Origin: Macrostomum lignano
Taxonomy: Eukaryota
DNA: 64,000 bases
Direction: 5' to 3'
NCBI GenBank assembly: GCA_002269645.1
Contig: NIVC01001013.1
Span: 1 to 64,000 of the forward strand
The translations under genes were made by a program, and so were the position numbers. Positions 1 through 64,000 of this stretch are shown here, piece after piece. The notes under the pieces were generated by a model, which was not told the origin of the DNA, searched no databases, and saw nothing but the letters and a program-made list of their open reading frames with translations. How positions within the stretch are numbered: the stretch's first letter is position 1; the number at the start of each line of letters is the position of its first letter.

Positions 1-333
1 GCAATAAAAATATGTGAACAATTATTCAATGGCGCAACTATCAAGAAACCTTTAGATTGACGGACAAAGGTTCAATAAAAAGTGCAAAAATCTTAAACAA
101 AACTCAAATCAAAACTGCAAACTTCTGCGTCCTAAAGTGATTGCAGGCCAGTACCGGTTCCTGGGTTTCCGCTGATCCAGGACCTCACCTGTGGACACAC
201 GTTCGATGTTCAAATTAGCTATTAGTGCGCAACCCTTTCTTCTCACACTTTAACCGATTCGCTTCAAGTCCTTTCCTTGCTACTCTTCCAGTAGACGATC
301 TCTTATAGAATCGCTTTGTGTCGAACATTTCAG

Positions 334-2954
334 GGAATCACATTCGGAAACTGCATGTACTTTACTATCGTCACAATGAGCACGGTCGGATTCGGAGACT
401 ATTCGCCAAAAACTGACTGGGGGAAATTCTTCATCTCTTTCTACATAATGGTGGCCCTGGGCATATTCGCCTCCTTCATCCCCGAGATTGCCGAGATCAT
501 CACCAGTCGAAGTCCCTATGCCGGCCGTTACAAGAAGGAGCACGGCAGGCGTCACGTGGTTGTCTGCGGAGCCGTGACCAAGGAGTCCATTGAGAGCTTC
601 CTGGAGGATTTCCTGCACGAGGACCGAGAAGACACTGATGTTGAAGTTGTCTGCATCAATAAGAAGGCGCCCAGCTTGGAGTTTCAGTCCCTGTTGAAGA
701 GGAACTTCGGTCATCTAGTCTACTTTATTGGTAGCGTGCTCAATCCGACAGATTGTCAGTGAGTTCGGGATAGCTTGATGATTCTGTGCATTTTTGCTTG
801 GTTTCCTGTGATCAGTCTGTATCTACTTGGGATCACTATATGGCTCACGTCTTAAATCTGGTGCCTAGATATGCTTCTAATTGACTTAGCCTATCCATTG
901 AACCTTTTCCGCGCTGAATTCCAACCGCAGACGAATCCAGCCATTTCCAGCGTTTATCACTTTGATCAGTATTTTCGTTTTTCACCCAACTCCAGGCGAG
1001 TCTGTCTGGAGTCCTCAGCGGCCGCCATCATCCTGTGCAACAAGTACGACGAGGACCCAGATGCCGAGGACGCATCCAACATCATGCGGGTGATCTCTAT
1101 TAAGAATGTATCCCCGAAGACTCGATGCATCATTCAGCTGCTGCAGTATCACAACAAAGGCTATCTGCTGAACATTCCCAACTGGGATTGGCGGCTTGGT
1201 GACGAATGTCTCTGCGTGGCCGAAATGAAACAGGGCTTCCTGGCTCAGAGCTGCCTCGCGCCGGGCTTCTCAACCCTGATGGCAAACCTGTTTTCCACGA
1301 GGGCCATGAGCGACTCGCATCTTATTGGCAGCTGGGAGAAGGACTATCAGGATGGCAGCGCCATGGAGATTTACTCCGAGTACTTTAGCGACTCCTTCGT
1401 GGGAATGACCTTTCCAGGAGGCGGTGATGCTCTGCTACAACAAGCTGCGGGTGATTCTATTCGCCATCGAAGCCAAGAACAGCGAAGGAGACCGCTTCCT
1501 TTCAATCAACCCCCCAGGCAGATCCGCCATTATTTACAACGCTGTCATGGATTTTTTGTTGCTGACTCTCAAGAGGAGGTTCGAAGGCCTACCTGTACTG
1601 CAACAGGTGCCACCGGGACTTGGCCGATCCCCGCCAAATTCGGAAATGCAGCTGCCAGACGGAGGTCAGCGGCCCGGAATCGCCGGGTCACGACGGTGCT
1701 CATGAGGTGACACGTCTGAGAGGCAACAGCGCAAATGTTCGCCGACCCGAAATTCAGGTTGCCTCACGGAAGAAGGTGCTGGCGCGCGGTGCAAGAGACG
1801 GAGTTTGGGGCTGACGAGCAGCAGCGTACGGCGAGTACTCCGGCGACGACCCAAGCAAGCAGTCGACTGAATACTTCGACCTAACAGGCATGTTTCATTG
1901 GTGTCCCGAACGGAATTTCGAGGATGTAATGCTGAAACCCGGTAGTGCTGCTCGGCTGAATCTGCGCGAGCACTACATAGTGATAGTGTTTGCGGACAGT
2001 GACTCGCACCTCATCGGTCTACGCAGTTTTGTCATGCCGCTGAGAGCCAGCAACTTTCATCTGAGAGAGCTGAAACCTATTGTGTTTATTGGAAATTTGG
2101 AGTTCTTACAGAAAGAGTGGCAGTCGTTAAAGAACTTCCCGAAGTTGTACATGTTCCCCGGCTCGCCCATGAACCGCGTCATCCTGCGCAGCGCCAAGAT
2201 CAACCTTTGCGACATGTGCGTCATTATGAGCGCCAAGTCCAAGTGGAAAGAGCAAATGGATCCCTACCTAATGGACAAGGAGGTCGTGCTGTGCACTCTC
2301 AACATTAAGGCGATGTCATTTGCCGACGAACTGGATACAAGCGTTCAAGCCCAGATGCAGGCATTTCAGAGCAAGGACGCCCAGGCGAAATCCATGATGT
2401 CCAAGGTCGCCGTGCCGATTCTCACCGAAATTTTCGTGGGAAAAAACATCCAATTCTTAGACCAAGACGACAACGACTCGGACGAGGAGGAAATCTACAA
2501 CTCTCAGCCGTACGCCTGCGGCAACGCGTTCACTACTGACGTCCTGGATTCGCTCATGTCCACAGTGTTCTACAACATGAACGCCATGACCCTCATTCGA
2601 ACTCTGGTGACCGGTGGTGCAACGCCAGAGATGGAGGTGCTCATGGCGGAAGGCCTCAGCATGGACGGTACGGAGGCTACTCCAGAGATTGAGGCCAACA
2701 GAAACCGTTGCCGCATCATGCAGCTGTCGATGTTGGACGCCAGGCTGCGCCCCTACGGCCAGTTAACCTACGGCGAGCTGTTCACTGGCGTTCTGAAATC
2801 GCACGGTATTCTCTGCTTCGGTGTCTACCGGTACAGGGACAGCTACAATATGGGCGAGCCGCAGACCACGAAGCGGGTAGTTGTCACGAACCCGCCAGCC
2901 GAATTCCGGCTGCTTAACTCCGATTTAGTGTACTGCTTGGTGCCGTTCCAGTGA
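334..2954 (+). CDS. KCNMA1: Calcium-activated BK/slowpoke potassium channel alpha subunit, 3' part (pore, S6, RCK1, RCK2). Exons 334-758 and 996-2954, with several 1-nt indels at ~1417-1830; the 5' exons lie outside the window.
   Basis: Motifs TMSTVGFGD filter, HVVVCG, FLHEDRED, LLNIPNWDW, QSCLAPGFSTLMANLF, YCNRCH, GMFHWC, calcium bowl QFLDQDDNDSDEEE, VVTNPP. Phase-2 GT-AG intron 759-995 joins DCQ/RVCLE. Confidence 0.88.
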
Positions 2955-3536
2955 TGAAGTACAGCTTCATCACAGGAGTACATGTAGCACAGCTAACATC
3001 GTGTGAGAGTAGGTCCGGTAGACTGCTCGGACCACAGTTTTAATTTGTTATTTTTGCAGTAAGTTTTTGGACAATTTCATTACCCTTAAAATTAAGCCAA
3101 TTAATGAGGTCACAAAGGATCATATTTTGTTTAATTAAAAAAGAAAAGATATAATCCTTTATGGAGTAGCTAATTCAAGGTCTGCGTAAGATGAGTAAGA
3201 GATTTTTGTTGTTTTTTGACGATGATTGGTCTTTCAGATAGTATGATGGTTTTAAAGATGGGAGATTTAATGCTCTGCGATTCATAATTATCGGTCGATG
3301 AGATTGAACTGTCGAATTTTCCTCAGATAATTCGATTGAAGCTCGAGTCTCATTTTATGTTTTTCGATTTTTTACTTTAATTGGGTTGCGTTTTTTTGCT
3401 TCTTTAATTAGCAAGCCTCACAATTTTCAAGTATTCCGAGCCCAAATCTGCTGCTTTACTGCTTTGCTTCTGACATGCACTCTTTACTTTCCCTCTTAGA
3501 TGCAAGGCTCACAGTTTTGGAAATTGAAAACATTGC

Positions 3537-3684
3537 CAGTAGCGCAACCAGAAATTTGTTGAGGGGGGGGCGGATTCTGGAAGGTGGCTCTGTTTTGGTG
3601 AAAATTCGCTTGGCCCCTTTGATTTTTTTCCGGTCTCCGCCTTAAGCCTTAGGCGACCGCCCCCCCCCCCTGGTTGCGCCACTG
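3537..3684. mobile_element. hAT-type MITE (148 bp)
   Basis: TIR CAGTAGCGCAACCAG / CTGGTTGCGCCACTG, perfect 8-bp TSD AACATTGC (3529-3536, 3685-3692). An inverted relative lies at 34700-34888. Confidence 0.85.
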
Positions 3685-5531
3685 AACATTGCGAGTTGTT
3701 TTTGTAAAAAAAAATCCAATCGTTTCTTCCCTTGCATCTATTTATAACAACTTGAAAATGTTCAATTAAATTTACTTCTTTTAATGGTACGAAATGCCTG
3801 CCCCCTAGCCTAAAACTAAGGACCTCTAGCAGTATACTGCAATGGTCCTTTCCTAAAACCTGTGTGCCGCCGAATAGTGCCGTGACCGACCTTATTGTCG
3901 TGATCTTTTTGTTTTTCTACTGCACTATATGATGCATCTATTCTATCTTTCCGTTTAAATTTCAAAATACCATCGACGTTTAAACATTGAGGGATAAAAT
4001 TAATATAAATATAAATATAGAATTAAGGCATAGCATAACTGATGCAACAGTCCGAGCTGAATTTTAAATTTCAAAAGATTAAATTCATTTTATAACTGTT
4101 TAACACCACGAACAAGATCATGTGTATTTTAGGATTGGTTCAAACAATAAAAGTTCGGACTGTAGCATTCAGGATCGATTGCTATGTACGTAGTTTTACA
4201 AGCATCTAACAGTTTAATGTAGTGTTTCACAAAATCAATGTATTTCACATATAAATTTTTTTTCTTTCGACAGAAAAATAAATTTGGAACGAATGTTTAG
4301 CTAGGTGTTTATAACATGTAAGCCGTATTTTTGTTGTCATCACCTCTGAGCTGAGCTCTGGCTCCGCTTAGTTAAGCTAAATAGAAGTTAATCTTCCTGT
4401 TTTTAACTGTGAAATGAAATGAAATCATATATAGCCAAAAACGAAGAAATCTGCTGGGATAAGTTGCCAGATGATTGCCAGAGCAGAGGTAAGTAATATA
4501 GGGGCCATGCAATGTGTAGTACATGAACTGTAGATAGGGTAGTACACGGAAACCGTAGTAGTAGGATCCCTTAGACTTGGAAAATATCTCAAATTTAAAT
4601 ATCCGCTCGAAGTCGAAGGAATCATTAAAAGAGACCAGACTTTAGCAAAAAGCGAATAATTCCAACTAAAATTAATTATTTTTTTCAGTAAACCATATTG
4701 TGTCAGGAACGGAATACATTCGATAATGATCCTTGTTACGTACATTCGAAAAGGAGGATCAGAAAGGAGTTATATTTGGAAATTTGATTGAAATGAAATG
4801 AGTCACATTACATGATCCTTTGTAGTGTTTCAATTTTGTCATAACTTTGATTGTTTAAGCTGTCGAGGCTCATGCATCCAGGGAAATTTAAAGAGGTGAA
4901 AATTTGCTTAATTTGAAGTTGCGATTAAAATTGACCCAAGTATATGTATTATCGGGAAAAAGTAGTCTTTATTTTGACGAGCTCTGTTTTTTTTAAAAGT
5001 AAAAAATACTTCTTTAATACTACTTATAAATTTTACAAGTCACGTCTAAGCTCGCAACCTTTCAGTTGTTATAATAAGATAAAAATTTAAACAGCCAAAA
5101 CAATGTTTAGCGCACTGATCGATCGCGCGGGCTCGATCATTGAGATCTAGATCGGCCTACGGTTCAGGCCTATCTGGAGTCTAGACTGAGCACTACTTTT
5201 TATGACTCATGATTGCAAGTAACAGGATTAAATGACTCCCTCACGAATATACATCTAGGCATAATAGTGTTCGTTGGTTATTGAAGTTAAAGAAATGTGC
5301 ATAAATTGTAAAGCAGCGCTGGTTTTATTTTTATCTATTTTTCAATTAATAAATGTCTCCTTTAAAATAGGCCTAGGCCCCTACTTGTTAACATCCACTA
5401 TACCAATACTAGTAATAATAACAAAATTAGTTTTGTTACTCTATAATAGCAAAATTTTAACTTAGGATAAGCCTAAGCCTATTTTATTTCTGTGTAGCAT
5501 TTTAATAAATTTATAGGCCTAGGCAGACTAA

Positions 5532-6768
5532 GGCAGTGCATATCCCCACGGTACTGTAGGAATAATTTCTGTCTTATTCCAACAGTACTGTGGGAATAAT
5601 TTTCTGCTTATCCACACAGCACACTAACATTAACAAGATAGCTGCCCCATCTTTTACATATGCCGTGGTAATAATTTTCTGCTTATCCGCACGGCATACT
5701 GACAAGATAGCTGCCATATCTTTTACATATATATGCTGTACGTGAATAGTTTATAGCTTTTTAAAGGGAATTTAAATTGAGGATACTAAGAAGCTGTTGA
5801 TCTGGATCAACACCATGACCAGCGTTTTTGGCATTCTTTTCTCTTATGATGCCTGCTATGCATTTCAAATGGACGGCCCCTGTTCATTTTATGATGCCCA
5901 TAGAAAGCATATGGCATAGGCGTGATGGTGTAGTTTCTGTATAATTTTTGTTTTATAGCTATACACATATTTTGTATTTCGTATACTTGATAGATTGTTG
6001 TTCATTAATGAAAGGCAAGTTATATATTCTGTTTCGTTTTACGATGCCTTTGGTGTAATTCAGTCCATTATAGGCATCGCAAAACGAAAGTGAGGGGGGT
6101 TATTTTGGGTCCTTAAATTGGTTTACCACTTTTGTCTCCTCTTCTTTATCAATTCTCAGGACTCTTCATATAATGTATAAGTTCAAGTCCAAGAGTGCTG
6201 CTATAATATCCATTTCGTTTAGCAATGCCCCAGACGTTGTAATTATTCATAAGGCATCATAAAACAAAACTGATTATAATGGCTCGATAGCTTCAGTTGC
6301 TAATGAGGGTGGACACAATGTTAAAGTATGTGAGTCGTGACATTTCCGTGGAAATATAGTTAGAAGTACAAACCAACTGTGTGACTGAATTTAAGACCTC
6401 TGAAACACTGCTCTCTTCCATTGTAAAGTATACATTTTTAAACCCTTCTTGCTTATTTAACATGGGCATTGTAAGACGAAACAGATACAATTTTGGGCAT
6501 CGTAAGATGAAAGAATGCTGCGTTTTTTTGTATTAAAAAAGCTATTAAATCTTTATTTCTATTAAACAAATTGTCAAGCAAAGTTATGTTGTTAGGCCTA
6601 TACTGCACTTAAATCGTAAGTGCTGAACTAAATTATCCCACAGCACATGTAAAAGATAGGCCAGCTATCTTGTCAGTGTGCCATGCGGATAAATAGAAAA
6701 TTATTCCCATGGTACCATTGGAACAAGACAGAAATTATTCCTATGGTACCGTGGGGATAAGCACTGCC
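5532..6768. mobile_element. Non-autonomous DNA element with long imperfect TIRs (foldback or Harbinger-like)
   Basis: Ends GGCAGTGCATATCCCCACGG / CCGTGGGGATAAGCACTGCC; the inverted match continues >130 bp. Internal inverted GGCATC motifs. TSD unclear (TAA/AAA). Confidence 0.6.
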
Positions 6769-6890
6769 AAATTTATATGACTGTCATCTTTGAGTATACT
6801 ATTAGGGCCTAATGTTACAAAATATTTTTAATAGGACCATTAGGCAATTAAAAGTTAGAACTGGCTTGAGCAAGGAAGTGAACTTCTTAA

Positions 6891-7674
6891 GGCTCATTCC
6901 ATATAAGATGGACATATTTGGAAAATAGAAAAAAGTCAATATTTTTGCTTGCCATTGCCTAATTAGCCTATTTTTTACCAAATGTTTATATTGTGCAATA
7001 TATACAATCTAAGAATAAAGGAATGGTAAAATGTTGGATTAGTATGTTATCAATTGGCAAAAAGTCATTTTTGTAAAAATTTGGACATTTTTCGAAGCAA
7101 AAGACATCATTAAGATTTTGTACCTTTTAAAAACAAATAGAAAGCTTTTGAAGGTTGAAACAAACTATAGATAAAAGTATAGTACTTGCATCATCAGATA
7201 AAAGCATTGGTGACCAAATAATCTATTATATTTTTAATGTATTAGTACCTCAAAGTTACTGAATTGACAGAAAAAAATATGTTACAACCATAATGTTACG
7301 ACCATAAGGCTGCCTTTTCTTTTGTATCTTTGTTGCCTTTAAGTTTATATATTCTAATAAAAGAGTATAATTTCTAAAGATGTTCTTAGTCAAATTTTAA
7401 AAATGTATTGCAAAATATCAAAAATGAAAAATGTTATAAGACTTTTACCTTTTAGTTTCTATATGTCAAAAATCCTGTCGTTACGACCATAAGTGTCATT
7501 TAAGGTTTAATAGCATCTATACTAATGATGATATCTATATGAAACTCTATAAATATATTCTAGACAAAATAATCTTTCATTTAAAATATTGGTTTAGTAT
7601 ATTCTATTATTAGATTTCATTTTATAAGTAAAAATAACCTGTCATGTTACGACCATGCTTATATGGAATGAGCC
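6891..7674. mobile_element. Kolobok-like non-autonomous DNA transposon (784 bp), copy 1
   Basis: Perfect 17-bp TIR GGCTCATTCCATATAAG, TTAA TSD on both sides, internal GTTACGACCAT motifs. Second copy at 52013-52799. Confidence 0.8.
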
Positions 7675-7732
7675 TTAATACTTCTGATTTTAATTTTTAT
7701 AAAATTGTTTTTTTAATTATTAATAGTATAGG

Positions 7733-8011
7733 CAGTGGCAGATCTAGAGTTTCATTTTGGAGGGAGGGCAGTCCAAGTTTTGGGTGTCAATAAGGAGTAT
7801 GAGAAGCGCCAATTTTTAAGCTAAAAGGTCCAAAAAATGTGTGTAAAGGGCAAAAAATCAAGCTTAAGGGCCCAAAAAAGGCATTTAGATGTGAAAAATC
7901 AAGTTTAAGGGGTGTAAATTTAGGTTTTTTTGGGGGGTGCTATATGTTTTGTCAAGCTATTTGAGGGGGGCAGCCCTATCTCCCCCCACTCCTCCCCTAA
8001 ATTTGTCCCTG
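7733..8011. mobile_element. Decayed hAT-type MITE
   Basis: TIR CAGTGGCAGATCTAG versus CTAAATTTGTCCCTG; 8-bp TSD AGTATAGG/AATATAGG (7 of 8 match). Confidence 0.65.
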
Positions 8012-8410
8012 AATATAGGTTAAGCCTAAATTAAAGACTAGTGAGAATTTAAAACTTATAAATTTCTAACTTTTGAGTATAAGGCCTATAATAGGCCTAT
8101 CATAGATAAAATATTAATATTCTCAAATTGTTTATTAAACTATTTTTTCAATGTTTCTCACATTTTCTCTATTTTAGAAGCATGTTTAGATATCCTTCAA
8201 GCTATAAAACAGTAAAAGTAATAACATTGTTTTTTGAGCACTTTTTCCATCTTTAGCAATTCCTAAAAATTCTTAACATTTTAAGGGCAGCCTCCTAATA
8301 TAGTGTTAAAGACTTGATAGTTAATGGTCTTAGCAAAAACATAAGTCTAGTTACTTAGACTTCCTTTCCCTCTAACCAATTCATCCCTTTGGACCATAGA
8401 CACTTCCAAT

Positions 8411-9201
8411 GGTTTCCATGCATTTTGGTGCCCATGCTTTTTGGTGCCCTAGTTTATGACACCAAAATGATGATAATAAAAAAGAAATTCTATAAAAACT
8501 ATAATAAATACTTTACAAAACATTTGATATTCCTAATAAAAATAGTACATGTTAATTTTGTTAAACTGGTGCATTTCTTAAATTTGGAAAAAAATGGCTA
8601 ATTTAACTGCATGCATTTGCTATACGACGTACCATGCAAATATGCAATATAAGCTGGCTGCACTTAGCAAGCGTGCTAGTGCTATGAAGACTTAGTTTGG
8701 TAAATTTGAAATCCATCAACAATGCTACATGTAGCTTTGATGGAAATTATGAAATATGACAATTCTATACATGTATTTTAGTTAGTATTGATTTTTTGAA
8801 TCATACAAATGTTTCTTTTCACAAAACTGCCTAAGAAATGAAGCAAATATTATTTACTGAACTGAAATATTTTGGGGCATAACTTTTGAACCAAAATCTG
8901 TAAGGTTTTTTACAAGCGCATTTGGGACATTATTTTGAAATTTTGATGCGGCGGAGATGTGGCTATAGCGTCATGGTCAAGTACATACAATCAAGTAATC
9001 AAAAATCATTTTTTAATTAAAACACTAGGTCAGCTTAACAAAATGACCTTAGTTTTTCAAAGTAAATAAGAACTAAAAAGACAAAGCACTTATTACTACA
9101 TTAGGGCTTAATTTCTATATTTTTGTGTCCAATTCTAATGTATAATTTGGGCACCGAAATGCCAGGCACCAAAATGCCAGGCACCAAAAAGCGTGGATAC
9201 C
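8411..9201. mobile_element. Non-autonomous TIR element with GG termini (Merlin-like)
   Basis: GGTTTCCATGCATTTTGGTGCC / GGCACCAAAAAGCGTGGATACC, subterminal GGCACC repeats, TSD CTTCCAAT/CTTCCAAC. Confidence 0.6.
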
Positions 9202-9591
9202 CTTCCAACAAGCATTAGTGCCATGTCAAACAATACATGTCTGATTTATCCTTTTTGTTTGCAACTTAGCCTTGTACTTTTCAGTTAGCCAATTCCTTTT
9301 GTCTACCATGCTCTTCTCTACAGACAATCTCAGCTGTTAATTTATCACAAATATTTCAGCTAACCTGTTTGCTAGTTAATATAAATAATATAAGTTTAAC
9401 TTATAGCCTTTACTTCTTTTTTGCCCCACTCTAGTTTAAAGATAGAAAAAAGTGCTTAAAAAACAGTTGTTAATTTTATTGTTTTAATAGCTTAAAGGAT
9501 GTCTAAACATGCTAAAATCAGCTTCTAAAGTGGAGAAAATGCAAAAAACATCCTCTAAAAACAAGTGGCTGACAAAATTATTGATACTCAT

Positions 9592-9870
9592 AGTCTGTAA
9601 CAACTACTCTCTTGACTTGTTCGAGGATTTATTAACCCTCAACAAGATTACCAACACTTGTAGTCTGTAACAACTACTCTCTTGACTTGTTTAAGGATTT
9701 ATTAACCCTCAACAAGATTACCAACATTTGCAGTCTGTAACGACTACTCTCTTGACTTGTTCAAGGATTTATTAACCCTCAACAAGATTACCAACACTTG
9801 TAGTCTATAACAACTACTCTCTTGACTTGTTTGAGGATTTATTAACCCTCGACAAGATTACAACACTACT
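9592..9870. repeat. 70-bp tandem repeat, ~4 copies
   Basis: Unit AGTCTGTAACAACTACTCTCTTGACTTGTT... recurs at a 70-bp period. Confidence 0.9.
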
Positions 9871-9899
9871 CTCTTGACTTGATCTGCTCACGGCTAGTG

Positions 9900-10800
9900 C
9901 AACTGCAAACACTTTAGATAAACCATTGGAGCATACACCAACAAAAATTGGATTAGCATCTATCTTAATAAGAAAGTTGCTTTGCCTATTAGGCCAGTTA
10001 GAGCTATTTGGAACTATGCCACAGTCTCCATTTAGACACCCAGCTATGCCAAACAATATGGTTGGCTGACTCATGTTTCTAATTGTCAAATATGACAATA
10101 GAATCATTCAGCCCATTGACACACTAAGCAGCTATGATAGACTATATGCTAGTGATAGTCAAACCTCTTGCACACAATCAGGGTGCAACAATTTTTCAAT
10201 TGTCACCTGTATGGAGGATGGGCACAGCCTCACATTATGGACGCTACAATGCCTCCAAAAAGCAGATCAATTCACCTTGCAATTTTGAGGCTTTATTATC
10301 CCTCAGATTAAAGATTGACCCACATAGTCAAATAAAAGTGACTACTCTTAGCAGCTGCCTTGAGCCACAACAGATGCAAGGGTTTGTAGGTTAGCATTTT
10401 CAGTCAACTGCTCAACTCTAATTTATTGGCTGAAGCAGGGTTCCATTATCCCTTGCTGGTGGCCATATACCAACACTGCAGACACTTTAGACAACCCAAT
10501 GGAGCATGCTCTAGCAAGAGCTAGAATAACGTCTATCTTAAAAAAGAAACGCTACCTTAGAACTGGGCTAGTAAGAGCTTTTGGAACCATGCCATAGCTC
10601 CATCTAGACACCCAGCTGCACTAGACAGAGTAATCTGATATACTAAATAACCATGACAGACTATATGCCATTGGGAGTCAAACCTCTCTAGCACAATAAG
10701 AATGCAATAGTTTGTCAAAGAGCCAACAAAGCTATCACCTGCAAGGAGGGTGGGCAGAGCCTCATATTACAAGTGCTAGCGTTTGTTGATATATGGCACT
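9900..10800 (+). pseudogene. Two diverged, heavily decayed fragments resembling the post-RT region of an RTE-like LINE
   Basis: 9900-10390 and 10470-10800 are homologous. The stop-riddled frame AIWNYATVSI..LTHVSNCQI..SNLLHTIRVQQF loosely resembles LLYGSETW..RCLRRI..IRxRRL. Confidence 0.35.
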
Positions 10801-10819
10801 TCACCCCTCACAGTTTAGC

Positions 10820-11195
10820 TTAGTAGTTGCCTTGAGTCCCACTAGAAGCAAGGATTGATTATCTATTGCAGGTCAGCATAGCAGTTGCCTTGAGCCACAA
10901 CAGAAGCAAAGATTGATTATCCATCACAGGTCAGCATAGCAACTGCCTTGAGCCACAATAGAAGCAAAGATTGATTATCTATCGCAGGTCAACATAGCAG
11001 CTACCTTGAGCCACAATAGAAGCAAAGATTGATTATCCATCGCAGGTCAACATAGTAGCTGCCTTGAGCCACAACAAAAGTGAGGATTGATTATCCATTG
11101 CAAGTTAGCATAGCAGCTGCCTTCAGCCACAACAGAAGCAAGGATTGATTATCCATTGCAGGTCAGCATAGCAGCTGCCTTGAGCCACAACAGAC
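10820..11195. repeat. 58-bp tandem repeat, ~6 copies
   Basis: Unit GCATAGCAGCTGCCTTGAGCCACAACAGAAGCAAGGATTGATTATCCATTGCAGGTCA. Confidence 0.9.
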
Positions 11196-11559
11196 AGGAA
11201 GACTAGTCTTATCTGTAACTTCATCGAGATTCGGGTCAATGGGAGCTGATCCCTGTGGATTTGCTAGATCACTTGGTCTAGATCACTGAGGAATTCCGAC
11301 TGAACTCCCAAAATCTTATTCAGAACATTTTCATTTGGAAAACCTAAAATTTGGGTCTACAATCAGAATTTAGCAGTGTTCCACGTGAAAAATTTTGAAA
11401 AATGCAGCTGGAACAGCTTTCCTTTTTCCAAACTTTTGCAGGTCACATTTTCTAGAAAAAAGGCTATTTTGGGCCAAAAATTCTGATTTAGGCCTTCACT
11501 TGGAACTCAATTAATTAATCAGGCCCGGATCATAAAATTCTGGGTGAAAAGTACAATGG

Positions 11560-12050
11560 GTTCTTACAGACCGGATAATACTAAGGCATCTTGATTGAAA
11601 TCTTGTACTGTTATCTGCTTTTCAAACAAGATTCGCACCATGTTACCTTGTAAAATTCCGATTCAAACAAAGATTCAATCAACCAAGATAACAGAGAATT
11701 ATCTGGTGGCAAATCTTGAATTGTTATCTGATTTTCAAAAAAGATTTTCACTTTGTTATCCTGTAAAATTCAGATAACTCACCAGATAACAGTCAAACAA
11801 GAAAAAAATATCTGGTGGTGAATCTTGTCATGTAATCTGATTTCTAAACAAGATTTGGGCCATGTTATCTGGTGAAATTCAGATAACTTACTAGATAACA
11901 GGCAAACCAGATAACTCTAAAGTTACCTAGTGACAAATCTGGTGGTTTCACTAGTTTCACACCTCAAACAAGGAAATCGGTAGTGAATCTGACAAGATTT
12001 GCAAATTATCTTATGGTGTTATCTGGTTTATTTACCAGAAGGTAGCCACA
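11560..12050. repeat. Degenerate repeat built of TTATCTG/CAGATAAC and AAACAAGAT motifs (old TIR element or diverged tandem array)
   Basis: The motifs recur many times in both orientations. Confidence 0.4.
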
Positions 12051-13899
12051 ATGCTATATTAGAAAATTTAGAAATTGAGACAAATGGTCAGACACCTTTT
12101 GTCCACTTATTCCAATAAGGCCTAGGCCTGCAAAAAATTTTTGTTGTGTAACAGGGCTAAACTTTTTTATTGAAATTGAAATTTTTATTGAACAGGCATC
12201 TTGCTTCTCTATATTATAATCTTTCCATTAAGTTTCCAAAGTTAGATTAATAGTTTTTATAATACCTGTACTTTTATAGATATTTGTACTTCTGGTTGCA
12301 TATATATCTTTTGGTAGTAAATAGGCCTATATTTATCTACTGGTAGCATATGTATTTGTACTGTACTTTTGGCCTGAGCAATCTTATGGCACTGTCTACC
12401 CTATCCCTATGCTCCTCTAAGAAATTTTATTCTTTCAGTCCTGGGCATTCCCAGGATCAGAGGGTCACAGCTTACTTGCTAGGTATTCTGCCCTAAGGCA
12501 GGTTTCTCAGATTCTGAGTCTAGATTACTCTACCCTATGGTAGGATTTCTGCCTTCTAAAGGCAATTTCTCATATTCTAAATCTGGATATCTCATTCTCT
12601 GAAAATGGATTAAACTCTCCCAATCTTGGGGCTATTCCAAGTTGCTATCTACTACTCATAATAAGTAACACAAGCAAATACAAGCCCTGAGGCTGATTTT
12701 ACTTTCATCTCACATGAAGTAATAGGCTTTGAAAAACTGAACTAGAACAAGTTCAAAACAAGCTGATCAATTTTTATTATTTTTCTGGCTCTCAACTGGC
12801 TTCCTTTTATAGTAAAAGTTTTCCTACCATTTAAAACAAAACAGGAATATATATAATATATAAAATATATGGAACATAAGAAATATTTTTAATATTTGCA
12901 TAATATAACAACAGTAGTATTTTTGAAATGCAATTTTCTAAGACACTTTGTAGTAAATATTGGGGCCTATTACAATTGTTTTTTTATTGGCTTCTAGGCC
13001 TAATGTATTTCGCAGAAATTTTTGCAGATAATTTTGTATTAAAAATTTCTTACTTTTTTATTCCTTATCCAATTTTTATGTGTGATACCTCATTCTTTTG
13101 CATTTTTCTATATTTTCAACTTTCAAGAATTAAATTTTTGATCATATGTTATTTTCATATTTTTCATTTGTATTCTTCCACTCTGTAGTTACTATTTGCC
13201 CATCACATTCAGTGGCAGATCCAGACGGGGGTGGAGGGGATTTATATGAAAAAAAACAAATAAATATCCTTCCTATTAATACTAAAGGTAATTTTGTGTT
13301 GTTTTAACTTATGTTCATAATGGATACCCAATTAGTAACTTGCTTCAAGTTTTATAAAAATTTAAGTAATAGAAGTAGCTTTAAATACCAAAACTTGAAA
13401 AAGTTATAGATATGACTACTATATCTTAGTTAAAAGTTTTTCTTATAAATTTCTATTTATAAGAAAATCCTATTTCATTTTCTCATGATAATCATTGATT
13501 GAATGATTATCATGAGATTGATTGATTGATTATAGTTTTTTTTGGCTATTCTTAAATGAAAAATCTTTGTTTATGTTTTTTTAGACAGATAGTTTTTTAG
13601 ATAGATTTTTAGATAGATGCTGCCTTTATATCAATTATAGATAGTTGAGCTTGCATATGTAAAGTTCTAGAAGCATTGGTGCACCTATATATGAGAAGCG
13701 AAATAAGGGATGCTTTTGATATCTTTTCTGTTATCTGCTTACCTAGGTACCTTTGTCCATAGTCAGATCATGTTCTGCAATGGACATTCCCTACTTCGGT
13801 AGCAGATTTTTTTGTAAACAAGAGCTAAGTTTCACCATGTCAAAATAGCAATTCATCACTGCTCCTGTTGGCAGTCCCTGGGTACCGCGCGACATCTCC

Positions 13900-15115
13900 A
13901 TGGCAACAATCAGAGCAGTTGGCGGAGGTGACGAGTGCTCCGGCATAGCCCTGGCCCGGCTAAGCGAGGAGCGCAAAGCCTGGCGAAAGGATCATCCATT
14001 TGGCTTTGTTGCCAAGCCGACTACTAACCCAGACGGCACGATGAACTTGATGATTTGGGACTGCAAGATTCCCGGCAAGAAGTCGACCATCTGGGAGGAG
14101 GGCCTGTATACCTTGCGCATGTATTTCAAAGAGGATTATCCAAGCTCGCCGCCAAAGTGCAAGTTCGAGCCGCCTCTATTCCACCCGAACGTGTACCCGT
14201 CTGGCACTGTGTGCCTCTCACTGCTTGACGAAGAGAAGGACTGGCGTGCCGCCGTCACGGTCAAGCAGATCCTGCTGGGCATACAGGAGCTGCTGGACTC
14301 GCCAAATATTAAAGACCCAGCTCAGGCTGATGCCTACACCTGCTTTATGTGAGTTTTGCTAATTCTTAGTTGAAACAGCGAGTTTTTAGGGTTGGCACCT
14401 GTGCGTGCAGCAGTTGCTGTGGGGAAGGGAGGCTGTTCCGTAGGCCCAAAGGCTGTTCCGTCTGTCTCTATGGCTGTCTCTGACTCTGATTGTCCATCCC
14501 TGGCTGTCTGTCTGTCTCTTTGTGATTGACTGCCTGTGCCTGTCCTGTGTGTTTGTGTTTCTGTCTATGTGTCTGTCTGTCTATGACTGTCTGTCTGTCT
14601 GTCTATGTCTGTCTGTCTATGACTGTCTGTCTGTCTGTCTATGTCTGTCTGTCTATGACTGTCTGTCTGTCTGTCTATGTCTGTCTGTCTATGACTGTCT
14701 GTCTGTCTGTCTATGTCTGTCTGTCTATGACTGTCTGTCTGTCTTTCTGTCTGTTTGTCTGTCTGTCTCTGTGTGCCTGTCTGCCTTTCTGTTTAAGATG
14801 CCGAAAGTCTGACAAACAGGAAAATTCATTGCAGTCAATACGGCTAGATGCAAACTGCAGACTTAAATTTTTAAAGTGCTTGAAATCTTTGAACCAATTT
14901 TGGCTAAATGAAATTCAGATTTTGATTTCAAGAATTAAAGCGAATAAAAAACCAGCTGATGTTAAAGTACAAGAGATTAACAAGCCAAAGAGCGCGTACT
15001 GCCCGCCTGTCTTCTTATTTTATTCCACACTGCCTGGCATTTCAGTCAAAACCGTCGAGAATACGAAGTGAAAGTGAAACAACAGGCCAGCCGATTCAAG
15101 AATCCCAACATGTGA
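13900..15115 (+). CDS. UBE2I: SUMO-conjugating enzyme Ubc9; exons 13900-14348 and 15046-15115, 172 aa
   Basis: [32 protein letters not shown] (catalytic Cys). A phase-2 GT-AG intron joins [21 protein letters not shown]. Confidence 0.95.
14500..14790. repeat. (TGTC)n-based microsatellite with a ~28-bp superstructure in the UBE2I intron
   Basis: Repeating TGTCTGTCTGTCTATGAC pattern. Confidence 0.9.
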
Positions 15116-15639
15116 CTGTCGCATGGATAAGAGAAATTAAGAGCAATTTCTATGTGCATATATTTATTATACTCGTACATGTTATATTTATACTACTTAT
15201 TAGAAATGCGCGATAAGTAGTGTTGTTTCAACAAGCTTCTCAACTTGCGTGTCCAAGTATTCTGCCTATCAGTCTCATTCATTCATTATTCGCGTCTGTT
15301 ATTTTTTTAATTTTGCCATTTCCCCTTATGTATTTGATTGTAAGGCCCAAATACTATATATGTAAGTCGAAATCTCCCTGATCTACCTTTGTTCTCTCTC
15401 TTTCTGTATGTCTCTCGTTGTACCGGCGTAATAACTAGCATTTGATTTTCATTTTTTAAGTCAACTTTGAATGCAAACAAGAAACTTTAATGACAACAAA
15501 CGGTGCGCGTTTAAACAATTCTTTTTTGGCTGGGAAAGCTCCATTGTTCGTTTTTTGTGGTTTGGCTGTGATGTATTCTAGTATTTTTGGCTAGATTTCT
15601 ATGACCCACATCGTGAAGTTAGCCACTTCATGTCCCATT

Positions 15640-16490
15640 CCATATCCCAATCACTCCTTGACCCATGCAGAAATCCCAACCATCTGTGACCCAATCCAGA
15701 TAATCTAACCATCTATGACCCAATCCAGATAATCTAACCATCTATGACCCAATCCAGATAATCTAACCATCTATGACCCAATCCAGATAATCTAACCATC
15801 TATGACCCATTCCAGCTATCCCAACCACTCCTTGACCAATGCAGAAATCCCAACCATCTATGACCCAATCCAGATAATCTAACCATCTATGACCCAATCC
15901 AGATAATCTAACCATCTATGACCCATTCCAGCTATCCCAACCACTCCTTGACCAATGCAGAAATCCCAACCATCTATGACCCAATCCAGATAATCTAACC
16001 ATCTATGACCCATTCCAGCTATCCCAACCACTCCTTGACCAATGCAGAAATCCCAACCATCTATGACCCAATCCAGATAATCTAACCATCTATGACCCAA
16101 TCCAGATAATCTAACCATCTATGACCCATGCAGAAATCCCAACCATCTATGACCCAATCCAGATAATCTAACCATCTATGACCCAATCCAGATAATCTAA
16201 CCATCTATGACCCATTCCAAATATCCCAACCATCTATGACCCATTCCAAATATCCCAACCATCTATGACCCATTCCAAATATCCCAACCATCTATGACCC
16301 ATTCCAGCTATCCCAACCATCTATGACCCATTCCAGCTATCCCAACCATCTATGACCCATTCCAGCTATCCCAACCATCTATGACCCATTCCAGCTATCC
16401 CAACCATCTATGACCCATTCCAGCTATCCCAACCATCTATGACCCATTCCAGCTATCCCAACCATTTTTGACCCATTTCGGATATCCCAA
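15640..16490. repeat. ~29-bp variant minisatellite
   Basis: Units GACCCAATCCAGATAATCTAACCATCTAT and GACCCATTCCAGCTATCCCAACCATCTAT, plus variants in interspersed blocks. Confidence 0.9.
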
Positions 16491-16617
16491 CTGCCCCGTG
16501 CCTAATCCCAGATATCCCATCTTATGAATTGCTCATTAGAATGGCAAGTACAGCTGATACAGGTATAGCCAAGGAAACCGTCATTATAGCCATTCACCTG
16601 CATGCTCTATAGGCATC

Positions 16618-17046
16618 ATGGCATCCATCGCATCTCTGCGCACCCTGTTCGCCAAGTCCGCCTTCGGCCTCGCGCCTCGCCGCGGCTGCTCCACCGCCGC
16701 CGCCGCCGTCTCGGAGGCTGCCAACACTTCGTCAAAAACTGACGCCGCCACCGTAGAGCTGCGCGGAACAGTCGAGCGGCTGCTGACGGCCGGGCCGAAG
16801 CACTGTCTGTTCATCATGCGAACCCGCGTTACCAAGCCGGATTTCAATACGCCAATCAGCTTCCAGCACAATGTGAAATCGTTCGGGCCGCAAGCTGATA
16901 AAGCCAATTCGCTGGCCAAGATTGGGGCCCGGCTGCAGGTGCAGGGCATTCTCACCTACGAGAGACGCTTCCGCAACAAACCAGCTGGCGAGGACAATCC
17001 CTACAGATGCGTTATCGAGGCCGTGAACATCAAATCTGATGACTGA
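16618..17046 (+). CDS. Divergent single-stranded-DNA-binding (OB-fold) protein with a likely mitochondrial presequence; intronless, 142 aa
   Basis: Arg/Ser/Ala-rich, acid-free N-terminus. VELRGTV...HNVKSFGPQADKANSLAKIGARLQVQGILTYERR matches the SSB pattern (LxG...HxVxxFGxxAE....KG..V.V.G.L). Confidence 0.65.
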   Translation: MASIASLRTLFAKSAFGLAPRRGCSTAAAAVSEAANTSSKTDAATVELRGTVERLLTAGPKHCLFIMRTRVTKPDFNTPISFQHNVKSFGPQADKANSLAKIGARLQVQGILTYERRFRNKPAGEDNPYRCVIEAVNIKSDD

Positions 17047-18282
17047 GACAATTTGCAAGGGAGGGGGGGGACCAGACCAGGAGTGAATTAGCATTGAATT
17101 GAGCAGCAAGAATTGAGCGTGTATAATAATTGCATTTGTTTAAATACACGCTTAAACTTGTTTTGTGTTCAGTTAGTGCACTCTAGCTCTAAATAGTCTC
17201 GTGGGTCCCTGCATATACTACTAGTACTAGTAGTAGTAGTAGTCTAAATTGTTCTGTCAACCATCGCTATTCGACACGCTGTTATTGCACAGCTTAACAT
17301 CCGTTTGGAGCACTTTCAAAGTTAAATATATAATTATACATATTTTGTACTGGAAAGTGTGTTCAACAGCTTATACTGTTAATTATTCGATCTTGTGAAA
17401 ATTTTGAAACCATAAAAATGCCTTTTTTATTGCGGTTTTTTACTTGTTAAAGTTCACTTATAGCGAGAAGAAGGATTTAGACTTTCATGTCATTTATTAG
17501 TTTAAGGCTAAAAATTAATAAAAAATGAATAAAGCTTTAATTCACATTATATTCGCGAAGACACATTTATTGATCACCAACAGTAGGCAATGTGAACAGT
17601 GAATTTATATTTTTGTGTTAAAGGATATAACAATAGCAAAATAAGTAACATCTGAAAGGTTGAAGTGAAGTGCAAAATTTTCAAATCAAAGGAGAGCCAA
17701 CGGCACATCAGTCTGTGGTATGTCGACGGCTGGAAAACGGGAACAGTGGCTGTGATAGCGAGTGACAATATAAAATTCCGTATCTAGAGATCCAGTGAAA
17801 TACTTTAATCAGAGAATCTACAAAAGTGAATAAATGGTATATATTCCCCTATATCGGTCGATAAGCGAGGCATGAAATTTTCGCCCTAGACACTTGGGAT
17901 TAATGGGGAATATGTGATGTATCCACCACTTGCCCCGGGCGAACGTCTATATGGCCTCAGTGTAAATTTCAAAAGGATCCCAAATTGTCTGAATTGAATT
18001 TCCGCCAGTTTTTTTAGAACTAGACTTTGATCAAAATTAAACGTGAAAAGGTGTACTACGAGCGTATATTGCTTTACTTCTTCGTCCTCTTACTAACTTT
18101 TGGACAAACTGTGTCGCTGTGTATGTTTCAACAGTGCAATACGCACTTCGTAAGCATACATGTAATGTAGTTTCAATTTTTCTATCTGGAAGACAGCTGC
18201 ATAATTTCTCAAAAAGGCCATGCCAAGTTAATAAACCAAAAAGCTCTGATGTACTCGTAGCTATTCTGTAGTCAAAACCAGA

Positions 18283-21200
18283 TCAGAGAGCTGGCAATGA
18301 GGTGTACGTGCGCACCGCGTCCTGCTGTCTGGCCGTTGTCATGGACTGCATTGACCGCTGCTGAGAGGCCTGCACATGCAGCCGCCTGGCCAAGTGTGCG
18401 TCCACTCTCTGGCTCAGATCCTGACGGCCGATGCGGCCAAGGGCCTCCTTCAGCGCCTCGACATTGGCGCGGGTGTGCAGCCGGCGCCAGGTGGCCAGCA
18501 TCTCGGTGGCCAGTTCCTGGCGATTGCCGCGGACCTAGGCGTGTCAATGTACATGTACATGTGTGAATTTAAACAAAAAATTGCTGGATCTAGCTATCTT
18601 GCTAGCAATACGAACTATTACTAAAAGTTTCTTCTACAAAAAGAAAGCATTCAATGAAAGAAGTTGCGGCTTACCAGGCGCTTGTTGATCCGATCCACGT
18701 CAGCGTCCAGGTCCACCTGGCCACGAGGCGGATAGAACGGCAGCTGGAAGTAGAGCCGGAACCAGTCCTGCTCGATTGCCTTGGCCACGACGCGGCAGGC
18801 CATTTGGATTGGATTGCCTGACAAGTGGGAAACCGGGAGTCATAATCATTGTTTGCGACAAGAGCACTGCAGCGATGATACTCTGTATTTAAATCCTAAC
18901 TTTCGTGACTTTCGTTGCAACCTTTCGGACTGCAACCTCACAGACTGCAACCTCACAGACTGCAACCTCACAGACTGCAACCTCACAGACTGCAACCTCC
19001 ACAGACTGCAACGTCACAAACTGCAACCTCACAGACGACAACCTCACAGACTGCAACCTTGCAGGCTGCAACCTCCACAAACTGCAACGTCACAGACTGC
19101 AACCTTGCAGGCTGCAACCTCCACAAACTGCAACGTCACAGACTGCAACCTCACAGACTGCAACCTCACAGACTGCAACCTCACAGACTGCAACCTCACA
19201 GACGACAACCTCACAGACTGCAACCTCACAGACGGCAACCTCACATAGTGCAACCTACAGAAATTGCAACCTTTCGGATTTCAACCTTTCGGATTTCAAC
19301 CTTTCGGATTTCAACCTTTCGGATTTCAACCTTTCGGATTTCAACCTTTCGGATTTCAACCTTTCGGATTTCAACCTTTCGGATTTCAACCACACAGGCT
19401 GCAATCTTTCGGACTGCAATCTTTTGGATTGCAATTTCAGACTGCAACCTTATGGACTGCAACGTACTTTACGGACTGCAACCATTTACATGTAGATGCC
19501 AACTTTCTGAAGTACAAAGTCCAAACAATTTTCTGGATAACAGACTTCAAGTCTGCATCTAACCAAATTGCAACTTTCCGTTGTGAAAGCATTGAAAAAC
19601 ACTCAGACGCAGTGCTTCGCTAACTCACCCAGAGTGTACTCCTCGATTTCAGGAGCCAGCATTAGGGTTGGACTGACTGACCGCTCCTTGATGAGGCTGT
19701 TCTGCAGTCGGTCGTCCAGTTGAAGATTGTGAAAAATCTTCTTCATAGAAGACGGAGACTGTTTCAGTGTGAAGATGTGGCGCAGCACCTTCTCGTATCT
19801 GGTGCTCCGTTCCAGCTTCTCCTGCAGTGCGGCAACGATTCGGGACGACTTGTCGATTTGGAACTGCAGCTCCATGGCGGCCCGCTTGTCGGCCTCGTGT
19901 TCCGAGTCCCGCTGCGCGCAGTGCTTCACTATGGACTCAGTGATCTCAACCTTCTTGCTGATCTTAGGAAAAATTGTCTTCTGTCTTTTCAGTTCCAGCG
20001 TGCTCTCCAGCTTTGCTCGCTGCATCTCCTCCTCGGTGAAGAAAGTCTCCGGGTGCCTCTTGATGTCGCCTAGCACCGTTTTGGCCCGGTGCAGATGGTA
20101 CTCGCACTTCTTCATCTCCACCAAAGCCAGGTGGTGCCGCCGGCCCACGTGCTTCTTTTTCTGCTGGAAGTCGGGCAGCTCCTTCTCGTACGCGTCGATT
20201 CTCTTCAAAATGGCAGCCTGTCGGTGCTTGAGCTGCACCATCTTGGTGTACTCCTCCTGGTATTTGCGCGATGCTGACGACTGCTCCAGCTCGATGCCAA
20301 CCAAGTCGTTGCCGAGGTTCTCAACGTACTCTTTGTCTAATTCGATCCAATTGTTCAGTAGCTGACAGGCCTCGCGCACCTGCTCGCAGGCCTCGGGCAG
20401 CAGCAGAAGTAACGAGATTTCTCCGCAACCGACCCGCCTGGCCAGCTGCTGCACGTTGTAGGAAAAGCCCTGAAGCCCGAGGCCGACAGAGCCGAATACG
20501 AAAAATTTCTCCGTTAGGCCCATGATGATTTTCTGCAATGAGCGAACCGTAGGAATAGGCCGGAATTTTATTTCACAAATTCGTATTTCGTATATAGTTG
20601 AATGGTTGTGCTTCATACTACTTAAGTAAGTAGGTAGGCTGTCACCCGAAATCGTGACTCAGGATGTGGTTCTCAACATGTGTAGTCAGTGTACAGTGTA
20701 GTGTAATGTCAGTGTACATGCCTGACGATTAGAAAGTCTGGGCCGTCGGCGCGCTTGCATGTGCTCAGAAGTCAGCGGAATGGGCAGAATTGCCTCAGCG
20801 CTGGTTGTGTGGGGCGATGTCGCCGAAGGTGTTGCACCAGGATGCCCACCGCCATCCGGCAAGTACACTATACACTTATACTACTTCTGTATATAGTATC
20901 CATCAGTAATAGATGATGTTTCGAACGATAAAGTTCTCTACTGATATGCGGAGCTCAAATAAGAATTCGAAGTGAAATACTTATGGGTTTTTCTCGGGGT
21001 GGCCTGGTAGGTCTTTGAATCCCACCGCTGCCACCAGTGAAATACTTATGGGTTTTTCTCGGGGTGGCCTGGTAGGTCTTTGAATCCCACCGCTGCCACC
21101 AGTGAAATACTTATGGGTTTTTCTCGAGGTGGCCTGGTAGGTCTTTGAATCCCACCGCTGCCACCAGTGAAATAGAATGGGTTTTCTTCCCGGTTTAGGC

Positions 21201-22751
21201 CCTTGCGGATTACCTTAAGTCTCGAGCCTCTTCAGAGGGAAGTTCTCTCAAATCTCAGTAGCGTAGGTAGTGCTACCACCAGTTCCTTCAGGTCTCGGCC
21301 TTCGATGAGGTGAGCTTCCCGTCGGAACGAAATAAACAAGTCAACGAACTCAGCACAGCGTGCAGATTTGCAGATTAATGAACAAGGCGTCCTGATCAGC
21401 AGGTCCCCGCCGGGCTCAGGGGTGGCTGGGAAGGCAGTGTTAGCCTTCCTTAGGCTTGGGCTTTAGTGGGGTCTCAGTCAGACCAGTACAAACGGATTCA
21501 GTACGCAAAGGGCACTTAGTTAGACACTGACGCACACGGGATCTTAGTGAATTCTCCGCAGATAAGAAGCCAATTCAATTCCTTGACGGAAACAAGGGGA
21601 GAGGGGTCCTATTTATAGCCGGGAAACACCCACGCACAAGACCTCGTGACTTGTTCTATTTTTAGAACTGACGTCACTTGAGGTCTCCGGCCAGGGTACA
21701 CGCGGCTGTGACTCAGTTGCTATTTTTAGCAACATGAGTCACTCCTCTCCTTAGAGAAGGGAGGGGTCCGAAAGCACGTGATTCTCCCGGTAAACAGGGC
21801 CAACGAGTGCAGTAAACACGTTTACTGCACTTTAGGACTCGAAGAACGCAGAGTCTGTCATGTGACTTGCTCACATGACAGAGGAAAACGGGACGGGAAC
21901 GAAACAGAGACAGCCCACAGCAGAGAAGCTGAGGGCTGAGAACAGAGACGCAGAAGGGCAGAACAGGCCAAGGGCAGCAACAGACGGGCCAAGGGGGGTG
22001 GGAAGCTGACCAGCGGCAGACAGCAACCCAGGGCGAGGGCGAGGGAGACTGCTGACAAAGTGGGACGCCTAACATCAACTAGCGGATCACTACAGAAGCA
22101 GCACCATGATCCATCTTGACCCGTCAGACCGTGCAGAAAGTCAGCAAGTCAATGGCAAAGTCATGTACAGTATAGAAGTTGCTAGGCTTGTACTTGTATC
22201 ACAGTGGCGCCTACCTGCATCCGGGTGGTCAGCTCCAGCCTCTTCTGCTCGTACTTGAAAGGCGTGTCCAGATATTTGTCCGGCGATCTCTGCGTTGTGC
22301 CCCTGTAGAAGCTGAGGCAGTACTTTCTCAGGCACTGCATCACCTTTGTAAGCCGCTCATTGAATGGGGTAAACTTCTCAGGTAGGAAATCACCAACGTG
22401 CTGTTGCAGCTGCCTGACTTTTTGCATCGACTCGGTGTACTTGATGGACTCGGTGCCCAGGCTGTTGAGCGACTCCATCATGTTCTCGATGTCGAAAGTT
22501 TTGCGTATCTCGCGAATTCCGCCAGCCATCATCAGCCGCTTGAAGGTGAACAGATTCTCCCTGATGAAGTCCTCCTGAGTTTCGTGCGGGTGCAGGTAGT
22601 CCAGCTCGATCTCTCTGAGGACGACCAGCACAGCGTCGATCTCCTGGCGACAAGCGGCGCGCAAAGCCAGCAGCGATTTCGGACGCTCGCGCAGAAAACT
22701 GTCCACCGTCTGCGGCTCGCGATAAAATGCCAGCGTTGTGACCGCAGGCAT
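18283..22751 (-). CDS. Helical/coiled-coil protein with a C-terminal death-like domain; exons 22751-22215, 20469-19629, 18817-18675, 18534-18283; 590 aa
   Basis: All three introns are GT-AG with consistent phases (0,1,0). C-terminus AIEQDWFRLYFQLPF...ATEMLATWRR...VEALKEALGRIGRQDL fits a death-domain pattern. Confidence 0.75.
18905..19480. repeat. 15-bp intronic minisatellites (GACTGCAACCTCACA, then GGATTTCAACCTTTC)
   Basis: Direct tandem periodicity. Confidence 0.9.
20710..20870 (+). mobile_element. Fragment of a local SINE family
   Basis: Shares GTGTACATGCCTGACGATTAG, ATGGGCAGAAT and ATGTCGCCGAAGG with 50960-51160. Confidence 0.55.
20972..21175. repeat. 65-bp tandem repeat x3
   Basis: GTGAAATACTTATGGG... 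at 20972, 21037 and 21102. Confidence 0.9.
21180..22075 (-). mobile_element. Possible solo-LTR-like insert in intron 1 of the death-domain gene
   Basis: Minus strand begins TGTTAGG (~22075), carries a TATAAATAG box near 21615, and is non-coding GC-balanced sequence. No TSD was found. Confidence 0.3.
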
Positions 22752-23029
22752 GGCTGGCTGTGAGGCTCCCCGACTCTTGTTCAACTTTACTAGCCTGACG
22801 CTTGTTCAACGTTACTCTTGCCGAAAAAATAATAACAAGTTTTGTCTAACAAAAATACGGCGCTTACTTAGCTGGAGAAGGCAGACTTTCTGCGCGTGGC
22901 TGGAGCTAAAATACGTTCGTAGATGTCTGGGTTGGCAACCCACACGTTAGCGCAGGGTCCCGCATAGGCACTTGCCGCGCAGGTCTAATCTCTAGGGTGG
23001 GGACAGACAATAGATGCTCGTATCCAAGC

Positions 23030-23201
23030 TGAGAGAGAGAGAGAGAGAGGCTCAGACAGAGAGGACTGAGAATTGAGCAGGCTGGGCAAGCGGGAGAGAG
23101 CGCACGAGTTTGCTTCAGCTCTGTGGACTCAAGCCGTCTGTAGAAACAGTGATGGCACATCAGAGCGGGCCCAATTCGACAGGAAATACGCCGCAACTGT
23201 T

Positions 23202-23256
<55 letters not shown>

Positions 23257-23273
23257 CCTAGCTACATTTTTAT
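23030..23273. repeat. (GA)n microsatellites in the divergent intergenic region
   Basis: GA runs at ~23031-23050 and ~23206-23273. Confidence 0.9.
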
Positions 23274-23873
23274 ACACACAAGCACGAAAATAGCGTCTTC
23301 ATCTTTGCGCCTAATTAATTATTTGTTAACAAAGGCACTGGGCTGGGCTTGATGGACATTGTTAATTGCTTCACTTCAGAACGCTTAAAATAATTTTAAT
23401 GACGCTTGTATGAACGCTAGTCAGACGCAATAAAAATGATGCTTCGAATTTCAAGGCAGCAAGTGAATCGAAATAATGCCATGAGGTCGTGCTGACTCAC
23501 TCTTAGGTCGAGCTTAAAACGATACTGATAAACCTATAATTGATAAATACGGACGGGTACCTCAACCTCTACTAGACACAGCAATTAGACCATCGATCGG
23601 GCTCCAATTAGACAAAATAATTAAAGACTCTCCTTGTACCCACCACTCAAATAATTGCATGCGTGAAGTACATTGAAGTCCTAGCAGGCAATGTACAGCA
23701 CAGAACTAAGCTGGCCAATCAGCAGAGCTGAGATATTTAAGTGTACATTTAAATCTCGCAATAAGCTGATCTGTACAAAGCTGACATAAAACCAGCGCCT
23801 TGCCCTCAACCGCTGCCTATCATCACACGCAACCTTCTGAAGTTGAACTTTGCACCTCTGCAATCTGCCTGCA

Positions 23874-24395
23874 ATGGATCCAGCTTCCTATCGACTACAT
23901 CTTCGCCTCATCCGAGGTAGCGGCCTGGTCGTCCGGGACTCGACAGGCAGCAGCGATCCATACGTGCTGTTCCGCCTGGCTGACAAGCAGCTGGGCAGGA
24001 GCAGGGTCATTAACCAGTGCCTTGAGCCCGTTTGGGATGAGGCGAGTTTCCTTGCTCTAGATGATTGTTGTTTTGTACAGTCTCCTGTTTATTTCATTGT
24101 TTAGTTGTTTTGCTAATTCTCTTTGATCGCAACAGCAGCAACAGCAAAAAGCAACATCACCACTAACAACAACAACAAGAACAACAACAGAAAACAGAAA
24201 ACTAAAACTAAAACAGCAAAAGCAACAATTAAAAAATAAACAACAACAACAACAAATATCAAACAACAACCGAAACAAACGACAACAACAACAACAATAA
24301 AACTGAAACAACAACAACAACAAATATCAAACAACAACCGAAACAAACGACAACAACAACAACAAAACGGAAACAACAACAACAATTACAACAGC

Positions 24396-24444
<49 letters not shown>

Positions 24445-26730
24445 GTCGGCCAAGTGAGAATAAAAATTGAACACAAAAACAAAATGACCAATTTTTTAGG
24501 AATTCAATTTCGCGATCGACAGCCTGACTGGCGAGCTGGAGCTGCGGGTGTACGATCGAGACTTGCTGAGCATTCGCGACGACTACATGGGCCGCTGCCT
24601 GCTGCCTCTGGCGGCCCTCCGCCCCGGCCAGCAGCAGCTCAGCCTTCGCCTGCCGCTGGCTGACGAAACCGGACAGGCCGCCGAGGCCTGCATGGGCGAC
24701 TTGCAGTTCACGGCTGCGCTCCTACCGGCTGCCGTTAATGCTGCGACAAAGCCGCCACAGATGCAGGTTGGTAGCTGGAGTAGTCGTCAGGTGCTCAGCT
24801 GCAGCCACTGTAAACCCTGAAGCACTCTATGCATTAACCTTAAATGTCGGGAGGTCAGTGCCCCCCTCCCCCAATCTCAATTCACGGGAGGCAACTGACG
24901 AGACAGACTTCAGGCTAGCTCTACTTTAACTAGTATAAATCTGCGATTTTCGAATCAAGGGCGACACTACTACAAGTAGTTTCGATTCTTTATAGACATT
25001 TTTCCCCAAAATTTTATCTGCGTAATCTAAACACATTTAGTCCTTGACTATATGGCCAGAGACCTGGAATGGAACCCGGTTACAGCTCCGCACCGAAACG
25101 CCCCTCCCCATTTGCGCCAATTCAGGAGTCCGTAGTCAATGTCGGCCTCATCGACATTGTCGGCCTGACCACCACCAGCAGCAGTAGCTGCGGGCCAGAC
25201 TCGGCCGATGACTCGACGCTGTCGAATCGCCCGCTCTATGCTCAGCTGCAGCTGGGCGAACAGACTTGCCGCAGCCGCCTCGCCCACCGCGGCCACGGCT
25301 GGGACGAGGACCTGCGCATGCCGCTGCCGCTTTCGGCCAGGCATCGCCAGCTTGACGTGGCAGTGTACGAGCGCCACCTCACCAGCCAGGACATCCTGCT
25401 GGGCCGAGCGCGAGTCCCGCTGCTGCCAGCCGAGTCGCGATGGGGCGGCGACCTCATCGTGGCGCCGCTGTTGGACCATCCGGCTGGCGGGCCGGCAGTT
25501 CGGCTGACCCTCGATTTGCTGCCGAGCCTTGCCGACGCAGGGGGCGACAAAGACGAATACGACTTCGACGATGACTTCGGGGGCGACGGTGCCATCGGCT
25601 GCATCGGAGTTCGCGTGGCAGCGGCGGAGCTGCTGAAGCCCGGAGCTAGCGCGAACTCGGCCGCTGGCGCATTCTGCACGGTGCGGCTGGGCAACTCGCA
25701 GCTCAGCGCCCGACTGGCTGAGGCCAGCGGCCGCAGTCGGGAGCTGAGATTTCGCGTGCGCGACCTCCACTCCGAGCTGCAGGTGGCCGTCTTTGAGGAG
25801 GCCAAGCGGCAGCAGCAGCAGCCGGTTCTGCTGGGCCGGTTGGCGCTCCGCCTGCCGCAGCTGCTGGATGGCGCCGATGCTCGCGGCAGCCGGTCGAGCT
25901 GGCACAGCCTGAAGGACAAGCGTCTGGAGGCCTGGACGGGCGGCCGGCTCAGGCTGGAGACGCGGCTTCAGTACAGCTGGATCGGCGCCGCCGTGCGTGC
26001 CATCGGGCCGCGGCAGCCGCAACTGCGCGATCGGCCGGAGGCGAAGCTGAGGCTCCGCCTGGTGCGCCGAGACGCCCGACGGTGCGCCGCCTTCATCGAG
26101 ACCGCCGCCCGGGTTGGCGCCTTCGCCAACAGCTGCTTCCAGTGGGAGGACCCGGCCCGGAGCGCCGCTGCCCTAGCCAGCTACGTTGCCATCGTGTGGA
26201 ACCTGCAGCCCTTCATGCTGCCGCTGGCTCCGCTGGCTCTGCTTCTCCTCAACTGGCTGGCCCGGCTATGCCAGCCGGCTGAGGACAGGCCGATGGTGCA
26301 AACTGCAGTCGATCCCAGCGGCGGCAAAGCTGACTTTTCGGTAGACGAATCGGCTGCCGCGGCAGGAGTGGATGATGAAGCGGACACCGATGACCTGTCC
26401 TGGTTGCAGCGAGCCAGAGCCGCTCAGGATCTGCTGCTGCGACTTCAAGACGGCCTGGATGTTGCGGCCTCCAGCGCTGAGCGGCTCCGCAATCTAGCTG
26501 GGTGGCGGGAGCCCCGCATCTCCTGCCTGGCCGTCGCGCTGCTCTCAGCCGCCTCGCTGGCCCTCGGCCTGCTGCCGCTGCGGCTGCTGGCGCTGGCCTG
26601 GGGCGTCAACAAGTTCAGCAAGAAGCTGCTCCGGCCTGGCGCCGATGACAGCAACGAGCTGCTCAATCTGCTGTCCCGGGTGCCGTCCGATGTAGATTTG
26701 GAGCGAACGAGGCCTCTGCCTCCGCCTTGA
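23874..26730 (+). CDS. MCTP: Multiple C2 and transmembrane domain protein; exons 23874-24041, 24500-24766, 25060-26730; ~701 aa
   Basis: C2A LVVRDSTGSSDPYV...PVWDE/EFNF...VYDRDLLSIRDDYMG, two further C2 domains, and the CFQWED...WGVNKFSKKLLRP...NELLNLLSRVPSD PRT_C tail. Intron 1 is GC-AG. Confidence 0.88.
24128..24445. repeat. (CAA)n-rich microsatellite with an internally duplicated block (MCTP intron 1)
   Basis: Direct reading of the sequence. Confidence 0.9.
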
Positions 26731-27155
26731 TGCTTTGATTATTTGATGATTTGATGCTTGGATGATTTGGTGCTTGGATGCCTTGATGCTTTGATGCCTT
26801 GATGATTTGATGCTTTGATGCTTTGATGCTTTGATGATTTGATGATTTGATGATTTGGTGCTTGGATGCCTTGATGCTTTGATGCCTTGATGATTTGATG
26901 CTTTGATGCTTTGATGCTTTGATGTTTTGATGCTTTGATGCCATGAAACCTTGATACCTTGTAGCCTTGATTTTTTAGTACTTTAATGCCTAGATGATTT
27001 TATGCCTTGATGCTTTGATTATTTAATACTTTGATGCTTTGATGCCTTGATGCCTTGATGATTTGATGCTTGGATGCCTTGATGATATAATTTATTGATG
27101 CTTTAATGCCATGATGCCTTGATTCTTTGATGCTTTAATGCCTTGATGCTTCGAT
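26728..27155. repeat. 8-9-bp TTGATGCT/TTGATGCC/TTGATGAT array starting at the MCTP stop codon
   Basis: Direct reading of the sequence. Confidence 0.9.
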
Positions 27156-27628
27156 GTATTCGATATCTTGTCTAGATACGTTTTTAAATCCCATGCAGTT
27201 CAATATTTTTAAACTGTCGAATTTTCGTATTTTGCGATTCGATTTTTGAGCATATGGACTAGATTTATTTTGTATATTAATTGGCGACTGGCTTAATCAC
27301 ATTTTTATTCGATTACTATAAGTAGTAGTTGACAGATTTTCTACATGAATGCTCATCTGTAGTTCTTTTAACTCGAAAACTCGCGCGGTAAATCCTGGAT
27401 TAAAGTTGAATTAAACAGTTAAACAGTCACCAATGAGTTCAAAACTTTTTGAGAAGTCTTTGAGTCTTGAATACGTGTAGCTGATTCCGCCAAGATATTA
27501 ATACAACGCTTTTGCCCTCTGGATGCCGTGGGTCGGTGGTTCGAATCTTGCCTTCTGGTAACTCATTTATTGAATGCTTCAAAACGCTCGTCAGAACGCA
27601 AAAGGCTGTGGGCACTGCCGCGAATCAA

Positions 27629-28100
27629 GGAGAGCGCTGTCTATGGCAGCGGAGAATATGGAGAGTGATGTCTATGGCAGCGGAGAATATGGAGAGTGCT
27701 GTCTATGGCAGCGGAGAATATGGAGAGAGCTGTCTATGGCAGCGGAGAATATGGAGAGAGCTGTCTATGGCAGCGGAGAATATGGAGAGTGCTGTCTATG
27801 GCATCGGAGAATATGGAGAGTGCTGTCTATGGCATCGGAGAATATGGAGAGTGATGTCTATGGCAGCGGAGAATATGAAGGGTGATGTCTATGGCAGCGG
27901 AGAATATGAAGAGTGATGTCTATGGCAGCGGAGAATATGGAGAGTGATGTCTATGGCAGCGGAGAATATGGAGAGTGCTGTCTATGGCAGCGGAGAATAT
28001 GAAGGGTGATGTCTATGGCAGCGGAGAATATGAAGAGTGATGTCTATGGCAGCGGAGAATATGGAGAGTGATGTCTATGGCAGCGGAGAATATGGAGAGT
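27629..28100. repeat. 31-bp tandem repeat, ~15 copies
   Basis: Unit GGAGAGTGATGTCTATGGCAGCGGAGAATAT. Confidence 0.92.
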
Positions 28101-28591
28101 GAGTCGCTTCGATCGATTTAGTAGTAAATTTGAGCTTAGAAAAGTTCTGTCATGGATCGCATTCGATCTCTTAGGTTAAAGCTGGCTTAAATGTTGCTGC
28201 AGCTCGGAAATTATCCCTTGATTAGATCTCATGTAGGCACTCTACATGTGCAGTGAAATGGATTAAAAGGGATGGCACTAAGGATCAAATAAGTGTCAAA
28301 AGCTTTCAGGGCTGATTTTCGGCTTTTAGTCTGGATTAACTTAAAAAGTTAGAACTCCTGAATTTCTATTTGGGGCAGAGAAATCGGCTGGAAACGAAGA
28401 CATTGGTTCCGTGGTTCAGCTTTAAAAAAGTAACTCCCTTAAATCCAGTTCCCAGTCTGCATAGTCCAATACTTCTGCAGAGCTCAGAAAGCGTTTCTCA
28501 ATTGGCATTATCAATAATGGCTTCTGTTCAGCTTGCACTGCGCATCTTGTGTGCTTTTGCTGTCCGTGAGTAACTGAATTATTGGTGCTGT

Positions 28592-29828
<1,237 letters not shown>

Positions 29829-31044
29829 CACTTCTCAGACTCACTCTAACCCGTGCACTCTCCGATCTCAGTGTCTGCCATAGCGGACTCCCGCCCTTGG
29901 AGACTGCCTGCAGTTGTCGATACCCGATTCCTTCGGCACAGCCAGCCGCCCCCGGCCAAGCGGACACCCGGCAGCCGGCACGGACATCTTTGGCCAGCAA
30001 CTGGATCTGGCTGACATCCAGTTTGAGGAAGACTCAATCCGTGCTACCAGTCGCGGCTCACGTCACGTCCCGGGCTTTCTTGGCTGAGTCGATGGGAGAA
30101 ATAAAACTGCTATGGCTGTCGGGCTGCTTACCGGGCCCAGATTTAGCATTCGATGTTGGGCTTTGTCACAGTAGAGCACCAACTTAAAAACTAATATATA
30201 AACTACAAACGTACTGTGACATTCAAAACCTGAAAATGGATGTCAGTTAATAAAGACTAAATAATTTGAGTTGAATAAGCTCTTCCTTAAAGAAGCTTTC
30301 GTGAGACTTTATTGGTTTGACAGGTTCGGAAGTCCGGCGCCGACATTGTTGCGGCCTTCCTCTGCTTGGAGATGCCATGTTGCAGCAGCGAAAATAGCCC
30401 CCAGCTCTGAGTAGCTAATCTAAAAATGTTACGTAGTCAGCTTACATGTACTACCTGTGTAGACGGCCAGCTTAATGACAGACTTTAACAACAAGCTATG
30501 TCCTGTCATTGCAAGCTTAGCCCAATGATTGCTCAACTGACTCTGTGAAGTATAGGTGTGCCGGTCTCTACGGTCAGGGAAGCAGCAGGGCTTGAGCTAA
30601 TCATGATTCTTTAGGCTCAACTGAAATCTTATTTGAAAAAAATCTAAATGGATGTTATTGAAACGTACAAGACAGCTTTGAATCATGAAACCTTGAATCG
30701 TTCCGCCATCTTTCGATCTGAATCAATGGTATTTATTCCTCAATTCGCCTGGCTTAGAAGCATCATTAAGGCTATCAAATTGAAGCAAAAATCGCTATTG
30801 TAGCGACTAATTGAGTTCATGTCGTTGTGACAGCTCGGTTGCGACTTTAAGCCGAATATTAGGTGCTCGAATAGCGTCTTTTTATTAGCTATTTGAAGTA
30901 GTATTTCTTGAATAGTCAGAAGTAGCTCACGCATGCACACTACAGGCTAGCAAAGCAACAACAGATTTATCATAAGAATTCACTGGGCTGAGAGCAGTTA
31001 AAACCGTATTTTTTCAACTCGCGGTCTCGAACCCCCGGCTGGGC

Positions 31045-33478
31045 TCACTGGCAGCAGCCGCGCAGCTGGAAGCGGTAAAAGTCGCCCCCAATCGGCTCGA
31101 ACAGGTTCTGCCCCGCAGTGCCCGTGCCGACCCGGACTTGCCGATTTAGAAATCGTCCCTTTCGAAGCGACTTCTTCGGGATCACGAATGAAATGGTGCG
31201 GCAGCTCATGCCTCTCGGCGGTGGCCCCGAGTTGGCCAATACGCAGAAGGAATTAGCAAAGTGAGACTGCCACGCAGATTTGACGGCATCGATTGACCGA
31301 TTGACCGTATTGGACAGAGACTGAAGCTTCGACCACAGGCCATCGATTGAGCCTGCATCAGCTCCCGGGTACAGCTCTGACGAGTCGTCAGCTGATCGGT
31401 AGCGCACCTACAAAGTGGAAATAATTTAATTACCCATTTTCCGTAATGAGAACGCATGACAGAACAGAACGGCAAAGCAATAGAAGGTCGACTACAAGCA
31501 CAATGGACCAAAGAGGATGTCAAGTTTAGCTGCAGTTTAAAAACTGCAGGAGCACAAGGATTGGATGTCTCGGGAAATTCAAGATATTGATTGCAGTCGT
31601 CAGCAATCTGCTGAGCTTTGCTTCGGGCTTCATTTTGTAGCAACAGTTGACATCCCCTATTGACAAACTTTCCAGCGCTAAGATCGGTCACAACTTATAT
31701 CTTGAAAATCCTACACAATTCCTGCCGTTTATACAGCCTAAATTGACTATTTTTACAAATTTGAATTGACCCCACGGCCGTTTTCAAGGCTATTCCATTG
31801 TGAAAGCTTCAATGGAAAGCAGGTTCAATAATACGTCACAGACCGACGAGGACGGGCCCGTATCGGCTCGAGAGCTGGCCATAACGGTGGCCATGCGTTG
31901 CAGCTCGGTGGATGCGCTATTCGCTCGACGCAACAATTCCAAATAGCGCATGCGCATTATTTTTGCTTGCGCTTCCCAAGTGAGCTTTGTGTAGTCAGCG
32001 GAGCCGTGCACAGCCCGACAGAGCGGCACTACATGGTCCCGCTGCTCAGAAACTCGGTAGTGGAGAACAACGTCGCGCATAGCGAAGGTTCCAGCACCCA
32101 GCAGCCGTCGAGTGTCCAGCTGGTACAGCTGCACATTCGGCGACGGCACGAAACGTACGCTAGCGGCATTCCACGAGACCGCGCTTCCAAGTGACGTTGC
32201 TAGTTCGCAAGCAGCGTCGACGGGTATCGCCTCAGCTCCAGGGCGATTGTAAGAGGCGAGGAACTCGCGGAGTGGAGCAACCGCACCTGCTGGCAGCTCG
32301 CCATCATCAGCCAGCCTTGTCAGCAATGTGACAGAGTCGCTTGCAGGACGAACGTGCCCGGGCAGTCCTCCAACTTCGGCTGTGAACAGCATGTTGAAAA
32401 GTTTGGCCAGCATGTCTGGACGGAGGGCTCCACTGGTTGGGCTGTCAGTCAATCCTCGACTGTTGTGCGGCGGCTGCCAGAAGACTTGATCGGCCCACTG
32501 AGTCAAACTAGCTCCTCTGACGGGCGAACGACGCAATAGAAGTTCGGCATCCGCAAGCAGAGCTCCGAGCGCCTCCGAGTTGATGCTATCAGCTCGCTGC
32601 TCTCCGGTTTGCTGCTCCTGCAGCTCATCAAGCGCAGCACGGCGCAGTTCCCCAGCCAGCTGGTCGATCGCGGCTTCCGAAGCCAGAACTACACCCGACG
32701 ACTTGAGTGCGAGCCAGTTCAGCTGAGTAAACAGTGGCGAACGTAGCAGGTGTCGGCTTGCCAAAGTTACTGAGAGGCGCCGCTGGGTGTTGCAACGAAT
32801 GCGGTACTTTAGGTCAAAGATTTGCCCAGCTGAGCCGTCCGTGTCTCCCAGTTGTGCCATTAAAAATCGGCAATCATCCAAGTTTTTACACGACACCGTA
32901 AAATTAACTCGCGCCAGCGGCCTCTGCGCATCCTGCCAGCCGTAGATAAGACGGAACCTCTGCCCAAAGTCCTCCCCAAGCCAATGATGGGCTTGAGCTG
33001 ACCAATTCAGCGTCAACTCAGTCAGCGGCATCAGCTCTACATGAGCTGGTGCGTCATCAAACCTAGCATCTGGAGGCGGAGTGAGCTGGTCTGTCGCCGC
33101 GGACAGGAACTCGTCAGTCCACAGCAGTATCGATAGTCGCAGCATAGTGCCGCTTTCAAATGGCCGCTCAGTAGTATTGGAAACTTCCGAATCCTTGGCG
33201 CGGACGGTGGCGCTATTGTCTGGATTGATGACCAGCAAAGAGCTGCAATCCAACAGAGCGAGCGGTGGAAAAAAGTAGCGCCTTGATTCGCTGCTGCTGT
33301 TTCCGGCGTTTTGAAACATTGGCACTTGCATTCCGTGGTACACAATAGAACGGGTGCTGCTGATCGATACGGACACTTGATGCACCGGCGTGGCTGAGTC
33401 CGTCAATGCCGCAGCAGTTTCTGTTGGCAACAACAGTGTTGTCAGGATGAGCAGCAGCAGCAACTTGATCGCAAACAT
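31045..33478 (-). CDS. Secreted protein of unknown function; exons 33478-31835 and 31407-31045; ~668 aa
   Basis: Signal peptide MFAIKLLLLLILTTLLLPTETAAA and a long open frame. A phase-0 GT-AG intron joins VCD/VRYRS. Cys-containing C-terminal domain ending GCCQ. Confidence 0.75.
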
Positions 33479-34699
33479 TTCGGCTTCTTTATTAGAAAAG
33501 TATTAGTTTCTTCTCGCAAGATATTGAAGGCTTTGTGTGGCTTCTGCAGATTGCTTTTTCACATATCTGATGGTAGCTGATTCCTACCGGCTTCCGCTGA
33601 TTACTTGCTTATATAACCTCCTAGAAGCAAGAAGCCTAGCAACCAAGGAATTTCTTAATTGGGTCGGAATTGGCTGCATGTGCAAGCTGATACCAACATC
33701 TGAATCTACATAGATGCCAAAATCACGTGCTATTCGGGTGGGTCTAAGATTAGAAAACCCTCACTGGAACTCTCCAGTTGCTTTCGATGGGATCAGCTGA
33801 CCGACGAATTCCCATTTCGGTTTTTGCAAGATCCATTTCTGTGCATTTTTGTGCCATACCGAAAAGGGGCTGCAGAATAAATATACCAAATGATGCAAAG
33901 TTAGCGGTCTGCCAAGTTGTGAAATACTGAAGCAGAGAGTTTTTGACGAAGCATAGAGGGCTATATGTAATTCTACTTCCTTTTAACATTGTACATTAGT
34001 GTACTGGTCTAATGATGAAGTGATATGTATACTGTATCAGCAAAATGCGATCACGATATAATTCTAGCCGCTTTAATTATAGCCTTGAGGTCGTCCGAAC
34101 TCTAAAGCACTGATTAGCACATGTGGCGCTATTGATCGAGTATACATGCATGCATGTGCATGTATATATCAGATAATAATCGTTTGTACGAGCCCCCGAA
34201 TCAATATTTCGTTGGTTATCCTATAATATATCGAATCTGAGCAGCTACGTGGTGTGCTGATAATATACTATACATGTCATTACATGTACATATGTGCATG
34301 CATAAAAAATTACCAGCCTGCGTTTTTGCCGAGTGCATTTAAACAAATTTCAACTATTCAAAATTCTTGTGGCATGTTTTTTGTACAACAAGCATGCATA
34401 TGACCGGATTTTCGGTTCTCGGTTCAGTTCCGAAATTTAAATTAGTTCACTCCGGATTGCCTCTAAATAGTTAGTGTATAAACAAAGTAAAAACATTTCT
34501 GCTCCAATTTTACTTAAACATTAAATAAAAAAGCATTGCCATTGCAATAAATATCTAAATTATATTTTTTATGATAGTTTTACATTTTATTGTACTTTTT
34601 TCGTCAGTCATTTTAGCGCGCATATGAAACTTATCCACACGAAATTCAAAAGCACATTGCTTTCGAAGTGCTTTGAATGAGAATACACTAAGGCAAAGG

Positions 34700-34888
34700 C
34701 AGTGGCGCAACCAGGTGGGGGCGGGGGGCTGTCGCCCCCCTCTTATAGGCGCGGAGACCCAAAAAATCAAAGAATCAAAGGGGGACCAAGCGAATTTTCG
34801 CCAAAACAGAGCCACCCCGTCCGCCCCACCTCCCGGGACTTTACCCTCCAGAATCCGCCCCCTCATAAAATTTCTGGTTGCACTACTG
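34700..34888. mobile_element. hAT-type MITE, inverted relative of 3537-3684
   Basis: TIR CAGTGGCGCAACCAG / CTGGTTGCACTACTG; internal reverse-complement similarity to 3537-3684. Confidence 0.8.
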
Positions 34889-35349
34889 AACGAAAGTTTC
34901 CTTACACACCCTCTCTTCAATATAAATTTATAATTATATTATATTTTAATATAAAATTATGATATTAATTACATATTATAATTATAATTTTAATTTTACT
35001 TACATGTATATATAATTATATAATTAAAAAAGATATTTAATTTATCTGCACTTTCTTTGAAAATTTAACCTCATAAAAATAAAATATAAGCATTAAAAGT
35101 CATGCTTAAATGTCTTTTGCTGAGCAAAACTGTCACTCTATAATGATGGTATTAAATATTGACGCGTAGATGAACTTTGTTTTAGTTTTTAGTTACTCTT
35201 AAGACTATAAAAAAATTACCTGGGACTACATGAAGTATAACTTGTTTCAACTAATTGTTTTACTTAAATGAATAAAAAATATATACACAGTAAAAGTTAA
35301 TAGCTCATAACAGCAACAACTTAACAACAAATTATGCAGCTAGCAATCA

Positions 35350-36240
35350 AAGTCACAGAGCAGGGTGCTTCAGATGGCGCGCCGCAGAGCCTGAGAGCGG
35401 AGGAAGTCCGCCCCGTTGGCAGTGTCGGGCGCCCTGGCGTCGCGTACGTAGGAGGCAGTCCACGTATCGACGGGTTTGGGCCTGACCCCGCCTGAGCGGG
35501 CCCTGCAGAGTGAGCAACAGGGCTAGGACGTCCTGAACAGGTTGGGGGCAGTAGCCCTCGGCCCGGATCGCGTACGTGGCCCGCCAGTTGAAGTCGCCGC
35601 CGGCGCAGGATGGTGGACGGGCGCTGCAGCTTGGCCCGATCGTACAGGGCCTCAGTCCCGACGCTCTCATCAGCTCGAAAGGTCGCACGGAGCAGCCCTG
35701 AATGCGCCGAGTCCAGCTGCCGCTCTAAGCGTAGCCGTCAGTGTCCACGTCTCGGCGTTGTAGAGCACACCGCCTGCCACAGCCGACGAGCCCTCTGGCG
35801 GTCGGGCAGCGCTTCGGACTGGACGTCGGCTCGGATCGAACGGAAGGCCGCCCAGGCAAGTCCTCGGCGCCGCCGGATCGAGGTCCGTCCACGTGAGGCA
35901 CCAGACCGCCGAGTAGGTGATCCCGCTGGTAGCGTGCGCGCGAGCGTGGTCATCTGCCCGTCTGCGAGGCGACATGTCAGGTCCGCTAGCGCTGGGATGT
36001 CGGCCGGCACAGTCAGCACCTAGGTCTTTAGCGTGTTGACAACCAGTCCGACGCTCAATGCCACCTTGACCAACCTGTCGATCTGGCGGGATGCCACCTT
36101 GAACGGACGAGGACAGGAGGGCGAGTTCGTCGGCGTAGCCAAGCAAATAATAATAAGGCGCTTTTCGCCGTGGCGGCGACCGATGCGTCTGCGCAGCGCA
36201 GGAAGCCGTCGTTAGCCGAGGAGACTGCGGTCCGAAGCAC
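35350..36240 (-). mobile_element. RTE-type LINE 3' fragment, frameshifted
   Basis: LGYADELALLSS (RT motif), LAWAAFRSI, LYNAETWTLT, AEGYCPQPVQDV. Confidence 0.8.
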
Positions 36241-36889
36241 CCAGTGGCAGCAGCACGAAGAGAAACGGCGCCAAAGTGTCGCCATGCAGAACTCCTGATG
36301 AAGTGTCGAACTGATGATGATTTACATGTATGTAATCGCCCTACTAGTGAACCGTCTTCTCATGGGGGAAGGATCAGATCGTATGACTATGGATGGCTAC
36401 CAGCCGTCTATGACCAGACTATGACCGACAGATCGCCCTTCAGGTTGTCCCGCCCATGCATATTGATAACTTTTTGGTAGTGCTATATTAGAGACGCGGT
36501 AAGGACCCAAATGTGCCCCATCGATAGCTAAGGTGCAAATATTGATCATTGGGTTATTGCATGACCCACTGGCTGCCACCACTCTGTGACCTGGCGAACC
36601 TGGATCTACGGTATGACCAGACCTGGCGAGGCCGGAGCCCCCGCCTGGGATGGGTATCAAAGGGTTGGAGCTAGCGGTGAGCAGCATGCAGCCGAATAGC
36701 TGATAGGAATCTGCTTGGGCACAAATCGAGAACTCCGGGATCATACAGACGGATTTTTATCAGGGGATCTTTTAAGGCTGTGATGACATACGGTTCAGAT
36801 TGCAAAAAGTACATGTAGTGTATAGAGAACACGTAGAACAGCTATACGTGTACATCTAGTTTGGATTGATCAATGGGTTCGGGCCTGGC

Positions 36890-37180
36890 TCCTCATATGA
36901 AAGGTTTTTTCTCCACGGAGCACCAGACCGCTGATGTGATGAACCACTGCTGGCAGCGTGCGTCTGCGTCGTGGCATGTCAGGTCCGCTGATACGTCAGC
37001 AGACACAGTCAGCATCTCGGTCTTCAATATGCTGTCAACGCTTGAACCCACCTCTTTCTGTGCTTTCAACAGACGAGAAAAAGAGGCTGAGGTCGCCAGC
37101 GTTGCCAAACAAGCTCAGGTGTTTTTTGCCGCTGTGGCGAACGATGCGTCTCCACAACAGATAAAAAAGCAGGAAGAAAT
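36890..37180 (-). mobile_element. Second, more decayed RTE RT fragment
   Basis: Homologous to 35980-36210 (shared CATGTCAGGTCCGCT, CACAGTCAGCA and GCCAAGCAA-like blocks). Confidence 0.6.
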
Positions 37181-37182
37181 CT

Positions 37183-38325
37183 CTCCATTTCAGCATTCGA
37201 GGTGTGCCACGAAGCTCACAGATGTTCAATTGAAAAGATATTTTTGGTGTTAAGTCTACTCAGATGTTATATTGCAAAAATGTTTTTAGTTTAATTTTAA
37301 AAAGATTTTCCTTGCTGTAGTATGCATTTGATTTTTTTGTACAGTCACCATCTACGTCGTAAATTCTAAAGAAAATTCACTCCATTTCAGCATTCGAGGT
37401 GTGCCACGAAGCTCACAGATGTTCAATTGAAAAGATATTTTTGGTGTAAAGTCTACTCAGATGTTATATTGCAAAAATGCTTTTAGTTTAATTTTAAAAA
37501 GATTTTCCTTGCTGTAGTATGCATTTGATTTTTTTGTACAGTCACCATCTACGTCGTAAATTCTAAAGAAAATTCACTCCATTTCAGCATTCGAGGTGTG
37601 CCACGAAGCTCACAGATGTTCAATTGAAAAGATATTTTTGGTGTTAAGTCTACTCAGATGTTATATTGCAAAAATGCTTTTAGTTTAATTTTAAAAAGAT
37701 TTTCCTTGCTGTAGTATGCATTTGATTTTTTTGTACAGTCACCATCTACGTCGTAAATTCTAAAGAAAATTCACTCCATTTCAGCATTCGAGGTGTGCCA
37801 CGAAGCTCACAGATGTTCAATTGAAAAGATATTTTTGGTGTTAAGTCTACTCAGATGTTATATTGCAAAAATGCTTTTAGTTTAATTTTAAAAAGATTTT
37901 CCTTGCTGTAGTATGCATTTGATTTTTTTGTACAGTCACCATCTACGTCGTAAATTCTAAAGAAAATTCACTCCATTTCAGCATTCGAGGTGTGCCACGA
38001 AGCTCACAGATGTTCAATTGAAAAGATATTTTTGGTGTTAAGTCTACTCAGATGTTATATTGCAAAAATGCTTTTAGTTTAATTTTAAAAAGATTTTCCT
38101 TGCTGTAGTATGCATTTGATTTTTTTGTACAGTCACCATCTACGGCGTAAATTCTAAAGAAAATTCACTCCATTTCAGCATTCGAGGTGTGCCACGAAGC
38201 TCACAGATGTTCAATTGAAAAGATATTTTTTGTGTAAGGTCTACTCAGATGTTATATTGCAAAAATGCTATTAGTTTAATTTTAAAAAGATTTTCCTTAC
38301 TGTAGTATGCATTTGATTTTTTGTT
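37183..38325. repeat. 197-bp tandem repeat, ~5.8 nearly identical copies
   Basis: CTCCATTTCAGCATTCG at 37183, 37380, 37577, 37774, 37971 and 38168. Confidence 0.95.
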
Positions 38326-40983
38326 TATTTATTTTCGTGGAACTGAACGTGGAACTGAAAATCCGGTCATAGCATGCATGCATTAGTAGCTATAGTCGTT
38401 ATGGTACTTACATTGTTGAATGTCCTACTATTTCGCTTAGTAGCCTTGATAGTCTTAGCAAAATTACCTAATAGTCCTAGCAAAATTGTTTCGAGTATCC
38501 AAATATTGGCAAGAATAGTAAAGTTTATTTTAATTGTAATATGCCTATGAGGCTATGCCAATGGCTTCCATTTTCTATGCGGGTTTCGCCCTATGCTAAC
38601 AGCTATACAGTTATACTTTATAATTTATAATAATTATGTTAAAGTATGTCTTTATTGCATGAGTTTATTATGTTACTTAGGCTTAACTTTATTTAAACTT
38701 TGAGTTGCAAATTAAGCAAACTTATTTTAGGATGAAAGGATTTTAGGATTGCTATGCTTAAAGTGAACTAGCTGTCAATTTTTTATATCTATTTAATTTT
38801 TGTGCTAGGCCTAATAATGTATTATGGTCATTCTATATAGGCCTAATAATGGTCGTAATATTTATACATTCTGACCCATCAATCAATATGTTAACAATAT
38901 TTATTGACTTCAAATTTTAGCCTATCTTAAAGCAAAATGTGTATATTTAATTATATAGGAAAATGGCCATTCTATGAGTGCAAGTGATAAAAACAAATAA
39001 TTGAAGGCAAAATGATCATAAAAGGCCTAGGCCTAGTCATAACAATAGAAAATGAAAAAGTTAAATAGGCTTAATTGTTTTCTGTAATTTACTTGATTTA
39101 CAACTTGCTTAGAAGCACAAAGTTGTAAAACAGTAAAAGTAATGCAAAAAATATGCAATTATACTACATAATTGCCAAGAATTAATTTGTGTTTCTATTT
39201 GTTTATCTAGGCCCTATTTGTTTATTAGGCCTAATATGCTAATATGCTTAAGTTATTACTAGCCTAGTTGGTTGCAACTTGCAAATAAATGCTAGGCTAA
39301 ATGTCTTATATCTTATAAACTAGTATATTTTTAATATATAATAATACAATTATTCCATTTAATAAATGCCAGACTTAGAGATATAGTTACCATTTCTATA
39401 AGTTTTTGGATTATAGACACAGCCATCATTGTCGTGTCTCTAATAGTGCCTTAAGTCTATACTCAAAGACATGGCTAGGCCACTATGTCCATAATATTAG
39501 AGCTTATAGACATAGCAAGTTGGTGACCATATCTATACAATATAGAATGCATCTTATACTGAAGACAATAGCCATGTCTATAATACCTACATAGTGCTAG
39601 CAGTAGTATAATTAATATTGAATGGCAAATGAATTTATTGCCACAATTTATAGCAACAGTAGCTACCATGTGTGCTTAACATTAGGGCCTATAGACATGG
39701 TAGCCATGCCTATAAGCTCCAGCATTATAGACATGGCCAACATGTCTATAAGTACTCTGTTCAGTTAAAGCTAGAAAGTGGAAGTAATAAATATTATAAT
39801 GAAACTTTGAAACAAATAATTATTAGCAAAAAATAAAAATGATATATCATTTTAGCAATAGAATTTTTAAAGATAAAATTCATCATGATTAATAATAACT
39901 TTAGCAACTTGGAAACTATAGAGTATAATATATAATAAAATCATATTTTCATAAAATTTGTATATAAGACAACTTATAATTATAAGATTCTATAAAATTT
40001 TAACAATAATAATATACTATTGATATTGCACTATTAGTAATAATTAGCAAAATATTACCAATGAGATAGAGATAAGAGATAATATATTTATAAATAATGC
40101 ATTATGACATAGAGGTAAGAGATTTCTCAGAAAACTTTTTCTTTGCACAAGCTTTTATATAATTCAAATCACTTTCTAGCAACAGTTTCCTGCATGTTTT
40201 TATCTGGGTCTTGTTATAGTGGCCTTGATAGCAATAACTATGAATCTTGTTAGCCTTGATAAACTTAATAATGTTATTGGTTGCATACCAACCTAGCAGG
40301 AGACTTTGCAGTTCTCATTCTCTTATTTGGGAGGCTAGACTGGGCTGACTTGAAATAAGCAGCAAAGGGACAGACTGACAAAGGAGGGGTAGATGGTGTA
40401 AGGTGGAGCTTCAAAGCAGCAATATAAGTGTAGTAGTGATGCAATTTTTGTACTTAAACTAATAATAATATCCATTGAAAATTTTACTGTGGCAAGAATC
40501 ACTAGTGTCTATTCAAATAACCCACTAGTGACTCTGTTGACTCTGGGTACTTTTATGACTGTGACTCAAATAACTGCAAAGTAATAGACTGAGATAGTGA
40601 GTGACTGATGGAATAGTAAAGAATCACAAAATTCATTACTCAAGAAGTGTGTTAGTGCTAAATTTTCTATGAGTACTAACTCAAGTAGACTAAACAGAGT
40701 TTTTTTAAGATGCGAAATGTGATTTCAATTCATAAATTGACTCAGATGTGCTTTAGATGCCACTCAGTGATTCTATAGCTACTAAAGCATGCCTCATATA
40801 CAACTCTATGGCCCCAGAGAGTTGCAGACAATAAAATGTCCTTAACTACCTTGAGGCGACTTGTACTGGGACATCTCGTTGTTTTTAGAGTCCTAGGGCC
40901 TAGGGGCACTTCTTTCCCATTTTACCTGTGTTACCTGCAACGACTCCGAAACGACTCTGGGACTACGAAAGTGACTGCGCCTA

Positions 40984-41280
40984 CATACATGCTCAACCTC
41001 CAAAATTTGGTCGGCCATGCGACTTAGTTTTAACAAAAATGCGACATAGTTTTTGGCCAAAAATGCAACTTACATGTAAAAAAACCCTAAAGCAAAATTA
41101 ATGCAACTTCGGGTAAAAGGCAGGAGTAACTATGACTGACTTATTAAGCCGAAATGCCTCGTCAGCTATTTAGTACTACTACTTTGGCGTTTTTTGGGTG
41201 GGCATTTTTGCGACTTCCTTGGTTGGCCGCCAAATTGGTCGGCCAGATTGGCCGACTCGGCCGACTGTTGCACATGTATG
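40984..41280. mobile_element. hAT-type MITE (CATACATG TIR family), copy 1
   Basis: TIR CATACATGCTCAAC / GTTGCACATGTATG, perfect 8-bp TSD TGCGCCTA, internal GCGACTT motifs. Confidence 0.85.
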
Positions 41281-41481
41281 TGCGCCTAGATACCGTTTTC
41301 ATTGGGATATGATTGTTTAGCAATGAACCAATTAGTTATACTCAGAAATGAAGTTTAAAACGTACATGAATAATTAATCGCTTATAACTATCCTAGGCCT
41401 AAATGAAAGATGTTTGACTTGTAATGTCCCACCAAAAAATTGATTAATTTCAAATTTATCAATTGCTGCAACCGTGGCCAA

Positions 41482-44400
41482 ATGTCGGCCTCTCAAATGC
41501 GCCAGCTGCCAGCTGCCACAGCTCGCATGCTCAGCAGCGGCCAGGTGATCCTCGGTCCCGAGTCCGTAGTCAAGGAGTTGATTGAGAACGCTCTGGACGC
41601 CGGGGCCACCAGAGTGGACGTCCGGCTAGACAGCTGCGGCCTGGATCGCCTCGAAGTGCTGGACAATGGCCGCGGCTTCTCCGCCAGCGATGCCGACTTG
41701 GTTGCTATGCGGCACTGCACATCCAAGCTGGCTGACGATTCCGGGCTAGCCGACCTGGTCACCTACGGATTCCGGGGCGAGGCGCTCAACTCGCTGTGCA
41801 CAGTTGGCCAGCTGAGCATGGCTACTCGGTGCCAGGGCGAGGAGCTCGGCAGGGAGTACGCATTCGATAAGTCTGGCCAGGTTGTGTCCCGGCGGGACGT
41901 TGCCATGCCAACCGGCACCCGGGTCACCGTCCGTCAGCTGTTCCACTGTCTGCCAGTTCGGCGCCAGCAGCTGCGCTCGGCTAAACGGCTGAGAGAAGCC
42001 CTGGCTAGCGTGGAAGCCGCCATTCGATCAGCCGCTCTGGCTAATCCTGGCGTACGTTTTGCGTTGCTTAGCGACGGCGAAGCGTTGCTAAGCCTGCCAG
42101 AGTGCGCCAGTCTGAATGATCGCGTCAGGCAGGTGCTCAGCTATGCCGTGTGGCAGCAGATGCAGCGGCTTGACTGTCAGATTAACAATGCAGTGGGCGG
42201 TCGGGTCGTTGCGTTTGTGCCAGCCAGCGGTGCTGACAAGGCTATGCTGTTTCGGAATGGAGATCTGCATAGCTTCTTCATTGGTGAGTAAAATATTGAT
42301 CATTTCAGTGTTAAACAGCTTGTGACCCGTTTTGAGACCTTGATGATCCCTTTTCAGACCCTGATGACCCCTTTTCAGACCTTGATGACCCCTTTTCAGA
42401 CTTTAATGACCCCTTTTAAGACCCTGATGACCCCTTTTCAGACCTTGATGACCCCTTTTCAGACCCTGATGACCCCTTTTCAGACCCTGATGACCCCTTT
42501 TCAGACCCTGATGACCCCTTTTCAGACTTTAATGACCCCTTTTAAGACCCTGATGACCCCTTTTCAGACCTTGATGACCCCTTTTCAGACCCTGATGACC
42601 CCTTTTCAGACCTTGATGACCCCTTTTCAGACCTTGATGACCCCTTTTCAGACCTTGATGGCCCATTTTAAGACCTAATGAACCCTTTTGAGACCTTAAT
42701 GACCCCTTTTCAGACCTTGATGACCCCTTTTCAGACCCTGATGACCCCTTTTCAGACCTTGATGACCCCTTTTCAGACCTTGATGACCCATTTTAAGACC
42801 TTAATGAACCCTTTTGAGACCTTAATGAGCCCTTTTTAGACCTTAAAGACCCCTTTGGAGACCTTAATGAGCCCTTTTCAGACCTTAATGAGCCCTTTTC
42901 AGACCTTGATGACCCCTTTTCAGACCTTGATGACCCCTTTTCTTCAGGCCTTGATGATCCCTTTTCGGACCTTGATGACCCATTTTTAGACCTTCATGAC
43001 CCCTTTTGAGACCTTAATGACCCACTTTCGCAATTTGCAGTATGGATCACTCAAGTAAATCCCCTTAATGACCCCATTTTTCGACCTACCAGTCTTATTC
43101 ACTTGAGTAACCTTGAGTCGCAAGATTAGCACAAGCCAATCTAGACACTTAAGCCTCTATCAATCAATGCACCTAGCTAGCATAACTGAAGATATTAAAC
43201 AAATTAATTTGCAGTCAACAGACGCCCAGTACAGTCAGCTAAGCTCGTGAAAATGATTCGTTCTACAATCTCCTCTGCATTCGGCGTGCCAACCAAGCTG
43301 CCCGTGTGCGTTCTGTCAATTGAACTGCCAGCAGATGCTCTCGATGTGAACTTGAACGCAGCCAAGACTCAAATAGGCCTAGCTAATGAAGCCGCTGTGC
43401 TAGAATCTATTAGAACTATGCTATTGGATACTGTGCCAAATCAATCGTTAGCTACCGTGTCGAATACTGTTGCTACTACTGCAGACATAGTAGTTGCTAA
43501 TAATAATAATGCTCCTGATTCAATTGTTAGTAATGCCAACAACAAGGATGTCAGAGCTGATGCTGCTGGTGCAGCTGCTGAGAGCCACTTGCCGACATCT
43601 CCGGTGGCTCCATCTGCGGAATCGCCTGATCAAACTGAGCAGCAGCAGCATCAACAGCAGCAACAGCAGCAGCAGCAGCAGCATCAGCAACAACAGCAAC
43701 AGCAGCAGCAGCCTCAGCAACAACAGCAGCAACAGCAACAGCATCAACAGCAGCAGCATCAACAGCAGCAGCAGCAGCAACAACAGCAGCATCAGCAGCA
43801 ACAACAACAGCAGCATCAGCAACAGCATCAACAGCAGCAGCATCAACAGCAGCAGAATCAGCAGCATCAGCAACAACAGCAGCAGCAGCAGCCGATGCCG
43901 TCTGCAGTTGATATTTTTGACCCAACTGCTGTTGCGATGCAAGGAGGCGGCGGCGGGGCAGACCTGATGCAGCAGCTTATCGACCTAACCGCGATAGACG
44001 ACAACAGCAGAGAAGACAGTTCAGTGGCAGATCATCTGGCCGAGTCCCCGGTGCCAAGACGCCGACTCCAACCGGATTTGGAAGCTGCTCCACTCGGCGA
44101 CAAGCCGCGATCGGCGAAGCGGCCGAGACCCGAGCCGGCTGATCAAGCGAGTGACGTCGCAGCTCCGCCGCCAGCGATGCCGACCTACTCGGATCTGGCC
44201 TCGATTCACAGGCGACGCTGCCGACTGCCAGCTCGGTGCAGTGCAGACCGGCTCAGCCAGCTGTTTGAGTCGCTGCAAGCAGCTGATGCATTTTGCTACA
44301 GCATTAGTGCCATTTACCCATCCGCAGTTCGGTATGTTGGCCAGCTGGCTGACTACGGCTTCGTGATTGGCGTTGACTCAACTGGGGCGCTGTACGCTTT

Positions 44401-44518
44401 TAGAGCTGCCTCATCAACTGATGCTGGACAGGCTGATAATGCAGCTGTTTATACTCGTATGCAAGAACAGATTAACAATGGTAAAGGGAAACTCTTGGCT
44501 AGGCTAGCTAGTGAGTGA
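41482..44518 (+). CDS. PMS1: MutL homolog of PMS1 type; exons 41482-42283 and 43215-44518; ~701 aa with a polyQ linker
   Basis: MRQLPAATARMLSSGQVI matches the PMS1 N-terminus; KELIENALDAGA, DNGRG, TYGFRGEAL (GHKL ATPase). A phase-1 intron joins FFI-V/NRRPV. Confidence 0.85.
42322..43080. repeat. 21-bp minisatellite filling the PMS1 intron
   Basis: Unit TTTTCAGACCTTGATGACCCC. Confidence 0.92.
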
Positions 44519-45029
44519 CTACCTAGTTGGAACTTTTGAACCTTCTGTAAGTAGTATGTGCGGAGAGCTAAATCTGTAGCAGAAACGAACCCAGAGTGCG
44601 GGAACTCCTCTCCTTGGTAGTCCTGTTATTTACAGCCATACAAGTAGTCATTTCTTAGTGTTGCATTTGCAAACAGTTAATTAACCTGCTATTGCTATAT
44701 TAATCGTGTTTATTGAACGTGCTGGCATTTCGTGGTTACTATCGCCTTTCTACAATATTCGTTAGTCGTAATTAAAACTCACCTTGGCCTTCTATTGATC
44801 TGTAATCTGTCTACAAATCCATGTTTGTCATCAATTATAATTATCATCAATAAATTATGCACTTTATGATTGCCATTTGGGCGGTTTGCTCTCATAATTT
44901 GATATTTTCAACTTAAATAAAAGTACACGTATTGACGATTTTTCTATTGTGTTCAAGTGTTTAAGCGACATTGTCAGTCGCTCGCGAAATGCATTTACTC
45001 ACCATTCCTCCGACTCACCTGAGCAGGCA

Positions 45030-45232
45030 CACAAGCGCAAGGATTCATACGCACAGGCACACTCGCACAGGAGTGTACAGCGGCCATAAATTTATTTATC
45101 TTTAAGCATGTACACTTCACTGTGCCTTGGGGTTGGCCCTCAAGGACAATTGAAATAATAGCAGAGCCAAGATTTGGAATCGAACCTGGGCCGCTGGTGA
45201 CAGACTACTAGGCTATGCCCCCCATTTTATCA
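45030..45232 (-). mobile_element. tRNA-derived SINE copy
   Basis: Minus strand GGGGCATAGCCTAGTAG (A box), GGTTCGATTCC (B box), then GGCCAACCCCAAGGCACAG..GTGTACATGC shared with other copies. Confidence 0.65.
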
Positions 45233-46063
45233 GTCTATGCTAACCTGTAGAGTTCTTAACGTGATTATTAAACTGACGCTCGTATTTTAAGCGCGATTAA
45301 GCTACTTATATTCCATTTCCAAGTAGTACATGCGCGTGCAAAAAATTATTTAAAAGCAAATTATTTCACAATGGCACCTGATCACCTGCTCAGTAATTAA
45401 TGTAGAAATTCTGCAGTATTCGCAAACCATGCAGGTAGTACAAATTCCACTATGGAATGGGAAATAACATGTAACAAACCACTGTGTTGGGTAAACGAAG
45501 TTATAAAATCAATGAGTATTGACTGCCAAAGACCCGATTTAGCGTACACGCCGTACAGAAAGAAGCTTATCGTGCCTACTGAAAGTAGGCTAGCTAGAAT
45601 CATTTAAATGTGTTAAAATGTCCTCCAGAAATTCAATTGCTCATAACTGCCGCTGTTTTACATACATGTATCTTGAGAATTTTGCTCTACAAATTTAAAC
45701 TTGGCAGTTTGCATCCCAGCTGACAGCCTAGATAATTTCCCTTTGCGATTATTTTTTTTACTTGGATCCCTATGAAGCAACTTATTCTGCAAAAATGGCC
45801 CAGTTTACAGATCTGGCTTGAAGCGGCTTGTAGGGGTGACTCATATTTTGTTAAGTAAGATATACATTCATGCTTTTTATTCGGACTAATTATACCAATA
45901 ATACATCGTAAATTATAGAGAGCATGAACTTTAGTACGGATGACCTGATAAAAATAAAAAGAATGACTAAGGATCGTTACTCCCGGGCCTCCGGCTGTAA
46001 CATGTAACCTGCTCAGTAACTTGTTAACACTGCCACCGCTATAGACTGTTATGACTGCTGCTG

Positions 46064-46582
46064 TCAGTTTTGCTCCTGCGTTGGCGGCGGCACAACCACC
46101 ATCGGTTTGTGCGAGTGGTGCAGCACATAGTCGCTAACGGAGCCGAGCACCGTTCTGCGGACGAGGCCGGAGCCCCGGCTGCCGATAACGATAAGGTCGA
46201 CTGACTCCTCCTCGGCCACAGCGGCTATCACCGGCCCAGCGCTGCGGCCGACGCGCTCCAGGAATCGCAGGTTATTTCTATCCCGCTCGAGGTCTGGGCT
46301 GCAGATGCCCAACTCTACACAGATATTCCGCGTTACCTCGGCCAGCTGCCTGGCCTCGGACATGGCCCGGTTGATGGCCGCAGTGTAGTTCTCGGCCACC
46401 GCCATGCCGGCCATGCCGAAGCCAAGCGCCAGTTCGGGCGGCTCGGTCACGTTGACAAGAACGACCGCGTCATCGGGCCGGTGCAGCTTCTCGGCGTACC
46501 AGCGCAGAGCCCGCTCGCTGTGCCGGCTGCCGTCGATGGCGATGAGCACAACTCGACCGTTGATCGGCCTGTTCGACTCCAT
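46064..46582 (-). CDS. Universal stress protein A domain protein, intronless, 172 aa
   Basis: VLIAIDGSRHSERALRW, DLIVIGSRGSGLVRRTVLGSVSDYVLHH (ATP-binding G-x2-G-x9-G-S motif). Confidence 0.92.
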   Translation of the reverse strand: MESNRPINGRVVLIAIDGSRHSERALRWYAEKLHRPDDAVVLVNVTEPPELALGFGMAGMAVAENYTAAINRAMSEARQLAEVTRNICVELGICSPDLERDRNNLRFLERVGRSAGPVIAAVAEEESVDLIVIGSRGSGLVRRTVLGSVSDYVLHHSHKPMVVVPPPTQEQN

Positions 46583-46999
46583 TGCTCGGCCAGTGTTTGA
46601 ATAATTTCCAGCTCAGTCTAAAGCAAATAACTGCAGTCAAATTTTCTTTTTTTATATACAACGAAATCCAACATCCGGCATTCTAGCTCAATTGGAAATC
46701 GGTTGCATCAAAATAGTCAACATCCTGCTGTTTAGATCTGTATCTATCTAGATCTAGATCTATATGTTTAGATCATGTATCACTGGGATTGGCTAGTCCG
46801 GAAACATTTTGAGGGCGCAATTTTTGGCTAATTTTCATAACTAGCTCGTATGCATTGAACTTACTTATTTAACCTACGAGTGGCAAATTAACGCTTTAAC
46901 CTACACTTTAAATTTTAAAAGGCCACTTAGCCACTAAGCTCAGATAATTTTGAGTTTTATTACAGTTATAAAATCCACGACAAGAAGGGGTGGCAGACC

Positions 47000-47605
47000 A
47001 TTAATGACTGGAAGGGGTTGGCAGACCAATGACCGGAGGGGGTGGCAGATCACCAATGACTGGAGGGGGTGGGAGATCACCAATGACTGGAGGGGGTGGC
47101 AGATCACAAATGACTGGAGGGGTGGCAGACCAATGACCGGAGGGGTGGCAGATCACAAATGACTGGAGAGGTGGCAGACCAATGACTGGAGGGGTGGCAG
47201 ATCACAAATGACTGGAGAGGGTGGCAGATCACAAATGACCGGAGGGGTGGCAGACCAATTACTGGAGAGGATGGCAGATCACAAATGACTGGAGGGGGTG
47301 GCAGATCACAAATGACTGGAGGGGTGGCAGACCAATGACCGGAGGGGTGGCAGATCACAAGTGACTGGAGAGGTGGCAGACCAATGACTGGAGGGGTGGC
47401 AGATCACAAATGACTGGAGAGGGTGGCAGATCACAAATGACCGGAGGGGTGGCAGACCAATTACTGGAGAGGATGGCAGATCACAAATGACTGGAGGGGG
47501 TGGCAGATCACCAATGACTGGAGGGGTGGCAGATCACCAATAACCGGAGGGGTGGCAGATCACCAATGACTGGAGGGGTGGCAGACCAATAACCGGAAGG
47601 GTGGC
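47000..47605. repeat. 24-28-bp variant minisatellite
   Basis: Core AATGACTGGAGGGGTGGCAGA(TCA)CC. Confidence 0.9.
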
Positions 47606-48447
47606 AGTCGCAGACCACCAGCGAGCAGGATGAGATCAAACAGTCCAAAAAATGAACACACCAAACAATCAGATTTGATAGAAATTTATGTCTCAGAATA
47701 GAGGTGAAAAACGCACCTTGCCTTTCAAAACCGGATGTTAAATAACCAACTTAATATTATAGCTGTCAGGCAAGGGATAATTCAAGAGACTTATATTTTA
47801 AAAGGAGCTTACTTCCAAAATTTTGTTAAGTTGAGAAACAGTAAGAAAAAAAACAAAAAACTGAGAAACTGTAGCGGTACAAACGGACAATTCTCTCTCA
47901 CATAACCAGCCAGATTGCAACCATCAGTCGATTAACAAGCAGTTAAATTAACAAAACACACAACGGTTTCCCATATGATTATAACAATAAAAACACTAAT
48001 AATAATAATAATACGCTCGTAGTAATCTAAATATTAAATAACACCCAAGTCAAACTACTATTGCTAAAGGGTATTAACTTTTGAAGGATGCTATAAATAG
48101 ATTTATTATAATAATATTAATTTCTCTTTGCGAACAAATTCATGCATAGTGTATTATCATTCAAATTTTAATTGTTTAAACTCAGCTGATTCAATACTAG
48201 TAAACGCGCGGAATTAAACTTTTTACTAATATTATTAATAACAGTTTGGGATTGAGTCGACGCAAATGACAGCGACAATAAAAATATTACTTGTAGTAGT
48301 ACTGCATGTTCAAGCAAGAGGTCGGGTTAATAAATTCAGCCAATAACAAAATTTGAAAAATTGTCTGACTCCCCAAAAAACGTTCGATTTTCTCCATCAT
48401 CTTAAGCCGTTGAAGACGCCTTGCCCCTAATCGATTCTTTCCCGCCT

Positions 48448-51400
48448 TCAAGACATGGCCTTCACAGTCTTGTACTTGCGTCTCGGATCCATGGCTGCAG
48501 CGAGAATACGAGAATACAAATGATTAACTATTGTCAACTCAACAAAAAATTGAGCACCTCTTAGATTATAGCAATTCTTTGTTTCACTCACCAGGAAAGC
48601 TGACGTAGGGCCAACCTGAAAAAGGGGAAAAAACTAAAGTTAAACACACTGCATTACTTTGAACGCACACACAGTATGTACAGCGGCCCTTTGACTTTAT
48701 ATTCGTCAGGCATGTACACTCCGTGTATTGGTGGGTTGGCCCTCACCCTAACCAGGAGGGGGGGTCGCAGCGCGAGAGAGACTATTTTCTCTTCCGGTCT
48801 TGTAGCCAAGTGGTTAGAGCGTCGGGGGTTCGATTCCTGACCCACTCAGAACAATTTTGTGTCATTCAGCAAGACATTTAACTCTGCATTGCTTCAGTTC
48901 ACCCAGCTGTAAAATGGGCACCAGCATTAGCTGGGGTAATTGAGGGTGTGTGTGGCGACAACCCAGTCCTTGGACTGAGCAACCTTCAGATGCGTCGCGC
49001 AATGGCTGCGGCTGAGCAGTCGGTTGCACATCTGCCATTAGTGCAGGTGTAATAAATTATGATGACTATTATTTCTTCCGGCGAATTTTTCCTTCAGACT
49101 CACCCGGTGCAACGTTGCCGTAACCGCCGGCACCAATAGGTGGATAATTCGGATACTGCGGGGGCGGCGGCATCTCCAATTGATGGCACTGGCGAAGCTT
49201 CTCAGCTATGAAAGCCTCGGCTTGGCACATGCCGTCCAGGGAGCCGCGCACAGTGATGATGCGGTCCATGCTGAAGCTCTTGCCCATCGAGTCGAATGAG
49301 GTGATGGTCGGCGAGCTGGAATGGTGGGGTTGGTAAGGACTTTATCTTGACTACTGCAGCAGCCCAGACTGTAGTACCAGATGCCTATTGCAGCACCCCA
49401 GACTGTAGTACCAGATGCCTATTGCAGCACCCCAGACTGTAGTACCAGATGCCTACTGCAGCAGCCCAGACTGTAGTACCAGATGCCTACTGCAGCACCC
49501 CAGACTGTAGTACCAGATGCCTACTGCAGCACCCCAGACTGTAGTACCAGATGCCTACTGCAGCAGCCCAGACTGTAGTACCAGATGCCTACTGCAGCAG
49601 CCCAGACTGTAGTACCAGATGCCTATTGCAGCAGCCCAGACTGTAGTACCAGATGCCTACTGCAGCAGCCCAGACTGTAGTACCAGATGCCTACTGCAGC
49701 AGCCCAGACTGTAGTACCAGATGCCTACTGCAGCAGCCCAGACTGTAGTACCAGATGCCTACTGCAGCAGCCCAGACTGTAGTACCAGATGCCTACTGCA
49801 GCAGCCCAGACTGTAGTACCAGATGCCTACTGCAGCACCCCAGACTGTAGTACCAGATGCCTACTGCAGCAGCCCAGACTGTAGTACCAGATGCCTACTG
49901 CAGCACCCCAGACTGTAGTACCAGATGCCTACTGCAGCAGCCCAGACTGTAGTACCAGATGCCTACTGCAGCACCCCAGACTGTAGTACCAGATGCCTAC
50001 TGCAGCAGCCCAGACTGTACCACAAGACACGAGAAGGAAGCAAACTCACTTAGACAGCTGAATACTGGTCTTGGTTTTCTCGCGAATCGTGTTCAGATTT
50101 TTGCCATCCTTCCCGATAATTCTGCCGCAGAATCGGTCTTCAGCCAGAATGTTGAGTTCGGCATCTCTGACAGGTTGGGCAAATGTGGTTTAGAATTGCC
50201 CTTTAAAGCAGTCCAAAAGTAAGACAAAAACTCAAAGAAATAAATTGGTCTATAGATCTTACTCCTTGGTTTTCTCCTTGGCCTCATTAACGCAGATGGT
50301 GAGAATCTCCTTACAGGCGGCGGAGCAGGCCTCAGGCGTGCCAGAAATGAATACGATCTGGACAATGCGTACATTATTATTCAAATGCTGCGCTTTCAGT
50401 TGGATAAAATAAAGTAAAAGGCACGAAACAGACTACTGGCTAGTAGGATAAATACGATGTCAACTTAAAGCACCGAAACGGAGTAGAAGCTGCGGACATT
50501 AAATCCCATTTTATCCCCTGGATGAGACGTCTTAACGTTTCCGATATTCGTAGTCGGCTCAGAGCAACTCAGTGATGAAAGAAACTGACTCTCGCGCCAA
50601 GACTCCTTGGTTCGATTCGGTGAGCGGCCGACGACATTCATTTGGGGCTTGTGTGCACGAAAGACTGGCCGGGGGTTGCCATGCGATTCACAACGATGAC
50701 GGCCAAACCATACATGCGCAACCCCCCTGATTTACACTGGCCATGCGACTTACCTGTGAAACTCAAGAGCAACATTAACGCAATTTTGGGTAAACGGCAG
50801 GAGTAACTATGACAGTCTTATAAGGGCTAAATGCCTCGTCATCTAATTAGTACTACGTCTGTATTCTTAGGGGTGGGTATTTTTGCGACTTACCCCTGGT
50901 CCACCACAATTTACGGTGGCCAGATCGGCCAGGTCGGCCAGCAGTTGCGCATGTATGGGCCAAACCCCAAGGCACAGAGAGTGCACATGCCTGACGATTA
51001 GATAGTCAGGGCCGCTGTACACCCTGTGTGAGCGTGTGCATGAGTGCGTGCCTGCGTACAGTGTTGGCGAGCTTGTACGTGCTTGTATGGGCAGAATCGC
51101 TTCAGGGCTGACCATAGGACCATGTCGCCGAAGGCGTTTCGCCAGGGTGCCTGCAGCACTACTGTTATTTTCTGAAAGTTTTGCACTACGATCTGGCTCC
51201 ATTCTGGTGCAATTTACTGACTCTTGATGCTTTCCTGCATCAAAATGCATCCTGGATGTTTTTATGACATCTGCAAACCACATAAAAAACCCAAGTACCA
51301 AGGAAGCGGGCTTTACCTGACTATTTTGCACCTTTCTAGGCGGAATATTTTTAGTAACAACCTCGCGTTTAACGTCAATCCTGGCCTTGGAACGGTTAGT

Positions 51401-51892
51401 AATCTCTTTAATAGTTTCGCCGCCTTTGCCAATGATGGCGCCAATCAGGTCGGAGTTAACCAGTATGCGGACCGGATAGAAGTCGCGAACTTGCATTGGA
51501 TTATTCAGTTGGGGCGCCTGAACTGGCGGGCCGCTTCGGCGCTGACTTGGCGCATTGTTGCCATTTTCGCGCCTCTGATTGGCAGAGTCGTTGTTAAGAG
51601 TGAGCTTGGAGCCTTGGAACTCCGCACCGTTTACTTCCGCCACGGCCTTGTTGGCAACATCAACAGTCTCCATGGAAACGACAAGGATGCCATCTTGATA
51701 ATTGTGCGGCTCGATTTTAAGAACTTTGCCAAACTTGGCAAACATTGCTTCTAAATCTTTGTCCTCTTGCTTGCCGCTGGCTCCAGTGACACGAATTCTG
51801 TGACTCTTTTTTACATTGGCGCTGCCACCGCTCTGTGGACTAGACTGGCCTCCATTGGCTGCCGCCGCTGATGTTTCCTTCTCGTTGGACAT
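48448..51892 (-). CDS. IGF2BP/IMP-like RNA-binding protein with RRM-KH-KH only; exons 51892-51317, 50357-50263, 50166-50050, 49315-49104, 48615-48592, 48494-48448; 356 aa
   Basis: RRM, KH1 PVRILVNSDLIGAIIGKGGETIKEITNRSKARIDV, KH2 FCGRIIGKDGKNLNTIREKTKT...DRIITVRG. All five introns are GT-AG with matching phases (0,2,2,1,1). Confidence 0.8.
48660..48750 (-). mobile_element. SINE-family fragment
   Basis: TGTACAGCGGCC...GCATGTACAC...GGGTTGGCCCTCA shared with 45070-45145. Confidence 0.55.
48795..49075 (+). mobile_element. tRNA-derived CORE-like SINE
   Basis: A box TAGCCAAGTGG, B box GGTTCGATTCC, then TGTGTCATTCAGCAAGACATTTAAC..CTGTAAAATGGG resembling the MIR CORE consensus; ATT-rich tail. Confidence 0.65.
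49351..50018. repeat. 34-bp intronic minisatellite, ~19.5 copies
   Basis: Unit CTACTGCAGCAGCCCAGACTGTAGTACCAGATGC. Confidence 0.95.
50550..51160 (+). mobile_element. tRNA-derived SINE interrupted by a MITE
   Basis: B box GGTTCGATTC near 50611; the body resumes after the insertion at GGCCAAACCCCAAGGCACAG. Confidence 0.55.
50709..50957. mobile_element. hAT-type MITE (CATACATG TIR family), copy 2
   Basis: Perfect 14-bp TIR CATACATGCGCAAC, perfect 8-bp TSD GGCCAAAC; homologous to 40984-41280. Confidence 0.88.
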
Positions 51893-53595
51893 GCCTGCTA
51901 TCCTAGCTGCCCCTACTATACCTGTAATAGTTAGGCATTGATATGATTATTGTATGGCATGCCTGCTATCCTAGCTGCCCCTACTATACCTGTAATAGTT
52001 AGGCATTGATATGGCTCATTCCATATAAGATGAACATTTTTGGAAAATAGAAAAAAGTCAATATTTTTGCTTGCCATTGCCTTATCAGCCAATTTTTTTA
52101 CCAAATGTTTTTTATGTGTAATATCTACAATCTAAGAATAAATGAATGATAAAATGTTAGATTAGTATGCTATCAAGTGGCAAAAAGTCATTTTTGTAAA
52201 AATTTAGACATTTTTCTAAGCAAAAGACATCATTAAGTTTGTGTACCTTTTAAAAACAAATAGAAAGCTTTGGAAGGTTGAAACAAACTATAGATAAAAG
52301 TATAGTACTTGCATCATCAGATAAAAGTATTGGTGACCAAATAATCTATTATATTTTTAATATATTGGTACCTCAAAGTTACTGAATTGACAGAAAAAAA
52401 TATGTTACGACCATAATGTTACGACCATAAGGCTGCCTTTTCTTTTGTATCTTTGTTGCCTTTTTGAGTTTATATATTCTACAAAAAGAGTATGATTACT
52501 AAAGATGTTCTTAGTCAAATTTTAAAAAATGTATTGCAAAATATCAAAAATAAAAATGTTATAAGACTTTTACCTTTTAGTTTCTATATGTCAAAAATCC
52601 TGTTGTTACGACCATAAGTGCCATTCAAGGTTTAATAGCATCTATACTAATGATGATATCTACATGAAACTCTATAAAAATATTTTTGACAAAATTATCT
52701 TTCATTTAAAATATTGGTTTAGTATATTCTATTATTATATTTCATTTTATAAGTAAAAATAGCCTGTCATGTTACGACCATGCTTATATGGAATGAGCCA
52801 TATGGTCACTGCATGGCATGCCTGCTATCCTAGCTGCCCCTACTATACCTGTAATAGTTAGGCATTGATATGGTCACTGCATGGCATGCCTGCTATCCTA
52901 GCTGCCCCCACTATACCTGTAATAGTTAGGCATTGATATGATTATTGTATGACATGCCTGCTATCCTAGCTGCCCCTACTATACCTGTAATAGTTAGGCA
53001 TTGATATGGTCACTGCATGGCATGCCTGCTATCCTAGCTGCCCCCACTATACCTGTAATAGTTAGGCATTGATATGATTTTTGCATGGCATGCCTGCTAT
53101 CCTAGCTGCCCCTACTATACCTGTAATAGTTAGGCATTAATATGGTCACTGCATGGCATGCCTGCTATCCTAGCTGCCCCTACTATACCTGTAATAGTTA
53201 GGCATTGATATGGTCACTGCATGGCATGCCTGCTATCCTAGCTGCCCCCACTATACCTGTAATAGTTAGGCATTGATATGATTATTGTATGGCATGCCTG
53301 CTATCCTAGCTGCCCCTACTATACCTGTAATAGTTAGGCATTGATATGGTCACTGCATGGCATGCCTGCTATCCTAGCTGCCCCTACTATACCTATAATA
53401 GTTAGGCATTGATATGATTATTGTATGGCATGCCTGCTATCCTAGCTGCCCCTACTATACCTGTAATAGTTAGGCATTGATATGGTCACTGCATGGCATG
53501 CCTGCTATCCTAGCTGCCCCCACTATACCTGTAATAGTTAGGCATTGATATGATTTTTGCATGGCATGCCTGCTATCATAGCTGCCCCTACTATA
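51886..53595. repeat. 68-bp tandem array (~14 units) beginning at the IMP-like start codon
   Basis: Unit GGCATGCCTGCTATCCTAGCTGCCCCTACTATACCTGTAATAGTTAGGCATTGATATG(ATTATTGTAT/GTCACTGCAT). Confidence 0.93.
52013..52799. mobile_element. Kolobok-like non-autonomous DNA transposon, copy 2
   Basis: Same 17-bp TIR as 6891-7674; 4-bp TSD ATAT duplicated from the satellite unit. Confidence 0.82.
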
Positions 53596-54643
53596 TTTGG
53601 AACCTAATAGTCATTGACAACTACTAAGTATTGCATACTTTTAATTAGAAAGAGTAATTAGATGTAAAGTTTAGATATGCTAAACATAAACGGCCTTTTA
53701 CTAATATTTTGAAATGCAATCAATTTTTTGCCTTTTACAACCTATACAGCACAGACAGCTAGTTATAGTTACAAAATAGATCTATACTTAGAAAAACTAA
53801 ACAATTTCATTGCTCTATAATGCATCTTAAATATTAACATAAAAAAGAATACTAAAAATCATTACATTAGAGCTAGATAATGGATACTATTGGACTTCTG
53901 TTGCCTCTGATATAATTTTAACTAGAATTTATTTGTTAAAGCTTGCTTGCATATAATTTGTTTGTTAATCCAAATAATTACTTTAATAGGTTGGTCAAAA
54001 TGAATAAAAAAGCAAAGCTATTACAAAAAGGCTTTTTAAATAATATTGCACTAGTTAAATAATAAATGATTCTAGTACTTTATATTAACTAGGGCCTTGT
54101 ATATTTGGGATAAAAATCATTAAATACAAAAACTGCATTAAAATGATTATGTTCCAAAACTATAGCATTTCTTGTCAATGTAGCTTTCAAGCAGACATGG
54201 AACCATCCATCTTTTTTATAAATGAGCACTCTGTATTTGGAACTAAAAAACTATTTTAGTTTCAAAAGTTGATCATTTAAAGACAAAAATTGCCTTAAAA
54301 TGATTATATAATATATTCCTAAACTGTCTATAGCACTTTTTGTCTTAAGTGCATCATTCAAGAGGCCTCTGCTTTCACTTTATGTATAGTAGAAAGAGAA
54401 CTGTTTAAAGAGAATTAAGAGAGGTTACAAAGCAAAATATACATTGCATCATCTCTTTAATTTTAGATGATCATTTTAATGCTACTTTTATATACAAGAT
54501 AAAATACTCTTAAAATACTAAAATACTCTGTTTGCTAGAAGAGTAGAAAAAATTATAAAGTTTTTTTATAGTTTTGGAATGCAATCATTTCAGTATAAAA
54601 GTTCTATTGAAATATTTGCTTTACAAAACTAAATGATAATATA

Positions 54644-55944
54644 CAAGGGGCACTAGATAAGTTTTTAGCTGCGGTCAAACTCTATTCAAATAAGGCCATA
54701 TTTTCTAAGCATATTGAATAAGAAGTTTTATCATGATCCCCAAAGTTTCATGCATTTAATTGTCACCATTCTCTCACTGTTGCATTTTATCGCAACAATG
54801 TCTGTGACTCTTTCAGCACTGTAATGGAGTTCAATTGTGAACACTTTTGTGCCATGATTTTCTACAATTTTAATAGCAGCTTGACATTTCACCAGTGCCA
54901 CAAGTGGCTGTCTGCTGCCTTTCCTAACCTTGCGCCATCCATCACTACTGTCACTGCCTGGTTCTGGGAGTTCAAGCATGGCCGAGACAGCTTGAAAGAC
55001 AAAGATCGAACCAGCCGACCTGTTTCAGTGACGACACCTGAAACTATCGACCACATGCAGCGCATGATTGAGGCTGATCAGCAAGTGACATATCAAACAA
55101 TTGAGGCATGTCTTGGCATCTCATTGCTGACAGTCGCTTCTATCCTTTGTGATCACCTTGCTGTCCACAAGCTGACCAGTCGCTGAGTGCCACATTAGCT
55201 CACTGCTGAGCAAAAGCAGGCCTGCATGAGCTAGTGCCAGAAAATGCTGGACAGGTTTGGCGGAGGGATGTCGAAGTCTGTCACAGACATTGTCACATGT
55301 GACAAAACGTGGGTATATTGCTACGAACCTGAGCCGAAATGCCAAACGCGTGTGTGGGCTTTTGAAGATGACGCCCTGCCGACCAAGGTTGTCAGAGGTT
55401 AGAGCACTGGCAAGCAAATGGTGGCAACTTTCTTCCAAAAGACTGGCCACATTTATGACTGTAGCACTCGAGAGCCAGTGCAGTGACTGCAGATTGGTAC
55501 TATACCATCTGCATGCCGCGTGTCATCAGCAGCCTTGAAGAGGCATGGCCAAAGTTTGGTGTTCAAGGTCTCTGGCTGCACCAGGACAATGCCAGTGTAC
55601 ACACAGCAAATTGAACTCAAGAGTTTCTACAGATGGTGGGCTTCCAACAGCTTAGTAACCCACCATATTCATCTGACCTGGCACCGTGTGACTTTTTTTG
55701 TTTCCATTCATCAAGAATTCCATGCGAGGGGGCCAATTTTCCTCTGCCAAAGAGGCTGTTGATGCCTATAGATTGGCCATTGAGGGGGTATCCCACTCAG
55801 AGTGGCGCCACTGCTTTGAAACTTGGTTTGAGCGGATGAGGCAGTGCATCCAAGCTGATGGAGAGTACTTTGAAAAGCTCTGAAAGTTTATCTTTATAAC
55901 TGTTACATGCTAACCGCAGCTAGAAACTTATCTAGTGCCCCTCA
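54644..55944 (+). mobile_element. Full-length (1301 bp) inactive mariner element
   Basis: ~32-bp TIRs and TA TSD. Decayed transposase from 54824: R*VPH*L (WVPHxL), CDKTW, HQDNA, HPPYSSDLAPCDFF, GEYFEKL; stops and frameshifts. Confidence 0.93.
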
Positions 55945-56949
55945 TATAGGATGACTGTATATATAAATAATATAAAATGATATAAAAGGCATGATCATAT
56001 AAAAGTCACAATCAATATCTTTTATAATTTTGAACACAATTATTCTTTTATAAAAGTTTCATTGAAATGATTATCTTCTAAGGTTGAATATAAAAAGGTT
56101 AAGTATTTTAATTTAATGAAGTTTTTTTAATTAAAATAAAAAAATTATAGTTCTTTTTGTTTGAACAGAGAAGAAAAACTTCAATGATGATTGTATATTG
56201 AAATTAGTAAGATAGGGAGGGCCTTGATCTTATCATTGATGAGAGCAATGATTGTTAGCTAACCAAAAGATTGCCTATTAAAAAAGAACTAATTTAAGCT
56301 ATTTGAAATTGATTGATTTGATTTCATTACTTTTAAACTAAAGTATAATTTTATTGAAATTTAAACTGATATAATGTTATTGTACTAGGCCTATTATTAC
56401 CAATTTATTGTACTTTTATCATATTTATCTTTTTTACCTTAATTGTTTAAATATTTTTTCTATTGGGAAGTAATTGTCTATTTAGATAAATAGACAATAT
56501 TTAGTGTCTATTTGTTTATATAAGTAAATTTTTTTATTATTTTATTAACAACAAAAATAGGCTTAATAAATAGATATTTATTATATCAAGATATTTCTTA
56601 TAGTTTAATATTATAATAATATATATTACTATTTTAAAATTTTATCATTTATTCTTTTTGGCATAAATATGCTAAATAGTATATTTGTATAATAACTATA
56701 CTAATTGTACAAAAAATGTCTATAACTTTGGACAACTAATTAGTTTTTACCAATGTTAAAATGTACATATCAGGAATAAGAATAGGCCTATGATGGCTGC
56801 ATAGTAGACAAAAAGCTCTACAAATAAAAAACAAAATAATATGCTTAAGATAAGACTAGAGTTAGAGTTTAACTATTCATTTTATGCAAAATCTTTTGAA
56901 CTATTTGAATGCTTAAAAATCTTTGGAACTTAAGCATTTTTTTATTATA

Positions 56950-57290
56950 GGCAGGAGGTTGTGTGTACCCTAGTGCACTTTTAAGTGACATAGGCACACA
57001 ACTGGCAAGAGGCATTACTGCCCATTCCGCCAACTCCCCTGAGCAAGCATACAAGCGTGTGGATATGAACGCAGGAACACACTCACATAGGAGTATATAA
57101 CCACCCTAACTTTATTTGCGCCTTAGGGGGTTGGCTCTTCAGGCCATTAATTGCACAAGCAGAGCCAAGCCAAGATTCCAATTAAGCCCCAAATTAATGT
57201 GACTGCACTTGGAAGGAGCCTGGATTGTTGGCATACCAGAGCCTGTGCTAGACTGCTGGGCTACAGTCCCCAGAAACTTGGGCATATGCA
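56950..57290 (-). mobile_element. Heavily AT-eroded copy of the SINE family
   Basis: GGAATGGGCAGTAATGCC and GAGCCAACCCCCTAAGG blocks align to the copies at 20710, 45030 and 50960. Confidence 0.55.
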
Positions 57291-58387
57291 TAGGCCTAGG
57301 CCTACATTAAATTATTCTTATAGTTTAATCTAAATGAAAGCTAGCAGGTCTATCATATTGACTATGTATATACACACTCATAGGAGTCACACAGAATTAG
57401 ACCACTCCACTGACTCCAGGCACTTAAAGATTTCTATTCATTATCTTTAGTCTTTACTCTTTAGATGTATATTACCTATTACGCAATAGTAAATTGTAAT
57501 GCACTGCAGTATCTAGTTAAAAAATTCAATTAGGCCTAATCTTAAGCCTATCTAGGCCTAATCTAATTAAAATCTACTTCAGGCCGGCCATGGCCATTCC
57601 ACGCCACCTTTCAGGCAGGGGGCTGCTGCCGACTGAATTTATTTGGGCTCTCTGTGATGTGCCAGGGGCGGAGAAAAGAAAAGGGATTCGCAAGTAAGTA
57701 AGTATGGCTCAGTCAAGAAGCCTGTTTGGCCAATATATTTCAGTGTAATTTAAGAATAATTCAAGATTAGAAGGCAATATTTATGCATGAGTTATTCAAG
57801 TCCGATACGAGTTTTGCAATATAGTATTTGAAAGAGCGCGTAAATGTTATAAACGAAACTTTGAACGAGCTTTAACGACTAACGAAGTAATAAAAGTAAG
57901 GAATTAAAAAAAGACAAGTATTGCGTGAAATTTGTGTAAATGTTTGGCGATTATTGTAAAAAATATGTTATATGAAAGCCTAGGCAAAATATGGCAAAGG
58001 TATCGGCCTTTGAACTTTGAACTGCCGCCTTCGTTATCTCGGCACGAGTAAAGCCGGAAAGTTGCACGGACTAGTTTGAATCGATTTTTTCTCATTGATA
58101 CTCCGTCTGCCGGGGTCCTCAATTCCGGGGGGAGGGTAGTCGTTGTCGTAGGCGAGCTGTCTTTAACAGGGCGCGGTCGTTCAAACGGTAGACACTGATA
58201 CGCTTGACATGCTGCCATCACCGCAAAGAAATACACTCTGCTCCGAAGGCAAGACCACTTCGAGTGGAAGTGCTTGGAGTGCACTGTGCCATGTGCACCC
58301 CGTGCAGCACCGCGTGCAGCTGCTGCTGCTGCCGACATTGCTGCTGCTGCAGCTCCTGTGCTGTGTGCACCCCGTGCAGCACCCCGT

Positions 58388-61300
58388 TGTTGTTGTCGCT
58401 GAGGCGCGAACATCCCATGCGTTCCTTTTCCACCCCGTGCGGTACCAGGCCCAGTACCTTAGCGCCTCCTCCGGGTGCTCGTTAATGAGGCGCAGCTCAG
58501 TGGGCCCGCCCATCCTGCGTCGGATTTCCGTGGCCGGGCAGTGGCAGCTGACGTGCTCAACCGTTTCCTCCTCAGTCCCGCACGCTGGGCACATCGCGTC
58601 GGTGGTCCTGCCTATTCTGCGGCAGTAGGCCCCCAGCTCCAGCGAGTGGCCCGTGCGGAACCGAGTGAAGCTGACCGCCTCCGCCCTGTCCTTGTAGGCT
58701 GGGTGCCTGGCTGTGCCGAGGTCGCCGTAGGTGCTCTTCGTTCTACCGTGCGTCCAGTGCCTGCTGTTGTAGCTTGCGGCCCTCGTCTCCGCTGCCAGAC
58801 GTCTGCGGATCACACTCGCCAGCACACCGGCTTCCTTCTGCGGCAGCTCCGTCGCGCCTCCGGCAACTTTGTCTGCGACCTCGTTACCCTCCAACCCGCA
58901 GTATGGGCCGGCGTCCAGCATAGCGCTATCTCGCGTCCGGTCTGGCAGGTCTTGTACAGCAGCTTGCGGATCTTTATCGCGATTGGATTGCGACCTCGGC
59001 CCTGGACCGCGAGGAGCCCACTCTTGCTGTCTGACGCGATCAGCGCTGTGCTCCATGTCGGCTGCTTGCATAGCCAGGCCACCGCGAGCTCCAGGGCGGT
59101 AAGCTCGGCTTACAGCGAGGAGGCCGGCTGCCCGGCTGCCCTCCGGAGGTTGGTCTGAACGCCGAATTGTTCTCCTAGCTGTTAGGCGTCCCTTCCGGTA
59201 GATGACCACTCCGCTGCCACCGCCCTCCTTCTGTACCGACCCGTCCGTGTAGATGATGATGTCGGGGTCGTGGCTGGCCTGCTTGATCCTCGTTTGGGCC
59301 ATCTCGAGATTGCCGTCGCGTGTCTCTTGCCTTGCATCATCGGTTGAGACGAGGAAGGTGATGTTGTCCCTCCAGCTCTGCCAAGGGGGGAGGTCCGTCG
59401 CGTCCTCGAGCCTCGCCACCTCGTCTAGGCCGGCGTTGGCGAGACCTCTGCTGGCCTGAACTCTCCAGCCTTGCCTCTTCAGCCTTTGCCTGGTCTGCTG
59501 GCTGCCAAGGCGGTATCTTGGCGAACTGGTCTCAAGCCTGAGCCACCGGTCCAGCTTTGTGTTCCAGATCACTTCACATTGGTTCCGGATCGAGAGTAGC
59601 CCGCTCTCGCAGCGTAGGGCCTCAACAGGGGTGGTAGCGACCGCTCCGGTGATGATGCGCTGCACGCTACGCTGCACTACTTCGAGCTTACGCCAGGCCG
59701 CGCTAGTAAGCCACGGCGTCCAGGCACAGGCCCCGTAGAGCAGTTTGCTGCGGATGAGGGCGATATAGGTGTTGCGGATGAGCTCGGCTTGCCAGCCCCA
59801 GGAGCTGCCCGCGAGGCGCCGCAGCAGGTTGAGGCGGTTCCGGCAGTTGCGGATCACGTTGTCCGCGTGCGCTGTGAACCTCAGCTGTCTATCAAACGTA
59901 AGCCCGAGGAATGTAGGCTGCTCGATCCATTGCATTGGCTGTCCTTGTAGCACCACGTTCGGGGCCGCCGCCCTCTGCGGGGTCATCGCCGGGTCGCTGG
60001 AGAAGAGGGTGAGCGAGCACTTCTCCGTGGCAACCGGTAGCAGCCATGCTTCACTCCAAGCTTGCAGGACGTCGACCGCCGCCTGCTGGGTGGACGAGGC
60101 CTCCGCGGCTCTTCTGCTGCTGGTCCAGGTGGCCAGATCATCCGCATAGCCGCTAACCTGCAGGTCCGGGATTGAGTCTAGTTCCCTGAGGAGGTCGTCG
60201 ATGAAGACGATGAATAGCAGCGGCGACAGCACAGAGCCCTGCGGTAGCCCTTGCTGGAAAAGTTCCCGCTTGCTGTCGACGTCTCCAACCCGGACACACG
60301 CCAGCCTGTTCGCTAGCCAGCCCTGTATCCATCTGACCGTTTTGGGGCCAATGCCCGCGTTGAGTAGCTTGATCAGCAGCCCGTCTCGCCAGACCTTGTC
60401 AAAGGCGCGCGCAAAGTCGAACAGCGCCAGGACCGTCAGTTTCCGCTTTTGGAATGCGTCGTCGATCGATTGGGACAGGCGGAGCAGTTGGTCTTCCGTG
60501 GACCTGCCTCCTCTGAACCCCGCTTGTGCTTCGCTGAGGCCGCCGGAGGACTCAAGAACATGCTTGATGCGGTTCGCAAGCACCCGTTCCATCCACTTGC
60601 CGAGGCTGGATGTCAGGCTGACCGGCCGGTATGATCCTATGTCCTTGGCGGGTTTCCCGCTCTTAAGCAGCGGTATGATGCGGGCCGTGCGCCAGTTTTG
60701 TGGAGCGAAGCCGCCGTCATATAACCGGTTAAACAGCCTTAGGACCTCATGTAGCGCCTCCCGGGGGAGCGCCTTCAGCAGCTTCGGGTGGAGGCCGTCC
60801 ATGCCGGCGGCTCTGTTGGCGTCCATACTCTGCAGCGCAGCTTGCAGCTCGTCCAGGGTCAGGGCTTGGCAGTCCGCAGCATTGGGGGAAGTGGCGCTTT
60901 GCCGCAGGCGGGCGTTAATTTCTCTGCGTGCCCATCTGTGCCTGGCCCGGACGGTGTTGGCGCTGACCTTGGCGTACACTTTCGCAATGATGTTCGCCTT
61001 GGCTCTGTACCTTCTTCCTTCGTGCTCTAGGATCTGGTCTCTGCTGGCGTCGCCGCGCCGTTGAGCTGTTTCAGCAGTGACCATATCTTGTCCGCCGTTG
61101 CACTGTTGTCCAACTTGTCTCTCCATCGTTCCCTCCTGCTCTCCTGCTGCTTCCTCCTGATCTGTTGGTCCAGGTGCTTCCATTCATCCGACTCGATACC
61201 CTCTCTTTCCCTGAGGTTATCTCTTTCCGCCATCAGGTGCTGGACTTCCTCGTCGACGAACACCGCGTTTCTGGTCTTCCTGGCCACCATGCCCACCGCC

Positions 61301-63129
61301 TTGCGGGCCGCCTTCACAAGGCACCTTCGCAGCTGCTCTTCATGCTCCGAGTTGCTGAGAATCTGGAGGTTCGAGTTCCTGAGATGTTCCCTGACCAGAT
61401 GTTGGTACAGCGGCCAGTCCGCCTTCTTCCAGTTCCAGCACATGTTCTTCCTAGTGCTGGGGTCCGGGTCCGAGTTCGCTTCCCTGCGGCTGATGATGAT
61501 CGGCAGGTGGTCGGAGCTCAACCTGTTCGCCGTCCGCCATTCCCACTGGTCTAGCTCCGCCTGTGGGACTATGGTCACGTCCGGCGAAGACCTGTGCTCC
61601 CCGTCACGGCTGGTTCGCGTGGTGGATCCATCATTAAGCGCCGCCAGCAGCTGGTCGTCCATCCAGTCGACGAGCTCTTCGCCTCGTCTGTCCCTGGGGG
61701 AGCTGTTGTCCCACAGCTCGTGGTGCGCATTCCAGTCGCCGGCCAGGAGCAGGTTCTCGCCGCTTGGGATCTGCAGCAGCTCAGTGGCTGTCATGCTGCA
61801 GGTCGCTTGAGGCGGTATGTAAATGTTGATCAGCAGTAGTTGTTCCAGGCCCTGTCTGTTGTTGACGGCGCAGGGCTGGCAGATCCAGCTAGCTCCGTCA
61901 GCTGGTCTCCAGCGAGGGATTGTCGTACAGGCGCGGTGGAAGACGCTGGCACACTGCGTGCACGGGATGCCGTTATGGCCTGCCCTGATCTTGCGGTCGC
62001 ATTTGCCGCAGTAGCTCGACCTGCTTGGCGAAACAACTTGGTCGGGCGTCGGGGTTCCGCCGGGTTTTTAGTTTTTGGGTTGGGTGGCGGATTCTCCCGG
62101 CTGTCCTCGACTTCAGTGAGTCTCCTCTCCGCAGGCGAGGTGATAGTGCTGGCTCGCTCCTCGCTGAGGCTCTCGAGTTCACTCCTGCCCGCCTCCGTGC
62201 CCTTCTCAGATCTCGGTATTTCGATGCTGCCTTCCGCAGCTCCTGCCGTCTGGCTTTCCTTCCTGTCCAAGGCGGCTGTGGCCAGCTCGACTGCCTGGCG
62301 TAGCCTTGCAGACGCCGCCTTGCTGCACCCGGCTTCCCTGCTGAAGGGTCTGATGCTGTCCTTCCTGATCCAGGACACCTGCCCGGTGCCAAACCAGCTG
62401 ACCGGCACGTCGTTGCTGCCATGCGCAGTGCAGCTGAGCGCGGCTTGCGCGTCTTCCGCTTGCAGGCGCTCGGCCGGCCACCAAGCCCAGCCCCTGAGTT
62501 TGGCCCAGATGATGTTGTTCCCTGGCCACGGTTCTATCTCTTGGTCGTTCGTTCTCATGATCGTTCGTTCATTCGTTCGTTCGTTCGTTCTCCTGGTCGC
62601 CATGGGTCTCGGTTGGCTTGCACGGCGTGCCGCTCGTCGCTCTTTGCTCGCCTCGTCGCTTGCCGCTGGTGGGCCTCGGCGCCCCTTGCTCCTTGCCAGG
62701 GGTGCTGGCGGTTGGCCGGCTGCCTTGGCAGCACGGACCTGTCCAGTCGCCAGCCTTTTCCAGCGCGTAGAACCTTCCTCTAGTCAGGCCGCTGCACTTA
62801 AGGTGAAGGTGGTTTTCGCAGTCCTTGCAGCGAGGGCTCGTTTGCTGCAGAGTCCGCAGAGGGAGCTTTGAGTGTTGGCTGGTCCCGAGTTGCTCTCGAC
62901 GTCGCCTGCTCTGAGCAGCAGGGTCCTGCTGTCGGCTCTGTAGGGCCTGTAGGCGCTGCCTCTCACTGTGCCGGTGCCGGTGCCCGTACTACGGTGGTGC
63001 GACCTCGGTCTCCTCCGATGGTGAATGTTCCTTTCTTGGATGTTCGGCTTCAGTATGCTTCCTTTCGTACCTAGACATCCTCGGCTAGGTTCCCCAGCAC
63101 ACCGCTTGGCGGTCTGGAAGCTGTGCTGG
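58388..63129 (-). mobile_element. Ingi/I-group non-LTR retrotransposon, inactive: 2A-like, PHD, PWWP, PHD, partial APE, RT, RNase H, CxxC..H motif, (ACA)n tail
   Basis: GDVESNSGP; WAKLRGWAWWPA; CGKC..CTQCASVFHRAC..WICQPC; GDWNAH, SDH; YRPVSLTS, QAGFR, PQGSVLSP, YADD; YTDGS, AEL, NEVAD; CPACG..ETVEH. At least 6 frameshifts. Confidence 0.92.
63047..63129 (-). ncRNA. Predicted HDV-like self-cleaving ribozyme at the LINE 5' end
   Basis: P1 CCAGCAC/GTGCTGG, P2 GCTTC(C)AG/CTGAAGC, P3 ACC/GGT, L3 GCCAAGC whose CC can pair with the GG after P1 (P1.1), P4 CCTAG/CTAGG, J4/2 C. Confidence 0.72.
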
Positions 63130-64000
63130 TGCTGCTGCTGCTGAAGAGGCGGACGACATTTTTGCTGAGGTGAGTGTCAGTATCAGAGTGTCAGAGTGTC
63201 AGTATGGGTGATACGAGTGACACGACACATGAGTCACTTTCCATCGTGCCATCTGCAGACGATTGATGGCACAATCTTTCCCATCGCTGAAAGCAAAGCG
63301 CTGCAGGAGCCGGAGGTTGAGCCAGAGTTCACAATAGACGAACCATGACTCTACACGCTTTAATGTCGAGTGTGTTGTCAAAGGAGCCAGAGACATTTGA
63401 CATTGTGGCACAAGGCTCCCAAAAAGGGAGGATGAAGGTTGTGTCCTCCTATAGCAACACCTTCGTAAAGAAGTCGGCACGTGGAGCGAGAACCTACTGG
63501 CGGTGCAGCGTGCGCAACACAACGACAAGGTGCCCGGCCAGCGTCATTCAAACTGCCGACGGATTCAAGCGCGGTGACGCCGAACACAATCACTACCCTG
63601 TACGCCAAACGCTGCAAAATGTGCAGCTCCGTGCAGCACTGCGTGCAGCAGGCAGAAACGAGCTGTTTCGACCAGCTGCTGAAATAGTCGATCACGTCAG
63701 CATAAGTAAACTATTTCCGACCCACCTACTCATTTTACTCACTGACTCACTCACTCCCGAGCAGTGGCATCTGCTCAAGCAGGAGGTTGCGGACATTTGA
63801 AATTAGGACATCAACCTAATTTAACTGATTTTACAAATTTTAATTTTACTTTGTGGCGCACATTCGTTTAAATATGTACATTTGTTCGCATACTTATTCG
63901 AAATTGTCCTCTGCGTTTCTTATCAAGTTGAATTTCGAATCCGATCTGCAATTTCTTACGAAGTCTAAACATTGGACTGTAAGCAAGTACCTAATAACTC

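What the first reader, a model, noticed from the sequence alone, without database searches (positions are those of the whole stretch)
61860..62860. Retrotransposon polyprotein with a PHD-PWWP-PHD chromatin-reader cassette
Across three small frameshifts (~62830, the GAAC microsatellite ~62575, ~62065) the N-terminus reads PHD1 (CGLC..CKDCENHLHLKC..WTGPCC), a complete PWWP (IIWAKLRGWAWWPA..VPVSWFGTGQVSWI..IRPF..LRQAVELA) and PHD2, before APE-RT-RNase H. PHD fingers are known in some APE LINEs. I do not recall PWWP being described in a non-LTR element. PWWP domains read H3K36 methylation plus DNA and PHDs read H3 tails (established), so the element may carry its own integration-targeting or silencing-evasion module, analogous to chromovirus chromodomains or LEDGF tethering of HIV (inference).
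Basis: partly seen in the sequence, partly recalled or inferred. Interest (0 to 1): 0.88.

Follow-up and report, generated by a model that had tools for sequence, protein, structure and literature searches.

The report
Dead LINE copy carrying a PWWP domain
A decayed copy of a flatworm-type LINE retrotransposon really does carry a histone-reading PWWP domain between two PHD zinc fingers, a combination I found described nowhere, but only this one broken copy shows it, so it may be either a family trait or a one-off.

Summary
On the minus strand, about 63170-58000, lies one dead copy of a single-ORF, APE-type, RNase-H-bearing LINE. Its order is: 2A-like peptide, PHD1, PWWP, PHD2, half an APE, RT, broken RNase H, zinc knuckle.

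The PWWP is genuine:
- Pfam E=1.1e-13, 52 bits against a cut-off of 25.6.
- AlphaFold pLDDT 89, and every top Foldseek hit is a PWWP domain.
- The three aromatic-cage residues are present.

Compared with relatives that read 2A-PHD1-PHD2-PHD3-APE, the PWWP sits in a ~625-nt insertion in the PHD1-PHD2 linker. None of 128 related LINE proteins has a PWWP. None of 77 PWWP relatives or 80 metagenomic PWWP loci has an RT. The closest relative (Macrostomum lignano, 74%) is cut off at PHD2.

So I could not show that any other copy shares the PWWP. The insert does share the element's A-over-T sense-strand bias, unlike host genes (likelihood ratio 28-837). It has no target-site duplication or poly(A) boundary. 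This favours long residence in a LINE lineage over a fresh capture from a host gene.

Chromatin-guided integration is plausible but untested. No PWWP-bearing LINE turned up in the open literature; Repbase and Dfam could not be searched.

The parts
62952..63170 (-). GC-rich 5' leader of the element. Its ATG at 63162 is out of frame with the 2A peptide.
   Evidence: The switch to GC 0.58-0.63 and sense-strand A>T skew begins here. Three-frame translation. Relatives have a leader of 0-80 aa before the 2A motif.
62880..62921 (-). 2A/StopGo-like peptide LLLRAGDVESNSGP. The canonical NPGP is mutated to NSGP.
   Evidence: Aligns to the MLLLRAGDVESNPGP start of P0001. 15 of the 128 related LINE proteins carry D[VI]ExNPGP near the N-terminus. 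2A in single-ORF LINEs is described in PMC3708506.
62728..62858 (-). PHD1, degenerate: a frameshift at 62837-62829, about 4 codons missing, and the 7th Cys changed to Gly.
   Evidence: Together with the 2A peptide it is 45% identical over 85 aa to P0001 (E=6e-16). tblastn frames -3 then -2. No Pfam hit.
62058..62682 (-). Insertion of ~625 nt relative to 2A-PHD1-PHD2-PHD3 relatives: linker 1, PWWP, linker 2. It starts right after the conserved linker motif TPGK(E/D)(Q/E)G.
   Evidence: P0001 and P0004 align without a gap from PHD1 (to 62683 and 62731) to PHD2 (from 62010 and 62058). No flanking direct repeats. A3/T3 = 35/14, likelihood ratio element/host 837 (measured on 62064-62603).
62561..62590 (-). 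(GAAC)n microsatellite. The PHD1 frame ends at TGA 62571-62569. This is the likely site of frameshift 2; a slip of one 4-nt unit would restore the frame.
   Evidence: TRF period 4, 7.5 copies. Translation. The exact shift point is only bounded to 62683-62571.
62253..62516 (-). PWWP domain (motif AWWP). Aromatic-cage positions are W (GW), W (WWP) and W (SWFG). A C-terminal helix follows the barrel.
   Evidence: Pfam PF00855 E=1.1e-13, 52 bits. PDB hits NSD2, DNMT3B, NSD3. AlphaFold pLDDT 89.2. Foldseek top hits are all PWWP domains. Alignment A1.
62035..62070 (-). Frameshift 3 (frame -3 to -2), in a run of short homopolymers.
   Evidence: The last stop in frame -2 is at about 62073. The P0002 alignment starts at 62034.
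61870..62010 (-). PHD2, with a complete C4HC3 ligand set.
   Evidence: Pfam PHD 23.0 bits against a cut-off of 24. 75% identical to P0002 aa 7-66.
61809..61855 (-). Junction of an internal deletion that removed PHD3 and the N-terminal half of the APE (about 233 aa of P0002, aa 67-299).
   Evidence: tblastn of P0002, P0004 and P0001. Pfam covers only profile positions 128-204 of 225 of Exo_endo_phos.
61489..61830 (-). C-terminal half of the APE endonuclease.
   Evidence: PF14529 E=6.2e-21; PF03372 E=2.2e-5.
59897..60646 (-). Reverse transcriptase domain, with the YADD box intact. A frameshift upstream at about 61057 separates it from the APE frame.
   Evidence: PF00078 E=1.7e-36. Frames -2 then -1.
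58860..59270 (-). RNase H. The core is out of frame (-1 to -2 at about 59173, back at about 58903) and holds one nonsense codon.
   Evidence: Ungapped tblastn with the RNase H segment of P0002. Only a weak Pfam hit in the long ORF.
58529..58624 (-). C-terminal CCHC-type zinc knuckle (zf-RVT-like). Homology to relatives ends at about 58436. The 3' UTR runs to about 58000.
   Evidence: PF13966 E=0.0076. The P0004 alignment ends at 58439. GC content drops at about 58000.

Best explanation
This is a dead, internally deleted copy of a single-ORF, 2A-led, APE-RT-RNase H LINE. Its closest sequenced relative comes from the flatworm Macrostomum lignano.

Its N-terminal array of PHD fingers carries a genuine PWWP domain, with linkers of roughly 55-65 aa on each side, inserted between PHD1 and PHD2.

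Most likely the PWWP was acquired by a LINE lineage and stood in frame in this copy's progenitor. It was not pasted into this one copy from a host gene. The three frameshifts around it would then be later decay, at a tetranucleotide microsatellite and at homopolymer runs.

In an intact element, ribosome skipping at the 2A peptide would release a short leader. The main protein would then start with PHD1-PWWP-PHD2-PHD3, followed by the enzymes.

Inferred mechanism: the PWWP aromatic cage, together with the PHDs, binds methylated or unmethylated histone H3 tails and nucleosomal DNA. This would tether the retrotransposon protein-RNA complex to a chromatin state, typically H3K36me2/3 for this kind of PWWP, and so bias where target-primed reverse transcription starts.

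Shown here: the domain identities, their order, the lesions, the insertion relative to relatives, and the compositional match. Inferred: an in-frame progenitor, histone binding, and targeting.
For: PWWP identity: Pfam 52 bits; PDB sequence hits; AlphaFold pLDDT 89; Foldseek hits all PWWP.

Aromatic cage: the positions aligned to DNMT3B F236/W239/W263 are W/W/W (the residue numbers come from my knowledge of the DNMT3B structures).

LINE context:
- 2A plus PHD1 is homologous to P0001.
- PHD2 and the downstream regions are 73-75% identical to P0002.
- The 2A-PHDn-APE-RT-RNase H architecture recurs in relatives.
- 2A followed by PHD ahead of the APE is published (PMC3708506).

Insert:
- It lies on the same strand with no stop across 257 codons.
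- Both flanking shifts fall in slippage-prone sequence.
- No target-site duplication or direct repeats at the boundaries.
- The PWWP and the whole insert share the element's sense-strand A>T bias. Third positions are 15/5 and 35/14, against host 586/729. Likelihood ratios are 28 and 837. None of 271 host-ORF windows reaches both PWWP values.

No close PWWP homologue exists among 1.84 billion representative proteins (best identity 46%, top hits from unrelated taxa), so there is no sign of a recent capture from a known gene.
Against: - Only one copy, and a dead one, shows the PWWP.
- No PWWP in any of 128 related LINE proteins (local HMM, E<=10; positive control 72 of 77).
- No RT or APE in any of the 77 PWWP relatives.
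- No RT or APE within 10 kb of 80 metagenomic PWWP loci.
- The one close relative, P0002, starts at PHD2 and so says nothing either way.
- The PWWP block is out of frame with both flanks, and the flanks are in frame with each other. That also fits an out-of-frame foreign insert whose length is a multiple of three.
- The compositional test uses only 12 host ORFs from this window. The linkers are low-complexity and rich in A-rich codons.
- No binding or targeting data exist.
Confidence: 0.5

Rival explanations
1. One-off chimera. The PWWP segment entered only this copy and was never part of a working retrotransposon protein. Possible routes are template switching to another RNA during reverse transcription, or later recombination or insertion.
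For: - It is unique to this locus among everything retrieved.
- The PWWP frame differs from both flanks, while the flanks share a frame.
- The copy has other gross rearrangements, including a 233-aa deletion right after PHD2.
Against: - The insert has the element's A>T bias rather than that of host genes (likelihood ratio 28-837).
- No target-site duplication, poly(A) tract or direct repeats at its edges.
- Both frame changes map to a microsatellite and to homopolymers, where simple slippage is expected.
- A compensating frameshift pair also occurs inside the RNase H, which was certainly ancestral.
- No donor gene was found in 1.84 billion representative proteins.
Confidence: 0.35
2. The PWWP was an integral domain of an active lineage, but its role was not choice of integration site. 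It might instead serve nuclear or chromatin retention of the protein-RNA complex, protection from silencing by occupying H3K36me-marked chromatin, or nucleic-acid binding in place of the missing ORF1 protein.
For: - These elements lack an ORF1 and place reader-type domains where ORF1-like functions might be needed (PMC3708506).
- PWWP domains also bind DNA (HRP3 PWWP-DNA complex among the Foldseek hits).
Against: Nothing here separates this from targeting. By analogy, TE- or virus-linked Royal-family readers (chromovirus chromodomains, LEDGF PWWP) act in site selection; this is established knowledge and was not tested here.
Confidence: 0.12
3. It is not a transposon feature at all. It would be a host chromatin gene (PHD-PWWP-PHD) or a domesticated LINE fragment lying next to a LINE, or an assembly artefact.
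For: - Host proteins such as NSD2/3 and ZMYND8/11 combine PHD and PWWP domains.
- The best PDB sequence match is NSD2.
Against: - PHD1 comes with a LINE-type 2A leader, and PHD2 is 75% identical to a LINE protein.
- The frame changes are 1-nt shifts, not introns.
- Frameshifts and a stop break the reading frame.
- Composition is continuous across 63170-58000.
Confidence: 0.03

Closest known systems
Single-ORF APE-type LINEs with an N-terminal 2A peptide and PHD finger(s) ahead of the APE (Odon et al. 2013, PMC3708506, e.g. Crack-17_BF, CR1-x_BF, STR-x_SP; Ingi-clade elements with 2A)
   Same: A 2A-like peptide near the N-terminus, no visible ORF1, PHD finger(s) between 2A and APE, then RT. The metagenomic relatives P0001, P0004, P0009 and P0011 show exactly this, with 3-5 PHDs plus an RNase H.
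   Different: None of those is reported to carry a PWWP, and none was found to carry one here. In this copy the PWWP sits in the PHD1-PHD2 linker. I did not determine the clade of this element.
Macrostomum lignano protein A0A1I8IFP6 (P0002)
   Same: It is the closest sequence relative: 73-75% amino-acid identity across PHD2, the APE C-terminal half, RT, RNase H and the zinc knuckle.
   Different: The gene model starts at PHD2, so its upstream region is unknown. It keeps the PHD3 and the full APE that the window copy has lost. It is fused to an unrelated host PIP5K-like tail.
Chromoviruses (Ty3/gypsy LTR retrotransposons with a chromodomain on the integrase)
   Same: A retroelement that encodes its own Royal-superfamily histone-methyl-lysine reader, thought to guide insertion.
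   Different: Chromoviruses are LTR elements that use an integrase, and their reader is a C-terminal chromodomain. This element uses target-primed reverse transcription and its reader is an N-terminal PWWP. The resemblance is functional only; there is no homology of context.
LEDGF/p75 tethering of HIV-1 integrase
   Same: A PWWP domain reading H3K36me3 nucleosomes steers integration. The LEDGF PWWP is among the sequence and fold matches.
   Different: There the PWWP belongs to a host cofactor recruited by the virus. Here it is encoded inside the element's own ORF.
Host PHD-PWWP reader cassettes (NSD2/NSD3 PHD array plus second PWWP; ZMYND8/11 PHD-Bromo-PWWP)
   Same: The same domain combination. 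The NSD2/NSD3 second PWWP is the best PDB match by sequence and fold.
   Different: Only 20-33% identity. The flanking PHDs here are LINE-type, not NSD-type. There is no SET, Bromo or MYND domain. The cassette is linked to RT, APE and RNase H.

Membership tests
PWWP domain (Pfam PF00855, Royal superfamily) | Sequence match to the family profile above the curated threshold | tested here: met
   52 bits against a gathering score of 25.6, E=1.1e-13, profile positions 2-92 of 93.
PWWP domain (Pfam PF00855, Royal superfamily) | Five-stranded beta-barrel followed by a helical C-terminal part | tested here: met
   AlphaFold model pLDDT 89.2: strands E11-15, E21-26, E45-50, E56-60, E64-66 and helix 79-97. 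All listed top Foldseek hits are PWWP structures.
PWWP domain (Pfam PF00855, Royal superfamily) | P/A-W-W-P motif and three aromatic cage residues | tested here: met
   The motif is AWWP. W/W/W align with DNMT3B F236/W239/W263 (alignment; WP invariant in alignment A1). The position equivalent to DNMT3B D266 is Thr, as in LEDGF.
PWWP domain (Pfam PF00855, Royal superfamily) | Binding of methylated histone tails and/or nucleosomal DNA | not testable with these tools
   Needs peptide-array or nucleosome binding assays.
PHD finger (C4HC3) | Eight zinc ligands with canonical spacing, and a profile match | tested here: inconclusive
   PHD2 has all eight ligands, but Pfam gives 23.0 bits against a cut-off of 24. 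PHD1 has no Pfam hit, has 7 of 8 ligands and is frameshifted, yet is homologous to the first PHD region of P0001.
APE-type non-LTR retrotransposon (LINE) | Reverse transcriptase domain of the non-LTR type | tested here: met
   PF00078 E=1.7e-36. 178 LINE-type relatives at E<=1e-30.
APE-type non-LTR retrotransposon (LINE) | Complete APE endonuclease upstream of the RT | tested here: not met
   Only the C-terminal half is present (profile positions 128-204 of 225). The N-terminal half is deleted relative to P0002 and P0004. The ancestor clearly had it; this copy cannot be autonomous.
APE-type non-LTR retrotransposon (LINE) | Multiple dispersed copies, a 3' tail and target-site duplications | not testable with these tools
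   No second copy in the window. The source genome is not in the searchable collections. The ends of the element were not defined well enough to call target-site duplications.
2A-bearing single-ORF LINEs (Odon et al. 2013) | D(V/I)ExNPGP motif within about 80 aa of the ORF start | tested here: inconclusive
   The window has GDVESNSGP, with a Pro-to-Ser change in the critical NPGP. Homologous relatives have the canonical motif. Recoding activity is not testable here.
Specific LINE clade (Ingi / Nimb / I / other RNase-H-bearing clades) | Placement of the RT in a reference phylogeny (RTclass1 / Repbase) | not tested
   No Repbase, Dfam or RTclass1 reference set was available. Single ORF plus 2A plus RNase H plus a C-terminal zinc knuckle fits Ingi-like elements, but that is from memory only.
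Retroelements with self-encoded chromatin-targeting readers (functional class, e.g. chromoviruses) | The reader domain is conserved across active copies and insertions are biased to the cognate mark | not testable with these tools
   Only one dead copy is available, and there are no insertion or ChIP data.

The most novel reading that the evidence does not exclude
An active LINE lineage in a macrostomid-type flatworm genome carried its own PWWP histone-methyl-lysine reader embedded in a PHD-finger array. It used this to dock target-primed reverse transcription onto a defined chromatin state, most likely H3K36me-marked nucleosomes. That would be the first non-LTR retrotransposon with a self-encoded PWWP. 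It would be a LINE counterpart both of chromovirus chromodomains and of the LEDGF-HIV arrangement.
Probability: 0.35. Interest if true: 0.8.

Novelty: new variant of a known kind. Interest (0 to 1): 0.55.

Why it matters
How LINEs choose insertion sites beyond the short sequence preference of their endonuclease is poorly understood. Self-encoded chromatin readers are well documented only for LTR elements (chromodomains). PHD fingers in LINEs have no assigned function.

A PWWP wired into a LINE protein would give a directly testable case of chromatin-mark-guided target-primed reverse transcription. It would also show that LINEs, like retroviruses that use LEDGF, have converged on H3K36me reading. 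A small natural PHD-PWWP-PHD module could serve as a tool for steering retrotransposon-based insertion.

If it proves to be a one-off chimera, it is merely an example of domain shuffling in a dead element.

Tried and rejected
- Second copy in the window: blastn and tblastn found only the element itself.
- Word-indexed protein search with the 364-aa N-terminus found only P0001, which has no PWWP. This tool is lossy. It missed P0002 although PHD2 is 75% identical, and it did not return P0002 for a query taken almost entirely from its own N-terminal sequence (a few residues were dropped). I therefore give its negative results little weight. One search, meant to find flatworm paralogues reaching further upstream, was unproductive.
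- Exact look-ups of seven window ORFs, and of P0002's contig, found nothing on record. The source genome could not be reached.
- Metagenome scan with the PWWP alone found no relative. An alignment with 24 sequences was too diverse to give search patterns. A 6-sequence alignment gave 80 PWWP loci, none LINE-linked.
- Single-sequence AlphaFold gave pLDDT 48 and was discarded. It was replaced by an alignment-based model.
- A search for direct repeats or target-site duplications around the insert found only the microsatellite and short chance pairs.
- Host-gene origin: the top PWWP hits are scattered (beetle N-PAC, plants, a chytrid, a haptophyte, NSD family, and two spurious bacterial repeat proteins). 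All are at or below 46% identity, so no donor was identified.
- Nine literature searches found no PWWP-bearing LINE (papers checked). This is absence from open-access text only, not from Repbase or Dfam.
- Rfam and tRNA scans of the window were empty.
- I did not assign a LINE clade, because no reference set was available.
Full report
**What is there**

The minus strand from about 63170 to about 58000 is a block with GC 0.58-0.65 and a strong A-over-T sense-strand skew. Its flanks are AT-rich. Three-frame translation, Pfam and tblastn with related proteins give the following order.

- A short leader.
- A 2A/StopGo-like peptide, LLLRAGDVESNSGP (62921-62880).
- PHD1 (62858-62728).
- A basic linker containing a (GAAC)n microsatellite (62590-62561).
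- A PWWP domain (62516-62253).
- An acidic, Ser-rich linker.
- PHD2 (62010-61870).
- The C-terminal half of an APE endonuclease (61830-61489).
- The RT (60646-59897).
- An RNase H (about 59270-58860).
- A CCHC zinc knuckle (58624-58529).

There is no second copy, in DNA or protein, elsewhere in the window.

**Checking the observation**

- Frame -3 to -2 at 62837-62829, inside PHD1.
- Frame -2 to -3 between 62683 and 62571. The PHD1 frame stops at TGA 62571-62569, inside the GAAC array.
- Frame -3 to -2 between about 62070 and 62035.

The PWWP is far beyond chance.
- Pfam PF00855 gives E=1.1e-13 and 52 bits, against a gathering score of 25.6.
- phmmer against PDB sequences finds NSD2 (4.4e-9), DNMT3B (1.1e-7) and NSD3 second PWWP (5e-7), then PWWP2B, DNMT3A, ZMYND11, LEDGF, HDGF and MSH6.
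- An AlphaFold model built on a 24-sequence alignment reaches pLDDT 89.2 and pTM 0.79. It shows five strands and a C-terminal helix.
- All listed top Foldseek PDB hits are PWWP domains, with probability 1.00 and TM 0.50-0.74.
- In the DNMT3B alignment, the positions of the H3K36me3 cage (F236, W239, W263 by my knowledge of that structure) are W, W, W here. The D266 position is Thr, as in LEDGF.

PHD2 has all eight C4HC3 ligands but scores 23.0 bits against the Pfam cut-off of 24. PHD1 has no Pfam hit. It is frameshifted and has lost one ligand. Together with the 2A peptide it is still 45% identical over 85 aa to the start of a related LINE protein (E=6e-16).

This copy is dead. Its lesions are listed below.
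- The 2A NPGP is mutated to NSGP.
- The only upstream ATG is out of frame with the 2A peptide.
- PHD1 is broken.
- There are two shifts around the PWWP.
- About 233 aa, comprising a third PHD and the N-terminal half of the APE, are deleted at about 61855/61809.
- There is another frameshift at about 61057.
- The RNase H core is out of frame between about 59173 and 58903 and contains a nonsense codon.

So "APE-RT-RNase H" is right for the ancestor but not for this copy.

**Relatives**

The RT-containing ORF finds 178 LINE-type proteins at E<=1e-30.

The best is Macrostomum lignano A0A1I8IFP6 (P0002) at 74% identity. All others are at or below 49% and come mostly from metagenomes. This points to a macrostomid-type flatworm source. 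That is an inference, since the window's own ORFs are not in the collections.

P0002 begins exactly at PHD2. It then has PHD3, a full APE, RT and RNase H, so it says nothing about what lies upstream. Intact relatives (P0001, P0004, P0009, P0011 and others) begin with M...GDVE(x)NPGP and continue with 3-5 PHD fingers, then APE, RT and RNase H. Fifteen of the 128 related proteins retrieved have a canonical 2A motif near the N-terminus.

This architecture is published: a single ORF with a 2A peptide, and a PHD between the 2A and the APE (Odon et al. 2013, PMC3708506).

**The PWWP is an insertion relative to these relatives**

P0001 and P0004 align from PHD1 straight into PHD2. The window has about 625 extra nucleotides (62682-62058). 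These start right after a conserved linker motif, which is TPGKEQG here and TPGKDEG in P0001.

A PWWP HMM built from alignment A1 hits none of the 128 LINE relatives at E<=10. It recovers 72 of 77 PWWP proteins as a positive control.

Conversely, an exhaustive phmmer search of 1.84 billion representative proteins gives 77 PWWP relatives.
- The best score is 68.6 bits and identities run from 22% to 46%.
- They come from scattered taxa: a beetle N-PAC, plants, a chytrid, a haptophyte and NSD-family proteins.
- Two of the top hits are spurious bacterial repeat proteins.
- None of the 77 matches a LINE protein.

Eighty metagenomic PWWP loci, with up to 10 kb of flank, contain no RT or APE.

So I found no other PWWP-bearing LINE and no donor gene.

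**Integral domain or one-off chimera?**

The decisive test is a census of copies in the source genome. I could not run it. The internal evidence points both ways.

For an integral domain:
- It is on the same strand and has 257 stop-free codons.
- Both flanking shifts lie in slippage-prone sequence. One extra GAAC unit would account for the first.
- No target-site duplication, direct repeat or poly(A) tract marks the boundaries.
- A compensating pair of frameshifts also occurs in the RNase H, which is certainly ancestral. Such pairs are therefore normal decay here.
- The insert carries the element's compositional signature rather than the host's.
  - Third-position A/T is 15/5 in the PWWP and 35/14 in the whole insert.
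  - The rest of the element has 273/149. Twelve host ORFs of the window have 586/729.
  - The likelihood ratios, element over host, are 28 and 837.
  - None of 271 host-ORF windows reaches both PWWP values.

For a one-off:
- It is unique among everything retrieved.
- The PWWP block is out of frame with two flanks that are in frame with each other.
- This copy has suffered other gross rearrangements.

I put about 0.5-0.6 on residence in a LINE lineage and about 0.35 on a copy-specific chimera. A chimera formed with another LINE's RNA would still imply that a PWWP-bearing LINE exists.

**Likely mechanism (inference)**

In an intact progenitor, ribosome skipping at the 2A would detach the leader. 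The main protein would begin with PHD1-PWWP-PHD2-PHD3 ahead of the enzymes.

PWWP domains with this kind of cage read H3K36me2/3, and some read H4K20me or H3K79me. They also contact nucleosomal DNA. PHD fingers read the H3 N-terminus. The cassette would tether the protein-RNA complex to a chromatin state and bias where the APE nicks and reverse transcription begins.

Alternatives are chromatin retention, evasion of silencing, or nucleic-acid binding in place of the missing ORF1 protein.

**Comparison with known systems**

- By membership it is a LINE of the published 2A-plus-PHD single-ORF type. I did not determine the clade.
- By function it would resemble chromoviruses, which encode their own chromodomain.
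- It would also resemble LEDGF-HIV tethering, where the PWWP belongs to the host.
- The PHD-plus-PWWP combination mirrors host readers such as NSD2/3 and ZMYND8/11, which are also the best structural matches. Identity to these is only 20-33%, and the flanking PHDs are LINE-type.

**Novelty and verdict**

Nine full-text searches of open-access papers and bioRxiv found no PWWP described in a non-LTR element, or in any retrotransposon polyprotein (papers checked). Repbase and Dfam could not be searched.

It is best rated a new variant of a known kind, resting on a single degenerate copy. Interest is 0.55. It would rise to about 0.8 if further copies share the cassette.

Noticed in passing
window 62921-62880 (minus strand): A 2A/StopGo-like ribosome-skipping peptide, LLLRAGDVESNSGP, sits at the start of the LINE ORF. 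Its critical NPGP is mutated to NSGP. Relatives carry the canonical D[VI]ExNPGP.
   Followed up: yes
window 61855/61809 and 59173-58903 (minus strand): The LINE copy has lost about 233 aa (a third PHD finger plus the N-terminal half of the APE). Its RNase H core lies between two compensating frameshifts and holds a nonsense codon.
   Followed up: yes
window 28593-29828: A (TATC)n microsatellite of about 309 units (1.2 kb, 97% matches). It produces long artefactual ORFs and an extreme GC skew.
   Followed up: partly
window 9591-53595, many sites (e.g. 15644-16491, 27629-28102, 37183-38322, 42319-43028, 46986-47607, 49351-50019, 52800-53595): An unusually high density of minisatellites with periods of 21-202 bp and up to 34 copies, several at 92-99% identity. 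One 21-bp array (42319-43028) lies between two ORFs of a MutL/PMS1-like gene.
   Followed up: no
window 54824-55883 (+): A remnant of a mariner/Mos1-type transposase, split over several frames (HTH_48 domain, E=8.5e-7).
   Followed up: partly
window 63345-63800 (+): An ORF with a FLYWCH zinc-finger domain (E=6e-9) lies directly next to the 5' end of the LINE, on the opposite strand. It could be a host gene or part of another mobile element.
   Followed up: no
window 43247-44518 (+): An ORF with a very long, interrupted polyglutamine (CAG/CAA) tract, downstream of the MutL/PMS1-like N-terminal ORF at 41440-42291. It may be the same gene.
   Followed up: no
window 58295-58363 (minus strand, just past the end of LINE homology): The region after the natural end of the LINE ORF stays open for about 85 more codons. 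It contains a (GCA)n tract flanked by a 12-nt repeat (GCACCCCGTGCA). The element's 3' end and tail were not defined.
   Followed up: no
tool behaviour: The word-indexed protein search did not return P0002 for a query taken almost entirely from P0002's own N-terminal sequence. It also missed P0002 for a query whose PHD2 is 75% identical to it. Negative results from that tool are weak evidence.
   Followed up: partly
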